A stretch of DNA of 64,000 nucleotides, taken from assembly GCA_037442745.1 (NCBI GenBank), contig JBBIPP010000004.1, positions 30,090-94,089 of the forward strand. The letters are read 5' to 3'. The position numbers were made by a program, and so were the translations under genes. The first letter of the stretch is position 1; each line of letters starts with the position of its first letter. A model generated the notes under the pieces. The model ran no database searches, had not been told where the DNA came from, and saw only the letters and a list, made by a program, of their open reading frames with translations. The DNA is from an archaeon. GTDB taxonomy: Archaea > SpSt-1190 > DYHY01. Shown in pieces: positions 1 through 64,000 of the stretch.

Positions 1-982
1 TCGGGGTTGTTTTTATTTTCTCCTTGACATCGTCCGCCCGTTTTTTCCCGTTCATAAGTTCCTTGACGTTAGTCTCCATATATGCGAGGAACTTGTCGCA
101 CTTTTTCTTCACTTCAGCGACCTTGTCCGGGGACATGTCCTTTATTTCTCCGTGCTCAATTCCCTTGTGGAGCTTGATTATTTCATCAAGAATGTCCGGA
201 TATTCCGAAGGGAGCGTTCCGCTCTCAACGAAATATTTCCGCATTACTGGCGCAAGCTCAGGGACTTCTCCAGGAGGCATTCCGGATGCCATCAAATAGG
301 CGTTCGCAGACCAAGTTGCCGCCCTATACATCCTCTCAATTGCCCAGTTCATATAGTCAGTTACCTTGGTAAGGTATGATTTCGCTCCGTCAATGCTCTT
401 GAAAATAGCTTCATTGGATGGCTTTATTGCTCCTGAAACGAGAAGCCTGTTCATTGGCTTGTAGAACCCTCCATCATAAACAGGAATTCCGGTTCGGAGA
501 TAGTTGAAGAAAAGGGCATCGCCGTTCCGTATATAGTCCCAGAATTCGGTAAGAGTATGGAGCTGGATATGTATTTCCTTGTCAATCTGGGTTCCCAACT
601 CCTGCATCTGGTTATGGAGAGAGTCCCTGAGGGGCTGGTCAATTGGTTTGTCCGATTCAGTGTCGTCAATTATTACAAGAACGTCAATATCCGAGCCGAC
701 TGTATAGTTCCCGCGAGCGAACGAGCCGAAAACAACAACCGCTTTTACGTATTTCCCGAATTTTTCCCGAAGCTTTGCGGAATAGTCCTTTACTTTGTTC
801 ATTGCCCCTTTCAGAATTAATTGGCGCTTTTTTTTCGCTTTTTCAAGCTGGGCAGGACCAAGAGGTTTTTTTCCTCTCCCTGATTCAGGGTTTGTTTGGG
901 CAATTACCTTGTTTTCCTCATTCTCCTTGGACGTGTTTGGAACATTATTTGCATTGGCGTTATTTTCAAAAGATTCTGCCAT
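1..982 (-). CDS. Nucleotidyltransferase (MNT/pol-beta-like) fused to a HEPN-like helical domain; 3' end runs off the window
   Basis: Not in the ORF track. Manual translation from ATG 982: MAESFENN...KYVKAVVVFGSFARGNYTVGSDIDVLVIIDD...LTEFWDYIRNGDALFFNYLRTG...FYKPMNRLLVSGAIKPSNEAI...LHKGIEHG; frame open to position 2. Colinear paralog of 2098..3018. Confidence 0.85.
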   Translation of the reverse strand, partial: MAESFENNANANNVPNTSKENEENKVIAQTNPESGRGKKPLGPAQLEKAKKKRQLILKGAMNKVKDYSAKLREKFGKYVKAVVVFGSFARGNYTVGSDIDVLVIIDDTESDKPIDQPLRDSLHNQMQELGTQIDKEIHIQLHTLTEFWDYIRNGDALFFNYLRTGIPVYDGGFYKPMNRLLVSGAIKPSNEAIFKSIDGAKSYLTKVTDYMNWAIERMYRAATWSANAYLMASGMPPGEVPELAPVMRKYFVESGTLPSEYPDILDEIIKLHKGIEHGEIKDMSPDKVAEVKKKCDKFLAYMETNVKELMNGKKRADDVKEKIKTTP

Positions 983-1151
983 GATTTTCGCTTTTTTTCA
1001 AGCAAAAGGACTATTAAAGGGTTTCTCACAAAATAGGTCTTTTTGACGGCCAGTTAGTTAATTTTTCACTTATTAGTAGCAATGTTTAAAAGGTTCGAGT
1101 GCCTAGTTAGTATATCTCCCAAAACCAGACAATAGAAAAGAGGCGAATTGA

Positions 1152-2081
1152 ATGGCAAAAAAGGACGAGGCCGAAGAAAAGAAGCCAGATGTTTATTTTG
1201 ATGTCCTGACTTCCTTGGTTTCCGCCCCCGATCAAGGCCACGCAATTCTAAGTAAACAATATAGGTTCGACCATGAAACCGGAGAACAGATTCCTAGCGA
1301 GCTAGTGTTAGCGGTTTCCAAATATATTGCGAAGAAGACTGGCGGTATCAAGGAAACAATTGAGAAAATTCTTCCGACCCTTTGGGGAGTGGAGTTCTAC
1401 CAGCCAATAATTGAGGGCGCTCTTGCGCTTCAGACCCCTGAGCTGAAACAATTCGTCAATTCAGATGGCGTTCTTGACCGGGAGAAAGTTGTAGCGTTCC
1501 TGGCAACTGAGCAAGAAGAGGGCGAGAAAGTCGGAGTGGAAGCATACAAATTGGCGGGGAAGATTGAGTCAGCCGTTTCTGAACGGAAGACGGAAATTGA
1601 GAATAAGATTGCTTCTTTCCTGAAACAATATAAGGAAGCTGCACAAAAAGGCTATTCGGAGCTTACAAAGCTAGAGAAAGACTCGCCCGAATACAAGGCG
1701 CTCGAAGCCCGGCTCGGTAAAATGGAGGCGAATGCAGATTCTTATTTGTCCAACCTCAGACGTTCAATTGAAGCTCTCCAAGGGAGCGAAACAAAAGATG
1801 GAATCGGGGCAATGGAAGCGCGCTCAATAAAGTCTGTTGGAGAGGATATTATTGGCTCCGTAGTACGGGCAGGAAAAGCAAAATACGCCCTTGGAGAAAC
1901 TGTTACATATGCCGACGTTCTCGGACTCGGGCGCGAGTTAAAAAACATAATGAAAGTCTCAAAGAACATGCTGGCTGAAGCCAAAGACAAGATGACCAGA
2001 TATATGGACGAAGTAGTTTCCAAGGCGGACGCAGTTGTTGCGAATGCATCAAAATACAAGGCACCTGCCCTTGCTTATTAG
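1152..2081 (+). CDS. Hypothetical alpha-helical/coiled-coil protein (309 aa)
   Basis: Long ORF, SD-like GAGGCGA upstream, AT-rich promoter region, K/E/A-rich with no recognised motif. Confidence 0.8.
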   Translation: MAKKDEAEEKKPDVYFDVLTSLVSAPDQGHAILSKQYRFDHETGEQIPSELVLAVSKYIAKKTGGIKETIEKILPTLWGVEFYQPIIEGALALQTPELKQFVNSDGVLDREKVVAFLATEQEEGEKVGVEAYKLAGKIESAVSERKTEIENKIASFLKQYKEAAQKGYSELTKLEKDSPEYKALEARLGKMEANADSYLSNLRRSIEALQGSETKDGIGAMEARSIKSVGEDIIGSVVRAGKAKYALGETVTYADVLGLGRELKNIMKVSKNMLAEAKDKMTRYMDEVVSKADAVVANASKYKAPALAY

Positions 2082-2097
2082 ACAATATCCTCTTCGC

Positions 2098-3018
2098 TTA
2101 TTTCTTGAGAGCAGAATCGCAGACCGCGCCCATACTCTCGACCAATTTCCAGACGGAATCCTTCCAATAGCGGAGCTCTTCTGGCGAGACTTCCATTTTC
2201 TGGCGATGGACAATTGATTTCATCAGGTCAAAGATGCCTTTGTAAGTCTTCCTGTCCTCTTCAGTCCCGATTCCCGTTCTCTCCATTTCTTCAGAAATCT
2301 TGTCCGGGCTTGCAGGTGTCGAGCCTTTGGTCATCAGGGCGGAATGGGTTACCTCCACCGCCGCCCAATAGAGGCTTGTTGCGGCAACAGTTGTTGCGTT
2401 CGAATAGTCGTTCATATGGTAGAGCGCCCTGTTCCGGCCGAGCTCAATTGCCTCGTCAGTCGGCCTGATTTTTCCGTGCTTTAGGAGGAGCTTCATTGGG
2501 GCGAAGAAACCGGCGTCAACAATTGGAAGCCCGGTCCTCAGAATGTTTATTATCAATGGGTCCCCTCTTCTGACAGTGTCGAAGAACTCCGAAAGCGAGA
2601 CTGTCGTAACATGGAATTTCAGGGCAGATCCCTCTTTTCTTAAAATAGTCTCAAGCTCCCTGTTGTAGAATGCTATTATTTCCGGAGTGAGCTCAACCGA
2701 AGCATCGTCCAAAATTACCATTATGTCAATATCGCTTTTCTCGTTAATGTTCCCCCGGGCGAACGAGCCGAAAACTGCAATGCTCTTGATTAGTGAGCCG
2801 AACTCCTTTACAACCTTGAGGGAAAAGTCGTAGACAAGAGTTATCTCTTTCAATGCAACGTGCCGGAGGCCTTCTTCCGTTTTATGGGAGTCAAAGACGC
2901 TTTGCCTGTTGATTGCGTTCGGGATGTCGAAGGTCTTTTCGCCCGTTTTAACCTTGACAATTGTTGGAGTTTTCTTTTTCTTCGCGGGTTTCCTTGATTT
3001 CGGTTTGTTTTTTGCCAT
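2098..3018 (-). CDS. Nucleotidyltransferase (MNT) plus HEPN-like domain protein
   Basis: VFGSFARG-x5-SDIDIMVILDD NTase motif; C-terminal helical domain (YWAAVEVTHSAL...KSIVH) resembling a degenerate HEPN. Confidence 0.85.
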   Translation of the reverse strand: MAKNKPKSRKPAKKKKTPTIVKVKTGEKTFDIPNAINRQSVFDSHKTEEGLRHVALKEITLVYDFSLKVVKEFGSLIKSIAVFGSFARGNINEKSDIDIMVILDDASVELTPEIIAFYNRELETILRKEGSALKFHVTTVSLSEFFDTVRRGDPLIINILRTGLPIVDAGFFAPMKLLLKHGKIRPTDEAIELGRNRALYHMNDYSNATTVAATSLYWAAVEVTHSALMTKGSTPASPDKISEEMERTGIGTEEDRKTYKGIFDLMKSIVHRQKMEVSPEELRYWKDSVWKLVESMGAVCDSALKK

Positions 3019-3502
3019 TTTGACGAATTGCCTGCACCCACTATGTCAATTTGCTTAATATCCTTTTTCATTGGAGGCGGTGTTTTCGCAGGCAATCTGG
3101 TTGTTTGTTAAAAACTTTTTTTAAGCAATTTTCACCAATTTTCTAAACCTTTTTTGAATTGTTAATTAATGGGCGACGGCGATTTGGGGGATTATTGCTG
3201 GGACTAGGGATATTGATGAGGCGCCTAATTGACACGAAGAGGAGCGGGAGCTTAGCCAGTCGAACACAAGAAAAGGACGCCTGAGGAAGCAGACATATTA
3301 ACCGGAACAGGAGTATGAATCCTCTGTCAAAAGAGACACTAATGAAGAAGTGAAATTTACTGGCGGACCATATACGCTTGCCGAAAATTGTGCACGGAAA
3401 AGATATTCATATTTGCTTGACCTAGTAGAAACTCTGAAACTGGAATCGGCGGATTTGACCAGATAACCGCCCTAACCTGATACATTCCTTACGATTAGGC
3501 GC

Positions 3503-5590
3503 TCATTCTTTGTTCTTCATGCTGTATGTAAATGGCTGGCTCCCTCCCCAGATGTTTGTTCCGGGCATTTGGTGGGAAATTCCTCCCTGGTAGAGAGATG
3601 GCGATGCTAGCGTGCTGTAAGTCGCTCTGAATGGCTGAGCAAGCGATGGTCCGAACGAATAAAGGCTCTTTGAAATCATTCCGCTGTTCTGTGCCGCAAA
3701 TGATGCGAAATAGCTTCCGCCCGGGCTTCCTCCATATGCGGGGGTCGGAACGCCCGCATATCCGAGCTTTCTGATTAATTCCTCTTCCGCCCCTCCCTTG
3801 ACTCCCGGCATATTCACTGCCTGCAACGTGTCCAATGGAGCTCCCAAAAGAAGGGTTTCTATTCCGCCTTCAACATCCTTGATTCCCCCGCTCCCGGGCT
3901 CGAATGTCAACGGAACTCCCATTTCAACAAGCTTCTGGAGGAGTTCGGGGTTCTTCCTTGCAACATCGTCCTCAATTGAGCCGAACCCCTTGTGCCCGAA
4001 AATTGATGCAGTGGAACCTCCCCCGACAAGATGGACATGGCCAATCATACCTTCCTTGCCCATTTCCTTCAGTTCTTTGAGGAATTTTGTCGGGTCAGTC
4101 TGGCTTCCGATTGCAGCATGCTCGGTGTCGAACGTCATTTTGATGTGCTCTTCAGGGATTCCGTGCTTTTTGGCAACTTCCCTGAGAGCCTCTACCGCCT
4201 TTGCCATGTGCTCGGCTTTGTTGAAATATCCGGCAGCGTCAAGGACACCTGCCTCTGGATTCACGCCCCAGAGGTTCTCTGCTGAGAGGACAATTCCGTG
4301 CTTGGTCAGGTTCTCAAGGACTTCTTTGTTCCTGAAAACGTCGTCGAAGGTCTCCTTAAGGTTGTTCACCCACGATTCAGTTGCTCTTTTCGCGTCGGGA
4401 GCGGACGATACTCCTGTGAGGTCAATCTGCCTGTTTAAGGTCATTGCAATTGCGAAATTCATCCTTCTTGCAGCTTCTTGGCCAGCTCCGCTTGTTTTGA
4501 AGTTCTCTTTGTATGCTTCCCAGGCTTTTTTGTCCCCTCCGAACTGGGATTCGGATGCCATAAAAAGGTCCCTGTTAGGGTCGCCCATCCCGTCATATTC
4601 GAATTTTGAGTCAATAGTTGAGCCGTCCTTGTTTATCCGGCCCCCGGTTGCCATTGTCGCTACCTGCCATTTGGATTCCTTTCCGCGCTCGAGATCCTTG
4701 AGAGTTTCATCAACATCCCTGTTCTTGGCAAGCTCTTTTGCGTTCGCAATGAATCGCTCGAATTCCTCCTTGCTTGCGAGCTGTTGGAAGAAGGCAGACG
4801 CGCCCCTTCTCACGTTGTCGTTCGCGCTGGTTATGTAGGAGTTGGCGGCTGCAATTGCCTCCTGGCGTATTTTCTCGTCGTTTCTCTCGCCCTTGTTTAT
4901 AAGCTCAATTGCTTTTTTCAGGGCGTCAGTCCTTGCGCCCGTTGCCCCGAATTCCTGGGAATACATTGGGGCGGAAGCTGCATAGTGCTGGGTGAATTGC
5001 ATTGACTGGGCGTTATACATTATCCCGGCTTCAGTCTGGAGCTTTTCGTAAATTGGGGAATCTTTGCTTATCCCGTTCCTCTCGCACCATTTCGTGAATT
5101 CTGTCTTGTCCCGCATCATCAGGTGGGCCTGGACAGGGGTCGCCTGCCATGTGAACGGGTCCAAAAATGACGCACCTGAAAGATTTGCTGTCGGGTGAAA
5201 TGTGACATATTTAGCGCCCATTTCTTTCGCATATTTTATTGACTGCCTCATTATTTCCGCTGCTTCGATTCTTTGTCCCCAGGACTGACTTGAGAAATCG
5301 ACTTGGTAGGGCGCGTGCACCGAGAACTGGGCTCCGAATTCCGCCGCAATCTGCTTTGTTATCCTTTTCTGGGCTTCTGGAATCTGGCCGGGAAGGATTT
5401 TCTTGTTATATGCGTCTGCGAGGTCGAGCTCAACCCTTGTTAGCCCCCGTTCAAACGTCTGCCGAAGGCGCTCTCCCATTGGGAGGTTTTCCCAGCCTCC
5501 TCCAGTGGGAAGCGAGGTTCCCCTCTTTCCGATAAAAGGAAGAGAGCCTACGTTCTTTTCAGCAGTCATTTTTCTCAATATTTCCAACAT
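3503..5590 (-). CDS. Xylose-isomerase/AP-endonuclease-2 family TIM-barrel metalloprotein with a large helical insertion (alternative start ATG 5569)
   Basis: Ordered metal-ligand motifs RVELD, SVHAP, TFHP, AENL, FDTEH, HVHL, GHKG, TFEPG; roughly 280 aa inserted between FHP and AENL; Y/S/G-rich C-tail. Confidence 0.8.
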   Translation of the reverse strand: MLEILRKMTAEKNVGSLPFIGKRGTSLPTGGGWENLPMGERLRQTFERGLTRVELDLADAYNKKILPGQIPEAQKRITKQIAAEFGAQFSVHAPYQVDFSSQSWGQRIEAAEIMRQSIKYAKEMGAKYVTFHPTANLSGASFLDPFTWQATPVQAHLMMRDKTEFTKWCERNGISKDSPIYEKLQTEAGIMYNAQSMQFTQHYAASAPMYSQEFGATGARTDALKKAIELINKGERNDEKIRQEAIAAANSYITSANDNVRRGASAFFQQLASKEEFERFIANAKELAKNRDVDETLKDLERGKESKWQVATMATGGRINKDGSTIDSKFEYDGMGDPNRDLFMASESQFGGDKKAWEAYKENFKTSGAGQEAARRMNFAIAMTLNRQIDLTGVSSAPDAKRATESWVNNLKETFDDVFRNKEVLENLTKHGIVLSAENLWGVNPEAGVLDAAGYFNKAEHMAKAVEALREVAKKHGIPEEHIKMTFDTEHAAIGSQTDPTKFLKELKEMGKEGMIGHVHLVGGGSTASIFGHKGFGSIEDDVARKNPELLQKLVEMGVPLTFEPGSGGIKDVEGGIETLLLGAPLDTLQAVNMPGVKGGAEEELIRKLGYAGVPTPAYGGSPGGSYFASFAAQNSGMISKSLYSFGPSLAQPFRATYSTLASPSLYQGGISHQMPGTNIWGGSQPFTYSMKNKE

Positions 5591-5634
5591 CCCCTATATT
5601 TTAACCCTTTCCACGGGGAGAGAGAAAATTTTCC

Positions 5635-6279
5635 CTAAAAATTGGAATAGTTGCCCCTTTTCTCTTCGTCCTCGTCAGACCGCCCAAGGAGGCGCTTGAC
5701 AACAGTTTCAGCGCTAGTGTCAGTTCCGAACCGCACTTTTGCATAGTCGGGAGAATTCCCCCCGCCCGAATAGAGCCCGGACACCGCATCCCCGACAGAG
5801 GCATATGGATTGTCGCTTTTCATCTCATCGCTTTGCCTGTATCCTGAGAAAATCGTAGCAGTCTGAAGCTCGGCTTTCTGGGGATGCTCAATTGCCTGTG
5901 TTGGCTCGTTCATCACTGGGGAATATTTCCTGATTATTTCTCCCACAACCCCCTCCATTCCCTTCGGAGCCTGGGACATCAGGGCCTTTAATTTTTCAGA
6001 GCGGTTCTTCTCCCCACTCGCAAGAATTTCCCGAATCCGGAGGAAAATGAGATTTCTCATCCTTTCATCCTGGTCGTTCTCCCGCTCCTCTTCCTCTGTT
6101 GCTTTTGAAATGTCAGGGGAGAATATTTCGGATTGGTCAAGTTCTTTTTGCCTTTTTTTAATCCAGTCCGAGGAAGTTTTTTCCTCAAAATCCCCAAGGC
6201 TCCTCTCAAGCTCGTCTAATGCAAAAAGCTCGCGCTCCTTTTTCTGGCCGGGCTTTTTATTTTCGTCGCTTGAAGGCAT
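5635..6279 (-). CDS. Hypothetical acidic/charged protein, probably co-transcribed with the TIM-barrel gene
   Basis: 214-aa ORF, same strand and 44 bp upstream of 5590. Confidence 0.7.
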   Translation of the reverse strand: MPSSDENKKPGQKKERELFALDELERSLGDFEEKTSSDWIKKRQKELDQSEIFSPDISKATEEEERENDQDERMRNLIFLRIREILASGEKNRSEKLKALMSQAPKGMEGVVGEIIRKYSPVMNEPTQAIEHPQKAELQTATIFSGYRQSDEMKSDNPYASVGDAVSGLYSGGGNSPDYAKVRFGTDTSAETVVKRLLGRSDEDEEKRGNYSNF

Positions 6280-6322
6280 TATCGAGCCCTATTAGGGCAA
6301 ACTCCCTTATTATTCCTCCGTT

Positions 6323-6337
6323 GAAAAGTTTTATAAA
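6323..6337 (+). promoter_or_regulatory. BRE + TATA box of the 5S rRNA gene
   Basis: GAAAAG-TTTTATAAA ending about 20 nt upstream of the 5S 5' end. Confidence 0.7.
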
Positions 6338-6357
6338 CACTTGAAACGCATCCCAAA

Positions 6358-6476
6358 TGTCAGCGGCCAAAGGTTCCGGGCAAGACCCGTTCCCATCCCG
6401 AACACGGAAGTGAATCCGGAACGCGAATGTGGCTGTACTGCCCTTTGTGGCGGGAACCCACGTGCGTTGCTGACAC
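6358..6476 (+). rRNA. rrf: 5S rRNA (stand-alone)
   Basis: About 119 nt; terminal helix TGTCAGCG/CGTTGCTGACA; conserved CCCGTTCCCATCCCGAACACGGAAGT core. Confidence 0.93.
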
Positions 6477-6769
6477 TAAACCAGCTTCTCCTTTTTCAAA
6501 AAGTCCGTTTACGGGTCAAAAGAAAAATATGTGGGTTTTTCAAACCAGCGATTCTGCATTGTTATTGAATTGCTTTTTGTGGCGGCCGAGCCATCGGGCG
6601 AGGTCCGTACAGCAGTACGGAAAACCCACGTGCGTTGCTGACACTAAACCAGCTTCTCCTTTTTCAAAAAGTCCGTTTACGGGTCAAAAGAAAAATATGT
6701 GGGTTTTTCAAACCAGCGATTCTGCATTGTTATTGAATTGCTTTTTGTGGCGGCCGAGCCATCGGGCGA
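6455..6769. repeat. 147-bp direct repeat x2 (6455-6601, 6623-6769) including the last ~21 nt of the 5S rRNA
   Basis: Copies look identical by inspection; the 21-bp spacer contains the hairpin CCGTAC-AGCA-GTACGG. Confidence 0.95.
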
Positions 6770-6804
6770 AATTTTGAAAAAGAGAGTGCTTATTTTTCTT
6801 GCAT

Positions 6805-7639
6805 ATGAGTTTTACTTCATTTATTAAAGAGCCCGATGTAAAGGCGCATTTTTTCAAGACGTTTCCTCTTCCCGATGTTGATACTCCTTCTGAAGTAATG
6901 GCTCCTCCAGTAACTGCCAATTATAGTTCAGTAGGCACGCTTTTGACTATTTGTTAGGGTTTTATGTAAAAAGGAAAAATCCATCAGCCAAAACGCGTGA
7001 ATTGGTTGCCGAGTCCGCAATATCTAGAATAGAGGATGTTCAGTTAAAGTCAAAGTTGGCGAAGCGCATTGCCGAAGCTAAAAAACTTATTTGGATTATT
7101 TGAAAGAAGGGCGTCTCTCTGAACCAATCATACGCACCGCGATATATCTTGCAAAAATAGATCCTATATATAGGGCGAATTATATTGACTCGAAATTGGA
7201 TTCTATAGATGCTGGAGATGTCCAAGATTTAAAGAACCTAATTAATCTTGTCGCGGAAAGCCAATTCAGTTCAAAGAAACTATGTGTGCTAAATCCGACA
7301 TTCGGAAACGCCTCCAATTTGGTGGATGGCGCGGATGCAGATTTGATAATTGACTCGAATCTCATCGATATAAAGACAACGAAATTTATTCTACTGAATG
7401 AGCAAGATTATCATCAGCTGATAGGTTATTGCATTCTTTCAAATATCAGCGACGTTGATGGGGTAGGCAAAGTGAAAATAGATAGGCCGTCACTATACTT
7501 CTCTCGGGGCGGAACTTTTCTCTCTTTAAACGCGCGAACTTCAAAATCATTTATTTTGCATATTTCAAACAAAGAGTTCCGTGAGTTTGTCAAGTGGTTT
7601 GTTCATAGAGCGTCTAACCCGCCACAGTCGCGTCCTTGA
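6805..7639 (+). pseudogene. PD-(D/E)xK-type nuclease gene with two -1 frameshifts (~6939 and ~7088)
   Basis: Joined reading: MSFTSFIKEPDVK...NYSSVGT / AFDYLLGFYVKRKNP...AEAKK / YLDYLKEG...LNPTFG...GADADLIIDSNLIDIKTTK...QLIGY. The D..D-I-K and QLxxY nuclease motifs are present; the region is AT-rich. Confidence 0.7.
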
Positions 7640-7684
7640 TTTTACTCAAAAGGTTATTAAACCTCAAAATATGCCTCAATTGCA

Positions 7685-7975
7685 ATGGCAGGAAACGACG
7701 GGAAAATAAAGGCAAGCCACATATTGGTAGAAAAGCAGAGCAAGGCGCTCGAAATTCTGGGAATAATAAAGAACAAGCAAAAGACCTTCGAGCAGGCGGC
7801 GCAGGAATTCTCAAACTGCCCTTCGAAGAAGAGGGGCGGTGACTTGGGCTTTTTCGGAAGGGGTCAGATGGTAAAGGAATTCGATGAGGCAGCACGCATG
7901 CTACAAATAGGGCAGATAACGGAGCAACCCGTAAAGACCAGGTTTGGTTATCATCTGATAAAAAGAACGGCATAA
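7685..7975 (+). CDS. ppiC: Parvulin-type peptidyl-prolyl cis-trans isomerase
   Basis: ASHILV...FS.CPS..RGGDLGFFGRGQMVKEFD...VKTRFGYHLI. Confidence 0.95.
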   Translation: MAGNDGKIKASHILVEKQSKALEILGIIKNKQKTFEQAAQEFSNCPSKKRGGDLGFFGRGQMVKEFDEAARMLQIGQITEQPVKTRFGYHLIKRTA

Positions 7976-8097
7976 GTAAAAAATTGGCTCTTTTTTGGGC
8001 TCATCTTTTATTTTTCCTTATCTTATTACCTTTGGTAGGCCATTGTACTTAAAGTTTATATACTACTTAAAAGTAAATATAAACTAAGGCGAGTAAA

Positions 8098-8400
8098 ATG
8101 GTAACTGAACTTGTGCTGGGGGACAAACTGGTGGAATTCGAGGTTGGTTCAATTTCGGTTACGGAGGAGGAATTGCCTGACGGATTCAGGATTCACGAGG
8201 AAGGAAACACTCTGGGAGTCGACATTGAAAAGCACGGGGAAAAATTAAGATACACGACCCATTCCTGGGACGGGATAAAATTGAAGCTTGCAAAGGATAT
8301 TGTGGAAAGCGAGATTTTTTCAGCAGAACTCCGCCACAATTTCGCGGGTATTGGAAAGCGCTTGGCGGAAGAATTGGGTGAAATAGACTCTGCAACCTAA
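8098..8400 (+). CDS. Hypothetical protein (100 aa)
   Basis: TATA TTTATATA at ~8055, SD-like AAGGCGA, protein-like composition. Confidence 0.7.
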   Translation: MVTELVLGDKLVEFEVGSISVTEEELPDGFRIHEEGNTLGVDIEKHGEKLRYTTHSWDGIKLKLAKDIVESEIFSAELRHNFAGIGKRLAEELGEIDSAT

Positions 8401-8436
8401 CTATTTTAATCCGAACAGGCATTGATTTCTTCCCTG

Positions 8437-9123
8437 ATGGATTGCTCAATAGTAATTCCAGCCAAAAACGAAGGAGCGAATCTGTCGGCTCTTTTGCCAG
8501 TTCTTCGGGAGAGCTTCCCGGATGCGAATATATTTGTTGTCTGCCCATTGTCCGAGGTTCGCCCCCTCTCGAAAAAATTTCCATGGACGAAAATAATTCC
8601 ATGCGACTCCGGATTCGGCCCCTCTGTCCTTTTGGGTCTTTCCAAATGCAAACATTTTCCGGCAATCGTCCTAGATGCTGACTTGTCCCATTCCCCCATT
8701 GATGCTGGCGGACTGTTGCGGTTTTTCCGGAAAAAAAAGCTGGACATTGCAATTGGCTCCAGATACTGCCCCGGGGGGAAAATCTCCGGATGGAGCCATT
8801 TCAGGAAGTTCCTCTCGGAATCCGCGAACTCGTTCTCGAAAAAGCTTCTCAAGTCGGGTGTTTCCGACCTGACATCTGGCTTCCGGATATATTCAAGGAA
8901 AGCAGTTAATCGGCTTGTTCCTGCTGACAGAAAAAAGAGTTTCCCGATTGATGCCTATCCATTCCAGCTAGCTTCCCTCGCATTCCTTGAGCGGGGCGGG
9001 TTCAGAATAGGAGAATTCCCGATTGAATTCCGGGAGAGGATGTCCGGAACCTCGAAAACATTTTCCCTTCGGGCTCTCGCGTTGTTCTTCAAAAATCTTG
9101 TTTCCCTTGCGAGGAACCCCTAA
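8437..9123 (+). CDS. GT2 glycosyltransferase, polyprenol-phosphate mannosyltransferase (DPM1)-like
   Basis: SIVIPAKNE, LDADLSH, IGSRY..GG, DLTSGFR, EFPIEFRER..GTSK. Confidence 0.88.
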   Translation: MDCSIVIPAKNEGANLSALLPVLRESFPDANIFVVCPLSEVRPLSKKFPWTKIIPCDSGFGPSVLLGLSKCKHFPAIVLDADLSHSPIDAGGLLRFFRKKKLDIAIGSRYCPGGKISGWSHFRKFLSESANSFSKKLLKSGVSDLTSGFRIYSRKAVNRLVPADRKKSFPIDAYPFQLASLAFLERGGFRIGEFPIEFRERMSGTSKTFSLRALALFFKNLVSLARNP

Positions 9124-9980
9124 AAGGAAATCCTGTGCTTTTTTATTTCCCGGAATTTTCCGGAAAAAAGGAGGCTTTCCAATTCCTTTCTGTTCCTCCT
9201 AATTGCGCGGACAAGCTGCTTTTCCGTCAATAGTTTCCTTTCAATGAGAAAATCCGATATCGGGACGCCCTTTTTTTTAGAAAGCTTCCAAACCAATTCA
9301 GGATGCAAATAGCCCTCTTCAAAAGGGATTCCCATGACCTTTTCAACATACCCAACTAACCCGAGAATTACCATGTCGTCAGAATCGCTCTTAACCTTGG
9401 CCGAAAAGCATTCCCCAAAAGCTGCCGAGAACTTTTCGACCATTGTCTTTGGGGATAAGAAGAAATCAGGAATGTTCGTTTTCTCCCCGTCGCAACAGAG
9501 GTTAGATATCGGGATTGCGACTGGGACACCTTTCCTTATTGATGAGAATATCCCCAGTATTCCTCCCAAGGGAAATCTCCTGCATGTGAGTGGTCTCTCA
9601 TTGTGTATTCCGCAGAGTCCGTCCGCTCCGATAAAGGGGCAACTCGAATAATAGAAAAGCCACTTTGCAATTATTGGGGGTTGTTTTTTGTCCTTTGGAA
9701 TAATTGCAGTTCCCGGCTCGAATTTTCCCTGTAGGCCCAATTTTTCGAGGTTTTTCTCAAGGCCCTTTTTTTCCCAATCAAAAATCATTACTCCTTTCAG
9801 GCCCCTGCCAGGAAGGGTTCTGTAAAATGGGCCTGTATTTCCGCGGATTACTTCGAGTTCCCTCTCGCGGGATACTGCCAAATCCCGACAGCATTTTCCG
9901 CTCCGGTCGCATCTGAACGGAACCGGCTTTTGGAAATATGGCCCAAGAACCCTTTTTTCAAGGAATTCCCGAATACTCAA
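9120..9980 (-). CDS. YkgJ-family cysteine-cluster (Zn/Fe-chelating) protein
   Basis: FRCDRSGKCC...CPFI...LCGIH.ERPLTCRRFP. Confidence 0.8.
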   Translation of the reverse strand: MSIREFLEKRVLGPYFQKPVPFRCDRSGKCCRDLAVSRERELEVIRGNTGPFYRTLPGRGLKGVMIFDWEKKGLEKNLEKLGLQGKFEPGTAIIPKDKKQPPIIAKWLFYYSSCPFIGADGLCGIHNERPLTCRRFPLGGILGIFSSIRKGVPVAIPISNLCCDGEKTNIPDFFLSPKTMVEKFSAAFGECFSAKVKSDSDDMVILGLVGYVEKVMGIPFEEGYLHPELVWKLSKKKGVPISDFLIERKLLTEKQLVRAIRRNRKELESLLFSGKFREIKKHRISF

Positions 9981-10888
9981 AGAGAGGATGTCATTGCCTC
10001 CGGAATTGACTCAACGAGCCACTGGGGAAGAACCCGTTTCCTTTTCTGAAGGCACACGTCTCCGGCAGCGCCGTTAACCCAGGCAGCGGCAGAGCAAGAT
10101 TCGAATGCTTTCTCCCCGTCAGACTGCGCCCAGAAAGTTGCCACAATTCCTGCAAGAGTGTCTCCAGTTCCCCCGACGGTCATCTCAGGGTTATGCCTCC
10201 GGTTCTCCTCGAGCTTCTTTCCGTCAGTTATTATGTCAACTCCGCCCTTTAGGAGTATTGTAACCTTTGCCTTGTCAGCGGATTTCTTCACAAATTCTTT
10301 CCTTTTTTCAAATTCCTTTGCGGGGGGGATTTTCCCGAAAATTGAGAGAAATTCCTTTTCATGGGGCGTTATTATTGATTTTTTCGGCACATATTTCGCC
10401 TTGAAAGCGTCCGCGTCAAGGACAATGTTAGCTTTCATTTTCTCAAGTTTTTTCAGGAGCTCTTCGACTGCCAAAATCGTCTCTTTTCTGTCTCCAAGAC
10501 CGTTTCCGACAACAACAACGTCCGCTTTTTCAGCCTCTTTCAAAATATAGTCAATATGGGTGGAATTGAAATAGTCCCCGGAAAGCTTGAGAGTTATCAG
10601 GTGGGGCGCATATGCGTTTATTGCCCAGGCAACATTTTCAGGCGCTGCAATTTTCACAATATCCGCTCCTGCCGCATATGCTGACAGGGCAACCAATGCC
10701 GGAGAACCGACATATTCTGGCGATCCTCCGACAACAAGAATCCGTCCATAGTCGCCCTTATGGTTTGAAAAGTTTCTCGGCTTTATTACTTGCTGTATGT
10801 ACTGCCTTGTCATCTGCGTTTTTCTCCTTTCGGTCAAGTTGCCGGGCGCATTAGAAAACGACCCGTTTTTCATCCCTTTTTCGGACAA
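9977..10888 (-). CDS. nnrD: ADP/ATP-dependent NAD(P)HX dehydratase (start may be 10873 or 10813)
   Basis: HKGDYGRILVVGGS..YVGSP, GNGLG, VLDADA, ITPHEKEF, LLKG, GGTGDTLAG. Confidence 0.92.
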   Translation of the reverse strand: MSEKGMKNGSFSNAPGNLTERRKTQMTRQYIQQVIKPRNFSNHKGDYGRILVVGGSPEYVGSPALVALSAYAAGADIVKIAAPENVAWAINAYAPHLITLKLSGDYFNSTHIDYILKEAEKADVVVVGNGLGDRKETILAVEELLKKLEKMKANIVLDADAFKAKYVPKKSIITPHEKEFLSIFGKIPPAKEFEKRKEFVKKSADKAKVTILLKGGVDIITDGKKLEENRRHNPEMTVGGTGDTLAGIVATFWAQSDGEKAFESCSAAAWVNGAAGDVCLQKRKRVLPQWLVESIPEAMTSSL

Positions 10889-10999
10889 ATTCTTTTTAAA
10901 AATAGTGGTTTTATTGTCAATTTTAGCTGGAAAAGCCCAATATTTTCATATTATTGCCGATAAAAAGAACAAAAAATAAAAAAGAACTGAATAATCAAT

Positions 11000-11212
11000 T
11001 TATTTGTCTTCTTTTGATGCGCTCATTGCGAAAACAATTAGCCCGACAATTCCTGCGGCAACAAGCCCGTATGTAATGAATTGGCCTGAGAAGTTTATTC
11101 CTTCTAGGCCGAAAATAGTTTTCCATCCGGGCGTTGTAACAACCAGAAGCAATACTATTCCAAGAGCCCCTATCAGTACCAGTTTCTTGTCAAAAATCGG
11201 TGCGTCTCCCAT
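11000..11212 (-). CDS. Small 2-TM membrane protein (membrane-protein array)
   Basis: Two hydrophobic segments; resembles the C-terminal half of 11729..12268 (W.TIFG vs WQILFG; GIVGLIV vs GLVGLVA). Confidence 0.75.
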   Translation of the reverse strand: MGDAPIFDKKLVLIGALGIVLLLVVTTPGWKTIFGLEGINFSGQFITYGLVAAGIVGLIVFAMSASKEDK

Positions 11213-11218
11213 ATTGTT

Positions 11219-11238
11219 TCTCTCTCTCTCTCTCTCTC
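11219..11238. repeat. (TC)10 microsatellite immediately upstream of the 11212 start codon
   Basis: Direct reading; it is (GA)10 on the coding strand. Confidence 0.9.
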
Positions 11239-11333
11239 CTTCATTTTGTTTTATCTACATTTCTTGACCGGCTTCGCCGGATCTCACTTCGTTCTAGTTC
11301 GGAACCTCGGATTTTCTCTCCTAGGCTCTTAAT

Positions 11334-11654
11334 TTACTCTTTGTTCGCGTTGTTGTTAACGAAGGCATTAACAACAAGGACAATCAGGACAATTATCAGA
11401 ATAACTCCGGCTTTCCCTAGTAGCCAAGACAAAAATTCACCGACAATTGGCATGCTTGCGAGGAATAGGGTTGCGACAAGGGCGGATACTGCCGAAATTG
11501 CGGCAGCAAGCCAGACTTCATCAATTACTCCGGAGCTCTTGAGGACAACGAACATCACCAAGAAAATCAGGACGAACGGCAATATTACCGAATAAACTCC
11601 CTGCTGTACTGCCTGATCAATCACTCCTTCAATTGCATTCGCAAATAGGTACAT
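11334..11654 (-). CDS. Small multi-TM membrane protein (array family)
   Basis: YSVILPFVLIFLVMFVVLK motif; about 3 TM segments. Confidence 0.8.
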   Translation of the reverse strand: MYLFANAIEGVIDQAVQQGVYSVILPFVLIFLVMFVVLKSSGVIDEVWLAAAISAVSALVATLFLASMPIVGEFLSWLLGKAGVILIIVLIVLVVNAFVNNNANKE

Positions 11655-11728
11655 GTTCTTTTTTTCCCTCACTTTGTTTTATCCATATTCTTTGGTTCGG
11701 AACCTCGGGTTTACGCCCATCGGCTCCT

Positions 11729-12268
11729 TTAGCTTCCATTTGGCTTGTCGTCGCCTTTGCTCATAATTATTGCGACTAGGCCAACTAGCCCTGCGACAAC
11801 TCCGACTGTCACAAGGGCGTTGTTGTCAATGTTAAAGTCCGCTCCGAATAGTATCTGCCATGTGTTCGGGCTCGAATTGAGCGCGAATACAACAAGTAGG
11901 ACCGCTCCCCCGAAAATGACTAGCCCGTATTTCCACTCTTCCCCTTTTCTTATGAAATCGGTCGCGTTTTTCATGACATTGTAGACGAACATTGTTATCA
12001 TCAGGGTGAACATCAGGACAATTATTGTCAGAAAGCCCTTTCCGGAGAATATTGAGAGGAAACGGCCAACCTGATAGACTCTTGCGAAATAAAGCACGAA
12101 TAGGCCGAGAATCATTGAAACAATTGCGTCAATCCCAGGCTTCCCTCCGAGAATCTTCGCCTGCTGGAGTATTGCATAGATTACAAAGAACGCCAATAGG
12201 AAAGGCAGGACATAGTCGAAGAACCCCTGCGCAACCAGATTAGCTATTGTTTCGTCAACGAATGCCAT
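11729..12268 (-). CDS. Multi-TM membrane protein (array family)
   Basis: FDYVLPFLLAFFVIYAILQQAKILG..IDAIVS motif; about 5 TM segments. Confidence 0.85.
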   Translation of the reverse strand: MAFVDETIANLVAQGFFDYVLPFLLAFFVIYAILQQAKILGGKPGIDAIVSMILGLFVLYFARVYQVGRFLSIFSGKGFLTIIVLMFTLMITMFVYNVMKNATDFIRKGEEWKYGLVIFGGAVLLVVFALNSSPNTWQILFGADFNIDNNALVTVGVVAGLVGLVAIIMSKGDDKPNGS

Positions 12269-12293
12269 TTTTGTATTTCATTTCCCCCATTTT

Positions 12294-12620
12294 CTATATA
12301 TTATGCTTTTCCCCGTCAATATACCGCTCAATAAGGCCTCCCAAATGTATGTGCTTGGCATAGACCCGGATTGCCCATAACTCCCTCGCAATTGAGAGTA
12401 GCAAGAGGACAAAGAGCCAAGGAAAGACAAATGTCCGGAATATTGATAGAAGCTCGGTGACTCTCGAAGCTTCCCCGGAAAAGAAGGAAACAACAACCAA
12501 AATGGACAGGAGAACAGTTGCAATTGTAGATGCGATCGCCAGCCTGTCCGAACCCTCCTTGAACTGCGCGAAATTTGTGTGGGTGCCTTGTGAGCCGGTT
12601 TTTGGTTGTTTTTTTGCCAT
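12294..12620 (-). CDS. Small 2-TM membrane protein
   Basis: Basic N-terminus, two TM segments, ..IARELWAIR.. similar to ..FWRELRELR.. in 17478..17834. Confidence 0.75.
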   Translation of the reverse strand: MAKKQPKTGSQGTHTNFAQFKEGSDRLAIASTIATVLLSILVVVSFFSGEASRVTELLSIFRTFVFPWLFVLLLLSIARELWAIRVYAKHIHLGGLIERYIDGEKHNI

Positions 12621-12621
12621 T

Positions 12622-13146
12622 TTATTTTTCAAACATTTTTATGTCTTTGAATTGGGACTTGCTCGGAGCATCTGAGCCCAAGAACGAGCCGATATTGTCA
12701 AGATAAGTAAGTCCAGAGTCAATTTCCATTCCTGCTTTGTTGATGTCTTGGGCGAACCGGAATCCCCATAGGAAATGCCCAATTGTCCACCAGAAAGCCA
12801 TAAGAATGAATATCAGAGTCAGCATTGGTATCCAGACACCAGAACCGGTTGCCGAGCTTCCGAGAAAAGTCTGGAGCATCTGGACTACCTGCCAATATAC
12901 CCCGAACCGAGCCCCGAAAAGGGAGAATATTATTGCAATCCACATTGCAGTTGTTTTCCTGAAAAAGCCCATCAGATAAATAAAGTCGTAGAGAATGAAG
13001 AACATAAGGACGCCCGGCAGGATGTATGCGAAAATAACAGTTGACATCGGACTCCCTGTTGTTCCCAAAAGAATGTTTATTATTGAGAGGACGAACCCTC
13101 CAATGTCGTTAATTACGCTAACAATTGTCCCTGCATCAAATGCCAT
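12622..13146 (-). CDS. Tandem membrane protein, copy A
   Basis: 174 aa; core near-identical to copies B and C, unique termini; SD-like GGAGG. Confidence 0.88.
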   Translation of the reverse strand: MAFDAGTIVSVINDIGGFVLSIINILLGTTGSPMSTVIFAYILPGVLMFFILYDFIYLMGFFRKTTAMWIAIIFSLFGARFGVYWQVVQMLQTFLGSSATGSGVWIPMLTLIFILMAFWWTIGHFLWGFRFAQDINKAGMEIDSGLTYLDNIGSFLGSDAPSKSQFKDIKMFEK

Positions 13147-14123
13147 TGTCTTTTCCTCCTATTATTTCTCACCCAATTTTTCAAGCCGTGTCCCAATTGT
13201 CTTGAGTAAATGAAGTGCAGCCCCCTGTTTGTGCTGTTCGGTTGCGACTGCTTGAGCGAACCGGAATCCCCATAGGAAATGCCCAATTGTCCACCAGAAA
13301 GCAATCAAAATGAATATCAGAGTCAGCATTGGTATCCAGACACCAGAACCGGTTGCCGAGCTTCCGAGAAAAGTCTGGAGCATCTGGACTACCTGCCAAT
13401 ATACCCCGAACCGAGCCCCGAAAAGGGAGAATATTATTGCAATCCACATTGCAGTTGTTTTCCTGAAAAAGCCCATCAGATAAATAAAGTCGTAGAGAAT
13501 GAAGAACATAAGGACGCCCGGCAGGATGTATGCGAAAATAACAGTTGACATCGGACTCCCTGTTGTTCCCAAAAGGACGTTGATTATTGTTAGCAAAAAC
13601 CCGCCAATATCGTTCAGAAAGCCATTTATTGTCCCAGCATCCAATGCCATATCTTCTTTCTCCTTTTATTTAGATCCCAATTGTTCTAGACGGCTTCCAA
13701 TCCTGTCAAGAACACCGATTGCACTCTCTATTTTGTCGCTTTCCTTGTAAACAGCACTGGCAAACCGGAATCCCCATAGGAAATGCCCAATTGTCCACCA
13801 GAAAGCCATAAGAATGAATATCAGAGTCAGCATTGGTATCCAGACACCAGAACCGGTTGCCGAGCTTCCGAGAAAAGTCTGGAGCATCTGGACTACCTGC
13901 CAATATACCCCGAACCGAGCCCCGAAAAGGGAGAATATTATTGCAATCCACATTGCAGTTGTTTTCCTGAAAAAGCCCATCAGATAAATAAAGTCGTAGA
14001 GAATGAAGAACATAAGGACGCCCGGCAGGATGTATGCGAAAATAACAGTTGACATCGGACTCCCTGTTGTTCCCAAAAGGACGTTGATTATTGTTAGCAA
14101 AAACCCGCCAATATCGTTCAGAA
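12755..14123. repeat. Three direct repeats with an exact 504-bp period (cores 12755-13071, 13259-13619, 13763-14123)
   Basis: About 317 bp shared by all three; B differs from A/C at 3 nt; B and C share a further ~44 bp. Confidence 0.95.
13162..13650 (-). CDS. Tandem membrane protein, copy B
   Basis: 162 aa; SD-like AAGGAG upstream. Confidence 0.88.
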   Translation of the reverse strand: MALDAGTINGFLNDIGGFLLTIINVLLGTTGSPMSTVIFAYILPGVLMFFILYDFIYLMGFFRKTTAMWIAIIFSLFGARFGVYWQVVQMLQTFLGSSATGSGVWIPMLTLIFILIAFWWTIGHFLWGFRFAQAVATEQHKQGAALHLLKTIGTRLEKLGEK

Positions 14124-14154
14124 TGCTTACGAATGTCCCCGAATTTATTGCCAT
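13666..14154 (-). CDS. Tandem membrane protein, copy C
   Basis: 162 aa; SD-like AAGGAG upstream. Confidence 0.88.
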   Translation of the reverse strand: MAINSGTFVSILNDIGGFLLTIINVLLGTTGSPMSTVIFAYILPGVLMFFILYDFIYLMGFFRKTTAMWIAIIFSLFGARFGVYWQVVQMLQTFLGSSATGSGVWIPMLTLIFILMAFWWTIGHFLWGFRFASAVYKESDKIESAIGVLDRIGSRLEQLGSK

Positions 14155-14291
14155 TTTCTCTTTTCTCCTTTTTTGATTATTTATTCGGCCAGTTCCCTTT
14201 ATTTTCTCTTTCTAGCATTTATAGTTTGCCGATTTAAGGGCAGTGTCCAAATAACAGCAACCCCAAAATCCTTAATGGTATTACCACTCGA

Positions 14292-14308
14292 TAATTTATA
14301 TAGTTTCC
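14292..14308 (-). promoter_or_regulatory. Putative BRE/TATA promoter for the tandem membrane-gene operon
   Basis: Minus strand GGAAACTATATAAAT about 140 nt upstream of ATG 14154. Confidence 0.5.
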
Positions 14309-14312
14309 CATC

Positions 14313-14873
14313 TTATTTGAACTTGCTGAAAGCTGGAGCCCAGCCAGAACTTCTCTCAGCCTTTTGGGAATTGACAATTGACTGCTTGTTTGAGCCCTCC
14401 CTGTTCCCGAGCCGTGCAGCAGTCTGACCAATCAGGGTCAATATCTGCCCGCCCCCCGAGAGCTCAGCCAAGCCCTTGGAAGCTGCCCTGGCAGTGACAA
14501 ACCCTATGAAGAAATTGCTCATGAACCAATAGACAATCACGAAAGTGAAGACTGTTATGAACATTGCAATGAATAGTCCTGTTTCCCCGAAAATCGGCTC
14601 TAAAAAGAGGGAGTTAACGAATGTGTTATAGTCGTCATAAAATCCGAAATGGGCGAACATTAGGGCGAAGACCGCAGCCATTACTGTTGCGGTTATTTTC
14701 CTGAAAAACCCCATCAGATAGAAGAGGTCTTCCAGCGTGAAAAAGACGAGGAGCGCAGGAATTGCATAGAGGAAAATTATCTCATACCAAGGCTGTCCCT
14801 TGCCCCCGAAAATCATGTTGAAAATTGTCCAGAAGAATTCCGGGACATTGAAATAAAGTTCCTCTCCTGCCAT
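14313..14873 (-). CDS. Membrane protein, diverged paralog of copies A-C
   Basis: YAIPALLVFFTLEDLFYLMGFFRKITA vs YILPGVLMFFILYDFIYLMGFFRKTTA; ..LTLIGQ..RLG tail. Confidence 0.85.
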   Translation of the reverse strand: MAGEELYFNVPEFFWTIFNMIFGGKGQPWYEIIFLYAIPALLVFFTLEDLFYLMGFFRKITATVMAAVFALMFAHFGFYDDYNTFVNSLFLEPIFGETGLFIAMFITVFTFVIVYWFMSNFFIGFVTARAASKGLAELSGGGQILTLIGQTAARLGNREGSNKQSIVNSQKAERSSGWAPAFSKFK

Positions 14874-16711
14874 TATTTGTTCCCCCCGAATTTCGAGCCC
14901 AAGTTCCTGAAGAATCCGCCAATCGAATTCTTTGCCGCCCCCAGCACTCCTGCTGGAACAACCCCGATGTCCTTGTTAATGTTGGCGTATTTCCACTTTT
15001 CCTGCTGGTTAGGAGTCATGGTTTTTCCTTGCCAAGGATTCACCGACTTAATCCGGGTTGTCCAAGAGTCTTTTGCCTTTTCAACAGAGCCACCTATCTC
15101 GTCAGTAACATCCCCGAACTTGTCTTTTCCTTTCGAGACTTTCTGGGAAATCTTGCCATATGCGCTCGTGCTCTTGATCATTCCGAGGATGAATTTTGGA
15201 AGAACGGTTACTGGGAGAGTGAGATAGAGGAAAAGCACCCTTATTCCGATTGAAGTCACTATAAGGAGAAGGTAGAAGAGCGCGGCAACTATTGCGTTCA
15301 TGAAGAGGTCCAGTGGGTTTGCTGGGACGGCTGTCCCTGAAAGGGGTTTTGCCAAGGAAACAATATAGAGGGTTCCCAAGAACTGGAATGCGAGCCGAAT
15401 AAGGGAATTTAGGACAGGTATTGGTCCTCCGTTGAAGGGCAAAAGTATCCAAATAACTACTGGTCTTGGAAGGAAGACTGCCAGGAGAAAGACAGACTTT
15501 TCCACAGCGAATGCGACAATCTGCCACATCCAGAACGCCCAAAAAGTCGCGGGGATTATTGATGCCCAGATGTTGACGCAGCTCGTCGGCTCCCTTACCG
15601 GAATATATTCGTAATAGGACGCAATTCCGAAAATATTCATGCTTGTTGCAAAAGCCACTACAAGAAGAAAGATCCACACATATCCGAGCTCAATTACTGA
15701 AAATGCCCTGAAAACGTCGTATATTGTGGATTTTATAGCTTCCCTTCCGGCAATGGCGCCCTTCTTCGCTCGGAGGCGCTCTGACGCGTCATTGCTTTTG
15801 CTTGCGCCGTCACCGGCGCCTCCGGCAACTCCTCCCATCAGCCGATCGTCAACTCCGGGAATTCCGGTAGATTTGTCCAAGAACTGGTCGGCAAGATGCG
15901 TTGCTTTCTGGACGAAACTGAGCTCGTCATAGTCGCTGTCCGCAGTTGCCGCGACATCGAGAATTCTCGAGTATTCAGTATCTCCTATTGTGCTTTGGAT
16001 TACTTCCTTTGCAAATGTTGCCTTCCAATTGTCCGGCTCGAGGAATTCTTTTTGCAAGTCCTCCGGAGGAGCGGCAAGGGTCTCGAAAAGTATTATCAGG
16101 AAAAGAATCCATCCGAAAAGAATCCATGCGGCAATGTTTGTCGATAGGGTGAATATCACAAAAAAAAGCGCAGCAACTATCTTTATCCAAGACGCATTTT
16201 TGAAAGCGAAACGCCCTAGAATCATCAGGACAATCCCGATTCCGAGGAAAACATAAGAGAGTTCTTTGCTCACATTTATTAGGGGCCTGTCATAATCCGG
16301 TCCGCACGCATTCTCAAGCTCGTTTTCCGAAATCCCATAGCTCTCGACAACCCTCGGGCCAAAGTTCTCCGGCGGTTTAGCTGGCAGATTGTCCCATTCC
16401 CTTGCGGATTGCGTTATCTGCCCGAAAAGTGGGGCAATTCCTTTGTCCCAGAATGTCTGAAGTATGCCAAAGAAGCTGTTGTCGCCTACCGAAGAAAAGT
16501 CGAGGCAAAGGCCGGTTGTTGTGCAGGATTCGGGGGTTCCTCCCGTAAGGCCGGACTCTCCGGAAGGATCTCCCCCGTCAATCGGGGAAAGAAGAGGGTC
16601 CTCTGAGAATGCCGGGGCAGGCGAAAGAGCAAGAATGAAAACAAGGGTTAGGATGGGGAAAATTTTCCAAATGCTCGAGAATTCCCATCTCATTTTCCGG
16701 GAAGCCCCCAT
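14873..16711 (-). CDS. Large polytopic membrane protein with signal peptide (track start 16771 is TTG; 16711 preferred)
   Basis: Signal-like N-terminus (..LVFILALSPAPAFS), 8-9 hydrophobic segments, large internal loop; TATA-like element at ~16735-16742. Confidence 0.82.
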   Translation of the reverse strand: MGASRKMRWEFSSIWKIFPILTLVFILALSPAPAFSEDPLLSPIDGGDPSGESGLTGGTPESCTTTGLCLDFSSVGDNSFFGILQTFWDKGIAPLFGQITQSAREWDNLPAKPPENFGPRVVESYGISENELENACGPDYDRPLINVSKELSYVFLGIGIVLMILGRFAFKNASWIKIVAALFFVIFTLSTNIAAWILFGWILFLIILFETLAAPPEDLQKEFLEPDNWKATFAKEVIQSTIGDTEYSRILDVAATADSDYDELSFVQKATHLADQFLDKSTGIPGVDDRLMGGVAGGAGDGASKSNDASERLRAKKGAIAGREAIKSTIYDVFRAFSVIELGYVWIFLLVVAFATSMNIFGIASYYEYIPVREPTSCVNIWASIIPATFWAFWMWQIVAFAVEKSVFLLAVFLPRPVVIWILLPFNGGPIPVLNSLIRLAFQFLGTLYIVSLAKPLSGTAVPANPLDLFMNAIVAALFYLLLIVTSIGIRVLFLYLTLPVTVLPKFILGMIKSTSAYGKISQKVSKGKDKFGDVTDEIGGSVEKAKDSWTTRIKSVNPWQGKTMTPNQQEKWKYANINKDIGVVPAGVLGAAKNSIGGFFRNLGSKFGGNK

Positions 16712-16810
16712 ATCTGTCTTTTTTAGCTCTTTCCAATATAAATAATGTCTCCCGAGTGGGAAAATTGGCAAAGTATAAAAGTAAGATTTTCCCGAGAGTC
16801 CCAGTCAAAC

Positions 16811-17461
16811 ATGGCGAAAGGCAGGGGATTATTTTCAAGAATTGCCGGGCGAAAGGGGGAAGGCGACAACGATGTTTTCATGTATGCTTTCATTGTTGTC
16901 TTGCTGGTTGCTGTAGGGACTTATGCAAGCAATTCAGGTGTCGGAGGGGTTTTTTTCAGCGCAATTAACAACGCATTTTCCAAGCTCGGTCTGCTTACTT
17001 CCTCCTCGTGCCCTTTCTATAGCAATGTTAATACTGCCGCATGGGCGTGCATTGTTGTTTTCGGGATAATCCCATTCATTATTGTCTATTACTTTACATT
17101 TGATGCATTGAGCTTCACTTTCATGACAACGCGGACAAAGGGAATGCTTTCCCTCGGAGTTTCAATGATTGCAACAGTTCCAATGAACGGACGCTCACTT
17201 ATTGCGAGCCTCAGCGCTACTCTTGAGCAGTTTACAGTACTGCTCCTTCCTCCAATTGGTCAAGGAGGACTTGGTAACTGGGGCGGATTCCTTGCAATAA
17301 TGCTGATAATGGCGCTTATTTCAGGTTTCTTGGGTCAGCTTGCTCTTACTTCCCAGATGGCGAATGCAGCAGTCCTGTCCCTGCAGGAGACAATATGGGG
17401 ATACAGGGCAATGAACCAGATAGGAAAAGCGGTTACTGCGACTGGAAAGAAAGAAGGTTAG
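16811..17461 (+). CDS. Membrane protein (array family), first gene of the divergent arm
   Basis: FGIIPFIIVYYFTFDAL..F.T.RT motif; C-terminal ..MNQIGK; TATA GTATAAAA at ~16773. Confidence 0.83.
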   Translation: MAKGRGLFSRIAGRKGEGDNDVFMYAFIVVLLVAVGTYASNSGVGGVFFSAINNAFSKLGLLTSSSCPFYSNVNTAAWACIVVFGIIPFIIVYYFTFDALSFTFMTTRTKGMLSLGVSMIATVPMNGRSLIASLSATLEQFTVLLLPPIGQGGLGNWGGFLAIMLIMALISGFLGQLALTSQMANAAVLSLQETIWGYRAMNQIGKAVTATGKKEG

Positions 17462-17477
17462 GGAGCAGTTTCCTGAA

Positions 17478-17834
17478 ATGGCGCCCGCAGTGAAAAAAGG
17501 GGAAAAGAAAAAGCCCTTTGAGACTGCATCAATTTCCCTTTTTCTCGAGCATCTGGACGGCTTTCTTTTATCAGTCCTCAAATACGTCCTCTCGGCAATC
17601 CTCCTTTTCTCCCTTGCAATTGCCCTCTATTCATTCTTCTCCGGAAACGCATGGTCCGACTTTTCAGTTACGCAGGCCGGAGCGAACACAATTTCCGCGG
17701 TTGTCGCCCTTTCGTTGATAATTTTCTGGAGGGAGCTACGGGAACTCCGGCTCTGGCTTGAGGGAATGTCAGAACACCATTCAAGGCATACTTATTCCCG
17801 CTTGGATTATTCCGCAAAAAGGAAGGGGGCATAA
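17478..17834 (+). CDS. Small 2-TM membrane protein
   Basis: Same architecture as 12294..12620; stop overlaps the next start (TAATG). Confidence 0.78.
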   Translation: MAPAVKKGEKKKPFETASISLFLEHLDGFLLSVLKYVLSAILLFSLAIALYSFFSGNAWSDFSVTQAGANTISAVVALSLIIFWRELRELRLWLEGMSEHHSRHTYSRLDYSAKRKGA

Positions 17835-18583
17835 TGCCAGTTTTTTCTCTCGGGAAATTGGAGAAACTGCAGTTCGTTTCACTTGCCTTGCTTCTCCTCC
17901 TTTTGGCTCCTGCACATTCCGCCACTTCGGGCGCCGCGAACACAGATCTTGTTTCAAAAGGAAGGGGCTTTGCGGACGAGCTCTTTGGCCCGATGTTTGC
18001 GCTCCTTGAGCCTTTCGGATTTGGGGCGAACAACCAGTATTCAATGATCCAATTCCTTGCAGCATTCACGCTGATATTCTTCCTTGTGAAGGAAATTACG
18101 CCCGGAACCTCTGACTTTGCCGCATTCATTGCAACAATGCTAGGAGCTGGCGCAATAAACTTCATTTTCCGGCTGGACTGGTACACTTTCTTGATACATT
18201 TCTCCCCTGCTCTCCTGATGTTTTTCTTCCTTCAGGACATCCTCGCTAGGTTCTCCTTCATGTTCCGGAGCACGGCCAAATGGATTGCCCTCTTCGGAAT
18301 GATTCTTGTCTTCTACACAGACTATGCGCTCTTCACTGACAACGGAATTTTTGGATTTTTCTTCAACAAACTGTTCGGGGAAGGGTATTCGTTTTTCCTC
18401 GAGCCTTGGTCAATAATACTTTTCGCGCTTCTTGCGACTCTTGTGCGGATGTTCGGTCTCATTGAGAAGGTCTTCAAGTCTGAGAGCGCTAACCAATACA
18501 GGTACCAGATGCAGGCGGCAGTGAACATTATTCAGCAGGAAGTTGTAAAGGGAGGAATGAAGGACCTTGCAAAGAAAAAGTGA
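17834..18583 (+). CDS. Membrane protein with signal peptide (array family)
   Basis: HFSPALLMFFFLQDILARFSFMFRSTAKWIA matches the family motif. Confidence 0.83.
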   Translation: MPVFSLGKLEKLQFVSLALLLLLLAPAHSATSGAANTDLVSKGRGFADELFGPMFALLEPFGFGANNQYSMIQFLAAFTLIFFLVKEITPGTSDFAAFIATMLGAGAINFIFRLDWYTFLIHFSPALLMFFFLQDILARFSFMFRSTAKWIALFGMILVFYTDYALFTDNGIFGFFFNKLFGEGYSFFLEPWSIILFALLATLVRMFGLIEKVFKSESANQYRYQMQAAVNIIQQEVVKGGMKDLAKKK

Positions 18584-18616
18584 GGTTTTTATTCCGGAAC
18601 AGGAGGGCGTCTTGCA

Positions 18617-19228
18617 ATGGACCTAATAATCCTCATAATAACCTTGGTCTGCCTAACTACAATAATAAAGCCATTCACATTCCCCGGAGACAGCAATTTC
18701 GAGGACGCTTCGTCAACTCTAGCCATTTTCCTCGGAATCCTCGCCTATTTCTACGGAGTCGATTTCTTCCCGGCAACCTCGTTTTTAGCGCCCCTCCACA
18801 TTATAACAATAGGCCTGGTGAACGCATTTTCAATAATAGATCTTTTCATACTGACTATTCTTGGAACCCCCCTGACACTGAACCTCATTTTCGTTGTAAT
18901 AGTCCCCTCAATGGTTGTCTATAAGATTGCAAAGGAGCTCTTCTCATATACGGAGATACTCTCAAAGACAACCGAGAACTTCATTGCATCAATAGTCGCT
19001 TTCATCTCAATGGTTGCGGCAGTCAGGGGCGACTTTAACCTGATTCAGATTGTCTGGAGCGCTCTCACATATTTGGTGAGCTATGTTACCGGTCAGAGCT
19101 CATTATACCTGATGACTGTCTCAATAACGGTTATTTCGGTAATTGTTCTTGCAGTTGCCATTGCATTCGAGACAATGACTGTCAAGTTCGTCCTTCTTCT
19201 TTCTAACGGTTCCGCAGAAGCAGAATAG
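18617..19228 (+). CDS. Polytopic membrane protein (array family)
   Basis: VIVPSMVVYKIAKELFSYTEILSKTTENFIA; SD GGAGG. Confidence 0.8.
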   Translation: MDLIILIITLVCLTTIIKPFTFPGDSNFEDASSTLAIFLGILAYFYGVDFFPATSFLAPLHIITIGLVNAFSIIDLFILTILGTPLTLNLIFVVIVPSMVVYKIAKELFSYTEILSKTTENFIASIVAFISMVAAVRGDFNLIQIVWSALTYLVSYVTGQSSLYLMTVSITVISVIVLAVAIAFETMTVKFVLLLSNGSAEAE

Positions 19229-19360
19229 ATTTAGAACTATTCTTAGGCCTTTAATAAAATAACACATCATTTGGCCTTTGTAAAGACAATAAAAAGAAAA
19301 CTTTAAAAGCAAGATTGAATATATTACTATTAAATAACAAAAAAGGATTGATGATGAAAA

Positions 19361-19903
19361 ATGGCAAAACCTGAAAACGCACGTGAGTTGTGGGGGGAAA
19401 TGTTCGTTAACAATGAGGGTATAATTAAGAGGTATGTAAATGATCTTGCAAACTCAGCCAAAGAGTTTCCTTATTATGGAGGTTTGGCGGGATTTTTGGG
19501 AGAAGGCGCTTCAAGAATAGGCAAGGCAGTAAGTTCTTATGCAAGAGGTCCTGTGGCAGCTAAAAAGCCGGCAGAAGGGCCGGCAGAAGGGCCGGCAGAA
19601 GGGCCGGCAGAAGGGCCGGCAAAAACCGATGACGGCCCAGGCGGAGACGTGAAGACTCTCGGCTATAAGGAGATACTTAATCGCCTTGAGGAACTTGCGA
19701 GGGGGCAACAGAATTCTCCTTCCATCCCGTTCACTGCGAAAACTCCCGCTAGTTCGCTCTACAAACCCCAACCGAATGAACCTTCAAAGCTAAATAAGGG
19801 ACTGGAATATCTGGCGTTTGTTCTTGGCCCGGACTTTGAAAGTTATGTTCCCCAGCTAAATGATCTCGGAGCACGTGGAGTTATAAAGACGTACCCAATC
19901 TAA
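19361..19903 (+). CDS. Hypothetical protein with (PAEG)4 linker
   Basis: 180-aa ORF with its own AT-rich promoter region. Confidence 0.75.
   Translation: MAKPENARELWGEMFVNNEGIIKRYVNDLANSAKEFPYYGGLAGFLGEGASRIGKAVSSYARGPVAAKKPAEGPAEGPAEGPAEGPAKTDDGPGGDVKTLGYKEILNRLEELARGQQNSPSIPFTAKTPASSLYKPQPNEPSKLNKGLEYLAFVLGPDFESYVPQLNDLGARGVIKTYPI
19567..19621. repeat. 12-bp in-frame tandem repeat GCCGGCAGAAGG x4.6
   Basis: Direct reading. Confidence 0.95.
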
Positions 19904-19909
19904 ATTTCA

Positions 19910-20233
19910 TCAATCCAAGAAAAACGGGATGGAAGAAATCTCCCCTCCCGCCCGCCTTTTCTTTTCAATTGTGAATGTTCCTAGAAATTCTTCCGGAACC
20001 CGGAACTTACCGAAATGCAGGCCCGAATCAACATATCCCCAAGAAATTATCGCCGCTTCGAACGCCTCGACAAATTTTCCCTCTTTCAGGAAATGTTTTG
20101 CGTCCGAAAAATAGGACTTGGCCAGAAGAAGAACTTGTCTTGTCTCTTCGGACTCCTCAACAATTTCAACCTTTTCAATGAACGAGCCAGTCCGTTCAAC
20201 TTCTCGCCGGGCAACCTTTTCCATCCTGTTCAT
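19910..20233 (-). CDS. DUF357-family protein
   Basis: AKSYFSDAKHFL..G..VEAFEA...WGYVD; adjacent to dph5 as is common in archaea. Confidence 0.85.
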   Translation of the reverse strand: MNRMEKVARREVERTGSFIEKVEIVEESEETRQVLLLAKSYFSDAKHFLKEGKFVEAFEAAIISWGYVDSGLHFGKFRVPEEFLGTFTIEKKRRAGGEISSIPFFLD

Positions 20234-20234
20234 T

Positions 20235-20936
20235 CTAATCGAACCTGAACCATTTGAGGAAAGCCTCCTCAGTGAAATGGAGCTTTGCCGGAATTACCAA
20301 GCAGTGGGGAGCCTTCCCGAACTCGAGTGCTTCCAATTTTTCGGCTTCCCCCCAGGCAATTTTCATGTCGGGCCTGTTCGCACGGGAGAGGACAACGAAC
20401 TCCGGGAAGAACGCTTTCAGGTGCCTTATTGCTTCCTTCGGATTCATTCCAATATCAAGAAGAACGAGCGTGTGGAGGTCTGCCGAGAGGTTCTTCTTCG
20501 TGTATTCGACAACTGAAGGGAATTCTCCAAATGATGGGAGGGAGACAGTCCGGCCGAACTTGTAAAGCTGGAGGCCCGTCTTTCCGACTGCAGTGAAAAT
20601 CGATGGCGCAGAGACAATCTCGCATTGGACGCCCTTCTCCCTCGCCTCTTCAATCAATGCAAGATGGGTTGTCGCGGCAAGAGGGTCTCCGGAAACTAGT
20701 ATTGCCACTTTCTGCCCAAGAGCCTTTTCAATCAATTCGGCAGAATTGTTCTCGAAATCCTCCCGTTTTGCCCTTAAAAATTCCCGCCCCGTGACTTTCT
20801 CAAGATAGGCAATCTGAACCGGGGAAATTGTGTTTGTATAGTCCTCAAGATAGACAATATCCGCCGACTTTACTTCGTTTACCCCTTTGAGTGTTATTTC
20901 CGACACATCAAGCCCAAGACCTATCAGGACAAGCAT
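20235..20936 (-). CDS. dph5: Diphthine synthase
   Basis: LIGLGL...ITLKG...YLEDYT...GDPLAATTH...GLQLYKFGRTVS...LHTLVLLDI...LHFTE. Confidence 0.95.
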   Translation of the reverse strand: MLVLIGLGLDVSEITLKGVNEVKSADIVYLEDYTNTISPVQIAYLEKVTGREFLRAKREDFENNSAELIEKALGQKVAILVSGDPLAATTHLALIEEAREKGVQCEIVSAPSIFTAVGKTGLQLYKFGRTVSLPSFGEFPSVVEYTKKNLSADLHTLVLLDIGMNPKEAIRHLKAFFPEFVVLSRANRPDMKIAWGEAEKLEALEFGKAPHCLVIPAKLHFTEEAFLKWFRFD

Positions 20937-20982
20937 TTTTCGAAACCTCGCAAGGTTTCCTGAATTTAATCTTTAAAAACAA

Positions 20983-22041
20983 TTGTCTGCAATTTGTTCT
21001 GTGCAGAAAAAAAAGGAAAATTCGAAAAGCCCAGCAACAGGCTCAGCCACCGGCCTCGCAGTCCGGGCGAAGCGGGCTCTCGCCGAAAAGACCCGAAAAA
21101 GCCTCTCTGACGGAGGCCTTATTGACAATGGAAGGCAAATTGTTCCGGACGGGGAATTTATTCTGATTCCAGTTCTCGGGGGAAAAAAAGGTCTTGATAT
21201 TGTGGAGCGGGACCTTCCCCTTCAGGCGCCCCACAGCCAGTCCCTGGAAAAGCTTCTTTCCGGAATAATGCCCAAGGGAAAAAAGTTTTCGAAATCATTC
21301 GACATTGTCGGAACTGTCGGAATACTGGACGTTCCCTCGCTCCCAAGAGAGAGCCAGAAATTCGCCGCACTCGCCCTGAAAAAAGTCTATCCTAATCTCG
21401 CCTGCATTTCGACAAGGGCTGGGATAATTGAGGACGAATTCCGCGTCCGGCCCCTGAAGAAAATCTGGGGCGCCAAAATGGAAACAATCCATAACGAGAA
21501 CGGCGTTCGCCTTAAATTGGACCCGTCGAAAGTCTATTTCTCCCCGAGGCAGGCATCTGAAAGAAAAAGAATCTCCTCTCTTATCGGAAAAAACGAGACA
21601 ATCCTTGTAATGTTCGCCGGATGCGGTCCCTATTCAATCCTTATTGCAAAGGAGCATCCGGACTGCTTTGTATATTCAATTGAAAAGAACCCCAAAGGCG
21701 CGAAATACCTGAAGGAGAACATAAAATTGAACAAGCTTTCCCTTAATTCCGAGGCAATCTCGGGCGATGTTCGGAAAATTGTCCCGAATCTTGCGAAGAG
21801 AGGGCTTATTTTCGACAGAATTCTCATGCCACTTCCGAAGTGTGCGGATAACTTCCTTGACCTAATCCCTCTGATTTCCAAAAAGGGAACGTTTCTCCAT
21901 TTCTATTCGTTCGGGCGCGACTTTTCAGACACCGAAAAAACAATTGCTGAAAGGCTTCCTAGCGCAAGAATTATGAACGCCCGGAGGTGCGGGGACATTG
22001 CTCCGGGCAAGTTCAGGCTTGTCTTTGACGTTGTGCTCTGA
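20983..22041 (+). CDS. trm5: Trm5/Met-10+ family tRNA methyltransferase (start uncertain)
   Basis: FDIVG, TIHNENG, VYFSPR..SER.RI, MFAGCGPY, IEKNP, DRILMPLP. Confidence 0.88.
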   Translation: MSAICSVQKKKENSKSPATGSATGLAVRAKRALAEKTRKSLSDGGLIDNGRQIVPDGEFILIPVLGGKKGLDIVERDLPLQAPHSQSLEKLLSGIMPKGKKFSKSFDIVGTVGILDVPSLPRESQKFAALALKKVYPNLACISTRAGIIEDEFRVRPLKKIWGAKMETIHNENGVRLKLDPSKVYFSPRQASERKRISSLIGKNETILVMFAGCGPYSILIAKEHPDCFVYSIEKNPKGAKYLKENIKLNKLSLNSEAISGDVRKIVPNLAKRGLIFDRILMPLPKCADNFLDLIPLISKKGTFLHFYSFGRDFSDTEKTIAERLPSARIMNARRCGDIAPGKFRLVFDVVL

Positions 22042-22140
22042 TAAGAGGCCTGTTTTCAGGTGGTCAGGAGGAACTAGGAACTGGGGGGCGGAGAACGCCC
22101 CGCGGTTTGGGCTCTTGGCAAGTTCAGGCTTGTCTTTGAC
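22006..22140. repeat. 24-bp direct repeat (22006-22029, 22117-22140) duplicating the trm5 3' end
   Basis: GGCAAGTTCAGGCTTGTCTTTGAC occurs twice. Confidence 0.9.
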
Positions 22141-22246
22141 ATTGAACTCCAACTCCAAGAAATTCGGCTGGAGCGAGCAAGAAAACCGCTAAAAATTCTT
22201 TTGGGAAGCAAAGAATTATATAACTTCAAATGGCTCGGCCCTCATT

Positions 22247-24265
22247 GTGGTTGGCCTGATTAGGAAATGGACTTCGCTTGCGTTTTTTTTGGCAGTCGGG
22301 CTTGTCGTCGTGGCAGTTATTGCCGCTTTCCTTTTCGCTCAGAACGGAAAAACGCCCTCCCCAGCTCAGGAATCAGTAAAAGTCTACTGGTTCATTCCTG
22401 ACGGGCTCCGGGCAGACCCATACAAGTTCAAAATGTTCGAATGGGCGGACGAAGGAAAACTCCCGAACATAAAATGGATGATGGATAACGGAGCATATGG
22501 CTATTCAATTCCGGATTTCCCGTCCCACACTCCGGTGAATTTCGCAACTCTCCTGACAGGAGCGCATCCGGAAGTCCACGGGATTGCCGACGGGCCGATG
22601 CATGTCGAAGGTTACCCCCTTGACAAGCCGGCGGTTGCTGGGTTCTCGTCTTCCGCGAAAAAGGTTGCGCCAATTTGGACGCTCTTTGAGAATGCTGGGA
22701 AAAAGGTTGCAATCCTCTCCGTCCCGGGGTCAACGCCCCCAGAGATAAATGAAGGAATAGTCATACGTGGGCGGTGGGGCGGATGGGGGGCCGACACACC
22801 CGCACTAAACTTCGAGTCAGCTGAGAAGCTCGAGGAACGGAAAAAATACGGCCGGGCTTTTCGGCTTTTCTACCTTGGTTCGCCATTGACAATATTCGTG
22901 AAAGGCAAGGTGTCTGAGAATCCAGCCAAGCAAAGCTACCTTCCCGAAATACATGTTGCGCTTCCGGCATACGGAAAGAATTTCTCCGCAATCCTCTCAG
23001 GGGAAGAGAAGTCCGGCTATTCCTCGGCGTCATTTTATTTCGACGGAAATCTTGTGACAACGCTCGAGCAAGGAGAGACTAGCGAGTGGTTTCCTGTGAA
23101 CCTCACCTGGAACAACCTTACATTTCTTTCAGAAGTGAGGTTTACCCTGATAAAGCTGGAAGAAAACGGCCTATTTAGGATTAGGCTGTTCTTCAACAAC
23201 ATAAACGAACTTATAGTGTTTCCTTCGTCAGTAGCTAGGGAAATCACCGATGCAATAGGCCCTTCGGTCGATTTTGTCGACAACTGGCCGAACCAGCTTT
23301 CGTTCGAGCCCGAGGACAAGAAGGTGTTTTTCGACGAAGCAATGGATTCATTGGAATGGCACAGGAAGGCTGCAGGATTCATTTTCGATAAATACTCTCC
23401 AGACCTATTTGTACACGACACTTACACTCCTAACCAGTTCTTGGAAGCCCGCTGGTGGCACAGGCATGTTGATGAGAACAGCCCGGACTTTTCAGGTGAA
23501 ACTGATAGCGAGGCATGGAGCGAGATTCTCACAATGTACAAGGGCGTTGATTCAATAATAGGGGAAATTAGGCAAAAGGCCGGAAGCGACACGATAATAA
23601 TCCTGTCCTCGGACCACGGCGTCGCGCCCCTGTACAGGCAGGTGAAACTCAACAACCTGTTCAGGGAAAAGGGGTGGCTTTTTTACACTAACGACGAAAA
23701 GACTGGCGAGCCGAAAATAGACTGGAACAGGAGCAAGGTGATTTTCCTTAAAATGAACCACGTGTATGTCAACCCTTCTGGCCTAGGTGGAAATTACAGG
23801 CGCGCGAACGGGACGGAATATTATGCTCTTAGGCAGGAAGTTATTGACGCTATGCTAGCTCTTGAGGATTCAGATGGTTCCCGCCCGATATTTGCAGTCT
23901 CTCCAGGAGATCTCTATGAGAAGGTTATTGGGTTTGAGTCAGCATCCTCAGAGTTCTCGCTTCCGGCGGACCGCGTCGGCGACCTCGTTTTCCAGCAGAA
24001 GATTGGCTACCAGACTGTCGAAGAGATGGATTACGGGGATATTTTCATCAATCCTCTCTCCTCAGGATACAAGCAGGCGATTGACCCGAAAAACGAGAGT
24101 ATGTGGACTCCTTTCGTGATTGTTGGCCCCGGAATAAGAAAGGGCGTCTTCATAGAAAACCCGATAGACCACGTTGACCAGATGCCAACAATACTGAACC
24201 TCACGCGGATGCCTATTCCGGAATACGTTCAGGGAAGGGTTCTAGTCGAAATATTGGCCAATTGA
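22247..24265 (+). CDS. Membrane-anchored alkaline-phosphatase-superfamily nucleotide pyrophosphatase/phosphodiesterase
   Basis: N-terminal TM; DGLR, FPSHT.VNFATLLTG..P..HGI, SSDHG, VD.MPTIL. Confidence 0.88.
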   Translation: MVGLIRKWTSLAFFLAVGLVVVAVIAAFLFAQNGKTPSPAQESVKVYWFIPDGLRADPYKFKMFEWADEGKLPNIKWMMDNGAYGYSIPDFPSHTPVNFATLLTGAHPEVHGIADGPMHVEGYPLDKPAVAGFSSSAKKVAPIWTLFENAGKKVAILSVPGSTPPEINEGIVIRGRWGGWGADTPALNFESAEKLEERKKYGRAFRLFYLGSPLTIFVKGKVSENPAKQSYLPEIHVALPAYGKNFSAILSGEEKSGYSSASFYFDGNLVTTLEQGETSEWFPVNLTWNNLTFLSEVRFTLIKLEENGLFRIRLFFNNINELIVFPSSVAREITDAIGPSVDFVDNWPNQLSFEPEDKKVFFDEAMDSLEWHRKAAGFIFDKYSPDLFVHDTYTPNQFLEARWWHRHVDENSPDFSGETDSEAWSEILTMYKGVDSIIGEIRQKAGSDTIIILSSDHGVAPLYRQVKLNNLFREKGWLFYTNDEKTGEPKIDWNRSKVIFLKMNHVYVNPSGLGGNYRRANGTEYYALRQEVIDAMLALEDSDGSRPIFAVSPGDLYEKVIGFESASSEFSLPADRVGDLVFQQKIGYQTVEEMDYGDIFINPLSSGYKQAIDPKNESMWTPFVIVGPGIRKGVFIENPIDHVDQMPTILNLTRMPIPEYVQGRVLVEILAN

Positions 24266-24946
24266 TTTTTCGGCGCATACTTTCTCGAGTATTTCCTTCA
24301 AATCAGGCGCCTTCCCGACGCCCCAGTCGGAAGTCTCTGAAAAAAACTGTATTTCCTCGAGGAATCGGCCGCCTTTGCAGTATTTCAATACATAGATTGA
24401 ATGGTATTTAACGAGATCATTCGAACATACCCCATAGTTCCTGCGTTCCCCTGCCGGAAGGTAGTATGCCTTGCCGAGGCCGTCGGGATATTCGAAGGTT
24501 TCGGGGAGGAATTCCAGAGGGCACTCTATTTTTTGTGTTAGCTCCCCCGGATAAGGAGAGGGGATTTCTATGAAAATTGAATCCAAAAGGGCTGTGCGGG
24601 TAATTATTGCTTTGCGGGCTTCCTCCTTTCCGACAGGGAAATAGGAAAACTCCTTGAAGCTTGTTCCGACATCGGAGTTTTCCAGTATTCCCTCTCTTCT
24701 GATTGAAAGGATGTTTCCAAAAGTTACGCTAGTGTTTATTGAGTAAGTTCCTCTGTATGAGATGAATGCGTCCGAGACAGTCTTGCCATGGGAGCTCACC
24801 GGGCCGAACATGCCTGCGACAATTAGGCCGGCAAGCAGAGCGAGGAACGAGACGCCCGCAATAATCCGAAGAGACTTTCCAAGATTTTTCGACTTGCAAC
24901 CGGCCTCCATTTCAGCATGTTGTTTGTGTTTTTCCGCCATACGCAT
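24242..24946 (-). CDS. Hypothetical single-TM exported protein
   Basis: N-terminal TM; YPG....IECP..F.P and YGVC..YC motifs. Confidence 0.7.
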   Translation of the reverse strand: MRMAEKHKQHAEMEAGCKSKNLGKSLRIIAGVSFLALLAGLIVAGMFGPVSSHGKTVSDAFISYRGTYSINTSVTFGNILSIRREGILENSDVGTSFKEFSYFPVGKEEARKAIITRTALLDSIFIEIPSPYPGELTQKIECPLEFLPETFEYPDGLGKAYYLPAGERRNYGVCSNDLVKYHSIYVLKYCKGGRFLEEIQFFSETSDWGVGKAPDLKEILEKVCAEKSIGQYFD

Positions 24947-24993
24947 TCAGCTGTCCTGTATTCAGAGGACTGAAATTCCCTTGCCTCCGAGCC

Positions 24994-25398
24994 CTATCCT
25001 GAAATATGCTTCATTTCCAGACGGTTTTTTTCAAAGGCCTTCCTCCAGATGAACTCCGCTTCCGCAGCGGTTTTCCCGAAGCTATCGGAGAAAAGCCCGG
25101 CTGCTCTACCTTCAATGAGCGGGCTTTCGAGGATGTGCTTCAGCCCAATTGAGCTAAAAGCCCCCATTCGGATTTCCGGTCGCCTCCCCGGGAAATTGAT
25201 TATGAGAGGTATTCTGAATACCTCCTTGGAAACAATTCCGTGGCCGAAGCTCGATTTGCAGAATAAATGCTTTTCTCCTAATTCGGCCGACAGGGCAGTG
25301 TTGAGGCATCCTACTTGCGCAATTGTCTGTTGATTGGCATGAAGAGGTCTAAGACTTTTCCTGTCTGTAATGACAATCAGCAGAAAGAACAGGTACAT
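24994..25398 (-). pseudogene. Probable sulfatase C-terminal remnant
   Basis: ELGEKH...FGHG....EVFRIPLIINFPG resembles the sulfatase GEH..HG..E..RVPLII..PG segment; no N-terminal catalytic region. Confidence 0.45.
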
Positions 25399-25573
25399 TT
25401 AGGAGGGCGAGCAATCAGGCGAGATCTCTCCCTACGAAAGGAAGAGGGTGTCTGTGCTGCTGCACGGACTTTGTTTCGTTCCCTCGGCAGGAGGAGGTCG
25501 GAGAGTTAGCGGATATCTCCGAACTGCACTTGCGCAGGATAAACTTGGCAGTCAATCCAAAATAGTGCGCAAG

Positions 25574-25657
25574 TGCAGGAGGAGGGATTCGAACCCACGA
25601 AGGCACTAAGCCACATGGACCTCAACCATGCCCCTTTGACCGCTTGGGTACCCCTGC
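25574..25657 (-). tRNA. tRNA-Leu(GAG), long variable arm, no intron, CCA not encoded
   Basis: GCAGGGG..CTCCTGC acceptor stem; CATGG-TTGAGGT-CCATG anticodon arm; GGTTCGAATCC T-arm. Confidence 0.95.
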
Positions 25658-25741
25658 GTATATGTTTGGCGGTTTTGAGGGAAATATCCGTCCCTTTTAA
25701 TAGTTTTTTCTCTTGGAAACTGTGAGATTTTTCCTCTCTTT

Positions 25742-25957
25742 TCAATCTTTCTGGAATTCGGGAATCTCTTCGCTTCGGATGCCTACAACTTATTCTTTCC
25801 CGAATATCCTCTCAACCCAACTCTCTTTTGAGAATGCCAGAATGACGGCCCTTGGATTTTCCAGCTCATCGTCAATTTTGTTGCCTTTATCCTTCATCCT
25901 CGCATATGAGTCTGCCTGAGCTTCTCCGTCAAATTTTCGCTCATTTTCCTCAGACGC
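25742..25957 (-). pseudogene. Decayed in-frame C-terminal extension of the upstream nuclease
   Basis: After the TAG at 25960-25958 the frame continues ASEENERKFDGEAQADSYARMKDK...VILAFSKESWVERIFGKE*VVGIR...QKD*. Confidence 0.5.
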
Positions 25958-26779
25958 CTACTTACCAGAAAAAAGGTGCTTTCTTTTCGGGCATATTTCC
26001 TGATATTCGCAGTATTCGCACAGCTTGCTCTCGTGCGCCGGAAACTCCTTTGCGCCCCTTATTTTTTCAACAAGCTCTGCAGTCCGTTTTCCGAGCTCCC
26101 TAAGTTCCCTGTCAGTCCTCTCGGAGCGAAGCTCTTTTCCGAAAACGAGGAAATGCCAGACAAGCCTGACTTTTTTCGCGTCCGGATACTGCCGCTTGAC
26201 TGCCATGGCATAGAGCGCTAGTTGCCTGTCCGAATCCAATTCCTTCTGGCTCTTCAGCCGGCTGTTCGTTTTGTAGTCGTGTATTTCGTAAATGCCCTCT
26301 CCTCTGGAAGAAAGCCTGTCAATATAGCCGATTAGCCTCTCCCCTCCCGGAAGAAGGACAATTACCTTCGCTTCAAGGCCGATTGTTGTCCCTTCATTGT
26401 TGAATGGGGAATGCTCCGAATAATAGTCCCTAATACCCCGCTCACCGAGCGCCCTGTAGCTCTCAACCGAGAGGCAATCTCCCTCTTTTGCAACAAATAG
26501 TTCCTCTCCTGCATTTTCAATTTCCGAAAGAGAGGAGGTCCAGATTTTGTTGTAATACCCGGCTAGCTCTTCCAGGGAAAGGAGGCGCCCGATCTGGAGC
26601 GTTTTGTAGAGATGCTTCAATGCCTCGTGGACGCGCTTTCCCATGAACTGCTCAATTGTTTCCGATACTTCTACTTGCACCTTGTCAATATACCTGAACT
26701 TGAACTTTAGGGGGCAGGACTCGTATGTGGAAATCCGCGAATTGGAGAAAAGCGTCCAACGGGATTTTTGCTCAGCCAT
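25958..26779 (-). CDS. RecB/Cas4-like PD-(D/E)xK nuclease with 4-Cys cluster
   Basis: SRI.TY..CP, G..VH.AL, GYIDRL, IHDYKT, QLALY, CEYCEY..ICP. Confidence 0.9.
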   Translation of the reverse strand: MAEQKSRWTLFSNSRISTYESCPLKFKFRYIDKVQVEVSETIEQFMGKRVHEALKHLYKTLQIGRLLSLEELAGYYNKIWTSSLSEIENAGEELFVAKEGDCLSVESYRALGERGIRDYYSEHSPFNNEGTTIGLEAKVIVLLPGGERLIGYIDRLSSRGEGIYEIHDYKTNSRLKSQKELDSDRQLALYAMAVKRQYPDAKKVRLVWHFLVFGKELRSERTDRELRELGKRTAELVEKIRGAKEFPAHESKLCEYCEYQEICPKRKHLFSGK

Positions 26780-26786
26780 TTGGGAC

Positions 26787-28133
26787 TTATTCTACCTTTT
26801 CAATTTCATCAGGTGTGGCAACGCTCTCCTTGACTTCGTCAAGCCTTTCCTGCCTTGTCTTGTCTTTTGCAATTTGCTGTTTTTTCTGCTGTTCCGAGGG
26901 CTTTCCTTTGGAATCAGCAGGTCCGGGTTTCCTCTTGAATTTCTTTGAGATTATTATCCCTCCGACAACTCCCGCTCCTAGAAACAGGCCGACCAATCCC
27001 CACATTCCCATTTTCTTCAGACAATCGTTTGAGCATTCCCCGAGCTTTGTTTCGCATCTGGTCACCTGCTCCTGCATTGTTGTTTTGGTGTCAGAGAGAG
27101 CCTTTTCATATGATGCGGTCGTGTTTGCGAGGTCGCTTTTGAGCTTACTGGCTTCGGAAAACCATGTTCTGTTCCCTTGGTCGAGCGCAATGTTCTTCGA
27201 CTGCAGATCAAGGACCTTTAGAGCAAGTTCGGAATCGCTCTTTAGTGTGATCTCCCGGTTTCCGGTGTCCGAAAGCCAGTTGATTATTGCTAGCCCGAAC
27301 TTGTCGTTGTTTATTGTCTCGTTGAAATAGTCCCGGTCATATATGTTGGCGTCGGAGAGTATGTCAAAATCGGATATTACGACTACGGCTCCGCTTCCGA
27401 AAAATGCCCGCGCCGCAATCGGTGGTTCGCTTCCCACAGGAAATGTCCCGGTTTCAGTGTAGGAAAGGTTGCTTCCGGTCGCAATTACCTTCGTTTTTCC
27501 GATTGGGGAATTCACTCTCACTGACTCGACAAAAAGGGGGTGCGCCTTGTATACTGCAATTTTGTTGACATCCGAGAGGCTTATGCCTTGTGGGTCTGTT
27601 TTGTCGGGAAAGTTCCTGACAAGGGCATAATATTTTCTGTCCTCAACGGGAATTGCGACCCCGTCCGGCCCAGTCTCGTTGAAAGGGAAATTGGCAGTGT
27701 CGACAAGCCAAGTTGTCCTCTTGTCCATCAATATTCCGTAGATTTGCCCTAGATTGTTGACTCCCTCCGGCTCGTCCCCGTTAATCAGGAGGCCTCCCCC
27801 CCTCACCCCTACATACCATCTGAGAGCAAGGATTTCTTCAGTGTCAAGAGCCTTGTTTAGCCCCTGCATTATCACGACATCATAATCGACAAGCTTTTCT
27901 TGGGTTAGTTTGACGTCAGAACTGCTGATTGAAGCAGTCGAATATCCAGCCCCCTGGAGGAGCGCGTTGAAGCGGGTGTATCCGCTCGATGTTATTCTCA
28001 TTGTTGTCGCTGCTTGGACCTCATAGAAGAGGACCTTTTTTCCGCCTGTCGAGAATCCCGGAAGAACTAGGATAATTGCGAAAATAACTGCGAAAACAAA
28101 AGCAACCTTGAAATTTCCTTTTCCTAATGACAT
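26787..28133 (-). CDS. Secreted, C-terminally anchored protein with a GATase-like (DUF4350/GIFT-like) domain and coiled coil
   Basis: Signal peptide; L.DYDVVIM...EILAL..YV..GGGLLI.GD; GSGAVVVISD.DI; N.KF...IINWL; TM then basic tail. Confidence 0.72.
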   Translation of the reverse strand: MSLGKGNFKVAFVFAVIFAIILVLPGFSTGGKKVLFYEVQAATTMRITSSGYTRFNALLQGAGYSTASISSSDVKLTQEKLVDYDVVIMQGLNKALDTEEILALRWYVGVRGGGLLINGDEPEGVNNLGQIYGILMDKRTTWLVDTANFPFNETGPDGVAIPVEDRKYYALVRNFPDKTDPQGISLSDVNKIAVYKAHPLFVESVRVNSPIGKTKVIATGSNLSYTETGTFPVGSEPPIAARAFFGSGAVVVISDFDILSDANIYDRDYFNETINNDKFGLAIINWLSDTGNREITLKSDSELALKVLDLQSKNIALDQGNRTWFSEASKLKSDLANTTASYEKALSDTKTTMQEQVTRCETKLGECSNDCLKKMGMWGLVGLFLGAGVVGGIIISKKFKRKPGPADSKGKPSEQQKKQQIAKDKTRQERLDEVKESVATPDEIEKVE

Positions 28134-28272
28134 TGGGGCTTATTTTCCCCGCCAATATTAAAGAATTTCTGGGAAATTTCGGATTATTCCCCTTCAAAAT
28201 GCTCCGTTTTGCGGAAGGAGCGTTTGAACTGCTCAATGTGGAAATTGTTAAATATCCCCAAAAAAGGCAATA

Positions 28273-31200
28273 ATGTGTTTGGAAACGGTGGCAGAAAGAA
28301 AACTCTCTTTCTTAGGGATTTCCTTATTTTTAGCCCTTAATCTGTCCTTGTTGTCGTTTTCCCTATTTTCCGGCTATTCCGCCTTTGAAATAACCCTCAT
28401 TTATCCGGAAAATCTCTTCTGGACGAATCTTGACAACTTCTCATTGAATTTCACTTTCAATGCTACTAGCGACATCGATTCCGGAGGAGTGTGCTCCCTA
28501 TATCTCGGAGATGCGGTTGTCGGGACAGTCAATGCGACGAACTCGACTCCCGCAAACATAACTTCAGTGGCAGCGTTTTCTCAGGGGAACAACACTTGGC
28601 TAATATCCTGCACGAACTCGACAACTGAGAACTCTTCTGTTTCGATTTTCAGGTATGATGGTGTTGCGCCTGCCGTCTCTTCTCTTTCTCCAGCAGTTTC
28701 ATATTCCACAGCAGTCAATGAAACAAATTTTACTGGACAGGCAACTGACGCATTTACAATCTTCTCGCTTTCATTGTGGGGCAATTTCACCGGAACTTGG
28801 GCCATGAATTCCTCCAACATCTCATATTTGAACGGAGCCAACTGGACAGTTTCCCCGGGCGCTCTGAGCGAAGGAGTCCATCTCTGGGCGTTTTTTGCGA
28901 ACGATTCTGCAGGTAACGGGAATTTTTCAGAGAACAGGACGCTTGTTTTCGACTATACTCCCCCAACCAATTCCCCACTCTTCCCGGACAACCAGTCTTT
29001 CAAGAGTTCTGCCCTCCCCAATTTCTCATTTGCAGTCTCTGATGCGCTCTCCGGAGTCTCCTCATGCAGGGCGCTAATTGGGAACTCGACAGCTAACTAT
29101 ACCAATTCGACAATTTCTCCATCCCAAGGCTGGTGCAACTTTACCAACTTTTCCCTCTCAGGCCTCCAAAGCGGGCAATACGCCCTTTTCTTCAAGGTCA
29201 ACGATTCCGCCGGAAACGAGGCTTGGAACAGCACAATTTCACTGAATGTCGACGACATTGCCCCCCAAATCTCCTATGTAATCCCGAACAACACAATTTT
29301 CCTCTCGAACGCATCATTTACAATTTCCTTCGGCGAATCAGCGAACCTCTCCTGGATTGCGAATTCGACTGGAAACATCACCAACTCTACCGGTGAATCA
29401 ATCTCAGTCAATTCCCACCTTCCCACAGGAAACTACCAATGGACTGTTTTCGCAAGGGACTCTGCCGGAAACAATAACAAGACAACATTCAATTTCACTG
29501 TGAACCGCACTAGGCCGTTCGTCAATTCAACCATTCCAGCTGACGGCTATTATACGAACGATTCCACAGTCAACTTCACTTTCAATGTGACTGAGGAAAC
29601 AAACTCCTCAATGTATTGCGCAGTCCATCTCGACGGCGTCCTTAACGCGACAACCGCGAACTCCTCAGTCCTGAACAACACTCTTACAACAATATCAATT
29701 CCGGGAATTGCTTTCGGTTACCACACCTGGCGGGTTTCCTGCGCTAACTCTGAAAACACAACCTATTCGGAGACCAAGGATTTCGATGTGAGGAATGTCA
29801 ACGCTTCATCTCTCGATTTTCCCTCATATGTCCCACGGAACAAGGTCGTTTACCTGAATGCGTCCGTCCTAGCTTTCAAGAATTCGGAGAACGTTACCCT
29901 CTCAGTCTCCCTTCCATCAGGATTTTCAATTCTTTCGAACATAACTGATGCCTCCAACTGGACAGGTTCAGCGTCAGTCTGGAACTCTGCCATTCCATCT
30001 GGAAGCTCCCTTTGGCTCAATCTGACAATCCTTGTTCGGAACAACGCGTCTCTTGGGAGCTCTTCAATAACAATAACTGCCAACTCTTCCGAAGGGCACG
30101 GAGTCTCAAAAAAGCTCTCTTTCTCAGTTCTCCAGCCATCATCTAACCTGACTTTCTCTCCGGCCCAAATCAACCTGACTGCCGAAAAATCAGTCAACCT
30201 AACTCTTCCGAACAACGGAACTGGGAATATCACCTCATTCAATCTGACATTCAATCCAGCTTATTTCAACATAACGAACGCCTACAACCTCTCCTCCGGG
30301 TGGTTCTGCAACCACGCTTCCTTCTATCTGAACTGTTCCGGAGGTGGGATTGTCCAAAATTCGTCCGCTCTCTTCAACCTCTACCTGAAAGCCGGGACAT
30401 CTGATGGAAACTCCACCGGGACAGTCCATCTTTACGACTCCCTCGGCGGGAATTCTACTGTGAACTTCTCCGCCCCGGAAATCCTGAAAATTGGGGTTGT
30501 TTCCTCCAATTCGACAAGGACCTTAACTAGGAACGAAACAAACTCAAAGTCATTCACCCTGAATTTCACGAGCACGGGAATTCTTACGCCGAACACTTTC
30601 AACGGGACATTCTCGCCAGTCAATTTCACCTCGCTTAACGTCACCGGATATGGGGGGAACCTGACTTGCTTCAATTCAACTTCAACATCCCACCCTTCCG
30701 CCCCGAACACTTCATTCTACTGCAACGGAACATCCGGCTATGTAACTTTCCGCTTGACAGCGAACTCCTCCGCTCTCGGGATAACTCAGGGGGCTTTTGT
30801 CTCATCAAACGAAACTACTTCAAGCTTCGCGCTCGACCCGCTCAATTTCACAATCCAAAAGGCTCCGGAAGTGACAATCTTAATTGACGCGAGCCCGACA
30901 TCAGTCTCAATCGGAGGTTCCACTGCCCTATTGGCGGAGATAATAAACTGCTACGGCTCGTCCTATTGCGCAAACATCGTGAACGCTGCCGCAACCTGGA
31001 GCGTTATTTCCTCGAGCGGGACATGCTCCAGCACATTCACAAATCCTTCCTACTACTTCAGTCTCGAATCAAGGACGCCCGAAAATACGACAGTTGAATA
31101 CAACACAGGCCAGCAGACAAAGGCGGTCGCCTCGGTTGCGAGCACCTGCATTTACACAATGTCATTCACCGGCCTTGACGCGAACACGGGGGCGAACGTC

Positions 31201-32211
31201 ACATCAGTTTCCGTCACCACAAAGACAGTCACTGCGGTGAATTCGACGACAACTACGACCGTTGCTCCGGAAAACCCCTCAATTCCTCCGGTCGTTTCAA
31301 CCCCAACCCTTTCCCTCACACTCTCACCTACATCCCTTGCTGTGACAAAGGGTACTTCAAGGACAATAACCGCGACAGTCCGGCTTACCGGCCCTTCCCT
31401 TTCCACTGCGCTCTCCCTTTCGGCGAACGAGACTGGCATATACGCAATATCAATCTCCCCTTCTTCGTTTTCAAGCATATCTAATGCAACTTCCCGGAGC
31501 TTTACAATAACTTTGACTGTTCCCTCCACAACAGCCACGGGCTCAAGGGCTGTGAAATTCACCGCAACCTCCGGCTCTTACTCGGCGAACGCTGTCCTGA
31601 CTGTCCTAGTTCTCGATAGTTCGACAGCTGGGAACCAGACTGTCAATGCAACGAACAGCTCAGTTTCCGATTCAACTGCGAACAATACAAATTCTTCAGG
31701 GGGCGGGTCATTGGTGGCGAACGTCACAGCGCCGAATACCACAAAGGAGCTTGAAAGCGCGCTTCTGAAATTGGGCCTTCTTTCAAAGGAGCTAGGCGCC
31801 TTCAGCCTAGAGGGCGAGAACACCACAATTGCGAGCGAGCTTGTCCTGAATGCGACTGAACTGCTGAAAAAGGCCTCGGACGCCCTCCTTCGGGGGAACA
31901 TGTCAGAATACGAATGGTTCCTCTCTGCTGGAAAATCGGCGCTCTCCAAGGCAAGCGCGCAGGTATTCTCAATAAAGGTGAGGCGGGCGTGGCCAATACT
32001 CCTCTATTCATTGGGAGCAGTCCTCTTGATTGGCCTTGTATCTGCAGGAGCATATGCAATTCTCTCTGGAAAGCAGGCAATTCTTCCGAAAAGAGCGACA
32101 GTTGCCGGAACGAAAAAGGAGATTACCTCAGTTCTCGAAGAGTTTTCAAGCGAGATAAAAGAGCCCTTGGAAAAGAAGAAAAAGGCGAAAGATGAAGGGA
32201 GGTCTTTGTAA
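28273..32211 (+). CDS. Large cell-surface glycoprotein (Ig-like repeats, Thr/Ser linker, C-terminal TM)
   Basis: 1312 aa; signal; very dense N-x-S/T; repeated W...A.DSAGN motifs; TM and Lys-rich tail. Confidence 0.88.
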   Translation: MCLETVAERKLSFLGISLFLALNLSLLSFSLFSGYSAFEITLIYPENLFWTNLDNFSLNFTFNATSDIDSGGVCSLYLGDAVVGTVNATNSTPANITSVAAFSQGNNTWLISCTNSTTENSSVSIFRYDGVAPAVSSLSPAVSYSTAVNETNFTGQATDAFTIFSLSLWGNFTGTWAMNSSNISYLNGANWTVSPGALSEGVHLWAFFANDSAGNGNFSENRTLVFDYTPPTNSPLFPDNQSFKSSALPNFSFAVSDALSGVSSCRALIGNSTANYTNSTISPSQGWCNFTNFSLSGLQSGQYALFFKVNDSAGNEAWNSTISLNVDDIAPQISYVIPNNTIFLSNASFTISFGESANLSWIANSTGNITNSTGESISVNSHLPTGNYQWTVFARDSAGNNNKTTFNFTVNRTRPFVNSTIPADGYYTNDSTVNFTFNVTEETNSSMYCAVHLDGVLNATTANSSVLNNTLTTISIPGIAFGYHTWRVSCANSENTTYSETKDFDVRNVNASSLDFPSYVPRNKVVYLNASVLAFKNSENVTLSVSLPSGFSILSNITDASNWTGSASVWNSAIPSGSSLWLNLTILVRNNASLGSSSITITANSSEGHGVSKKLSFSVLQPSSNLTFSPAQINLTAEKSVNLTLPNNGTGNITSFNLTFNPAYFNITNAYNLSSGWFCNHASFYLNCSGGGIVQNSSALFNLYLKAGTSDGNSTGTVHLYDSLGGNSTVNFSAPEILKIGVVSSNSTRTLTRNETNSKSFTLNFTSTGILTPNTFNGTFSPVNFTSLNVTGYGGNLTCFNSTSTSHPSAPNTSFYCNGTSGYVTFRLTANSSALGITQGAFVSSNETTSSFALDPLNFTIQKAPEVTILIDASPTSVSIGGSTALLAEIINCYGSSYCANIVNAAATWSVISSSGTCSSTFTNPSYYFSLESRTPENTTVEYNTGQQTKAVASVASTCIYTMSFTGLDANTGANVTSVSVTTKTVTAVNSTTTTTVAPENPSIPPVVSTPTLSLTLSPTSLAVTKGTSRTITATVRLTGPSLSTALSLSANETGIYAISISPSSFSSISNATSRSFTITLTVPSTTATGSRAVKFTATSGSYSANAVLTVLVLDSSTAGNQTVNATNSSVSDSTANNTNSSGGGSLVANVTAPNTTKELESALLKLGLLSKELGAFSLEGENTTIASELVLNATELLKKASDALLRGNMSEYEWFLSAGKSALSKASAQVFSIKVRRAWPILLYSLGAVLLIGLVSAGAYAILSGKQAILPKRATVAGTKKEITSVLEEFSSEIKEPLEKKKKAKDEGRSL

Positions 32212-32213
32212 AA

Positions 32214-33263
32214 ATGGATTCTATTGAGAAAAAAGCCCCGCACACATTCTCAATTATATCTGGAAAGGGCGGGGTCGGAAAGACGACAGTCACATCCAAC
32301 CTTGGAATTCTTCTGGCCTCGGAGTTCGGAAAAAAGGTTCTTGTTATTGACGGAAACATCAGCACAGCGAACCTCGGGATACATCTGGGCTTCATAAAGT
32401 GCCCTGTCTCATTCCAGGACGTCATTGACAAGACAATAAAGACTTACCAGGCGGTTTATGTCCACAAATCAGGGCTTAACATAATTCCGGCCTCCCTTTC
32501 AATGGAGCACGAGCAGCACGACTATCCGGCGAACCTTCTTTCAAAAAGGATACAAAAGATTGTCTCAGACGTCAAATTGCACTATGACATTGTCCTGATT
32601 GACGGAGCAGCGGGGATTAGCGGAGAGGCAAAAGCCGCGATTTCCGCGAGCGAATCAGTACTGGCAATAACTGTTCCGGAAATTCCGACAGTCACCGCCA
32701 CAATAAAGGTTGTCGAGACTGCAAAAGAGCTAAAAGTCCCTGTTTTCGGGATTGTAATGAACCGCGTCAGGGGGGGAAAAATCGAGGTTTCAAAAGACGA
32801 GATAGAGCGCCTCTGCAAAGCAAAGGTAATATGCATTGTCCCGGAGGATGAGGCTGTCCGGGAGAGCACGTCCCATAGGGAGCCTGTCTCGGTCATACGG
32901 CCAAACTCGGCGTCAGTCAAGGAGCTCAGGAAGCTTGCGGGGAAAATTGTTCTGGCATCCGAAGGAAAATCAGAGGATTGTCCGGCGCCAAAGCCGAAAG
33001 GAAAATTGTTATTCGGGATTTTCGGGAAAAAGAGGGTGGCTCCGGAAAATTTGCTTCTCTCACAGGGAAACGATAAAAAGGCGCAATGGGCTCTAGCTCC
33101 CTCTCAAGGAAGCCAAAAGGAGGGCAGGGAGTCAGAGGGGGATCAGATAGAGTCAGGGCATAGCAGGCCCGCGAAATCGGACCCTAGGAAAGACAAGGAA
33201 AATCCGGGGAAAATTGATGGAAAGAAAGGATGGTGGTTTTGGTTTTTTGGGCGGAAGAAATGA
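32214..33263 (+). CDS. minD: MinD/ParA-family ATPase with extended C-terminal tail
   Basis: SGKGGVGKTT, IDGN...ANL, LIDGAAG, GIVMNR, VPED..V; two amphipathic motifs (LLFGIFGKK, WWFWFFGRKK). Confidence 0.88.
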   Translation: MDSIEKKAPHTFSIISGKGGVGKTTVTSNLGILLASEFGKKVLVIDGNISTANLGIHLGFIKCPVSFQDVIDKTIKTYQAVYVHKSGLNIIPASLSMEHEQHDYPANLLSKRIQKIVSDVKLHYDIVLIDGAAGISGEAKAAISASESVLAITVPEIPTVTATIKVVETAKELKVPVFGIVMNRVRGGKIEVSKDEIERLCKAKVICIVPEDEAVRESTSHREPVSVIRPNSASVKELRKLAGKIVLASEGKSEDCPAPKPKGKLLFGIFGKKRVAPENLLLSQGNDKKAQWALAPSQGSQKEGRESEGDQIESGHSRPAKSDPRKDKENPGKIDGKKGWWFWFFGRKK

Positions 33264-36200
33264 GCTCCCTTTTCTTTCGGTAATTTTTGCACTTATTCTG
33301 GTGATTTCCCCGGCAGTTTCTCTCGGGGAAATATACAATTCAACCCTTGAATTCTTCTATCCCAACGGGACTTCTGTCCAAAACCCGAACGGCGGGCAGA
33401 GCGTTGTCCCGATTCTTGTCCTCTATGTGAAGAATGCGGACGCTCCGGCTCCGGCATTCAATCTCACTGGAATAGAGGTTTTCGTGACAAACTCCTCCTT
33501 GGCAATCCCCCAGTGCTACAACTGGAATTTGTGGGGCCTTGACCAGACCGAGCCCCAGAGGCCAAACAACACTTATTCCCACGGAAACGGGTATTCAGTT
33601 TCAATCGGAGGCCCTTTAACACCCGAAGGCTGGCTTGTTTCGACGAACGCTTCGATTTCATGCAACCTTACGTATCTCAATCTCATCAACCAGTCGAATC
33701 CCCTGAACCTGACAAATGTCTCCAAATGGAACTTTACAAAAGGCTATCCTCTGTCAAACGTCTCGTCTTGGAACGTTTCAGGCAACAACACATATTCTCC
33801 AGCGTTCGTTGTCCGTTTCGGAGGAATTTTTGGCAACACAATCCTTCTTCCTTATGAGAACACTGTTACGCTGGTCTCCCGGGGATTGTTCTCCAACGGA
33901 ACGCACACCGAATATACTGGCAACGTCACGAGATCTTTCAGGGTTCTTTTCCCTAATCCCTCTTCCCGGTTTTCGGCGCTCCCAAACGCGTCAGTTGAAA
34001 TTGGCTCGTCAGTTGAGCTCTTCTCAATTAACACAACCGATTCTTCAGGAGTTCCATTCAACTCGTCAAGAATAGTCTTCAACGTTACGAACTCTTCCGC
34101 ATTTTCCTCCGTTTATGTTCTCAATTCATCAAGTGGGTTTGTTTCAGCGAACTCCTCCTTTTCCGAAGGCGCCATCTCCCTTTCCCTTGGAAACTTCACA
34201 GGTCCCGGGAACTTTTCCGTAATTGGGAACTTGTCTTCGACCGCGCAGATATCCTCGTTCTCACTGGCGTTCTCCCCCAGAGGGGGCCTCGAATATCTAG
34301 CACCTGTGAATCTTGACCCAGTAAATTACACTTATCTCCCCTCTCCGCTCGCATGGAACTTTACTGATGCGAATTCCTCTTCCCTCGACCGCACAGTCCA
34401 GATTTCTGGATATTCAGTTAATTTCTCCTATTCAATCCCAAACTTTTCAAGGGCCCAGACAAAGCAGTTCAACCTGACAATTGTCCCTCTTTCCGGAACT
34501 CCGAAATACCACCTTATTTCGCCGGTTTCTGGATTCACAATTGCCGGAGCCTCCGTCGCATCAGGGAACGGGAGTTGCTTTAGGAATTCGACAACGCTCG
34601 CCACCTGTTTTTCAAACAACCCAGGCAACCTGACAATTTCAATAAACGCGACGGCCTCCGCAGTTTCCGGGAAAAGCAACTGGTCAATCCAGTCATTCAG
34701 CGAATTCGGAGCCAGCTATGCGAATTCTTCGGCCTTTGAAACCGAGTCACAGGGCCCGGCAATTCTAAACGTCACCTTAATGACCCCCCTTCCGCCGAAC
34801 TTGACATTGGGCCAAACCGGTGTATCTGTGACTTTCCTGGTAAATAACACCGGGGAAGCAAGGGCACTGTCAGTCCAGCCGAATGTCTCAATTGCGCATT
34901 CCAACTCGAGCCTCCCTCCAATTGCCCCTCCCGCTCTTTCCCCCCTTTCAATTGACCCCAATTCCTCAGTCACTTTCAAGGTTTCCTTCTCAATACCCGC
35001 AAACTACTCTCCCGGAAATCTCTCGGTTTTCCTCAATGCGACCGGCCACGACGCAAACCTGCTCTCAATTGTCTCCTCCACGGCAAATTCTTCGAACGCA
35101 ACGGTTCTCAGGCCGGCAACGGCAATTGTCTCAAAGGCAGAGCTTTCTGTGACGCAAGGATACCTTTCAAGGAACTATACAATATCAGCGTCAATCCTAA
35201 ACCTTGGGGAGAGTCGCCTGAAGGAAATCGGATATTCGATTTCCCCGAAATCCCTTGGAATATCGACAGTCTCTCCCAAGTCTTCCCTTCCGGAGGCGGA
35301 AATTGGGGGATTTTCTAACTTTTCAATCCCTATTGAAATATCGAGCTCGGCTCAAAATGGAAATTTCTCGTTCAACCTGACAATAACTGGGAAGGACTCT
35401 TCCTCCCTCGCGACAATATCAAATTGGACGACAATAAATGTCTCAATAGAAAATCCCCTGAAAATGTCCCTTGTTCCGGAGAACCTTACATATTACGATG
35501 TAGAGGCAGGAAAGGAGTTGAACCTCTCAGTTCTCCTCTCTTCAATTGACGGAGTGGAAATATCTGGAGTTTCCCTCTTGTTTGGCAACTCTACCGCCTT
35601 TAGCATATCTCCCATTTCCGCAATAAACGTCTCCGGAGAGGTTTCGACCATCAACTTTTCGCTTTCCCCCCTCGAGAACGCGACAACTGAGAACAAGACG
35701 CGCATCGTCTCAATACAGGCAGTCTCCTCAGGAGGGCTCAGGTCAGACGCAGTATTGCTCACGCTTTACACAATCCCAAAAATAATCTGTGGCGGAAAAA
35801 ACGAGGCCTGTTGCGTTGCCAGAGCGTTGGTTTCGGAATGCAAAGAAGGCAACCTGTGCTGTTCGGGGACCTGCCGTCTGGCGTCCGAAGGAAAATGCTG
35901 CTCAGCAATCTGGAAGCCCTCCTTCCTCTGCTGTGCGGATGCTGATTGCGGGGAGAATGAGATATGTGCTCTCAACAACGGAACCTGCATAACAAAGCCT
36001 TTCGGGGAGCATGAGGCAAACAAACTCCTATCAAGTCTTTCTGTCAAGCTAAACGATCTTGAAAAAAGAATAGCTGACTCCAAGAAAGGGGGATTTAACA
36101 CGGAAAATCCCGAAACAATACTCCAGGCAATTGACCTGAAAATGAGGCAGGCAAGGAACCTGATAACTGAGAAGAAGTATCTGGACGCGAAAAAATTGAT

Positions 36201-36765
36201 TGAGAATACCGAAACTCTCCTAAAGGATGCGGAAACCGCTCTCGCATCAGCCCCGAAAAAGCCTTCCGGGCTGGCATTTGCCCTCCTTTTCCTCTTAATT
36301 CTGGTAATTGGTGCCGGAGGGGCAGGATTCTACTACATGCAGAAAGACAGGGCCGGATTTTCACTGAAAATGAAAATAATGGAAAATGGGATGTCTAAGA
36401 TTTTCAAGGAAGGGCTGAAAGAGTCCGGAAAATCGTCCGCCCCCATTTCAAAGCAGGCGCCCCAGCCAGCATCCCAAAACAAACCAGTCCAACAAATTCA
36501 GCAGCAACAGCCCCAGATGTTCCAAAAGTTTCCGGTTTCGCCCCAGCAGCAGGTTGCACAGCTCTATTCTCTATCTCCAGGACCATATTACTCACAGAAC
36601 CGCTCGTTTTTCTCGCCAGCCCCCGCCCAATATTCCCAGCAAAGAGGGGTGTATTTTCCCCAAGCCTCTCCCCGGCTCTCCCCTCAGAAGGGAGCTGGAT
36701 TCTCGGGAGGTGTGTCAGGAGGATTCTCTCTCCCGGCGTCAATTCAGCAGAAAAAGAAATTCTGA
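33217..36765 (+). CDS. Large cell-surface glycoprotein with Cys-rich module, coiled coil, TM and Q/P/Y-rich cytoplasmic tail
   Basis: Signal; dense N-x-S/T; V.N.GE (CARDB-like) repeats; CC-rich segment; TM near aa 1020. Confidence 0.87.
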   Translation: MERKDGGFGFLGGRNELPFLSVIFALILVISPAVSLGEIYNSTLEFFYPNGTSVQNPNGGQSVVPILVLYVKNADAPAPAFNLTGIEVFVTNSSLAIPQCYNWNLWGLDQTEPQRPNNTYSHGNGYSVSIGGPLTPEGWLVSTNASISCNLTYLNLINQSNPLNLTNVSKWNFTKGYPLSNVSSWNVSGNNTYSPAFVVRFGGIFGNTILLPYENTVTLVSRGLFSNGTHTEYTGNVTRSFRVLFPNPSSRFSALPNASVEIGSSVELFSINTTDSSGVPFNSSRIVFNVTNSSAFSSVYVLNSSSGFVSANSSFSEGAISLSLGNFTGPGNFSVIGNLSSTAQISSFSLAFSPRGGLEYLAPVNLDPVNYTYLPSPLAWNFTDANSSSLDRTVQISGYSVNFSYSIPNFSRAQTKQFNLTIVPLSGTPKYHLISPVSGFTIAGASVASGNGSCFRNSTTLATCFSNNPGNLTISINATASAVSGKSNWSIQSFSEFGASYANSSAFETESQGPAILNVTLMTPLPPNLTLGQTGVSVTFLVNNTGEARALSVQPNVSIAHSNSSLPPIAPPALSPLSIDPNSSVTFKVSFSIPANYSPGNLSVFLNATGHDANLLSIVSSTANSSNATVLRPATAIVSKAELSVTQGYLSRNYTISASILNLGESRLKEIGYSISPKSLGISTVSPKSSLPEAEIGGFSNFSIPIEISSSAQNGNFSFNLTITGKDSSSLATISNWTTINVSIENPLKMSLVPENLTYYDVEAGKELNLSVLLSSIDGVEISGVSLLFGNSTAFSISPISAINVSGEVSTINFSLSPLENATTENKTRIVSIQAVSSGGLRSDAVLLTLYTIPKIICGGKNEACCVARALVSECKEGNLCCSGTCRLASEGKCCSAIWKPSFLCCADADCGENEICALNNGTCITKPFGEHEANKLLSSLSVKLNDLEKRIADSKKGGFNTENPETILQAIDLKMRQARNLITEKKYLDAKKLIENTETLLKDAETALASAPKKPSGLAFALLFLLILVIGAGGAGFYYMQKDRAGFSLKMKIMENGMSKIFKEGLKESGKSSAPISKQAPQPASQNKPVQQIQQQQPQMFQKFPVSPQQQVAQLYSLSPGPYYSQNRSFFSPAPAQYSQQRGVYFPQASPRLSPQKGAGFSGGVSGGFSLPASIQQKKKF

Positions 36766-36768
36766 TTT

Positions 36769-37923
36769 CTACGCCCGCGTATTTTGCATTGCCGTTTTCG
36801 AAAGGGATGCCAATGTCGGAACCTCCCCTTGGGCATCCTGCTTCTGGGGAGTTGCGGAAGATATTATTCTTTCGACAAAATCGGCGGAGAGCTTTCCCTT
36901 GACAGCGTTCTGAAGGGGGGTCTTTTCAACTGATTTTTTCCCCTTGCCAGATAGCGTCCTCAGATAATATGAGACGAACATTCCGAAATATAGCCCGGCG
37001 AAAATCCTGGCCACCCTGCTTTTGGTGTCTGGAAGGGTTATTTTCACGAACTTGTTCGCATATTTTTTGAGAACCTTTTCCGAGATTGCTAGACCGGCCT
37101 TTTCGCGCTCGTTCTCGTCCTTTGGGCTACGAAGAATTACCGCCACGGCCTTCGGCCTGTCCTCCCAGATCGAGAAATCGTGGTGGTTTCCTTCCGGAAG
37201 TATCTCCCACTTGACGAACACTTTTGAGTTCTCGGCGAAATTGTCCTTGAAGACCTCCCCCAATCCCGAGATTTCAGACGGAACATACACAGCAAGGGGG
37301 AGGCCTTTCAGGTCGCCCGCAATTTTCATTGCTGGGTTCTTCTTCTTCGGGACTTGGGCAGAACAGCTTTCCCGTATCTTCCTGCACGCTTCCACCGTTT
37401 CCAATATCTCCTCATGCGTAATCTGCAGTATTCCAAGTTTCCTCAAGATTCCTGCAGGGGTAAGAGTTACGAACGCTGTGCCGATTCTTGTAGGCTGGAA
37501 TTTCTCCGGAAAGTCGACATGCGGTATCTGGAGGCGGGAGCACAGTTCCTTTAATTTCGCCGGTATTCCCATGGCAATTATGCTACAGCCTTTCTTGTGC
37601 GCGAGGGCTGTTGCTGATATTGTCTCTTCCGTCTTTCCGGAGAAGCTGACAGCAAGGCAGAGCGTCTCAGCCCCGTAATAGGGGGGTATTTCGTATGAAT
37701 TGTTCGCCCGTATGTCAAGATAAGGCGCAATATTTTGGAGGAGCCCCGCCCCATATCCGCTCCCTCCCATCCCAAGTATTGCAATTCTCGTGTATTTCTT
37801 GTAATAGCGAAGTGGCAATGTCGGTTTTTCCCCCAGAGAGAACGCCTCGGAAACGCTTTCCGGAAACATGAGGATTTTGCCGTAAATCTTTCCGTTAACC
37901 CCTTGATTGATTCCCTTTTTCAT
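36769..37923 (-). CDS. Bifunctional phosphoglucose/phosphomannose isomerase (SIS fold)
   Basis: GMGGSG, VSFSGKTEET, NPA..IA, ENSK, PE.NH. Confidence 0.88.
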   Translation of the reverse strand: MKKGINQGVNGKIYGKILMFPESVSEAFSLGEKPTLPLRYYKKYTRIAILGMGGSGYGAGLLQNIAPYLDIRANNSYEIPPYYGAETLCLAVSFSGKTEETISATALAHKKGCSIIAMGIPAKLKELCSRLQIPHVDFPEKFQPTRIGTAFVTLTPAGILRKLGILQITHEEILETVEACRKIRESCSAQVPKKKNPAMKIAGDLKGLPLAVYVPSEISGLGEVFKDNFAENSKVFVKWEILPEGNHHDFSIWEDRPKAVAVILRSPKDENEREKAGLAISEKVLKKYANKFVKITLPDTKSRVARIFAGLYFGMFVSYYLRTLSGKGKKSVEKTPLQNAVKGKLSADFVERIISSATPQKQDAQGEVPTLASLSKTAMQNTRA

Positions 37924-37948
37924 ATTTTTTCATTCCCCTCTAAGAGCC

Positions 37949-38632
37949 TCACACGAGAACTAAAAGCACAAGAGTCTCATATATTGCCCGCATTGCCGCG
38001 GAAGACCCGAACCCTCCGTTCTTCAGGTGAAGATATCCGGAGGCGGACCCTACCGCAAGCCCGAGAACAAAGTTCGGGACGGGTGGGAGGAACTTTGTCG
38101 TTAGGGCAAAGTATGTAGCGAAAAGAAGCGTTGCCACAAGAAAGCCCGTTCGCTCCTCCCCGAAAGAATCCTGAAGTGCGCCCCGAAAGAACCATTCTTC
38201 CACGACTGCAATTGCGAACCTCACAATGAAGAAAATTGGGATGAACTTGAGCGATGCTTCTGGGTAGGGGAGAATTCCCGAGAAGACGAAATAGAAGAGC
38301 GCATATGTCGGGAGGAAGAGCGCAAGGGCAATCGGAAGAGTCCTTTTGAAGAAGTTTTTTCCGAAACCAATTGCTATTTCGAGGGCGAACTCACCTATCC
38401 CCCTTCCCCCAATGGCGGAAAAAGCAATGTTGAACGAGAGTATTGAGAGATAAACCGACCCTATCCCGAAAAGGTCGTCAATTGCCCTGCTCCCCGACGA
38501 TATTCCGAGGAAATTGGCAAGTGAACTGAAATGGCCGAACCTTACAAGGAATGCGAGGAAAATCGCGAAAAGGGAAAAGCCGGCCGTGGCAGCGAAATCC
38601 CTCCAATGCATTGCAGTATTGTTCATTTTCAT
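37949..38632 (-). CDS. CPBP/Abi (CAAX protease-like) intramembrane protein, His motifs degenerate
   Basis: VEEWFFRG; the FxxxH and H..N positions read FATY and MRAIYE. Confidence 0.75.
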   Translation of the reverse strand: MKMNNTAMHWRDFAATAGFSLFAIFLAFLVRFGHFSSLANFLGISSGSRAIDDLFGIGSVYLSILSFNIAFSAIGGRGIGEFALEIAIGFGKNFFKRTLPIALALFLPTYALFYFVFSGILPYPEASLKFIPIFFIVRFAIAVVEEWFFRGALQDSFGEERTGFLVATLLFATYFALTTKFLPPVPNFVLGLAVGSASGYLHLKNGGFGSSAAMRAIYETLVLLVLV

Positions 38633-38784
38633 TTTTTCTTCTTGTCCTTTTTCTCTTCCTTAATCGGTGGGGTGTTGAAGACAAGCGCAAGACCTGCGAC
38701 GAAAAAGACGGTGAAAAACATTATTATTGAGACTAAAAGCAGGCTCGGTAAATCAGAGAAAATTGTGTCGAACGGAGTTGCCAT
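38629..38784 (-). CDS. 51-aa single-TM protein with Lys-rich tail
   Basis: Below the track cutoff: MATPFDTIFSDLPSLLLVSIIMFFTVFFVAGLALVFNTPPIKEEKKDKKKK; ATGA overlap with the next gene. Confidence 0.65.
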   Translation of the reverse strand: MATPFDTIFSDLPSLLLVSIIMFFTVFFVAGLALVFNTPPIKEEKKDKKKK

Positions 38785-38868
38785 ATCGGGCGCCCGTTTT
38801 TTCAATATTTAATGGTTTTTCCGGGTTAAGGGTTAAATACTCTAGGCGAGGCGGGGCTTTGGACCCAA

Positions 38869-39330
38869 ATGGACAAACCCCCAAAGCAGGCCAACCGCCC
38901 CCAAAGCACGTGCATTTTCTGCAGGATAATTGCTGGAGAAGCGAAGGCATTCAAAATTGCAGAGACGGAGAATTCCATCTCAATACTAGACGCATTCCCA
39001 GTGACTGAGGGGCACATACTCGTCCTCCCAAAAAGTCATTACAAGACATTCTTCGATGTCCCGGAGGCCGAAATTGCTTCAATTTTCTCGGAAGCTAGGA
39101 AAATTGCCTCCCTCCAGAAAAGGGCGCTCGAAGCGTCAGGCTTCAACATTGCGACAGCCCCTTCTGCAATAGACCATTTCCATGTGCATGTTATCCCAAG
39201 ATACGACTATGACCTGATGGGTCCGTTGGCAGATCTTGACAACAAGAGGGAAATGTCCCCTGAGAAAATGAAGGAGATTTTCGGGAAGCTTGTTGACAAA
39301 AAGGTCTCCGAGCGGAAAAAGAAAGAGTGA
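38869..39330 (+). CDS. HIT-family nucleotide hydrolase
   Basis: CIFCRI, LDAFP..EGHILVLPK.H, HFHVHVIPR. Confidence 0.93.
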   Translation: MDKPPKQANRPQSTCIFCRIIAGEAKAFKIAETENSISILDAFPVTEGHILVLPKSHYKTFFDVPEAEIASIFSEARKIASLQKRALEASGFNIATAPSAIDHFHVHVIPRYDYDLMGPLADLDNKREMSPEKMKEIFGKLVDKKVSERKKKE

Positions 39331-39356
39331 GTTTTTTTCGAGTCAGGGACGTTTTG

Positions 39357-39957
39357 TTGAAAACCCACAGGCAGTGCTCTTCTACCTTGACGGGACTCTT
39401 GCAGACAACCTTCCTTTGTTCGTCGAGGCATATTCTTCCGTGGCAAAAGCTGTTTGACTGCGGATTGGGAAGCCGAAATGCCCTTCCGATGCATTGGAAA
39501 AACCGAGCGGGAAATCTGCGAGCGAGCGGGGCTTCCGGAAAAGGAAAACGAGTTCCGAAGATTTTATTTCAGGGAAATAAAACGAACAATTATACCAAAT
39601 TCAAAACCATCTCCCGGGGCGAAGGAGCTATCGGATTATTTGGAACTGGCGGGTGAAGACTTGCGGGCTTGCCGGATGTTTCGGGAAAAATGCAATCCTT
39701 TCGCGCGAGGCGGTGGAGCTGCAGAAGACCGCTCTCGATCAAGCCATTCTTGCCTGAGGGATTCTGAAGGCAAATCCCGCTTTCATTATTGTTGTCGGGG
39801 ATTCCACCTCAGAAATCTGAATGGCCAATCCGCCGGATGCTTTTCATTCCTCTATAGGCCGGACGGCTATTCCAAATATTTCAGGCCAAATAAGGAGTTT
39901 CCTCCTTCTGCGCGCATAAAATCCCTCCTCTCCATGAAAAAAGTTCCCCTTCCCTAG
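39357..39957 (+). pseudogene. HAD-family phosphatase pseudogene
   Basis: Motifs split across frames: AVLFYLDGTLAD (motif I, D->Y), PGAKEL, IIVVGDS (motif IV); several stops and frameshifts. Confidence 0.7.
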
Positions 39958-40631
39958 AATTCAATACCTTTCCGGGCATAAATTCCCTTGTCATAGGGGT
40001 GCTTTAGGAAGGACACCTCATTTACGACGTCCGCCACGTCAATTATCTCTTTTGGCGCATTCCTTCCGGTGAGAATGAGCTCGGTTTTCATATTGGTTTT
40101 TCTAATTACTTCTAGCACGCGCTCGACGGATACCAAGCCGAAGGAGATGGCAATGTTTATCTCGTCAAGAATCACAACGTCCCATTCCCCGGATTCCGCC
40201 CGCCTTTCCCCTTCCATGATTGCATCATCGCAGAATTTCTTGTCAGTCTCGTCAAGAGCGAAGCAGTTCCTGCAATAGCTCTCGAACATGCCCTCCGAGA
40301 ATTCCTTCTCATGCTTCCAGTGGTTCACGCATTTCTTGCAATAGGAGATTATTTCAATAGGAAGGTTTCCGAACTTGCGGAGAGCCAAGACCTCTCCAGT
40401 ATAGCCGGTTTTCAGGAACTGGATCATTGATGTCCGAAAACCGTATCCTGCTGCCCGAAGGGCAAGCCCGAGAGAAGCGGTAGTCTTCCCCTTGCCGTTT
40501 CCTGTATAAACCTGGACTAGGCCGAGCCGGCTCCTTTCCCTAAGAGTCTGGCCGGAAAGATCTCTTATTTTCTCCGGGAGATGCGCCCTCAAGCTTTCAT
40601 CTGCTTCCTTTCTCCCGGCGGATTCTTCCAT
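39954..40631 (-). CDS. cobO: ATP:cob(I)alamin adenosyltransferase, CobO/BtuR type (true start ATG 40631)
   Basis: VQVYTGNGKGKTTASLGLALRA.G, QFLK, ILDEI, ILTGR.AP, HPY.KG..AR.GIEF. Confidence 0.93.
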   Translation of the reverse strand: MEESAGRKEADESLRAHLPEKIRDLSGQTLRERSRLGLVQVYTGNGKGKTTASLGLALRAAGYGFRTSMIQFLKTGYTGEVLALRKFGNLPIEIISYCKKCVNHWKHEKEFSEGMFESYCRNCFALDETDKKFCDDAIMEGERRAESGEWDVVILDEINIAISFGLVSVERVLEVIRKTNMKTELILTGRNAPKEIIDVADVVNEVSFLKHPYDKGIYARKGIEF

Positions 40632-40663
40632 TTCAATTCCTTGTTCTTGTATCTGACTCTCGC

Positions 40664-42979
40664 TCACATGCTGCATGCGGAATATCCGCACTCCCTGCAG
40701 GAAAAGCACCCTTCCGCATAGGAAATGTTCGGGCTCTTGCAGGTAGGGCAGTTGTCGAGCTTCGAGAGGGCGCTTTTTGTAGCAACAAAGCTGTCGAACC
40801 CCCAGTTGTCCGGACAATCTACCGGCTTTATTGTCATTTTCTCGGGGACAATTTCTTGGGGCTTTTTTTCTTCCTTGACAAGGTTCAGTATCTGGACTTT
40901 CCTCGAGTCGTTCCTGTATACAGTGCACCCTTTGCACCCAAGTTGCCAAGCCAGAACATACCCGGCCATTACTTCCTCTTTCGTTGCAGAGTTCGGGAAG
41001 TTTATTGTCTTCGATATTGCGTTGTCGAAATTCTCCTGGAATGCGGCCTGCATTTTTATGTGGTCAATTGCCGGGATTTCGAGAGCAGTCACATAGACCC
41101 GCCTTATTTCCTCCGGAATTTCCTCAATTCCTTGCACCGACCCTGTCTTTGTTATCTTGTCAAGAATTTCCTCGGTCGCAAGGCCCCTCTTTTCGAGCTC
41201 GGCTTCCAGATGCTTGTTCACATATCTGAGGCTCATCCCGCCCATTATGTTGCTCTTCTCATATGCGAGGGCGAAATAGGGTTCAAGGCCAGACGCGACT
41301 TCGGCAACCATTGAAATCGATCCTGTCGGGGCAATGCAAGTCAGGGCAACGTTTCGCCTCTTTTCTCCATTCTGCGAGAATACTGACTTGTCCCAGTTTG
41401 GGAACTGCCCTTTTTCTGTTGCCAGCTCAATGCTCTCCTCCCTTGCCGCATCCTGGATTGTCTTTGAAACCTTTCTTGCCATTTCAAAGCCCTCTTCTGA
41501 GTTGTATTTTATCTTCATCTTGTACAGGAGGTCCGCAAATCCCATCAGCCCGAGGCCGATTCTCCGGTTTGCCCTGAAAGTTGTGTTAACCCTGTCGGTA
41601 GAGAAGTTCGTGATGTCAATAACGTTGTCAAGCATCCTTATTGAGGTTTTAGTCGCCCTTTTCAGGCCCTCTTCGTCTAAACTGCCTTCCAATGTCACGA
41701 ATTTTTCGAGGTTAATTGAGCCGAGGTTGCATACGTCCCCGTCGTGGAGGAACTGCTCCCCGCAGGGGTTGCACGCCTCAAGGCTCCCGACACCCGGAAG
41801 TGGGTTTGACTTGTTAACAGTGTCAAGGAAGACAATTCCTGGCTCCCCGTTGTTCCATGCTGCGTTCACAATCTCGTTCATTATTTCGGTTGCAGTCAGA
41901 GGCTCTTCCTTTATTGTCCGTATTATTCCCAAGGAATCCCTTGTTATCCTTCTCGGAAACATCTTCTTTCCGTTGAACTGGCACATCCATTGCTCCTTTG
42001 AGTTCTCGGAAACTGCTTTCATGAATTCGTCGGTCATCCCGACTGAAATGTTGAAATTCTTGACTTTCCCTTCAATTTCCTTGCAATGGATAAAGTCGAG
42101 AATGTCCGGATGGTCAACCCGCATAACTGCCATGTTCGCGCCGTGCCTTCCCTGCTGCTTGATTATACCGAAAGCTTCGTTATATACGTGGAGGAATGAG
42201 ACGGGACCGCTCGCGCTTCCGGCGGATCTCTTTGTTTGCGTTCCTGCCGGCCTGAGCATATGGAAAGGAAACCCTAGCCCGCTTCCCCCTTGCTGGAGGA
42301 GAGCCGCATCCTTTAGTGTCTGGAAAATCCCCTCCATTGTGTCGTCAATGTGAAGGACAATGCAGTTTGAGACAACGGGGGTGCCGGTTCCAGCGTTCCG
42401 AAGTGTTCGCCCTGCCGGAAGGAATGAAAGGGTTGCCATTAGATTGTAGAACTCTTTTCTGTATTTTTCCACTTCATAGGAAGTCTTTCCGTACTTGTAT
42501 TCAATTTCGGCAAGGGTTCTTGCTACCCGTTCGAAAATCTCGTTTGGGGTCTCGGTCGGCTTTCCGTCTGAATCGAGAACTGAATAGCGTTTCGCGACTG
42601 TCCGAAGGGCGTTCGGAGTTAAGTTTGTCTTGAAATCACGCCCGTACAAGGCTAGCTTGAGCTTCCTGAGTTCGTTCCTTTTCGCCCGGTAAAGGATGTA
42701 CGCTTTCGCTGTCTTTGCGTGGCCGTTGTGTATCATGACACGCTCCACAACATCTTGGACCTGCTCGACTGTCGGGACAAGCCCCTTTGAGAAATAGCTT
42801 GCTTCCAGCTCAGCTGTCGCCTGCCCGGCTTCAATGTCGGACTTTGTCCTGTCTTTTCCGCCTACTGCTAGGACTGACTTGAACATTGCGTCAGCTATTT
42901 TCTTCTCGTCATATGGGACAATTCGCCCGTCCCTTTTCTTAACCTGCCAATTTTTCGGGAGAGTTTTTTCTTCAGCCAC
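40664..42979 (-). CDS. nrdJ: Class II (adenosylcobalamin-dependent) ribonucleotide reductase with N-terminal ATP cone
   Basis: VKKRDGR ATP cone; RHGANM, HPDI, NFNISV, NPCGEQ, CNLGSINL, APTG, AISKTIN, KGCTVYR; C-terminal Cys pairs. Confidence 0.93.
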   Translation of the reverse strand: MAEEKTLPKNWQVKKRDGRIVPYDEKKIADAMFKSVLAVGGKDRTKSDIEAGQATAELEASYFSKGLVPTVEQVQDVVERVMIHNGHAKTAKAYILYRAKRNELRKLKLALYGRDFKTNLTPNALRTVAKRYSVLDSDGKPTETPNEIFERVARTLAEIEYKYGKTSYEVEKYRKEFYNLMATLSFLPAGRTLRNAGTGTPVVSNCIVLHIDDTMEGIFQTLKDAALLQQGGSGLGFPFHMLRPAGTQTKRSAGSASGPVSFLHVYNEAFGIIKQQGRHGANMAVMRVDHPDILDFIHCKEIEGKVKNFNISVGMTDEFMKAVSENSKEQWMCQFNGKKMFPRRITRDSLGIIRTIKEEPLTATEIMNEIVNAAWNNGEPGIVFLDTVNKSNPLPGVGSLEACNPCGEQFLHDGDVCNLGSINLEKFVTLEGSLDEEGLKRATKTSIRMLDNVIDITNFSTDRVNTTFRANRRIGLGLMGFADLLYKMKIKYNSEEGFEMARKVSKTIQDAAREESIELATEKGQFPNWDKSVFSQNGEKRRNVALTCIAPTGSISMVAEVASGLEPYFALAYEKSNIMGGMSLRYVNKHLEAELEKRGLATEEILDKITKTGSVQGIEEIPEEIRRVYVTALEIPAIDHIKMQAAFQENFDNAISKTINFPNSATKEEVMAGYVLAWQLGCKGCTVYRNDSRKVQILNLVKEEKKPQEIVPEKMTIKPVDCPDNWGFDSFVATKSALSKLDNCPTCKSPNISYAEGCFSCRECGYSACSM

Positions 42980-43183
42980 TTTTCAACCAACTACCCGCTT
43001 CTTCGGCGGAGAAACTTTGTTTAAAAGCATATTTGTTGTTTGAAATGCTCTTGGAAATGGCCCGTTTATTTATCGGGAACCACTGGAAAGAAACAATAGG
43101 CTTTTTTCGGACATTTTTCCCAATAAGAATTGCTTATATACTAAAAAACTCTTTTAGAGGCAGAGCAAAAATCAGAATGAAGA

Positions 43184-43747
43184 ATGGTCGAACTTGCATT
43201 GAAATATCCGGCAAAGCTTTCTGGTTCTAGGGCAACAATTAAGCAGGCCTTGGAAGAGGCGAAAATAGACGAAAAAGCCCTTCTTGCAGCGAACGGCACA
43301 TGGCACACAATTGCCGAGAACGGAAAGGAGTTCACGAAAACGAGCGAATTCGAGTTCCTATACCTTCTGGGAAACAAGCCGAACCAGGCAAACCTCTCGT
43401 TTGAAGGGGGGAAATGGACGCTCGAGAAGATTGATTTGACAAACGAACTAGGGGAAATGGGCGAGGAAGGAAAGCTCCTTGCCAACCTTGAGGGAAAACT
43501 GGTTTCCGAAGAGAAAATCCTCGCAATTGTGGAAAAGGAGCTTTCAGATGTCAGGAAATCCGCTCCCCATATTAGGATAAAGCTGATTTCCTTTTCTGTC
43601 TCAGACGAGAAATACGAGATTCCTGCCTGGAGGGTTGAGGTTGGAAACTGGCCCCTAATGTCATATTACAAGGGAAGGGAAAAGGAGCGCCAATGCATAC
43701 TGATTATTGACGCCCTTTCAGGCAAAGTTGTTGATTCAAGAAAATGA
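43184..43747 (+). CDS. Hypothetical protein
   Basis: 187-aa ORF, TATA upstream (~43135); ends in a PepSY-like ..IIDALSGKV. Confidence 0.72.
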   Translation: MVELALKYPAKLSGSRATIKQALEEAKIDEKALLAANGTWHTIAENGKEFTKTSEFEFLYLLGNKPNQANLSFEGGKWTLEKIDLTNELGEMGEEGKLLANLEGKLVSEEKILAIVEKELSDVRKSAPHIRIKLISFSVSDEKYEIPAWRVEVGNWPLMSYYKGREKERQCILIIDALSGKVVDSRK

Positions 43748-43749
43748 GC

Positions 43750-44090
43750 TGAGAGCGAATCCCTATAATTTTTGAGCTTTCAAAAGGAAAGAAAATAGCC
43801 CCTTTTGAAAGTTTCCAAATGTGATTATTGGAAGCTTCCGGAAGTTGGCCTGAAGGAAGTGGAAGCAATAAAATTAGCCATGGAAATGGAGCTTTTGGAG
43901 AAAACTGGGTGCAAGGCAAAAATCGGCAGGCTCTTTGGCTCAGTTGTCGAGAAGCGGGAGCGGTTCCGGTTAATCCAAATTTCTCATTTGAACAAAAGCA
44001 GGTCAAAGAATTGCGATGGAAAGTTCATTGTTGCACAGGACCAAGCGTTTGTTCGAGCTACCCTGAAAGCCGGCAAATTAGAGAGACTTA
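43750..44090 (+). pseudogene. Decayed NUDIX hydrolase
   Basis: KVSKCDYWKLPEVGLKEVEAIKLAMEMELLEKTG resembles a mutated Nudix box (KLPGGG.E.GE....A..RE..EE.G); the N-terminus is frameshifted. Confidence 0.55.
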
Positions 44091-44390
44091 TTTTTTTCGC
44101 TTTACTCCCTTGCCCCTTACATATATTTCGCGCTCAATTTTCTTCTCTTCCGCAAGTATTGCGCGTTCCCCTTGGAGGAGCTTGCCCTCGATTTTTCCAA
44201 GGTGCACAATCATGTCAGCCAAGAGGAGAAGGATTGCAAGATCAATTATTGCGCTTCTTACAAAGCTAGTTGTTTCGTTCGCAGTCATGTCTTTAATCAT
44301 GAAAATCGCGCCGACAAAGAGCATTGCAACAGCGACTACTACCAGCTTGTCGTGGTGTTCTAGTTCCTTCAGATCCTGGATTATGCCCAT
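44088..44390 (-). CDS. Small 2-TM membrane protein
   Basis: 100 aa, two hydrophobic helices and a charged tail. Confidence 0.72.
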   Translation of the reverse strand: MGIIQDLKELEHHDKLVVVAVAMLFVGAIFMIKDMTANETTSFVRSAIIDLAILLLLADMIVHLGKIEGKLLQGERAILAEEKKIEREIYVRGKGVKRKK

Positions 44391-44642
44391 TTCAGTAAAG
44401 CTCCTTGCAAAACTAGGATTTAATGGTTTCTAATACTGGTAAGAGGATGTTAATACCTTCCGACAATTGTTATTGTTATTGGAAGGCCGAACGAGAATGT
44501 GGCAACCCCAACAAGGGTTTCCGCAATCTTCGGATTCGGATTTTCCTTGAGAAGAAATCCTCCGTCAGACTAATCGGACTGGTAATCTGAATCTCTGCAC
44601 TGATTGCCCCCAATTTTATTCAATAAACAACACCAGCATATT

Positions 44643-45605
44643 TTAAGTTTTTTCGAGCGCCCCTTTCAGTTCCCGGGCAGCGGTCTCGGGGGGAGTCGAG
44701 TTTATGTAGACCCCTCCCCCCTTCTCAATTCCCGCATGTATTGCCAATTTCGGCATTGAGAGAAGGTGCCAGTGCAGGTTCCCTTTCGGATTGCAGAAAA
44801 TCGCATAGTTGAAAGGGATGTCTCCGAGGAGCTTTTTGTATGCCCGGAAGAGTTTTGAAACAAGAGGAGCTATTTCCCCCGGTTTTGGCATTCCCTTCCT
44901 GTGCTTTTTCGGGATAATCATTGCCTCGTATTTGAAAACGGACGCATACGGGCAGATTATTGCATAATCCTTGTTCTCAAAAACAACCCGTTTCCCCTCC
45001 TTTAGTTCCTTTCCGACAATCGAGCAGTACTTGCACTTGTTTCCGGAAGGTCTAGAACCTTTTATTCTCTCCTCAATTCCCGGAAGCACTATCGGAAAGC
45101 CAGCAATCTGCGCATGGATATGGGAGAGGCTCGCTCCGGCCTCCCTGCCGTAATTGTGGAAAATCAGGACGGATTTTATCCTTTTGTCCCGGGAAATTTC
45201 ATAGAACCTCTCGGAAAACACCGAAAAAACTTCCTCCAGTTCCCGCTCGCTCAAATCCCAAAGGCCTATTCCGTGCTTGTCCGTTTCAACAATTACCTCA
45301 TGCCTTCCAAATGCTGGGGAGGACATTCCGAGCGCTCCTTTCCGGAGGGCGAACTTGGCAGATTTGTCAAGCGCGGCGAACTTGTTGTCGAAATTCCTGA
45401 CAGTCCAGTCAGTTTCGTTCCCTCCTCTGAAAGAGATTGTTGGCGGGGTTTCATTTTCATTCCCCTTGCAAAGCGGGCATTTGGATGTGTCTCCAGAAAC
45501 CTCCGGCTTTTTGTCAAGATAATCGCTCGGACGCTTTCCCCTCCCGGGGGAGATTAGGACAATTGTTCTTGTCACCGGATCAATCCTGAATTCGTTCTCC
45601 TGCAT
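44643..45605 (-). CDS. galT: Galactose-1-phosphate uridylyltransferase family
   Basis: R..RP, CPLC.GNE..TPP, NKFAAL, G.HEVIVE, NYG..AGASLSHIHAQI. Confidence 0.92.
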   Translation of the reverse strand: MQENEFRIDPVTRTIVLISPGRGKRPSDYLDKKPEVSGDTSKCPLCKGNENETPPTISFRGGNETDWTVRNFDNKFAALDKSAKFALRKGALGMSSPAFGRHEVIVETDKHGIGLWDLSERELEEVFSVFSERFYEISRDKRIKSVLIFHNYGREAGASLSHIHAQIAGFPIVLPGIEERIKGSRPSGNKCKYCSIVGKELKEGKRVVFENKDYAIICPYASVFKYEAMIIPKKHRKGMPKPGEIAPLVSKLFRAYKKLLGDIPFNYAIFCNPKGNLHWHLLSMPKLAIHAGIEKGGGVYINSTPPETAARELKGALEKT

Positions 45606-45687
45606 TTCCGGACAATCCGCCTCCGTCCTGCGTATTTATTCTTTATACTTGAAAGGTTATTTATAGTCGGGCGCCAATTCTCACCAA

Positions 45688-46524
45688 ATGGTTTTCGAGA
45701 GCCTTCTTTCTGCAAGGGCGGCTGAGGAGAAGCCGATTTTCGATTTCTTCTTCGGGGTTCTGCTTTCCATTGTCTCCTTCATTTCCGCATATTTCCTTTT
45801 TCCGGGAATTGCCTCAATTGTCTCAATTGTGCTTCTTTCAATTGGGCTTGTGCCGGTTCTCCTGAAGATTTTCTATTACGAGGACGAGTCCGAAAACGCC
45901 CTGAATGGATGGAAAAAGATTTTCCAGGTTCATTCCAAGGCACTCCGCTTCTTTCTGATGTTCTTCCTAGGAGTCTCTTTCACAGTCGCCCTTCTCTACA
46001 CATATCTTCCCAAATACGGCTTCTCCGAGGTTTCAGACAGGCTTTTTTCAGAGGAGCGAAACGAGATATTGGCAATTGCGGAAAGCGTCGGGAATGCCGG
46101 GATGTTCTCCGGGCTGTTTTCGAACCAGACGACAGGCATGATTGTTCAAAACAACCTGATTGTCCTGATGGCGTCCTTCGTTCTTTCGCTTGTTTTCGGA
46201 GGGGGCGCGGCATTTGTCCTTGCTTGGAACTCTGCCGTTTTCGGCGTTTTCCTCGCAATTGCCTTTGAAAGAAACCCGCTTTATCTCCCTTTTGCCCTGC
46301 TATACGCAATTCCGGAGCTTGTCGCATATTATGTAGGGGCATTTTCAGGAGGGCTTCTTTCAGCCGAGTTCTCCAAAGTTTTCTCAATTAATACAGATGA
46401 CGAGAGAACGAAACGCATAAAGCCTTCGCTATCTATTGTAATGAATTCAGCAATACTTCTCATTGGGGCAGCTGCCTTGATAGTTTTTATGGGGATTTTC
46501 GAGGGCTTTTTGATTTCCCTCTAG
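45688..46524 (+). CDS. SpoIIM/DUF95-family membrane protein
   Basis: I..NNL.V...SF.LS..FG.GA.FVLAWN...G and IPEL.AY...A..GG..S. Confidence 0.8.
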   Translation: MVFESLLSARAAEEKPIFDFFFGVLLSIVSFISAYFLFPGIASIVSIVLLSIGLVPVLLKIFYYEDESENALNGWKKIFQVHSKALRFFLMFFLGVSFTVALLYTYLPKYGFSEVSDRLFSEERNEILAIAESVGNAGMFSGLFSNQTTGMIVQNNLIVLMASFVLSLVFGGGAAFVLAWNSAVFGVFLAIAFERNPLYLPFALLYAIPELVAYYVGAFSGGLLSAEFSKVFSINTDDERTKRIKPSLSIVMNSAILLIGAAALIVFMGIFEGFLISL

Positions 46525-46963
46525 AAATATTGCTGATTTTTTCCCAACTCTCAGGATCCCTTCCTTGAACCTGCCTGAAAATTGGATTTATTTTTCCAGA
46601 AATCCTAGAAAGATCGCTAGGGCTACGTTCAGAGACTTTTCTTTTCAGGTAGTTGCATTCATATCTGACTTGGCCTTTGGAAACCGGGATTTTTCTTCCT
46701 GCGCTTCCTGAAAAGGAAGGTTTTAGAATTTTTTCAGGATTGAAAGAATAGCCTCGCGAAACTGCCTCTTTTCGGACAGTTGACAAGTATGCTCCAATTG
46801 CGGAAAGCGGCTCTTCTGCTTTCTTGAACCTCTCCAACTGGGGATGGTTTCTATACCCTTTTGTTTTTCCAGCCAAAACTGCCTGGGCGAGAAGAGCCTC
46901 CCTCCACAGTGCTACAAGCCCCGCTCTGTCAAGATTTTCTGGATGAAGCGTCCAGAGCCTCAA
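46487..46963 (-). CDS. Pyrimidine-dimer DNA glycosylase (T4 endonuclease V-like) family
   Basis: MRLWTLHP..LD..GLVALWRE.LLAQ.VL.G.TKGY.NHPQL.RF; E...RGY.F. Confidence 0.88.
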   Translation of the reverse strand: MRLWTLHPENLDRAGLVALWREALLAQAVLAGKTKGYRNHPQLERFKKAEEPLSAIGAYLSTVRKEAVSRGYSFNPEKILKPSFSGSAGRKIPVSKGQVRYECNYLKRKVSERSPSDLSRISGKINPIFRQVQGRDPESWEKISNISRGKSKSPRKSP

Positions 46964-47134
46964 TTTTTAGTCACCTTTCTTTGCCTTGGATATCTGTTCG
47001 TTAAAGCCGAGCATTTCTGAAATATAAATTTTCGCGCGCCCCGCTTCGCGGGAATCTGCCCAAATGGGCATAATATTACCATTTTTTGAGAAACAGCGCC
47101 GAACTTTAATAAATGACTCTTCCGGACAGAAAAA

Positions 47135-47216
47135 TGCCAATGATGACGACGAGCCGAACCAATCCCGACCGGGTAACTCCGGAAGGGGCGTGCGGAATGA
47201 CGTGCGGTCTGAGGCG
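47135..47216 (+). ncRNA. C/D-box methylation guide sRNA (predicted target 16S C1402)
   Basis: TATA-like TTTAATAAA ~47105; box C ATGATGA 47140-47146; D' CCGA 47165; C'-like GTGCGGA 47190; guide ATGACGTGCGGT; box D CTGA 47209-47212; terminal stem GCC/GGC. Confidence 0.72.
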
Positions 47217-47233
47217 CATTCTTTGCGGCCGAG

Positions 47234-47287
47234 TCCAGAGGACGATGTCTGGAACAATAGTGAAAGAACTGACGTGCGGTCTGAGGA
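47234..47287 (+). ncRNA. Second, degenerate C/D-box sRNA with the same D guide
   Basis: 17-nt repeat TGACGTGCGGTCTGAGG (47198-47214, 47270-47286); C-like AGGACGA; TCC/GGA stem; followed by a T8 tract. Confidence 0.45.
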
Positions 47288-47320
47288 GTTTTTTTTCCAG
47301 CGAAGCCGAGCGAGTCCAAA

Positions 47321-50300
47321 TCAGTTCTGTCTATTCTGCTGGCCCCGGCCGAGTTTCGCGTAAAACACAATTGAATATGCGAATGCAAGGATTAATGCGA
47401 ATATCAACATCGGCACTTTCAGGCCAATTTTGATTTCTTTGAGGTCATTTTCGGACTCTTCGTTTTCAGGCAATCCGTCGGGCATATTCGGCCGGGAATT
47501 CAGGGAGATAACGGATATTGCAAAAGTTGAGAATCCCGGGCTCTCTGATGTGTAGAAAAAGTGCGTTCCGTTCGTCCCGGTAATTGTCGCATTCAATATG
47601 AACCAGCCTTTGGAACCTGTCGGATTCCTCAAAAGGACTACTTCGGAAGGGTGCGCTCCTATTGAGCGAAGCCAAGATTCTTCGACTGAGAACCTAAAAG
47701 TTGCTGAAAAAATTTCCTCCGGATTCGTGGAGTTGGCAATAAACCCGGAGTATATCTGGGCTTTTATGATTGACAAGTTCTCCTGTAAAGGCGCGATTTT
47801 GATTGTTGTCGGATTTTTCAAGTCCCTGAAAGAGAGAGAAACTGCTTGGAGAAACGGCGTTCCGGAAAGATTTGGGACGAGTTCAATTGGCTTTTTTGAT
47901 TCTGTTCCCCGGAAAATAAAAGTCTCGAAAACCCCGTTTTCCCTCCTTTCGCGGTTGGGGCTGTATTGCTCATTTACCCCGGGGTGTTTGGGCATTTTTT
48001 CGTGGTCGGAAATCGGAACGGATGTTGATATGAAAAACCTGCTTACGCTCGAAGAGCCTCTGTTGGAAGATACTGTTGTCGTTGTCGTTACCTGAATTGT
48101 CGATGTTGTTGTTGTCTGGACAGATGTTGTCGAGGTAGTCGGGCATCCGCAGTCGCTTGCGCAGTCGCATGCAAGTTCACCTGTCTCGCAGAATCCGTTC
48201 CCGCAAACAGGGCTTGTGGTGAAATTGAACTGGCAATATGCTGTGTTTGAAGCTCCGTATTTGACTGACAAATTGAGAGTGTGGTTTCCCGCAAGGGGCG
48301 CGGAAAAATTCAGGGAAAAATTCCCATCTGCCGACGAATTGGACTGGACTGTCCCGTTGAGCGTTCCGGGAGAAACTGACCAATTGACTTGCGCACTAAC
48401 CGGAACAGCGGTTCCGTTCAAATAGTCGAGGAGAGCCAAGCCTGAAACAAAAAAGTTTTCGGTTGAATTTGCGCTCACTGGCAGAGTAACGTTCTCAATT
48501 GTCGCATTCGCCCGTTCGAAAACCGAAAAATGTGCTGGAAGGACTGGGGAAATCGAATCCCCTTGCCAGAACTCTTGATGCTCGGTTATGCATCCTGTTT
48601 CCGGGCAGAAAGCGGAAAAATTTGAGCTGTTTGAGAAATATGCAGAGAAATTTGAAAGATTCAGGCTAGTGTTCAGAAAAACCGAAAAAACGGGAATGCT
48701 CCCGTTCAACTTCTCCGAAGATTCCGAGAAAATCACCCATTCAATTCCTGTCCAATTCGTTGAGGAGGCGTTCTGGGACAATATTGTTATGCTAACGTTT
48801 TCATCCCCTAGAAATGCGCTCTCAAAGGAAAATGTGGGCGGAAGGGCGAAGCCAGTCTTGTTCGCGAAGAAAGTCCCGACCCCCCTTCCAAAGGTCGCGT
48901 TTGTGGAAGCGGAAAGCGTCAGGTTGGAGGAATATGCCGGGAGAATTTGAAAAGTCGCGTTCTCCAGTACGGAAAATCCAAGATATGTGCAGTTCAAGGA
49001 GGCGTTCAGTTCCCCGGAAGAAGCGTTTGTCGCGTTCCATTGGAGGAATTCCAAGGAGACGTTTCCGCCTTCCAAGAAAGCAATGGAAGAATTGGAAAGA
49101 ATTGTGTCGCCGAGGACGTTTCCGGTGCACGAGGCTCCAGACAAATCAACGCCTGTCGGGCGAAGGACTGCGGAAAATGTCACGTTTTCATTCAGCCAGA
49201 CGGAGGAGTTTCCTGCCGAAAAAGATGCGATTTCGAACGGCTCAAAGCAGGAAAGTGAGAGGTTCTTTGATTCTGTCAGGTTCGCGAAATCTAGGCGCGC
49301 CGAAAAAATTTGCGTTCCGTTGATTGGGCACGATGCGCTGAACGAATGGCTTTCCGCTCCTTGGGCCGATGAAACAAGTCCTCCTGAAGAATTGAAAACC
49401 GAGAAATTTCCTGCGCCAAACAGGGAAGATAGGGAAAATGACCCGTTCTCCCAGATATTCCGTTCAAGAGCCTCGCCAGAAGTGGCATTAAGGATGCTCG
49501 AAGATGCCCTAATTGACAAGTTCCCGGAATTTCCGGACACGAACTTTACTGCCAAATAACCAGTTCCTGTAAAGTTCGGGAAATATGAGAATGATTCGTT
49601 CGAGCCAGTCTCGTTTGAAACTGACCGGTTTAGGATTGACGGCCTTCCGTATTGGTCGGGCGAGCCAGAATAGAGGAAAACGTCAGAATCGGTTCCTGAA
49701 GATCCTGCAAGGAAAAACATGGCAGTAGAATTTGCAACGAGCGAAACCTTTCGTGCGAAAACTTTCCTTCCTGCGTTCTCGTTCGAGAGGGAAAAGTTAG
49801 CGCCAGTCCCGTTCAACGTCAGATTGTAGAGAACTGATTCGAGGGCTCCGTCAATATTCATCCTGCCATAGCCCTCATAGTTGTCAGGTTCTCCCCTGTT
49901 GAGGACTGGGTTATAGAGACCGTTCTCCCGGAGCCGGTTGGTCTCGGTTGCAGTCATCAGGAGAAGCATTTTCACTTTAAGGGCCTGCTCTTCCGAATAG
50001 TTCCAAGGCTCGCCAACAGAGTCCATTGCCTGGACAATAAGTTGCACTGCCCCAGTAACATGGGGAGCGGCCATTGAGGTTCCGGCAAGCTCGTGGTAGT
50101 AGTTGTCCGCAAGCCCGGTGGAATTGGACATTGTCGAATTTATTTTCAATCCGTTGGCTATTGATCCCCCGGGAGCGAGAATGTCGACCTGCCTTGTCGA
50201 GTTCCCGAGGCTAGTGTAGCTGGTCAAGTTTCCGGTATCGCTCAATGCTCCGACTGCAATGCATTTTACTGCCTGAGCAGGGCTACTCATTCTCCATCCT

Positions 50301-51205
50301 AGTTCTCCACGGTTTCCGGCCGAACATATTGCGACAACTCCGGAAGAAACAAGGGCGTTTGTTGCGGAATCAATTGAGGAATCAATATATCCGTTCGAGT
50401 CGAATCCCAGGCTCATGCTTGCGGACGTTATATTGTAGATTTCCTTGTTTGCGCTAGTCCATGAAAGGGCGGAAACAATGTCCGAGATTAGGCCGGACCC
50501 GAGATAATCAAGTATTTTCAGCGCAATGAAACTCGAATTCGGCGCAACCCCAGCCATGCTGGAATTGACAACACCTGCCCCAGCAACAGTGCCCAAAACG
50601 TGCGTCCCGTGGCCAATAACATTGTTTGTTGCGTTGACATGGTCGTCATAGGGAATCTGGTTAGAATTAACGAAATCCTGCCAGGCGGAAAGTCTTGAAA
50701 GATTCAAGTCCGGGTGATTCCCATAGACGCCGGAATCGAGAACTGCCGAGCTCTTCCGGGCAAGCCCTTTCAGGGAATAGTTGTTCTCAGGAAGAATCCC
50801 GGCAACTTTCTTTGAGATGTCCATATGCGCTTCAACTCGAAGAGTCCCGTCTCCGATTGAAACAATCTTTTCTGCCGGGAAATTCGAGGAAACGAGGGAG
50901 TCGAGGGCGGGACCGGACGACCTGAATTCGACGAAAACGGAGCCCCGGGGATTTGTGAACTTGCTTATTCGTCCCCGTCTTCCGCCAAGTTTCTCTATTG
51001 CCAAAAGCTCGGTTTTTGTGAGGTTTTCCAGCTCTATTATTATTGGAATTTCCTCAAACGATGAGGAAACTGAGCCAGCTATTTTTGCTCCTTTGAGTTT
51101 TTGGGAAGATCCTGCCGAAAGAGAGGCATTTGTTCCGAAAAGAAGGATTCCAAGAACAAAAAGAGCGAGGAAAATTACAACTCCAGCCCTCTTGCCGAAA
51201 CCCAT
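47321..51205 (-). CDS. Membrane-anchored S8 subtilisin-like serine protease with Cys-rich motif, Thr linker and PGF-pre-PGF domain
   Basis: VLDSG, GHGTHV.G, SAGN, GTSMAAPHV catalytic set; CGNGFCE.GE..CDC..DC; SPGFSTFAI; C-terminal TM. Confidence 0.92.
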   Translation of the reverse strand: MGFGKRAGVVIFLALFVLGILLFGTNASLSAGSSQKLKGAKIAGSVSSSFEEIPIIIELENLTKTELLAIEKLGGRRGRISKFTNPRGSVFVEFRSSGPALDSLVSSNFPAEKIVSIGDGTLRVEAHMDISKKVAGILPENNYSLKGLARKSSAVLDSGVYGNHPDLNLSRLSAWQDFVNSNQIPYDDHVNATNNVIGHGTHVLGTVAGAGVVNSSMAGVAPNSSFIALKILDYLGSGLISDIVSALSWTSANKEIYNITSASMSLGFDSNGYIDSSIDSATNALVSSGVVAICSAGNRGELGWRMSSPAQAVKCIAVGALSDTGNLTSYTSLGNSTRQVDILAPGGSIANGLKINSTMSNSTGLADNYYHELAGTSMAAPHVTGAVQLIVQAMDSVGEPWNYSEEQALKVKMLLLMTATETNRLRENGLYNPVLNRGEPDNYEGYGRMNIDGALESVLYNLTLNGTGANFSLSNENAGRKVFARKVSLVANSTAMFFLAGSSGTDSDVFLYSGSPDQYGRPSILNRSVSNETGSNESFSYFPNFTGTGYLAVKFVSGNSGNLSIRASSSILNATSGEALERNIWENGSFSLSSLFGAGNFSVFNSSGGLVSSAQGAESHSFSASCPINGTQIFSARLDFANLTESKNLSLSCFEPFEIASFSAGNSSVWLNENVTFSAVLRPTGVDLSGASCTGNVLGDTILSNSSIAFLEGGNVSLEFLQWNATNASSGELNASLNCTYLGFSVLENATFQILPAYSSNLTLSASTNATFGRGVGTFFANKTGFALPPTFSFESAFLGDENVSITILSQNASSTNWTGIEWVIFSESSEKLNGSIPVFSVFLNTSLNLSNFSAYFSNSSNFSAFCPETGCITEHQEFWQGDSISPVLPAHFSVFERANATIENVTLPVSANSTENFFVSGLALLDYLNGTAVPVSAQVNWSVSPGTLNGTVQSNSSADGNFSLNFSAPLAGNHTLNLSVKYGASNTAYCQFNFTTSPVCGNGFCETGELACDCASDCGCPTTSTTSVQTTTTSTIQVTTTTTVSSNRGSSSVSRFFISTSVPISDHEKMPKHPGVNEQYSPNRERRENGVFETFIFRGTESKKPIELVPNLSGTPFLQAVSLSFRDLKNPTTIKIAPLQENLSIIKAQIYSGFIANSTNPEEIFSATFRFSVEESWLRSIGAHPSEVVLLRNPTGSKGWFILNATITGTNGTHFFYTSESPGFSTFAISVISLNSRPNMPDGLPENEESENDLKEIKIGLKVPMLIFALILAFAYSIVFYAKLGRGQQNRQN

Positions 51206-51268
51206 CTGGAAGAGGGCGAAAATTCACAAGTATAAAAAAGCTACTCTGGAGGCAGAAACTTGCAGTCC

Positions 51269-51487
51269 CTAGCGTTTTTTCTTCTTTGCCGCGACCTTTT
51301 TCTTTCTGGCAGGAGCCACCTTCTTTGCAGGGGCGCTCGCAGGAATTTTCTTCAGCAAATGGCCCTTCTCATGGAAGAACTTCATTACCGCCCTTCTTCT
51401 GGTAACGCTTCTCAAAAGATAGAATATTGCAAGAATCAAAACTGCCGCAGTAATCAGCGCAACCGTCTGGACATCCATTTCAGCCAT
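51269..51487 (-). CDS. Small single-TM protein with histone-H1-like K/A tail
   Basis: N-terminal TM; PAKKVAPARKKKVAAKKKKR; SD GGAAGG. Confidence 0.75.
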   Translation of the reverse strand: MAEMDVQTVALITAAVLILAIFYLLRSVTRRRAVMKFFHEKGHLLKKIPASAPAKKVAPARKKKVAAKKKKR

Positions 51488-51633
51488 TTTGTTTTTTCAT
51501 ACCTTCCTTCTTAACTGCTAATCAGTGTATTTCGCACCTTTTGATATAAATCCATTTCCCTGTTTTCCTGATTTTCCGCGCTTTTTCGGCGTTTTCCGGG
51601 TTTTCAGGCACCTTTGGCACCCACCTTCCGGGA

Positions 51634-52275
51634 CTATTTGGCACGGAGTTCAAGCTCAATTTTCCGGAGTCGTTTCATTACGGTCAGGACTTCGAGCTCA
51701 AACTCCTTCATCTGGGTGTTTGTGTCAAGGAGCATTGAAAAGAAGTTCTTCAGCTGATCCACAGGGAAGTCTATTCTTCCTACAACGGACTCTAGCGAGT
51801 TCATTTTTCCCTCAATTGCGCCAATCCTAGCATCAAGGGACTTTGTTGCTTCCGCTTGGCTTGCGCTGAATGCGACCAAATTACCGAGTTTTCGTTCAAG
51901 CTCCTTCAGCTGGCCAGCCAAAAGCCCTTGGGATTTCTCTTCAGCATAGGGATAGAGGTTTTTTCGGAGCTGGTCAACTTCCCGGAGCCCGGAATAAATT
52001 GCCTCAATTGTCGCAGTTTCCTTCTCTTCAACGGATTTCAGCTTTGCCCGAAGGCCCTCCAGTTCAGATAGCGTTTTTTGCCTTTTCTCTTCTTCCCTCC
52101 GTTCAAGAATTTCAATTGAAGATAGTATTGGTTCTTTTGAGAGCCGGTCGAGAGTCTCGTCAATTTTGGCGACTTTTATTTCAACTGATTCTTGGCTATT
52201 CCCGACAGCAGTCGCCCTGAACGGGGTATTTTCAAATTTTTCAACCTTTACTGAAACCATTTTGCCAACTGACAT
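51634..52275 (-). CDS. Coiled-coil protein
   Basis: 213 aa, heptad-rich E/K/L composition. Confidence 0.78.
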   Translation of the reverse strand: MSVGKMVSVKVEKFENTPFRATAVGNSQESVEIKVAKIDETLDRLSKEPILSSIEILERREEEKRQKTLSELEGLRAKLKSVEEKETATIEAIYSGLREVDQLRKNLYPYAEEKSQGLLAGQLKELERKLGNLVAFSASQAEATKSLDARIGAIEGKMNSLESVVGRIDFPVDQLKNFFSMLLDTNTQMKEFELEVLTVMKRLRKIELELRAK

Positions 52276-52291
52276 TCTTTTTCATTGGTTA

Positions 52292-52576
52292 TTAAATCTT
52301 GTTCCGGAAAAGTTCATTTTCTCCTGTTAACCAGTATGAAGAACGCCACTGCAAAGGCAACAATTGCTCAGCTTTCCGCAACGCAGATTCCCGGCCAGAA
52401 GCTGACAAAAAATGGCCTGCAGAGGAAACTTCGGACTCGACTTTAATCTCGGCCGATGCCACGTTCAGCGCGCACTGGTCGGAATTCACCCCTTCCCAGG
52501 CCAATATGCAGACAGGGGCGCAAAAATATGTGCTCGCGTCCTTGTAGCAGATATCTGTTCTGGGTTACGGGCTCAT
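52292..52576 (-). pseudogene. Possible remnant of a Cys-repeat exported protein
   Basis: MSP*PRTDICYKD...CAPVCI....DQCALNVA; early stop; D.CY...C..I pattern. Confidence 0.3.
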
Positions 52577-52650
52577 AGACGTTGACGACTCGCGCATATT
52601 TGCCGGGAATTTGGCCAAAAATATTTATAATAAGCAACGTTTGAAAATTT

Positions 52651-52797
52651 ATGATGCAAGACCCGGGAGCATTCGAAGCTGAACCGCAGGAAGGGCATCC
52701 GGCGCTTGACCGCTCAAGCGAGAATTTCCGGCATATTTTCTGGCTCGTCTTTTTCGGAATAATTCTAGCAATAATCGCGCTTGTTATTGTTTTCTAA
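52651..52797 (+). CDS. 48-aa tail-anchored membrane protein
   Basis: Below the track cutoff: MMQDPGAFE...HIFWLVFFGIILAIIALVIVF; TATA TTTATAA 52624-52630 fits a leaderless start. Confidence 0.55.
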   Translation: MMQDPGAFEAEPQEGHPALDRSSENFRHIFWLVFFGIILAIIALVIVF

Positions 52798-53623
52798 AGA
52801 AAGCAATGCTCGCATAGCCAACGTTGCCGTTTCCGGATTCCAAAACATCCCCGGAAACATGGTGTTTGAGCAGTTCTCCTCTGAAATCCCCGAATTCCGA
52901 TAAGGTCTGAAGAAGAAGGGCTGAGGGAAGGACGCCGCACATTGAAATGGTTTTTTCGGAGACGTTCTTCAGGAGTTTTTCGGGCGAGAGAGAAAGCGCA
53001 GAGTCTATTGCAAGAGAATCCTTCCATTCGGTTTCCGGCCTCTCCTCATAGTGGTTGAGGTCGGAACTGGCAATGAAAAGAGTTTTTTTCCGACCGACAG
53101 TTTCAGCCAGAATCCTTCCGGCACTCTCGATTGATTCGATTGCGGAAACTGAGACAGTTATCGGGAGTATTGAGAATTTCTCAAGCGCAGTCTGAAGAAA
53201 CGGCAACTGGACCTCTATCGAGTGTTCGCCAATGTGGGAAAGGGGCTCTTGCTTGAAAAGTCCGGAATCAGACAGGCGTTCTGCCAGTTGAATATTCAAG
53301 GGAACTTTTCCAAGGGGCGTTTCCCAAAACTCCCATGGGCCAATTGAAAAGGGTGCGCCTTTCCCAGTATGATTTGTTCCGAGAAGGACGATTGTGCGGA
53401 ACTTGTCCCTTGGCAGAATTGAATAGAAATTCGCCGCGCAAGCCCCTGAATAGAAATAGCCGGCATGGGGGACAATTCCCCCGATTACAGAGTCCGACTG
53501 CTCAAACCTGCCTCCCGGCCCGAATTTCCTGTCAGAAAAACAGCGCGAAATCTCCGTTTGCAGATTTTTTTTCGCGGAAGGATAGAATTTTCCGGAAAAC
53601 TGCGGAGCCCTTGTTCTTGCCAT
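52784..53623 (-). CDS. amrB: MEMO1-family protein (AmmeMemoRadiSam protein B); true start ATG 53623
   Basis: R.P..SG.FYP, VPHAGY.YSG, GTNHTG, WETPLG, EHSIEVQLPFLQ, ASSDLNHY, SMCG, VGYAS. Confidence 0.92.
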   Translation of the reverse strand: MARTRAPQFSGKFYPSAKKNLQTEISRCFSDRKFGPGGRFEQSDSVIGGIVPHAGYFYSGACAANFYSILPRDKFRTIVLLGTNHTGKGAPFSIGPWEFWETPLGKVPLNIQLAERLSDSGLFKQEPLSHIGEHSIEVQLPFLQTALEKFSILPITVSVSAIESIESAGRILAETVGRKKTLFIASSDLNHYEERPETEWKDSLAIDSALSLSPEKLLKNVSEKTISMCGVLPSALLLQTLSEFGDFRGELLKHHVSGDVLESGNGNVGYASIAFFRKQ

Positions 53624-53627
53624 CAGG

Positions 53628-54242
53628 TCACACCGCCCTGCCTTTTCCGGGGAATGCCCGTTTCGGCTTTTTCCTGACGCTTCCTTTGATTGTTCTGCGC
53701 CATTTGAGGAAGAAGACATAGCTCCCGAGTATCACAATTGACGCGAATATTGTCTCAAACGCAAACTCCTTCAAAACATATCCGAAAGTGGCGATGACAT
53801 ATGCCCGGGGGAACGTTCCAGCAAAAGTGAAGAAAACAAACCCCCAGAAAGGTACCTTTGAAATCCCTGAGGCAATTGAAAAAACCTTGAACGGGACTAT
53901 TGGCGTAAGTCTCCCGATGAAAACGCCGACCAGTCCGTGCTTTTTCGCAAAAGACTCCATTCTTTCAAGCCTCTCCTGAGTCAGGAAAACGTATTTTCCG
54001 AACCTGCTGAGTATTGGTCGGGCGCCATTCGCCCCGAGGAAATATCCGAACATTCCCCCGAGAGAGGAGCCAATTGAACAGTAGAATGCAATTTCCCAGT
54101 AAGACATCCCGAGCCTTCCGGAAAGGGCGCCGGCAATTATGAACACAATTTCTGAGGGAAGGGGAAGTATGCTCGATTCGAGGAACATTACAAGAATTAT
54201 CCCTATTGCGCCCCAAGCAATAATGAGGGATTCTATGTCCAT
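53628..54242 (-). CDS. DedA/VTT-family membrane protein
   Basis: MFLES..LP.PSE....AG, GS..G...GY..G, F.K.G...VFIGRL.P. Confidence 0.92.
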   Translation of the reverse strand: MDIESLIIAWGAIGIILVMFLESSILPLPSEIVFIIAGALSGRLGMSYWEIAFYCSIGSSLGGMFGYFLGANGARPILSRFGKYVFLTQERLERMESFAKKHGLVGVFIGRLTPIVPFKVFSIASGISKVPFWGFVFFTFAGTFPRAYVIATFGYVLKEFAFETIFASIVILGSYVFFLKWRRTIKGSVRKKPKRAFPGKGRAV

Positions 54243-54271
54243 TTCATTCGCTCTTATCCTGCGGTCTTTTA

Positions 54272-54829
54272 TTATCCTTGGCGTTTTTTCGAAAGAACAA
54301 GGCAGACTGCCTCGTCGTTTTCAGTCCGTTCAGAAATCCAGAGATTTGCTGCAGGGAATTCGGCATCGGACGGACAGGGGTTCAGCGGAATTTCTGAAAA
54401 GGGTTTTTTGAAAAAAGTCGCGACAATCCTGCCGCCTGGCAAAAGGACTCTTGAGAGTTCGGAGAGTATTTTTCCGGGATTTTCCGCAATTGAAAGAAGC
54501 CCCCGCTCGGCAACAACCAATGGGAAAGTCGAGTCATCGAACTTGAGCTTGTCATATTCGGCCCAGACAGGAATTACCCGGGTTGAAAGATTGTTTTCCC
54601 TGACCCTTTCCGAAGCAATTTTCGATTGCTCCTGAGAAATTTCCAGGGCAAGCGTCTTGAATCCCATTTTTCCTACAGCGCATGCGAATTTCGCGCTTCC
54701 TGACCCGAGAAAAAGGACAGGTTCAACCGACAAATTTTCCTTTATTGCCTTGCCAATAAGGACTGCTTCGGAAACCCATGGTTCTATTGACTCGTCAGGC
54801 AAAGTGTCAAGGAATTCCTGATAATTCAT
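54272..54829 (-). CDS. Class I SAM-dependent methyltransferase-like protein
   Basis: LFLGSGSA, ALEIS, LKFDDSTF, EL.RVL.PGG. Confidence 0.8.
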   Translation of the reverse strand: MNYQEFLDTLPDESIEPWVSEAVLIGKAIKENLSVEPVLFLGSGSAKFACAVGKMGFKTLALEISQEQSKIASERVRENNLSTRVIPVWAEYDKLKFDDSTFPLVVAERGLLSIAENPGKILSELSRVLLPGGRIVATFFKKPFSEIPLNPCPSDAEFPAANLWISERTENDEAVCLVLSKKRQG

Positions 54830-54943
54830 GTAAATTGTTATGCAATTCCTGTATATTTGCTTGCTTTAACGAATAGTTAACAATGCATAGAAGTGTTCAT
54901 TTTAGTTAATAAGTTATATAAACTACTATTTAATGGTTAATTA

Positions 54944-56200
54944 ATGCAGAGGGTGAAGGGAGCGTTTTTACTGGGGAGTTTGGCACTTCTCATTGGAATT
55001 ACTTCTGCCTGCGGAGCTTCAGTCCCTCAGAATCCTCCTCAAACGGTTGCCAGAATCCAGGGAAACGCGTCTTGCTGGCTCTCTGAAACCGCCCCGCCAG
55101 TTCCGGCAGGAAAGACTGAATTCTCATTCGGAGAGGGGATAGGGGCAATTAATATTTCCGGAGCCCCCGGGTTTCAAGTAAATCCGGGAGAAATTGTTTA
55201 TGGGACGGAAGCAGAATATGTAGGTTCTGACGGAACATCTTATTCAACAGTGGGCGTTTTTTCCAAATACGACCCGCAATCCAAAAAATATTGCCAGAAT
55301 TATCAGAATTATTTCATTGACCCGTTCAAACTGGAAGAACTTGATGCGAAAGGGCTTGTCGTTAGGGGCGTTCCTGCGACAGGGGCGAGCATCCCATCCA
55401 ATCAGTTAGAGAGCCAAACAAATCAAAGCGCGCAAACAGGGAATGAAAACAGCCTCGCTCAACTCCCACCGAAAATTCCTTATTATTACAATAGCTCCCT
55501 CAGAACTTCCTGGCAGCCAGTTACAATAAATTCCCCTTGGCTCTCGAGGCTTTCTCGCTTCAGCGAAATTCCCGGCGCCTTGAATTTCAACGGGAAAGGC
55601 GGGACATATGACGAATGGGAAGGAGCGTGCCATGTTGCCAGGACTCTTGCGAACATTGAGGAGTTCGAGAAGATTCTCGGGGAAAACTATTTCAACCAAG
55701 GAATCCCTGTTCCAGACAATCTTACAGATCCTGAAACCGGAAAAGTCTGCAAGCTTTTCAGCCCGCTTTCGCGCTATGGGAACGCAGAAATACTCAATTC
55801 CTATCTAGGTAACGACCGGGGAACGCTTGAAATTGAGATAGCGCGCTACAGAGAGGAGACTGGCATTGACTTGAGCGGGCTCCTCTCGGAAACCGGTTCG
55901 GGACTTGGCTTGGACGAGTATTATCGCCTCTCGGAGGCGAAGAACATCCCGGTTGTCCTCCTCCTGGCAATTGGGGAAACCGAGAATCGCAACAGGGGCG
56001 GAAACACGTTCCAATGCAGCCTTTCAACAAACCCAGTCGGAACGGAAAGTTTCGAATGCGCGCTTAACCATTTGTCTGGAGACATTTCGGCAATGTCTTC
56101 CAGATATGGGCCGAATTCATATGCAGAGGCAATTCTCGCATATAACAGGGGAAAAAGCGGGGCGCCGAAAATTATTGACGCCCTAAACACCCTTCCGTGA
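54944..56200 (+). CDS. Predicted lipoprotein with C-terminal lytic-transglycosylase (SLT)-like domain
   Basis: Signal with lipobox-like ITSAC; IPVVLLLAIGETE and RYG...AILAYNRG resemble the SLT motifs I and III. Confidence 0.65.
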   Translation: MQRVKGAFLLGSLALLIGITSACGASVPQNPPQTVARIQGNASCWLSETAPPVPAGKTEFSFGEGIGAINISGAPGFQVNPGEIVYGTEAEYVGSDGTSYSTVGVFSKYDPQSKKYCQNYQNYFIDPFKLEELDAKGLVVRGVPATGASIPSNQLESQTNQSAQTGNENSLAQLPPKIPYYYNSSLRTSWQPVTINSPWLSRLSRFSEIPGALNFNGKGGTYDEWEGACHVARTLANIEEFEKILGENYFNQGIPVPDNLTDPETGKVCKLFSPLSRYGNAEILNSYLGNDRGTLEIEIARYREETGIDLSGLLSETGSGLGLDEYYRLSEAKNIPVVLLLAIGETENRNRGGNTFQCSLSTNPVGTESFECALNHLSGDISAMSSRYGPNSYAEAILAYNRGKSGAPKIIDALNTLP

Positions 56201-56210
56201 ATGGAGGAAG

Positions 56211-56639
56211 CTAGTCTCCGAGCTTTTCTGCAACAAGGAAAAGAAACGACTTCTTCGGGCTCCCAAAAGTCCTTGAATAGCTTATTCCGGAGGTCTCCGA
56301 TATTTTCATTACGAACTGCCTTGTGACGAGAAATCCGTATTTTCCAAAGAACTCGTCAAATTGAGTTGGCTTTTCTCCGCCGGAAATGAGGAAAATGAAT
56401 TTTCCCTTACCGCGAAGAGCTTTCCCGTTCTTTCTCAAAAAGGCAAATTCGTGCGCGCGAGAGTAGTTCCAGGAAACAACATAATCGCAAGGAGCGGTCT
56501 TGCCCTCGAAAACCTCCTTTGCCATCCTTTTTTTCAGGAAATGGGGAACTTCTGATTCGGGCGTTCCCGAAAAAAAACAAATTTCTTTTCCCCTGAAATT
56601 CTGCTCCCGAAGGAGCTTTTCCGCCTCCTTTGAAAGCAT
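56211..56639 (-). CDS. Hypothetical protein (degenerate methyltransferase-like fold possible)
   Basis: Abuts the asnS stop (TAAATG); K.L...GKFIF. Confidence 0.6.
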   Translation of the reverse strand: MLSKEAEKLLREQNFRGKEICFFSGTPESEVPHFLKKRMAKEVFEGKTAPCDYVVSWNYSRAHEFAFLRKNGKALRGKGKFIFLISGGEKPTQFDEFFGKYGFLVTRQFVMKISETSGISYSRTFGSPKKSFLFLVAEKLGD

Positions 56640-57935
56640 TTACGGATATACTCGCTTCATTGTCCTTGGGAAAGGCATTGCGTCCCTTATGTGCTTCAGC
56701 TTGCAGACCCAACGGACAACGCGGTCGACTCCAAGGCCAAACCCGGAATGCGGGACGCTCCCGTATTTCCGCAGATCGAAATACCAGCCATAATCCTTCT
56801 CGTTCAGGCCGAACAGCTCAAGTTGCGTCCGCAGTTCTTCCGTCTTGTCGCACCTCTGGCCACCACCTATTATCTCTCCATAGCCTTCGGGGGCAAGGAG
56901 ATCTCCCGCAAGAGTGTGGGTGGGCCTCTCAGGGTTCGGCTTGTGGTAGAATGCCTTGAGCATTACAGGATAGCCGGTCACAATAAAGGGCTTTTCGAAC
57001 TGGCTTGCAAGAACGAACTCCTCGTCCGCCCCGAGGTCGCTTTCGTAGTTCAATTTCAATTCCGATTTCTCGTTAATCAAGTCAATTGCCTTTTCATAGG
57101 GAATTCTTGGAAAGTTTCCCTCAGCAGCCTTCTCCAGGGGCCCAAGAGGCCTCTTCAAAAAAGCGAGTTCAGCCTTCCTCTCGGCCAGGACTTTTTTCAC
57201 AATGTGGACAATTATCTCCTCTTCGACTTTCATTATCCCGTCGAAATCGCACCAGGCGAGTTCGCACTCTGCATGCCAGAATTCAGTCAAATGGCGCGGG
57301 GTCTTGCTTTTTTCCGCCCTAAAAGATGGGGCAATCAAGTATTGCTTCCCAAGGGAATAGATTAGGGCCTCGTTATAGAACTGGGCTGACTGTGAAAGAT
57401 ACGCCTTTCTTCCGAAATACTTTATTGGGAAAAGGGTCGAGCCCCCCTCGCAGGCAGCCGTGACAAACATTGGTCCTGTCGCCTCATAGAACCCGTTCGT
57501 CCTGAAATACTCGTGTATTGCCTCGAAAACAGTGTGCCTAACTTTCAGTATTGCGTTCATTTTCCTGCTTCTGAGCCAGAGATGACGGATGTTCATCAGG
57601 TGGGTTGCTGACAAGTCCTTCGCAATTGGAAAGGGCGTCTCGGCAAGACCTACTATCTTGAATCCGGTAAGGGCAAGTTCATACCCTCCGGGAGCCCGCT
57701 CGTCTTTTTTCACAACGCCAGTCAGTTCAACGCTCGATTCCCGTGTGACTTTTTCAACATCCGCCCAGAAAGAGTCCTGAGCCCGGGAGACTGCCTGGAC
57801 AATTCCGGTCGGGTCCCTAAGAACGAGGAAAATCATTTTTCCGCTTGAGCGCTTCCGGTGAATCCATCCACGGAGGGCTACTTGGGCGCCTTCGTTGTGC
57901 ATTCCTGAGCAAACATTCCTTATTTCGCTGAACAT
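56640..57935 (-). CDS. asnS: Asparaginyl-tRNA synthetase
   Basis: LRGWIH..R..GK, RHLWLR, EGGSTLF, FRAEKS.T.RHLTEFW, GEIIGGGQR, YGSVPHSGFGLG. Confidence 0.93.
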   Translation of the reverse strand: MFSEIRNVCSGMHNEGAQVALRGWIHRKRSSGKMIFLVLRDPTGIVQAVSRAQDSFWADVEKVTRESSVELTGVVKKDERAPGGYELALTGFKIVGLAETPFPIAKDLSATHLMNIRHLWLRSRKMNAILKVRHTVFEAIHEYFRTNGFYEATGPMFVTAACEGGSTLFPIKYFGRKAYLSQSAQFYNEALIYSLGKQYLIAPSFRAEKSKTPRHLTEFWHAECELAWCDFDGIMKVEEEIIVHIVKKVLAERKAELAFLKRPLGPLEKAAEGNFPRIPYEKAIDLINEKSELKLNYESDLGADEEFVLASQFEKPFIVTGYPVMLKAFYHKPNPERPTHTLAGDLLAPEGYGEIIGGGQRCDKTEELRTQLELFGLNEKDYGWYFDLRKYGSVPHSGFGLGVDRVVRWVCKLKHIRDAMPFPRTMKRVYP

Positions 57936-57990
57936 TGGGAACGAATTGCCTGCATATGTTTATAAAAAAGTTGGAGGAAACCTTCTCATA

Positions 57991-58653
57991 ATGTCGGTTT
58001 TGGGGCAAGTCTCGGTAGTTGTTCCAGTTCATAACGAGGAAAAACGGCTCCCTTTGCTCCTCGGGAGCGTCGACTTTTCCCTTTTCGGGGAGGCAATATT
58101 CGTCCTTGACGGATGTACTGACAATTCGGGCGTCATTATACCGAAAAGCTCGAAGAAAATTGTCCTCAAGAAGCGCAGGGGAAAGGGCTTTGCAATGCGG
58201 GAAGGGTTCCTTGTGTCGAAAAAGAAATTCGTCTGCTTTATTGACGCTGACGGGACTTTCTCCCAAAAGCAAGTCGATGGAATCTGCACTCTGGCAAAAA
58301 GAAAGGGCGGGCTTGTTCTGGCTGAGAGGCGAACTTTCCCGAAAAAACGGGCTTTCAAAAGGAACGTCCTGAGGGTAATTTCCAAGGCTCTTTTCGGAAT
58401 AACTGAGAGGGACACGCAGTGCGGGCTCCTCGTTATTGAGAGAGAGAAATTCGCCGGAATCTTCGGGAAACTCTCCTCAGCCGGCTACGAGCTCCCAATA
58501 GAATTGATTTTCAAGGCTAAAAATGCGGGGATCAACGTAAGCACACACCCTGTCGATATTCCTGAGGAAAATTACGATAATTCCACTTTCAACGAGACGC
58601 TCGACCCCCTGAAAATGCTTTTTTCGCTGATAGGGCTGAGGTTGCGTGGCTAG
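57991..58653 (+). CDS. GT2 glycosyltransferase
   Basis: SVVVP.HNE, DGCTD, GKG.A..EG, FIDADG, DTQCG. Confidence 0.88.
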   Translation: MSVLGQVSVVVPVHNEEKRLPLLLGSVDFSLFGEAIFVLDGCTDNSGVIIPKSSKKIVLKKRRGKGFAMREGFLVSKKKFVCFIDADGTFSQKQVDGICTLAKRKGGLVLAERRTFPKKRAFKRNVLRVISKALFGITERDTQCGLLVIEREKFAGIFGKLSSAGYELPIELIFKAKNAGINVSTHPVDIPEENYDNSTFNETLDPLKMLFSLIGLRLRG

Positions 58654-59413
58654 GATTGGGCATTCAAAGGAAATTGTCCTGACTTTTGACCTTGAGGAAT
58701 ATTCAGTCCCAAATGAGTTCGGGGAAAAGACAGAGCACGATTTAGCCCCGTCAGAAAGGGCTATAGATTACCTACTTTCGGCGTGCGGACATGCTACTTA
58801 TTTCACGACAATTGGTTTCGCAAGAAGGTTCCCGAAAAGAATTAGGGAGATTGCGAAAAGGGGGAATGAAATTGCCCTTCACGGGGAAATAGGGCGAGCG
58901 GGGCAAGAAAAGCTGGTTCTTGAGAAAATATGCAGAAGAAAAGTCGTTGGCTTCCGCGCGCATATGTTCAGAGCCAAGATGGAGGAAATAGCGGGCCTTG
59001 CAAAGGAAGGCTTCCTCTATGATTCCTCGATAAACAAGACAGTTGTTCTTGGGAGGTATTCTAACTTGGGGACAATCCCGAAAAAAATTGGAAAAATTGT
59101 CGAACTTCCAATAACTGCTCCCTTGGGAATCCCGCTCTCGTTCGTCTGGTTTCGCACAGTTCCATTCAAAGCCCTAAAATCCCTATCAATTTTCTCTGGA
59201 GACAATCCCCAAGTCCACTATTTCCATCCGTGGGAATTCTCCAAAGTAAAGGAAGGAAGGAACCCTTTGGCAAAACTCTCGGCATACGGATGCGGGACAA
59301 GAGCGTTCAAAGAAAAGTTCGAAAAATACTTTGCATGGGAGGAAGCTATTCGAGGGGGACGGTTTTCATTGGCTTGTGAGTCTGCGGCCTCTTTTTCGCA
59401 TGCTTTCCGGTGA
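58646..59413 (+). CDS. Polysaccharide deacetylase (NodB/CE4 family)
   Basis: LTFDLEE, ATYF, EIALHG, GFRA, YDSS, ELPI, YFHPWEF. Confidence 0.88.
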   Translation: MARIGHSKEIVLTFDLEEYSVPNEFGEKTEHDLAPSERAIDYLLSACGHATYFTTIGFARRFPKRIREIAKRGNEIALHGEIGRAGQEKLVLEKICRRKVVGFRAHMFRAKMEEIAGLAKEGFLYDSSINKTVVLGRYSNLGTIPKKIGKIVELPITAPLGIPLSFVWFRTVPFKALKSLSIFSGDNPQVHYFHPWEFSKVKEGRNPLAKLSAYGCGTRAFKEKFEKYFAWEEAIRGGRFSLACESAASFSHAFR

Positions 59414-59720
59414 GAAGCTCCAATTTTCCGTTCCTTCCGATTGAAAGCTGCTTGGCTCCTTTCCAGCTCCTTATGAACCCGCCCTCTATCTTTATCCTTG
59501 TCCCTTTTTCAATTCCCTTAGACTGGTCTCCCCAGAGAATCAGAAGAATGTTCGCAGTGTCGTCCTTCAGCGTCGCATGGGTAAGGGACGTTTCCTTTCC
59601 ATAGCGGGTGACAACTGAGCGGGTCTCGCTGATTGAAATGATTTCCCCCTCAAGCTCTACATTCGTATGCCCGTCCTTCAAATCAATTATTTTGAAAACG
59701 GCTATTTTGTTTCCCTCCAA
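59346..59720 (-). CDS. Single OB-fold ssDNA-binding protein (SSB/RPA-like)
   Basis: KI.DLK.G..NV...G.I, LKDDT..I.L.LW, G.KQLSIGR.G. Confidence 0.88.
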   Translation of the reverse strand: MEGNKIAVFKIIDLKDGHTNVELEGEIISISETRSVVTRYGKETSLTHATLKDDTANILLILWGDQSKGIEKGTRIKIEGGFIRSWKGAKQLSIGRNGKLELLTGKHAKKRPQTHKPMKTVPLE

Positions 59721-59721
59721 A

Positions 59722-60030
59722 TTATTTGAAAAAAACGAACTTGTTCTTCTCCATTATTTCGAATGCCGACGAGAGACGGGAAAGCATCTCGTCCTTTGTC
59801 ATTGCAGTGTTTTTAACCAAATGGAACGCAATGTCTGAAACACTGTTCTTTCCGTCAGATAGAGCGATTGCCGCCAAAAGCACGTCAGGAATTGCGACAA
59901 ATGAGATTTCGTCAACAGTCCCGAAGGTTTCCCCGTCTTTTTGGAAGAGCCGGAGTGTCTGGTTCCTTTTTGGCTTGAGAGCCGAATAATCCTTGTGCTT
60001 GAAAGTCTTGGGAGCTTTTTTCGCCGGCAT
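59722..60030 (-). CDS. Hypothetical protein, PqqD/winged-helix-like
   Basis: ..LSDGKNSVSDIA..L...pattern. Confidence 0.6.
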   Translation of the reverse strand: MPAKKAPKTFKHKDYSALKPKRNQTLRLFQKDGETFGTVDEISFVAIPDVLLAAIALSDGKNSVSDIAFHLVKNTAMTKDEMLSRLSSAFEIMEKNKFVFFK

Positions 60031-60082
60031 ACGGGGGTTAATAATGGTGAAACATATAAGCGTTTCTTACGAAACCCCTCTA

Positions 60083-60166
60083 CCGGGATGAAGATTAATT
60101 GAGGGTTAACCTAGTACGTGGCCCAAAATGCCATTGACAATGAGGATGTGACCCGATACTGACCGG
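60083..60166 (+). ncRNA. Double-guide C/D-box sRNA (predicted target 23S C1920; second guide possibly ~G1948)
   Basis: TATA CATATAAG 60053; stem CCGG/CCGG; box C ATGAAGA 60088-60094; D' CCTA 60110; C' ATGAGGA 60140-60146; 12-nt guide; box D CTGA 60159-60162. Confidence 0.75.
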
Positions 60167-60295
60167 CCATGTCCGCTAGGACAGGCAAGTTAGTTCTGCA
60201 GTCAAAAGTCCAGTCCGAAGACTGGGGAGACCGGCTAGCCTAGCAAAATTATATTCTTGCAGTCTAAACTCTCTGGGAACACGCGAACCTATTAC

Positions 60296-63200
60296 TCACT
60301 TTCCAAAGCGTCCGGTTTCCAGGGCTTTCCCGAAAACATATTTTGTGACTGCCTTTCCGACTTGCCCGTAGAGTTCCCTTGTTTCGAAAGCAACACGCCC
60401 CGGCAGGCCGGCAGATTGCCTCGCTACATATGTTGCAAGGCCTATTTGCGAGTCAGTTTCCGAGAGCATTGCTGTCCGAAGCTCATTTTCTGGAAGGGTT
60501 GCAATAGTTTCCGAATATATTCTTGAGACTTCAGAGACGAGCGCATCCTCAGGAACGCTTGCCGAGGAATTGCCTTTTCTCGCGCCGGCATAAGAAGCAG
60601 TCTCAATTACGGACGCCAAGTAATTTTCGCTTCCGGGAATGACTTGAGCAAGCTTCCTCAATGCGAGTTCAACATCAACATATCCTCCTTTTCTTGCAGA
60701 GTCTATTATTCCGGAGACTGATTCGGAAACAATTCTTGTCGCATATTTTCGGAGTTCCAGCTCGGGCAGTTTTGCGATTTCGGCCCGCATTTCGAGGTAT
60801 TCGAGGGAAGTATTTGCCAGCTCGTTCGATTTCGCAGTCTGCCACTTCAACGAGTAAGCTAACTTGTCGGTCGTTTCCTTGAGATTGTTCCTCATATTCT
60901 TGTTGAAATAGTCGATGAGTAACCCTGCGTCCTGTCCGCCCACCACCACATCCGACTTGTCAACGCCTTGCGCGGTTGCAATTAACCCTATTGCAGTCCT
61001 GAATTGATCAGATATCATCGGGTCGTTCGAATTATAGACCCTGAAAACATTTCCGGGGCTGTCCCTTGCAACCCTATTAAGGAGGTGGTGCTCTTCTACT
61101 GAGTTTGAAGGAACGTCAGCTACAATCAGCCTCATTGACTTGCCGTTGGTCGGGAAGTTTACTCCCCGTCCAGCTTCTGGAAGAACTATTGTTATTCCAT
61201 CAGAAATCATTTTGTAGACAGTGGATTCGGATAGAGCGTCTTGGCCATAGACAACCCGGACGTTCGTTTTTGTCCCTTCCAAGAGCGCTTTTCCGAGATC
61301 AACTGCATTCTGTACTGTATTCACAGCAACGACAACGCCCTCTCCTTTCGAGAGCCCTTCCTTTGCTAGGTCAATTACTTCTGAATAGTGTGATTTCTTG
61401 TCGTTCAGTATTATTATCCCGCCTTCCTTGGGAACGAACCTTCTCTCGGAAACAGTTTTCCCATCATCCGCGTATTTGACATACCTGAACTCCCTTCCGA
61501 CAGCCCCTATATCGCGAGGCTTTGCCGGAACAAAAGAGCCGTCTTCCTTCACTTCAACAAGGGAAAATAACCCCTTTGAAATGCCGTCTTCTGCATATGT
61601 CGGGACTGCTTCAACGTCAGTTGAGCCGAGAATTTTTAGAGTGTCTCCTGCGCCTCCAAGAGTTGCCGAGAACGCCACAAAGGGGTTTGACGCAAGGGAA
61701 ACTTTCAGGGCGGAAAGCTCATAGGGAGAAACGCTCTGGGTTGTTGTGAGGGGAACTCCTTCAATTGCTTCCAAGTAATTCTGGGTTTCATCAGAGAAAT
61801 AGAGTCCCCCAATGATTTTCCCGTCCCGCATTACCATTACTTTTCCCCCAACAACTTCATAGTTCCGTCCGCGCTTGTTGTATGTCTTTGTCGCTATGAG
61901 TGCTTTTGCGGAATCCTCGTTTCGTTCAGACAGGAATCCTCTGAGGAGTTCGTTCTCTTTCGGGTCGTTCCCTCCGCCGAGGGACAAAAGAAGTGAGACG
62001 AATCCGGGGGAATTGCTCTCGTCGAGTTCCCCGTTCTTGTCAAAAACGAAATCCCTTCCGTAAACAGCTGTCGGAAGCGCCTTTTCAATTCTTTCTGAAA
62101 GTTCAGAAACGTCCGATTCCGAATATCCCGAATAGTCGACAGTCTCAAGAACGCCAAGGGAAGATATCCCCTTCTGTTCCGCGAATTTTCTCTCGAGGGC
62201 GTTCTCAAGCATTATTTTCGCAAGGGCGTATTTCCCGACTGCAGGAGCGTCATATAGCCCTGTCGATTCCAGTTTCTTTGTGAAATTTGCGGTGAATTCG
62301 AGGCCGTTCTGCGCGCTCTCGACAACGTCATATATCTCCCTTGCGACATAATCTGCGAGCATCGAAGTGTCGAGACTCTCAAAGGAGTAAACAAAGTCTG
62401 CCAATCCTCCGGTTTTCGGGCTTGCTCGCTGGACACTTTCAGCTCTAATTGCATTAAGCTTCTTTTGCGCTTCTTCCTTGGAAAGCCCCTTTGTTACAAA
62501 AGCTTCGAGCGCTTTCTGCAGCTTTTCTCCCTTGAGTGTCGGATCAATTCCGACTTCCTTCGCAATCTGTGCTTCCGGGGAAAGGCCTTCTTTTGAGTAT
62601 TCCTTCTTGAACTGCCGAAGGCCTCCCTGTGAATTGAGGGCGGAATAAACATAGGTAAGGTGCGAGTTGTCAACAGGAATTTGTATGCTCGGCACGACAT
62701 TTTCAAGAAGCTTTCCTACAGTCTTGTCCGCCTCGTCAATTACGAAATACGCCCTGTTTTTTTCAATGAAATGTTCTGTTTCCCCTGTCGCAATCTGTTT
62801 CCTTATTGCCGAGGAATAGGCATCGGGAGTTGAGAATATTATTTCGCTGGCTTTGGCAGAATCTACTGAAACGGGCATTAGATGGGGGTTGTCTGCGGAA
62901 ACTGCCCCTGTCTTTAGGCCCCATATTGCGAAAGGAAGGTATTCCCAATCTCCTTCTGCCGCCTTTTCTCCGTAAAATTTCGCAATCCCGGCTTTGGAGA
63001 GTCTTGCGGAATATTCGAGACCCGGAGAGAATGTGAGGTCTGTTTTCGGGTCAAACCCTTGGGAATCGAGGAATGCAAAGAAATCTGCGACTTTGCCTTC
63101 GGAGAGCGCCTTGTTGAACCCTTGGGAAATTCCGAGTTCTATTTTCTCAAGACCAGATACTGCATTGAAAGTATTTTGATCGAGATTAACTGGCCCTCCG

Positions 63201-63850
63201 TTTCTTGAAGTAATGAACGACACTGCTTTTGAGAATCCTCCGTCAACATCATATTTGAACCCTATCGGAACTCCGCTTGAAGTTCTCCCAAGAACGCCGA
63301 TTTCGGTTATTCCAAGTTCCTGATAAATTCCGCCAGTCAGTTCAGCGTCCCTCAAGACAAGATAATCGTTTGAGGACATTACAAATGTCTTTCTTCCGGT
63401 TTTCCTTCCAGCTGCCGCAAAAAGGGAGACTGCAAAGGGAATCTCATAGGTCTTACCCTCGTTTGTCGCAACCTCCAAAGAATTGGAATTGTCATAATCA
63501 GAGCCTTTTGCTGGGAGAATTGCCCTTATTCCGGTCGCAACCTGTATTGGGCGAAGAGTCATTCCCGCCCGCTTTTTCGTTGCGGAACAGACAGCTTTCG
63601 CAAGCTCGACAATCGCATTCTCAAGCTCGGGAGAATCGAGTTTCTGGCTCCCAAAACCCAAGAAACCTCCCTTTACTTTTCCCTCAACAGGCCAGACCTC
63701 AAAGCCCTCTTCATTCTTTCCCGACCGGACAAACGGCTCAAGGAGTGAGACTGCATTCTCATAAATCTCCCTTGGAGCCTTTGTTCCGTCAAAACCCCTT
63801 ACTACGTCCTCTGCAAGGGAATATGCATATTTGAATTTCTTTGAAGGCAT
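60296..63850 (-). CDS. Divergent SecA-like SF2 ATPase (1184 aa)
   Basis: Colinear SecA motifs: GMTLRPIQ, EVATNEGKT, SSNDYLVLRDAE, VIDEAD, NYEVVGGKV...G..FSD..QNYLEAIEG, FSATL, VPT, AGRGVNF, LLNRVAR..PG. Confidence 0.82.
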   Translation of the reverse strand: MPSKKFKYAYSLAEDVVRGFDGTKAPREIYENAVSLLEPFVRSGKNEEGFEVWPVEGKVKGGFLGFGSQKLDSPELENAIVELAKAVCSATKKRAGMTLRPIQVATGIRAILPAKGSDYDNSNSLEVATNEGKTYEIPFAVSLFAAAGRKTGRKTFVMSSNDYLVLRDAELTGGIYQELGITEIGVLGRTSSGVPIGFKYDVDGGFSKAVSFITSRNGGPVNLDQNTFNAVSGLEKIELGISQGFNKALSEGKVADFFAFLDSQGFDPKTDLTFSPGLEYSARLSKAGIAKFYGEKAAEGDWEYLPFAIWGLKTGAVSADNPHLMPVSVDSAKASEIIFSTPDAYSSAIRKQIATGETEHFIEKNRAYFVIDEADKTVGKLLENVVPSIQIPVDNSHLTYVYSALNSQGGLRQFKKEYSKEGLSPEAQIAKEVGIDPTLKGEKLQKALEAFVTKGLSKEEAQKKLNAIRAESVQRASPKTGGLADFVYSFESLDTSMLADYVAREIYDVVESAQNGLEFTANFTKKLESTGLYDAPAVGKYALAKIMLENALERKFAEQKGISSLGVLETVDYSGYSESDVSELSERIEKALPTAVYGRDFVFDKNGELDESNSPGFVSLLLSLGGGNDPKENELLRGFLSERNEDSAKALIATKTYNKRGRNYEVVGGKVMVMRDGKIIGGLYFSDETQNYLEAIEGVPLTTTQSVSPYELSALKVSLASNPFVAFSATLGGAGDTLKILGSTDVEAVPTYAEDGISKGLFSLVEVKEDGSFVPAKPRDIGAVGREFRYVKYADDGKTVSERRFVPKEGGIIILNDKKSHYSEVIDLAKEGLSKGEGVVVAVNTVQNAVDLGKALLEGTKTNVRVVYGQDALSESTVYKMISDGITIVLPEAGRGVNFPTNGKSMRLIVADVPSNSVEEHHLLNRVARDSPGNVFRVYNSNDPMISDQFRTAIGLIATAQGVDKSDVVVGGQDAGLLIDYFNKNMRNNLKETTDKLAYSLKWQTAKSNELANTSLEYLEMRAEIAKLPELELRKYATRIVSESVSGIIDSARKGGYVDVELALRKLAQVIPGSENYLASVIETASYAGARKGNSSASVPEDALVSEVSRIYSETIATLPENELRTAMLSETDSQIGLATYVARQSAGLPGRVAFETRELYGQVGKAVTKYVFGKALETGRFGK

Positions 63851-63936
63851 TTGTAGTTACTTAATAGTAATACATACTTTATATACTTTACCATTTGTTA
63901 GTTGCTTAAATAAATAGCCAATATTTGGGCTTATTG

Positions 63937-63999
63937 TTAATTCTTGCCAACAGCCAGTTTCTGCTTGACACCTTCAAGATAGGTCAATGCAATTGAGAC
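63937..63999 (-). CDS. Probable 3' end of a gene entering from beyond the window
   Basis: Open frame ..VSIALTYLEGVKQKLAVGKN*; too short to identify. Confidence 0.35.
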   Translation of the reverse strand, partial: VSIALTYLEGVKQKLAVGKN

Positions 64000-64000
64000 A

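Follow-up and report, generated by a model that had tools for sequence, protein, structure and literature searches.

Within the window, the 64,000-nucleotide stretch of archaeal DNA analysed here, positions 11000-19228 hold 13 membrane-protein genes in two diverging arms, nine on the minus strand and four on the plus strand. All 13 products have hydropathy peaks of transmembrane (TM) strength, in line with the original prediction that the locus encodes hydrophobic proteins only. The genes, the spacer between the arms and the gene just 3' of the plus arm are as follows.

g1, 11000-11212, minus strand: 70 aa, 2 TM, subfamily F
g2, 11334-11672, minus strand: 112 aa, 3 TM, short form of subfamily B
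g3, 11729-12268, minus strand: 179 aa, 5 TM, long form of subfamily B
g4, 12294-12632, minus strand: 112 aa, 2-TM 'REL' protein (ARELWAIR)
g5, 12622-13146, minus strand: 174 aa, subfamily A, tandem copy 1
g6, 13162-13650, minus strand: 162 aa, subfamily A, tandem copy 2
g7, 13666-14154, minus strand: 162 aa, subfamily A, tandem copy 3
g8, 14313-14873, minus strand: 186 aa, subfamily A, older paralog
g9, ORF 14873-16771 (14873-16711 from ATG), minus strand: 612 aa from the likely ATG at 16711
Divergent spacer, 16712-16810, no strand: predicted promoter region with two TATA-like boxes, as read from the sequence
g10, ORF 16745-17461 (16811-17461 from ATG), plus strand: 216 aa, subfamily C
g11, 17478-17834, plus strand: 118 aa, 2-TM 'REL' protein (WRELRELR)
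g12, 17834-18583, plus strand: 249 aa, subfamily D
g13, 18617-19228, plus strand: 203 aa, ~5-6 TM, possibly a divergent family member
g14, 19361-19903, plus strand: 180 aa, soluble, PAEG repeats, just 3' of g13 on the same strand

The likely starts of g9 (ATG 16711) and g10 (ATG 16811) are separated by 99 bp (~100 bp), in which putative TATA-like boxes are present for the minus arm (AATATAAATAAT at 16735-16746) and for the plus arm (AAAGTATAAAAG at 16770-16781). The boxes lie ~28-34 nt upstream of one start each, as expected if, as had been proposed, the arms diverge from twin TATA boxes. GGAGG/GGAGA motifs 6-10 nt 5' of the g5, g6 and g7 starts and a T-rich tract 3' of g1 may be taken as signs of real genes. 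The GC content of the cluster (0.45-0.48) is similar to that of the remaining window, and the flanking genes have housekeeping functions (NAD(P)HX dehydratase, DUF357, a gene of the TP_methylase family interpreted as diphthine synthase, and Trm5/TYW2). By eye, N-termini resembling the TP_methylase-family and Trm5/TYW2 neighbours also adjoin the ATPase module described below in L027, L055, L057 and L058. The product of g14 has no TM peak and no Pfam or PHROG match.

Paralogy within the cluster

Profile comparison joins eight of the proteins (g2, g3, g5-g8, g10 and g12) as one family. With hhalign, subfamily A (g5-g8) matches C (g10) at 95% (E 2.6e-8), C matches D (g12) at 93%, A matches D at 89% and A matches B (g2, g3) at 82%, the A-B link covering ~60 hydrophobic columns; these values (82-95%) support the view that one paralogous helical family makes up most of the cluster. 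Searched against 9166 six-frame ORFs from the whole genome, HMMs built from one subfamily match other subfamilies and nothing else, with the A HMM matching g10 at 3e-5 and the D HMM matching g5-g8. All seven of the motif strings quoted in the original prediction are present in the translations. The motif reads GFFDYVLPFLLAFF in g3, GIIPFIIVYYFTFD in g10 and HFSPALLMFFFLQD in g12. The accompanying claim, that at least nine proteins share one helical motif, holds for eight; the link of the ninth, g13, to subfamily A over the motif region is weak (hhalign 23.7%, E 8.5e-4), and homology is thus well supported for eight proteins, not nine. An ortholog of g13 is present in L027 (37% identity, E 5e-30).

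BLAST relates g2 to g3 (E 8e-10) and aligns g1 with g3 residues 121-175 (E 0.002), g1 being the counterpart of the final two helices of the 5-TM form; genome-wide, the F HMM matches only g1 (5e-25) and g3 (5e-24). Together, g2 and g1 look like a split 5-TM gene. The order long B, short B, F is repeated in class relatives, and g1 orthologs close the same gene order in the loci of six relatives. The cluster thus contains two tandem runs, g3-g2-g1 and g8-g7-g6-g5. In the latter, g5 is 83-85% identical to g6 and g7, the three being tandem repeats of 504 nt, 300 nt of which form a core that is 99-100% identical (nt 91-390 of g5 are identical to g7), and g8 shares 33-34% identity with g5-g7 (BLAST E about 2e-23 to 2e-22). 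Three of the genes g5-g8 may have been homogenised by gene conversion.

Family members have 3-5 TM helices, and the cluster proteins overall have 2-7 hydrophobic helices. The subfamily A alignment reveals an invariant core on and just after TM1 (D54, G60, R63 and T66 in g7). A C-terminal '..L..IG..' helix is present in the five proteins g5, g6, g7, g8 and g10, the number predicted, and its glycine is invariant in 17/17 aligned relatives. The N-terminal parts of relatives carry Cys-rich ectodomains. AF2 models were obtained for g3 (pLDDT 85.8, seven helices) and g7 (pLDDT 76).

As also predicted, each arm contains one 2-TM 'REL' protein (g4, g11) and one member with a signal-peptide-like N-terminus (g9, g12). 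The REL proteins are a separate pair with the common motif [W/A]REL[W/R]..R (hhalign of g4 with the g11 family, 46%, E 2e-4). Orthologs of g11 occur in L026 (44% identity) and L027, no BLAST match to g4 was found at 1e-3 in the loci of seven relatives, and the REL motif is also present in a 112-aa protein encoded between C and D in G006/G008. The large g9 protein combines an outer domain containing Cys with several TM helices and carries a conserved LPRP...PF.GGP block; among 1.84 billion representatives, five proteins match it at E ≤ 0.001, and L013, L026 and L027 have homologs in the corresponding position. Judged by hhalign against A-D, E and H (all <1%), g9 is a separate, unrelated family.

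Distribution and searches against known families

Of the 17 genomes belonging to the class, whose source labels are mostly Candidatus Altiarchaeota, 16 contain family A; the single miss is a 72%-complete genome. The window genome, at 1.14 Mb, fits the proposed DPANN-like organism. A role in host contact, as had been suggested, would be conjectural; the family is also found in two class genomes of 3.6-3.8 Mb. The two-arm layout is conserved in relatives, the order F-B-B-A(-I) / C-H-D(-E) being repeated in G004, G006/G008 and L027. Alignment, profile and genome searches place g2 and g3 inside a DPANN-wide family of 5-TM tandem paralogs, to which g3 is the closest cluster member. A profile search with family B at E ≤ 0.01 gave 127 proteins, whose source names include Undinarchaeales, Nanoarchaeota and Woesearchaeota; family B occurs in 32/121 genomes searched and, outside the class, in 16/104, all of 0.5-1.6 Mb, with 2-4 tandem 5-TM copies in the non-class loci. 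Family A matches the 92-sequence DPANN-wide B profile over TM1-loop-TM2 (86.9%, E 4.2e-6).

The orphan-like, unannotated genes and the three near-identical tandem copies might suggest virus or mobile-element cargo, or hydrophobic ORFs that are unrelated and adjoin one another by chance. The conservation in 16/17 class genomes, the flanking housekeeping genes, the window-like GC content, the specificity of the family HMMs across the genome and the lack of any match to a PHROG structural or replication family all argue against this, and we regard it as extremely improbable.

None of the 13 proteins matches Pfam at E ≤ 0.001 (best E 0.0064), and NCBIfam, PHROG and solved structures likewise gave no match. 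The curated libraries (Pfam, NCBIfam, PHROG) lack the family, as would be anticipated for the undescribed system that had been suggested. Membership of DUF2070, a Pfam family of predicted archaeal membrane proteins, the first ~200 positions of which match 31/92 family B members (best E 0.0013), was considered and rejected: all of these matches lie below the gathering cut-off of 30 bits, and the model weakly matches 10/14 control genomes, bacteria included. In the same Pfam search of B members g3 matched no family at E ≤ 1, and nothing in the window genome matched DUF2070 at E ≤ 1; the similarity was treated as compositional.

The original prediction favoured a VirB2/TraA/CedA-like pilus. VirB2/TraA, CedA1 and TedC pilins, like the cluster proteins, are small membrane proteins built from helical hairpins in which a basic loop connects the helices, and the presence of several paralogs is also consistent with pilins of a conjugation-type or DNA-import pilus. 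Against this, family members have 3-5 TM helices, and the genome has no match to PF03135 (VirB4-type), its three HerA/DUF87-type ATPase matches falling outside the contig of the cluster (C4), on C7, C9 and C14. Foldseek with the two AF2 models gave no solved structure at E ≤ 0.001, and the lowest E value from the PDB sequence profile searches was 0.067. Conjugative or DNA-import pilin chains were absent from the Foldseek and VIA-align matches for either model and from the sequence searches of solved structures, the fold itself still being possible. Elsewhere, the ATPase conserved next to the family is of the FlaI/TadA type and not of the VirB4 type, and this context, with TadC-like and coiled-coil proteins, points to a type-IV-filament-like module instead of a VirB2/CedA pilus, which we consider very unlikely. 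In type IV pilins and archaellins themselves, a short basic N-terminus with a [KR]G-type class III cleavage site precedes one hydrophobic helix and a globular domain. The cluster proteins contain 2-7 hydrophobic helices and lack an RKG-type site.

It might alternatively be that the paralogous hairpins form a helical membrane pore or gate, in the style of FliP/FliQ/FliR (SctRST) or VirB6, that passes a filament or other surface fibre. The several paralogs of one hairpin, the fused long g3 beside split g2 and g1, and the tandem copies are consistent with such a gate, as are weak, recurring matches to SpaQ (the top PDB sequence match of the B profile, E 0.067) and to SctR chains (listed by Foldseek for each of the two models, E 2.9-7.9, TM 0.20-0.32). 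However, all of these matches are at noise level, with rmsd up to 24 Å, the best VIA-align rows are generic helical bundles (Z ≤ 7.4), and the 25 Pfam families that the 92 B members match most frequently include no Bac_export family. A gate of this type is, in our judgement, improbable.

Relationship with a pilus-type ATPase module

In other DPANN archaea the family is often found beside a module in which a ~760-aa FlaI/TadA-like ATPase is joined by a pair of coiled-coil proteins and a TadC-like platform. In 8/10 fetched non-class loci, the tandem B genes adjoin the coiled-coil pair, an ATPase of ~755-766 aa and a 7-10-TM platform. By coordinates, B and the ATPase ortholog are no more than 3 kb apart in 11/16 non-class B genomes (12.5 kb apart in one and on different contigs in four). 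The class members G002 (L027) and G004 retain the adjacency. An ATPase ortholog is present in 32/32 B-positive genomes (E ≤ 1e-89) versus 19/89 B-negative genomes (E ≤ 1e-140), a contrast inflated by genome relatedness. In f3, the coiled-coil ortholog adjoins the membrane cluster and the ATPase is on another contig (3/3 f3 loci examined). Since the coiled-coil proteins accompany the membrane genes there but the ATPase in the window genome, they tie all three together. ATPase orthologs are only 45-50% identical across the lineages that keep the adjacency, and gene order is seldom retained over such divergence without selection.

Other observations count against a pilus link. In the window genome the cluster (contig C4) is unlinked to the ATPase/coiled-coil/platform/pilin locus (C6), and the two are likewise unlinked in 14/16 class genomes with family B, many of those contigs being short. 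The C6 pilus locus looks complete without the cluster, having its own pilin-like genes with RKG class III signals. Where B does adjoin the module, its genes mostly converge on the coiled-coil genes instead of being part of the ATPase operon. The A-B similarity spans ~60 hydrophobic columns, and for g9, g4, g11 and g13 a tie to the DPANN module would be hypothetical.

These observations are consistent with a stand-alone envelope complex (a channel, a lipid or solute handler, or an Altiarchaeota-type envelope scaffold), the synteny in DPANN then reflecting only inherited order or co-regulation. The cluster's own predicted divergent promoter spacer, the lack of counterparts in other DPANN for g9, the REL proteins and the relatives' ectodomains, and the invariant polar residues D54, R63 and T66 of family A, which lie beside the membrane, as is often so in channels and transporters, also favour this reading. 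The persistence of the adjacency despite the divergence of the ATPases and the varying partnership of the coiled-coil proteins, however, argue against it, and no transporter or channel family was matched. Overall, we view a stand-alone complex as possible, but on balance doubtful.

We give about an even chance to the locus being a lineage-specific, Altiarchaeota-type expansion of a DPANN pilus-associated membrane module that works with a type-IV-filament-like machine. Since the family adjoins a pilus-type motor in many related tiny archaea, the cluster proteins are probably uncharacterised membrane parts of a pilus-type surface machine. From the observed paralogy, conservation and synteny, we infer the following arrangement. 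The common unit would comprise an outward-facing N-terminal helix, a proline-kinked TM1 (xxLPxLLxF), a short basic cytoplasmic loop and TM2. Most DPANN lineages have 2-4 tandem 5-TM copies beside the coiled-coil proteins, ATPase and TadC-like platform. Within the class the family would have diversified into the long B form (g3), a split copy (g2 and g1), A (g5-g8), C (g10), D (g12) and perhaps g13, with the two 2-TM 'REL' proteins and the large g9 being added. The proteins might then assemble into a hetero-oligomeric membrane base or scaffold cooperating with the type-IV-filament-like machine, their cytoplasmic C-terminal amphipathic helices being directed to the coiled-coil proteins and ATPase and their N-terminal parts outward.

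Comparison with known systems

The cluster proteins differ from the VirB2/TraA, CedA1 and TedC pilins in having more helices, no linked VirB4/CedB-type ATPase and no fold or sequence match. With the FliP/FliQ/FliR (SctR/S/T) export gate they share paralogous hairpins in fused and split forms, an analogy at most given that there is no significant similarity and a type III system is absent.

Closer parallels lie among archaeal type IV pilus-like systems. The text on subclade 4F in Makarova, Koonin and Albers (2016, PMC4858521) describes a FlaI/VirB11-superfamily ATPase that is accompanied by an intracellular coiled-coil protein and a TadC-like partner and that occurs in nanoarchaea without identifiable cognate pilins; the likeness to the module here is one of description, not of an ATPase tree. 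Polytopic paralogs are not among the accessory proteins described in that text, and those here, with 3-5 TM helices and no class III signal peptide, are not pilins.

In their main text, Hamm et al. (2024, Nat Commun 15:6449, PMC11291902) report that cluster 2 DPANN and Undinarchaeota have conserved type-IV-pilus-like loci encoding coiled-coil proteins (CCPs), CpaF and TadC. The terms 'transmembrane', 'membrane protein' and 'paralog' do not occur in that main text, and we therefore take the membrane family to be undescribed in it. In the literature searched, the ATPase/coiled-coil loci are thus known and the membrane family is not described. The present case further differs in that Altiarchaeota are not among the lineages listed in that text, and in that the membrane genes of the window genome are on a separate contig and expanded to 13. 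The same ATPase/platform/two-coiled-coil module is nonetheless present on C6 here, and in relatives it adjoins the membrane family.

Layout of the divergent cluster

The cluster comprises 13 ORFs for hydrophobic proteins (g1-g13), arranged in two back-to-back arms:

9977-10888: NAD(P)HX dehydratase gene, flanking the cluster
11000-16771, minus strand: g1-g9
16745-19228, plus strand: g10-g13
19910-20936: DUF357 gene and TP_methylase-family gene (the latter read as diphthine synthase), flanking the cluster on the other side

Hydropathy peaks of transmembrane strength are present in all 13 proteins, in agreement with the original prediction of an array of about 13 membrane proteins, and the divergence of the two arms from twin TATA boxes, which it had also proposed, is borne out. 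The likely start codons of g9 and g10 are ATG 16711 and ATG 16811, respectively; given these starts, direct reading of the sequence gives a spacer of 99 bp (16712-16810) with two A/T-rich TATA-like boxes (16735-16746 and 16770-16781), one per start and some 28-34 nt upstream of it. GGAGG/GGAGA motifs precede g5, g6 and g7, a T-rich tract lies downstream of g1, and the GC content of the cluster resembles that of the remainder of the window, which comes from a genome of 1.14 Mb in 20 contigs (94.5% complete). A repeat search found a 32-nt direct repeat, 81% identical, at 11297-11328 and 11695-11726, i.e. in the spacers upstream of g1 and g2 (11213-11333 and 11673-11728), and a GA-dinucleotide run stands immediately before g1; a shared role of the repeat and the run in regulation or processing is possible.

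Paralogy and probable gene conversion

All-against-all BLAST of the cluster proteins showed g5, g6 and g7 to be mutually 83-85% identical, with g8 matching them at E ~2e-23 to 2e-22, g2 matching g3 at E 8e-10, g12 matching g5-g8 at E ~1e-4, g3 matching g5-g7 at E 0.005-0.015 and g1 matching the C-terminal part of g3 at E 0.002. When subfamily profiles were compared after the addition of homologs from relatives, subfamily A (g5-g8) scored 95% with C (g10), C scored 93% with D (g12), and A scored 89% with D and 82% with B (g2 and g3). As a control for specificity, the subfamily HMMs matched cluster members only among the 9166 six-frame ORFs (>=40 aa) of the genome, with cross-subfamily matches within the cluster at E 3e-5 to 5e-3. 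Of the at least nine proteins thought to share one helical motif, eight are thus well-supported paralogs, whereas g13, which aligns weakly with the motif region (23.7%, E 8.5e-4), is a possible ninth. Three proteins belong to other families, i.e. g4 and g11, which have a common motif, [W/A]REL[W/R]..R (profile comparison 46%, E 2e-4), and g9, which showed no relation to the hairpin family in profile comparison (<1% to all subfamilies).

Within family A, columns D54, G60, R63, T66 and G153 are invariant in 17/17 aligned sequences. In many relatives the first conserved helix is preceded by a signal peptide and a segment rich in Cys, which argues for an outward-facing N-terminal side. Because g3 consists of a g2-like part and a g1-like part, and because the order long-B, short-B, F (F being the g1 subfamily) is found again in relatives, g2 and g1 together look like a split copy of the long form.

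The g5-g7 genes form a tandem triplicate with a repeat spacing of 504 nt, in which a 300-nt core (gene nt 91-390) is 99-100% identical, while in the first 90 and last ~100 nt identity per 30-nt window drops to 30-87%, except in g6/g7, where nt 31-90 are at 97-100% identity. Such a pattern, a near-identical core between diverging ends, is consistent with gene conversion of the membrane core rather than with a single recent duplication. Public contigs from two runs (Logan) end within the repeat, and a 317-nt core unitig has ~2.4-2.8x the depth of its flanks in two runs, a value that, contig depth being no copy number, is compatible with three copies without proving them.

Conservation in the class and database searches

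The cluster is conserved in relatives. Family A is present in 16 of the 17 genomes examined from the taxonomic class, the sole miss being a 72%-complete genome, and g7 alone as query matched 15/16 other class genomes vs 1/24 outside the class. The source labels of the relatives are mostly 'Candidatus Altiarchaeota archaeon', with one each of 'Candidatus Micrarchaeum sp.', 'archaeon' and 'Candidatus Undinarchaeales archaeon'. The two-arm order was found again in class relatives G002 (locus L027) and G004 and, lacking g9, in the 3.6-3.8-Mb genomes G006 and G008; the small genomes of group f3 carry an A-A-B-B-F arm, and a narrower family alignment as query retrieved three related loci. In large collections the families are rare: two word-index searches yielded 9 and 13 family A proteins, and a search of 1.84 billion representatives gave 5 for g9 at E<=0.001.

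In G006 and G008, a 1203-aa protein with hydrophobic segments at its N- and C-terminal ends, as in an S-layer protein or adhesin, adjoins the F-B-B-A arm and is followed by a 318-aa 4-TM protein (L014, 5288-8899; L015, 3149-6760). Contigs of two hot-spring metagenome runs from other studies (X3/X4) cover parts of the cluster (window 11012-17036) at a likeness of <90% to ~95-99%; substitutions are numerous, and within g9 one segment has been replaced (skipping 14884-15170). Elsewhere, then, there is a related population in which the outer domain of g9 has diverged.

Searches for named relatives returned no Pfam family for any cluster protein (none at E<=0.001), no NCBIfam family (three proteins tested) and no PHROGs family beyond two uninformative matches ('membrane protein', E 1.7e-5, and unknown, 1.8e-4). 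Weak matches to DUF2070 in 31/92 family B members were dismissed as compositional. AF2 models of g7 (pLDDT 76) and g3 (pLDDT 85.8) have five and seven helices, respectively; with both models Foldseek against the PDB found no solved structure at E<=0.001, the wide VIA-align search with g7 gave generic helical bundles only (best Z 7.4), and PDB sequence searches with both family profiles gave nothing below E 0.067. The suggested VirB2/CedA-like nature of the proteins is not supported. The nearest ESM Atlas cluster scores 0.86 and is mostly archaeal and without a name, a lead only; type III secretion export-gate chains recur at noise level in the structure and PDB-sequence lists, a likeness that is an analogy only. 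The membrane-protein array first noticed is confirmed, and the cluster is a genuine system, conserved and so far without annotation.

Probable relation to a pilus-type module of DPANN archaea

The family B profile retrieved 127 proteins at E<=0.01, among which no meaningful Pfam domain was found; Undinarchaeales, Nanoarchaeota and Woesearchaeota are among the names of their sources. Family B occurs in 32 of 121 sampled genomes, i.e. the window's genome, 15/16 other class genomes and 16/104 genomes outside the class, all of the latter 0.5-1.6 Mb in size and usually with 2-4 tandem copies. In 8 of 10 fetched non-class loci, the tandem genes directly adjoin a four-gene module.

Module neighbours of family B in 8/10 non-class loci
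Larger coiled-coil protein: 190-310 aa
Smaller coiled-coil protein: 130-145 aa
ATPase: 753-766 aa
Platform-type protein: 690-760 aa, 6-9 hydropathy peaks

The ATPase resembles FlaI/TadA/VirB11, with scores under the family cut-offs. Paralogy and family assignment are very probable, and the identity with most support for the cluster is that of a DPANN pilus-associated membrane family which has been expanded and rearranged in an Altiarchaeota-type lineage. N-termini like those of the window's TP_methylase-family and DUF357 genes were matched by eye in L027 and three further loci (L055, L057 and L058), a few kb from the membrane/ATPase module; their occurrence in distant DPANN as well hints at a very old gene neighbourhood.

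That the proteins also work as a membrane base of a type-IV-filament-like machine is the favoured reading, inferred from synteny and about as likely as not. By coordinate comparison, 11 of the 16 non-class genomes have the ATPase ortholog no more than 3 kb from family B; in one further genome the distance is 12.5 kb, and four have the two on different contigs. The ortholog is present in 32/32 genomes with family B vs 19/89 without, a statistic that is not independent as the genomes are related. The main rival, a stand-alone envelope complex, appears the less probable, though a serious contender. In the class, family B and the ATPase are adjacent in G002 and G004 only and on separate contigs in the other 14 genomes, the window's included. 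The coiled-coil ortholog remains beside the membrane cluster in 3/3 f3 loci examined. The linked and unlinked genomes offer a natural contrast that bears on whether the proteins are parts of the filament machine or a separate envelope complex.

The genome's own type-IV-filament-like locus (L059, 1727-18141) is on contig C6, the cluster itself being on C4. It comprises the coiled-coil pair, a 766-aa ATPase, a 711-aa platform and, in a row, no fewer than seven pilin-like genes that are rich in Cys, several of which have RKG-type signal peptides. Between the ATPase and platform genes, the opposite strand encodes a further coiled-coil protein of 454 aa; one gene of the locus has a masked run (X). 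In the window, two giant ORFs (28273-36765) lie either side of a MinD/ParA-type ATPase gene (32214-33263), the first of 1312 aa with a Big_13 Ig-like domain and the second, at 1183 aa, matching nothing in Pfam. As Makarova et al. 2016 (PMC4858521), in the part of the text available, tie FleN/MinD ATPases to archaeal pilus systems, the region may be a further locus for a surface structure. Two more genes are unusually large for a 1.1-Mb genome: one (47321-51205) encodes a 1294-aa subtilase (Peptidase_S8), the other (60296-63850) a protein of 1184 aa in which one segment is SecA_DEAD-like.

More speculatively, and with little likelihood, in Altiarchaeota the DPANN pilus-associated trio of membrane proteins might have turned into an independent multi-subunit envelope-spanning apparatus, in which some ten hairpin paralogs and g9 would form a ring or helical gate. 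Ca. Altiarchaeum is reported to have two membranes, and the ectodomain members would extend into the gap between them; the apparatus would serve as anchor or passage for surface fibres (type IV-like filaments, or even hami). Perras et al. 2015 (PMC4460559) state, in the portion available, that the anchoring and assembly machinery of hami is unknown, and that portion holds no genetic link of hami to the cluster.

The cell-surface machinery on which DPANN archaea depend is barely understood, and a defined gene set is now available for proteomics, cryo-ET and co-purification. A literature search of the full text available did not find the membrane family; it did find papers on the neighbouring machine. 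In their available portions, Hamm et al. 2024 (PMC11291902) report that cluster 2 DPANN and Undinarchaeota have two conserved loci of type-IV-pilus-like make-up, which encode CpaF, TadC and coiled-coil proteins; Makarova et al. 2016, a coiled-coil partner and a subclade 4F ATPase that occurs in nanoarchaea in which no pilins can be identified; Makarova et al. 2019 (PMC6393860), DPANN pilus islands whose pilins are unrecognised; and a 2026 PLoS Genetics census (PMC13705601), type IV filament genes scattered in DPANN. The main text of Hamm et al. does not contain 'transmembrane', 'membrane protein' or 'paralog'. Published work, as far as these portions extend, thus covers the motor and the coiled-coil proteins, not the membrane family, to which the window adds that it extends to Altiarchaeota-type genomes, can separate from the motor locus, and can grow to a system of 13 genes in two operons, some copies of which bear ectodomains or are gene-converted.

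Follow-up and report, generated by a model that had tools for sequence, protein, structure and literature searches.

An extremely divergent SecA-family ATPase, possibly an accessory export motor, in a small-genome archaeon

The genome of an archaeon was found to encode a full-length, extremely divergent SecA-family ATPase with the split DEAD motor of the SecA type. Behind the DEAD box, NBD1 of this protein accommodates a large inserted domain, from which the chain returns via the SecA-specific two-strand stem, and NBD2 comes next. The gene occupies positions 60296-63850 on the minus strand of the window, the 64,000-nucleotide stretch of DNA that was analysed, and comprises 1184 codons plus a stop. 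Pfam, hhalign, structure matches and dN/dS values were all used in assigning its product, P0001. The reading frame is intact, starting with ATG and having no internal stops in the window translation. As the open frame counts 1186 codons, the start is well defined, and the position of the start codon is kept in an ortholog with 79 % identity. The best overall explanation is that of a SecA-derived accessory export motor in this archaeon, a reading that carries about half of the weight.

Every SecA motif that a preliminary description had listed, in SecA order, could be read in the translation and fell in conserved columns of a MAFFT alignment with 60 SecA-family proteins. They are the Q-like motif GMTLRPIQ (residues 96-103), the Walker A region EVATNEGKT (126-134), motif Ia NDYLVLRDAE (161-170), the DEAD box/Walker B sequence IDEAD (371-375), the stem strand YEVVGGKV (664-671), GLYFSDETQNYLEAIEG (682-698), AGRG (893-896) and the motif VI core LLNRVAR (923-929). 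Invariant or nearly invariant columns contain Q103, T129, E131, G132, K133, N161, Y163 and L164, further Y664 and G677 and, in NBD2, A893-G896, R926, R929, P932 and G933. The ATPase motifs GKT, DEAD, SAT, AGRG and RxxR are retained; in Walker A, the nearly invariant first Gly of GEGKT is replaced by Asn.

Searches with the Pfam SecA domains, as proposed earlier, gave a divided result. SecA_DEAD matched residues 74-182 above its cut-off of 24.6 (36.6 bits, E 3.9e-9), whereas the other three domains, SecA_PP_bind, P-loop_SecA and SecA_SW, were not detected at E<=1. A six-frame search with P-loop_SecA overlooked the gene yet recovered the canonical SecA of two relatives. The SecA_DEAD match alone is not specific, since 11 of the 14 control genomes passed the cut-off while only 10 of the 14 are bacteria; the model also scored in two archaeal controls. 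This lack of specificity would fit a generic SF2 helicase, not derived from SecA, that scores through a chance resemblance of its motor, which is nevertheless very improbable. A block comprising stem, motif III and NBD2 (residues 638-945) was aligned with the SecA profile by hhalign at 99.4 % (E 4.7e-22), and it includes the SecA-only stem with its Y-x-V...G-L-H-Q-A-x-E-A-K-E-G-type motif between motifs II and III. All 21 PDB sequence matches at E<=1 were SecA or SecA2.

Other searches gave the same picture. All ten weak matches tested from 1.84 billion representatives belong to the SecA family by Pfam (P0012 was left out), and the ten best named ESM Atlas clusters are all SecA-family (score 0.94, 195 of 256 features in common), the nearest consisting of short SecA-like proteins (547-764 aa) and not of housekeeping SecA. 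With an AF2 model whose input alignment was rich in SecA sequences, ranks 1-31 of the Foldseek matches listed were SecA or SecA2 (E 1.7e-18 to 1.3e-8) and the first non-SecA chain followed at 2.4e-5; a model made from three orthologs alone failed, with a pLDDT of 33. When the AF2 model was superimposed by VIA-align, 608 residues, spread over model positions 13-1178, were aligned with the housekeeping SecA 4ys0 (Z 21.7, rmsd 4.3), the best structural match, as opposed to 358 with DinG (Z 15.7). SecA structures thus align over about 600 residues and helicases over about 350, and the structure comparison comes down on the side of SecA.

The individual segments, all on the minus strand, differ in how well they can be recognized. 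Residues 1-73 (63632-63850), a basic N-terminus (MPSKKFKY...) with helices, match the SecA N-terminal segment in the forced global hhalign alignment only, with low mact and low column confidence, and have a pLDDT <50 in both models. The first half of NBD1 (residues 74-190; 63281-63631), with the Q-like motif, Walker A (VATNEGKT) and motif Ia, was identified by Pfam and by hhalign (residues 74-187 versus SecA 65-164: 95 %, E 3.8e-8) and has a pLDDT of about 80-87. It is followed by a lineage-specific insertion of 141 aa (residues 191-331; 62858-63280), in line with the ~140 aa noted before, that is absent from all 60 SecA rows in the alignment and has no similarity to SecA by hhalign or to PDB sequences. 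NBD1 resumes with the motif Ib region (SEIIFST...) and the Walker B/DEAD box (residues 332-385; 62696-62857), in which D372, E373 and D375 occupy invariant or nearly invariant columns.

At the PPXD position lies a mostly helical body of about 270 aa (residues 386-655; 61886-62695) with a pLDDT mostly <60. The preprotein-binding region had been called enlarged, and its size stands: 288 aa (376-663) separate the DEAD box from the YEVVGG strand. The body is not recognizable as a PPXD, however, as SecA_PP_bind was not detected by Pfam, hhalign against SecA gave an E of 0.41 and PDB matches at E<=1 were not found. The returning stem strands YEVVGGKVMVMRDGKIIGGLYFSDETQNYLEAIEG and the last part of NBD1, with motif III (FSATLGG), make up residues 656-750 (61601-61885), part of the hhalign block mentioned above. 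NBD2 (residues 751-950; 61001-61600), also recognized by hhalign, contains motif V (PEAGRGVNF) and motif VI (LLNRVARDSPG, both Arg retained), carries an additional beta segment of about 50 aa (about 755-805) and has a pLDDT of 79-92 over residues 810-860.

The C-terminal 234 residues (951-1184; 60299-61000) are all-helical by predicted secondary structure, with a 54-residue helix (974-1027). This region, described before as a scaffold-helix-like segment, is collinear with the scaffold, wing and two-helix finger of SecA and is by position their putative counterpart; its similarity to SecA is not significant (hhalign E 0.38 and 0.25), and nothing related was found in the PDB or the ESM Atlas. 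The stretch IGLATY... was considered as the SecA finger and rejected as evidence, its line-up with the finger consensus arising solely in forced global alignments. It is also here that constraint on the protein is lowest (dN/dS 0.34 versus the ortholog). Given the single Cys (C88) and the C-terminal end ...ETGRFGK, the protein is without a Cys-rich C-terminal Zn motif, as had been observed.

The gene is, by its sequence characteristics, genuine, archaeal and expressed-looking. That the genome is archaeal, as first described, is borne out by its SSU (1442.7 bits) and LSU, which best fit archaeal Rfam models within their clans, and by the Trm5b/Taw22-type and archaeal-type PGI/PMI enzymes encoded in the window. 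An assembly or binning artefact, in which a bacterial or viral SecA fragment was fused to an archaeal contig, is scarcely credible. The gene does lie inside the final 3.7 kb of contig C4, 150 nt from its end, because the window ends where the contig ends, and its GC3 (0.47) falls about 1.8 SD short of the average for 385 long ORFs. But positions 56000-63975 are spanned, with 0 differences and at even depth, by a single 11,508-nt Logan contig from a different assembler, which links the gene to an asparagine--tRNA ligase and beyond; it was present in two runs, which may be the source sample and hence not independent. The contig break is explained by the duplicated end of the neighbouring HerA gene, where the assembly graph branches because a second copy is located on contig C5. 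In addition, the ortholog (P0003, 79 % identity) is encoded on another, unrelated metagenome contig (L008) with the upstream gene order of G000:C19, and a database record places an identical protein on a contig of 199,806 nt. Codon usage is typical of the genome (r 0.89, the 96th percentile of the 385 ORFs), and bacterial sequences reach at most about 31 % identity, over about 100 aa. Continuity of the contig and synteny of the ortholog therefore argue against the chimera that had been considered. Measured against the ortholog in L008, dN/dS is 0.18 for the whole gene and 0.12-0.21 for the segments of the motor and the insert, showing purifying selection.

Only three close sequences were found among the 1.84 billion representatives, and searching 17 genomes of the phylum with this query recovered the protein in 1 of them, a canonical SecA apart. 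A sister species has a SecA-like protein of 1460 aa (G004:C5:198-4580), which matched SecA by hhalign at 97 % and 96.4 %. It is of the same genus and the same kind of divergent SecA, and together with P0001 it belongs to a small, fast-evolving clade. The two proteins have the C-terminal part of the NBD1 insert in common (Smith-Waterman score 70; shuffles 30.1 +/- 4.9, 0 of 500 reaching 70). Their identity is only about 31 % over 119 aa in NBD1, and similarity was not detected in the PPXD-position region, the C-terminus and the N-terminus, with scores reached by 171, 421 and 263 of 500 shuffles, respectively. The 1460-aa protein is encoded at another locus, next to another neighbour (a 541-aa orphan), and its Walker A (TGEGKS) and motif VI (RGRAGRQGE) are nearer to the SecA consensus than those of P0001. 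The SecA family also occurs elsewhere in the phylum and is not confined to this genome. Two large-genome members of the same class have SecA of canonical length, 821-847 aa (G005:C41, G006:C10 and G006:C36), on an MCM-encoding contig. The protein of G006:C36 shares 100 % identity with P0016, which is on record with all SecA Pfam domains, and 63 % with that of G006:C10. These canonical proteins are not especially close to P0001 (29 % over 117-133 aa), no more so than bacterial SecA.

Compared with housekeeping SecA (SecA1; PDB 4ys0, 3din, 6itc), P0001 has the same order of elements from the NBD1 motifs to the helical C-terminus at about 15-17 % identity. It differs in the NBD1 insert, the longer NBD2, the unrecognizable inserted-domain body, the C-terminal domains that escape detection by sequence, the missing Zn-binding tail and the Walker A Asn, and in its archaeal host with an archaeal SecY and its patchy, accessory distribution. 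The accessory SecA2 of Gram-positives and mycobacteria (PDB 6sxh, 6t4h, 4uaq) is likewise a non-essential-looking, lineage-specific type, and its structures match the model nearly as well as SecA1 (Z 18.5-20.1). SecA2 accompanies SecA1 and sometimes SecY2, whereas a second SecA was not found in the host genome, which has a single archaeal SecY, plus SecDF. A third group is formed by the secondary SecA_DEAD proteins of Planctomycetes, Verrucomicrobia and others, described by Kamneva et al. (2015; PMC4452313) as divergent bacterial proteins of 550-700 aa, of unproven function outside the general pathway, without the C-terminal part but with recognizable PPXD and NBD2, and adjoining type-I-secretion-like genes. 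The best weak matches to P0001 are built in this way: at 560-674 aa, they have SecA_DEAD, PP_bind and P-loop_SecA but lack SecA_SW, and clusters of a similar type are nearest to it in the ESM Atlas. P0001 itself, with 1184 aa, a 234-aa C-terminus and other neighbours, is different.

Upstream of the ATG lies an A+T-rich spacer of 86 nt (63851-63936, minus strand) with blocks that are kept at the ortholog locus, among them GTAAAGTATATAA about 25-40 nt before the ATG. It is likely to be the gene's own promoter; the conserved, promoter-like blocks suggest a transcript separate from that of the preceding gene. The latter, of which the 3' end (63937-64000, minus strand) is cut by the contig end, was identified by locus comparison as a co-directional, membrane-anchored HerA/FtsK-like ATPase with a signal peptide, an extracellular domain and TM anchors. 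Within the 265-nt spacer downstream of the stop (60031-60295, minus strand) are two short elements, at 60254-60273 and 60148-60168, each present once in this genome. Behind the ortholog they recur as tandem repeats, with which that contig terminates. An OB-fold/Ssb-like gene follows, and the other neighbours encode a Big_13 surface protein of 665 aa and a small membrane protein. The paralogous HerA locus is composed in the same way, with a cytoplasmic orphan, an 8-TM protein and a 1481-aa surface protein. In the sister species the slot between flanking genes of 76 % and 81 % identity is occupied by an unrelated 783-aa orphan; as the HerA gene stays there, its pairing with the SecA-like gene is not obligatory. 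Accessory Sec-system genes were not found near the gene.

What the motor does is suggested by its family and its neighbourhood. That it is still an ATP-driven polypeptide-handling motor, acting as an accessory, lineage-specific export factor, is somewhat short of an even chance; a dedicated export pathway would be in keeping with both. Within this reading, docking on the single archaeal SecY channel of the genome is the most likely arrangement, though a tentative one. An unfolded chain would be gripped in a clamp of inserted domain, NBD2 and long C-terminal helix and pushed across the membrane, the cargo possibly being a subset of the very large surface proteins with signal peptides that are encoded in numbers at these loci. 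Family evidence, archaeal setting, selection, retained ATPase motifs, the presence of SecY and SecDF and the surface-protein context were counted in favour of an export motor. Counted against it were the three undetected Pfam domains, the unrecognizable PPXD body and C-terminus, where the finger would lie, the Walker A Asn, the SecA-rich alignment behind the matching AF2 model, the patchy distribution, the unrelated orphan in the sister-species slot, the fast evolution of the gene and the archaeal nature of the SecY channel, in which the SecA-facing loops are unlike the bacterial ones.

It is also possible, at a lower level of confidence than export as such, that the SecA fold was repurposed for a motor that does not use SecY and is cytoplasmic or works with another membrane partner such as the adjacent HerA/FtsK-like pump; it could then unfold proteins, serve giant surface proteins as a chaperone or loader, or act on nucleic acids as a translocase or helicase. 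The parts that cannot be recognized are those that would contact SecY, the closest Atlas clusters and weak matches are of the short SecA-like type, and the HerA/FtsK and OB-fold/Ssb-like genes are adjacent. SecA-like modules, moreover, are also found inside giant toxins, as reported in PMC8195603. On the other side, selection has preserved both the stem motif peculiar to SecA and the collinearity along the whole chain, the spacer blocks and the dispensable pairing speak against a fixed partnership with HerA, and the OB-fold and 102-aa genes are kept whether or not the SecA-like gene is present.

Evolution as fast as that of this gene is commoner among accessory or conflict genes than in core export. 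As part of a conflict system, for defence or as an inter-organism effector, the protein would have its place in a hypervariable slot by a HerA-type ATPase that houses interchangeable large effectors or sensors. The non-homologous content of the slot in two species of one genus and the extreme divergence of the two SecA-like proteins of that genus would agree with this, as would the weak match of the HerA-like neighbour to PADLOC HerA models (2.9e-14), one near Atlas cluster that is 58 % viral and a weak match to a PHROG of unknown function. But P0001, the 783-aa orphan and a 519-aa orphan match no PADLOC family, phage tblastn gave no match, and the HerA-like ATPase, with its extracellular domain, TM anchors and surface-gene surroundings, resembles envelope biogenesis more than the cytoplasmic HerA partners of defence systems. 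The dN/dS values also give no sign of positive selection overall, and this explanation is improbable. It includes delivery to a host translocon, proposed in the preliminary description, which finds no support: a signal peptide or TM segment was not predicted in the SecA-like protein, and the context gives no hint of its own secretion.

An accessory export motor derived from SecA remains the preferred reading. The view that archaea are without a homolog of SecA, the motor of protein export in bacteria, on which the preliminary description had relied, is indeed stated in passages of two reviews (2018, PMC6098224; 2026, PMC13673990). The small-genome archaeon studied here has an intact, selected and very divergent relative of SecA.

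On the reverse strand, window positions 60296-63850 form a single unbroken ORF that starts with ATG and has 1184 codons; the open frame exceeds it by two codons only. The N-terminal MPSKKFKY of its product, P0001, is kept in the ortholog. All SecA motifs quoted in the preliminary description were found in P0001 by direct reading, in the order stated there, and its observation of an ORF for a SecA-like ATPase in an archaeal genome is confirmed. Recognition by domain models is partial. Pfam places one family only on P0001, SecA_DEAD (PF07517), at residues 74-182 (36.6 bits against a cut-off of 24.6; profile positions 53-148 of 290 only), and SecA_PP_bind (PF01043), SecA_SW (PF07516) and P-loop_SecA (PF21090) give no match at E ≤ 1. 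The NCBIfam models for SecA and SecA2 match the same stretch far under their cut-offs. A sequence search of the PDB (E ≤ 1) returned SecA or SecA2 in 21 of 21 matches (best 3.2e-5), and in the ESM Atlas P0001 was found among SecA-family clusters only (score 0.94, 195/256 features). Exhaustive phmmer searching of 1.84 billion cluster representatives yielded only 12 proteins at E ≤ 0.001: an ortholog at 82 % and 11 weaker matches (7e-7 to 7e-4), ten of which were scanned with Pfam and all proved to be strong SecA_DEAD proteins.

As the SecA_DEAD model is not fully specific, with matches in two archaeal control genomes as well, profile-profile alignment with hhalign is the deciding evidence. Residues 638-945 of P0001 were aligned with SecA 289-554 at 99.4 % probability (E 4.7e-22), in a block that includes the strand-turn-strand stem returning from the inserted domain (YEVVGGKVMVMRDGKIIGGLYFSDETQNYLEAIEG), motif III and the whole of NBD2, the second half of the motor, with AGRG and both motif-VI arginines. 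What distinguishes SecA from the other SF2 ATPases is a domain between motifs II and III that is attached by a two-strand stem. P0001 carries such an insertion in NBD1 after motif II, with a stem of the Y-x-V..G-x-V...G-L-H-Q-A-x-E-A-K-E-G type, of which Y664 and G677 fall in invariant columns of A3, the MAFFT alignment with 60 SecA-family rows. NBD1 alone aligned with SecA at 95 % (E 3.8e-8); it is DEAD-like with SecA-type motifs, and its DEAD box and motif Ib columns align in A3. Across the 63 rows, the motif residues of P0001 stand in invariant columns. Its Walker A reads VATNEGKT, with Asn at the nearly invariant Gly of the SecA rows. P0001 retains GKT, the DEAD box and the arginines, so that its hydrolysis of ATP is plausible on sequence grounds.

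An AlphaFold2 model built from three orthologs alone was unusable (pLDDT 33). Once the alignment included the 60 SecA-family rows, the model had a mean pLDDT of 60.5 and a pTM of 0.50, with a confident motor (80-92 in NBD1 and NBD2) and values of 70-80 for residues 1020-1130. In a Foldseek search with this model, ranks 1 to 31 of the matches listed were SecA or SecA2 (1.7e-18 to 1.3e-8), and the first other protein was DinG (2.4e-5). VIA-align gave Z 21.7 with 4ys0 (rmsd 4.3, 608 residues aligned over model positions 13-1178) and Z 15.7 with DinG (358 residues). A fold search of BFVD had a best match of only 2.1e-6, to unnamed proteins of ~610 aa. The best structural matches are accordingly to SecA, not to non-SecA helicases, for a model that comes from a SecA-full alignment. 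That P0001 is not a SecA at all, to which the not fully specific SecA_DEAD model might point, is scarcely credible beside the stem, the NBD2 alignment and the fold matches.

Other parts of P0001 are unlike SecA. No relative of the 141-aa NBD1 insert (191-331) or of the ~270-aa helical body (386-655) at the position of the preprotein cross-linking domain (PPXD) was detected in SecA (by hhalign for the insert) or in the PDB, and the C-terminal 234 aa (951-1184) gave no meaningful match in SecA, the PDB or the Atlas. Alignment of residues 376-640 with SecA reached E 0.41, and model confidence in the PPXD-position body was mostly under 60. A six-frame P-loop_SecA search misses the SecA-like gene and finds canonical SecA in two relatives; hhalign covers NBD2 nonetheless, where this Pfam model is silent. 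The C-terminus resembles the scaffold and wing of SecA in position, in its size of 234 aa and in being all-helical, with a 54-residue helix, but its local hhalign alignment is not significant (E 0.38). Structural alignments to SecA extend to residue 1178; since the model was shaped by the SecA-full alignment, it is not independent evidence on the C-terminal fold. Low-mact global hhalign and MAFFT both lay this C-terminus along the SecA scaffold, wing and finger. The two-helix finger of SecA, with an aromatic residue at its tip, inserts into SecY. In both global alignments IGLATYVARQ...ELYGQV...VTKYVF of P0001 lies opposite the A3 consensus LRxGIGLRAYGQxDPLxEY..., with a 14-column gap and a local E of 0.25 that is not significant, a resemblance offered as a lead. 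The preliminary description was right that a C-terminal Zn-binding motif is lacking: P0001 has a single Cys (C88). In A3 the CPCGSGKKYKxCC tail occurs in canonical rows only, and this SEC-C motif is not universal in SecA.

The genome, G000, is archaeal by its SSU (1442.7 bits) and LSU rRNA, which match archaeal models best; it comprises 1.136 Mb in 20 contigs and is 94.5 % complete and 0.6 % contaminated. Among the window genes are those for Trm5b/Taw22-type and archaeal PGI/PMI-type enzymes and an asparagine--tRNA ligase. As the window is the terminal 64 kb of contig C4 (94,089 nt), the ATG of the SecA-like gene lies 150 nt from the contig end. In two Logan runs, which may represent the source sample and whose contigs come from another assembler, one 11,508-nt contig spans 56000-63975 with no differences and at even depth; a further run, X3, gave no cover, and none of the runs listed with the sequence is an RNA run. 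At 63946-63975 the assembly graph branches, leading to a node of 1080 nt with doubled depth, and the same 55 nt end contig C5; the contig break is therefore a duplicated gene end and not a junction with foreign DNA. The last 64 nt of the window are the 3' end of a HerA-like gene. Parts of two paralogous genes for membrane-anchored HerA/FtsK-like ATPases are located at window 63937-64000, G000:C19:7456-8070 and G000:C5:91596-91650 (L034), and it is because the two share their 3' ends that the assembly is broken.

An ortholog of P0001 (P0003, 79 %) is encoded on a 20.9-kb contig of a different metagenome, where the genes for a HerA/FtsK-like ATPase, a small membrane protein, a Big_13 surface protein, CTP synthase and a PspC protein lie upstream. 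Contig C19 of G000 has the same gene order and stops within the HerA-like gene (91 % identity). A protein identical to P0001 is on record from a 199,806-nt contig. The codon usage of the SecA-like gene correlates with that of the genome at r 0.89 (96th percentile of 385 ORFs), with GC3 1.8 SD low, and dN/dS against the ortholog is 0.18 (dS 0.72), with 0.12-0.21 in every segment except the C-terminus (0.34). An artefact of assembly or binning, which the broken contig end and the low GC3 could suggest, is most improbable given the Logan contig, the synteny of the ortholog and the codon usage; the bacterial chimera considered in the preliminary description was not borne out.

The HerA/FtsK-like protein upstream of P0001 (P0015) consists of a signal-peptide-like N-terminus, ~120 aa with N-glycosylation sequons, a hydrophobic anchor and a HerA/FtsK-type P-loop domain, and its gene is separated from the ATG of the SecA-like gene by an 86-nt A+T-rich spacer with conserved blocks. 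At a second HerA-like locus of G000 (end of C5), the ATPase gene is followed by those for a 615-aa cytoplasmic orphan, a 300-aa protein with 8 TM segments and a 1481-aa surface protein (MG2/DUF11/CARDB). In another genome, G003, an ortholog of the orphan (34 % identity) likewise follows the HerA gene, and the same HerA module occurs there together with a MinD/ParA-like ATPase. Common to both HerA loci of G000 are thus a membrane ATPase, large proteins without TM segments that are presumably cytoplasmic, and giant surface proteins with signal peptides. The HerA module may be a system for surface-protein export or assembly; the composition of both loci matches biogenesis of the envelope or of surface structures and offers, circumstantially, plausible clients for P0001.

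Further features of the window were observed. After the stop of the SecA-like gene (60031-60295), short conserved elements occur at 60148-60168 and 60254-60273 that are single-copy in G000; on the ortholog side (L008:13511-13675) their copies form a tandem repeat with a period of ~72 nt at the contig end. A terminator, a small RNA or a remnant repeat are candidates for these elements. The forward-strand genes at 28273-36765 look like a further copy of the surface-protein module theme: their products are a Big_13/cadherin-like surface protein of 1312 aa, a MinD/ParA-like ATPase of 349 aa that shares 40 % identity with its counterpart in the G003 HerA module, and an orphan of 1183 aa that has a signal-like N-terminus and, C-terminally, a hydrophobic segment. 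A 1294-aa protein (47321-51205, reverse strand) combines an S8 subtilase domain (E 6.8e-41) with a long C-terminal region that is uncharacterised, and a 418-aa protein (54944-56200, forward strand) has a lipoprotein-type signal-peptide-like N-terminus (...LLIGITSACGAS) and no Pfam match. The 306-aa product of 2098-3018 (reverse strand), with weak MntA-type (E 9e-7) and HalB-type (3e-6) nucleotidyltransferase matches below cut-offs, may be a toxin-antitoxin or defence remnant. At 6359-6475 (forward strand), a 5S rRNA gene stands alone, remote from the SSU-LSU operon on contig C8.

The motor and stem of P0001 may have been retained to grip and move a polypeptide and its partner-facing parts rebuilt, so that the protein would serve as an accessory export motor. 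That such a motor works at SecY is a tentative reading. In SecA2 accessory systems, the housekeeping SecA1 is accompanied by a second SecA and often by SecY2 and accessory Sec proteins. P0001 differs in that G000 has no other SecA_DEAD match over the cut-off and encodes, besides SecDF, a single SecY. A 759-aa ORF elsewhere in the genome (G000:C10:23133-23267, L003) has a sub-threshold SecA_DEAD match (18 bits) and is probably another SF2 helicase.

Short secondary SecA_DEAD proteins have been described in bacteria; they are ~550-700 aa long, with SecA_SW absent or reduced to a small fragment and type-I-secretion-like neighbours (Kamneva 2015; PMC4452313). P0001, in contrast, has 1184 aa with a 234-aa C-terminal region and an archaeal host, and its neighbours are a HerA/FtsK-like ATPase, surface proteins, an OB-fold protein and asparagine--tRNA ligase. 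The main rival reading, in which the SecA fold is reused independently of SecY, is consistent with the unrecognisable PPXD body and C-terminus; the stem and the overall collinearity with SecA, kept under selection, speak against it, and it is as tentative as action at SecY. Ranked next is a role of P0001 in a conflict system, which is rather unlikely. SecA-like modules in giant toxins and effectors are mentioned in two papers (PMC8195603, PMC3482391). Searching 50,697 phage records by tblastn with P0001 gave no match, PADLOC matched neither P0001 nor the orphans of its slot discussed below, and PHROGs returned one weak family match with a function-less annotation.

A metagenome scan yielded one locus (L008, that of P0003), and a scan of genome contigs gave no relative. 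Among 16 further genomes in the phylum, a single one gave a match with P0001 as query, to a canonical SecA; over all the searches made, a SecA-family gene is present in four of 17 genomes. In the slot bounded by the HerA-like gene and the conserved genes for a 102-aa and an OB-fold protein, the sister species G004, of the same genus, has a 783-aa helical orphan unrelated to P0001 (G004:C9:6563-8914, L029, reverse strand; no Pfam, PADLOC or PHROG match). The flanking genes of G000 and G004 are 76 % and 81 % identical, and the slot (window 60296-63850; G004:C9) is variable between conserved flanks. On another contig, G004 has a very divergent SecA-like ORF of 1460 aa, the second such form beside P0001 (G004:C5:198-4580, L039, forward strand), flagged by the P-loop_SecA search and aligned with SecA at 97 % and 96.4 %. 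Its Walker A (TGEGKS) and motif VI (RGRAGRQGE) are nearer the SecA consensus than those of P0001. The end of the NBD1 insert is common to both proteins (Smith-Waterman 70 against 30.1 +/- 4.9, 0/500 shuffles); the same shuffle test found no similarity in the PPXD-position region, the C-terminus or the N-terminus. Given the shared insert end, the genus has a fast-evolving SecA-like clade defined by this insert. A 541-aa orphan directly after the 1460-aa gene had no PDB relative in a search, and tblastn of the 541-, 783- and 1460-aa proteins against G000 gave no match at 1e-3.

Canonical-length SecA genes (821-847 aa) occur in G005 and G006, members of one large-genome family of the same class (3.6-3.8 Mb, ~60 % GC) with one SecY each. 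They are located at G006:C10:80857-83322 (L040:6858-9323, reverse strand) and G005:C41 (L041, about 6333-8825), which are syntenic and 93 % identical, and, as a second G006 copy, at G006:C36 (L011:569-3043), the product of which is identical to a protein on record (P0016) with all SecA Pfam domains. The 136-kb G006 contig with the first of these genes also encodes an MCM helicase (E 1.5e-146) and a gene cluster 48-51 % identical to contig C7 of G000. On G006:C10, a stretch of 114 nt (L052:15265-15378, reverse strand) that matches the 71-position Rfam tRNA model, and for which ARAGORN made no call, may be an intron-containing archaeal tRNA. Unless the bins are chimeric (contamination 5-6 %), these SecA genes contradict the view that archaea lack SecA. 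A 30-row SecA-family tree gave no usable placement of P0001, the branch to its clade having ~9 changes per column and lying at least 11.6 from the other rows, with long-branch warnings. As this branch is saturated, neither a donor nor descent of the divergent from the canonical forms is claimed.

P0001 is a new, very divergent SecA-family variant in a genuine archaeal setting, and the interpretation in the preliminary description, a repurposed motor for a dedicated export pathway or delivered to a host translocon, is supported only in part, as to family and setting. Reviews state that archaea have no SecA homolog and that the motor for post-translational Sec export is unknown (PMC13673990, PMC6098224). 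In the literature searched, only such statements of absence and no report of an archaeal SecA were found. Here, a SecA-family gene under selection is seen in a verified archaeal chromosomal context, in a phylum where the sister species has another divergent form and two relatives have canonical ones. It is possible, and not a reading to lean on, that this archaeal lineage took up SecA as an ATP-driven motor for post-translational export on archaeal SecYE-beta, canonical in the large-genome members and fast-evolving and insert-laden in the small-genome ones. Since stem and motor are kept and the PPXD body and C-terminus are free to vary, P0001 shows which parts of SecA are indispensable, and concrete proteins are at hand for expression and testing with archaeal SecY. 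A motor uncoupled from SecY would be a new case of reuse of the SecA fold; if the lineage did take up SecA for export, it would hold the first Sec motor ATPase known in archaea and a natural experiment in which SecA was re-fitted to a Sec61-like channel.
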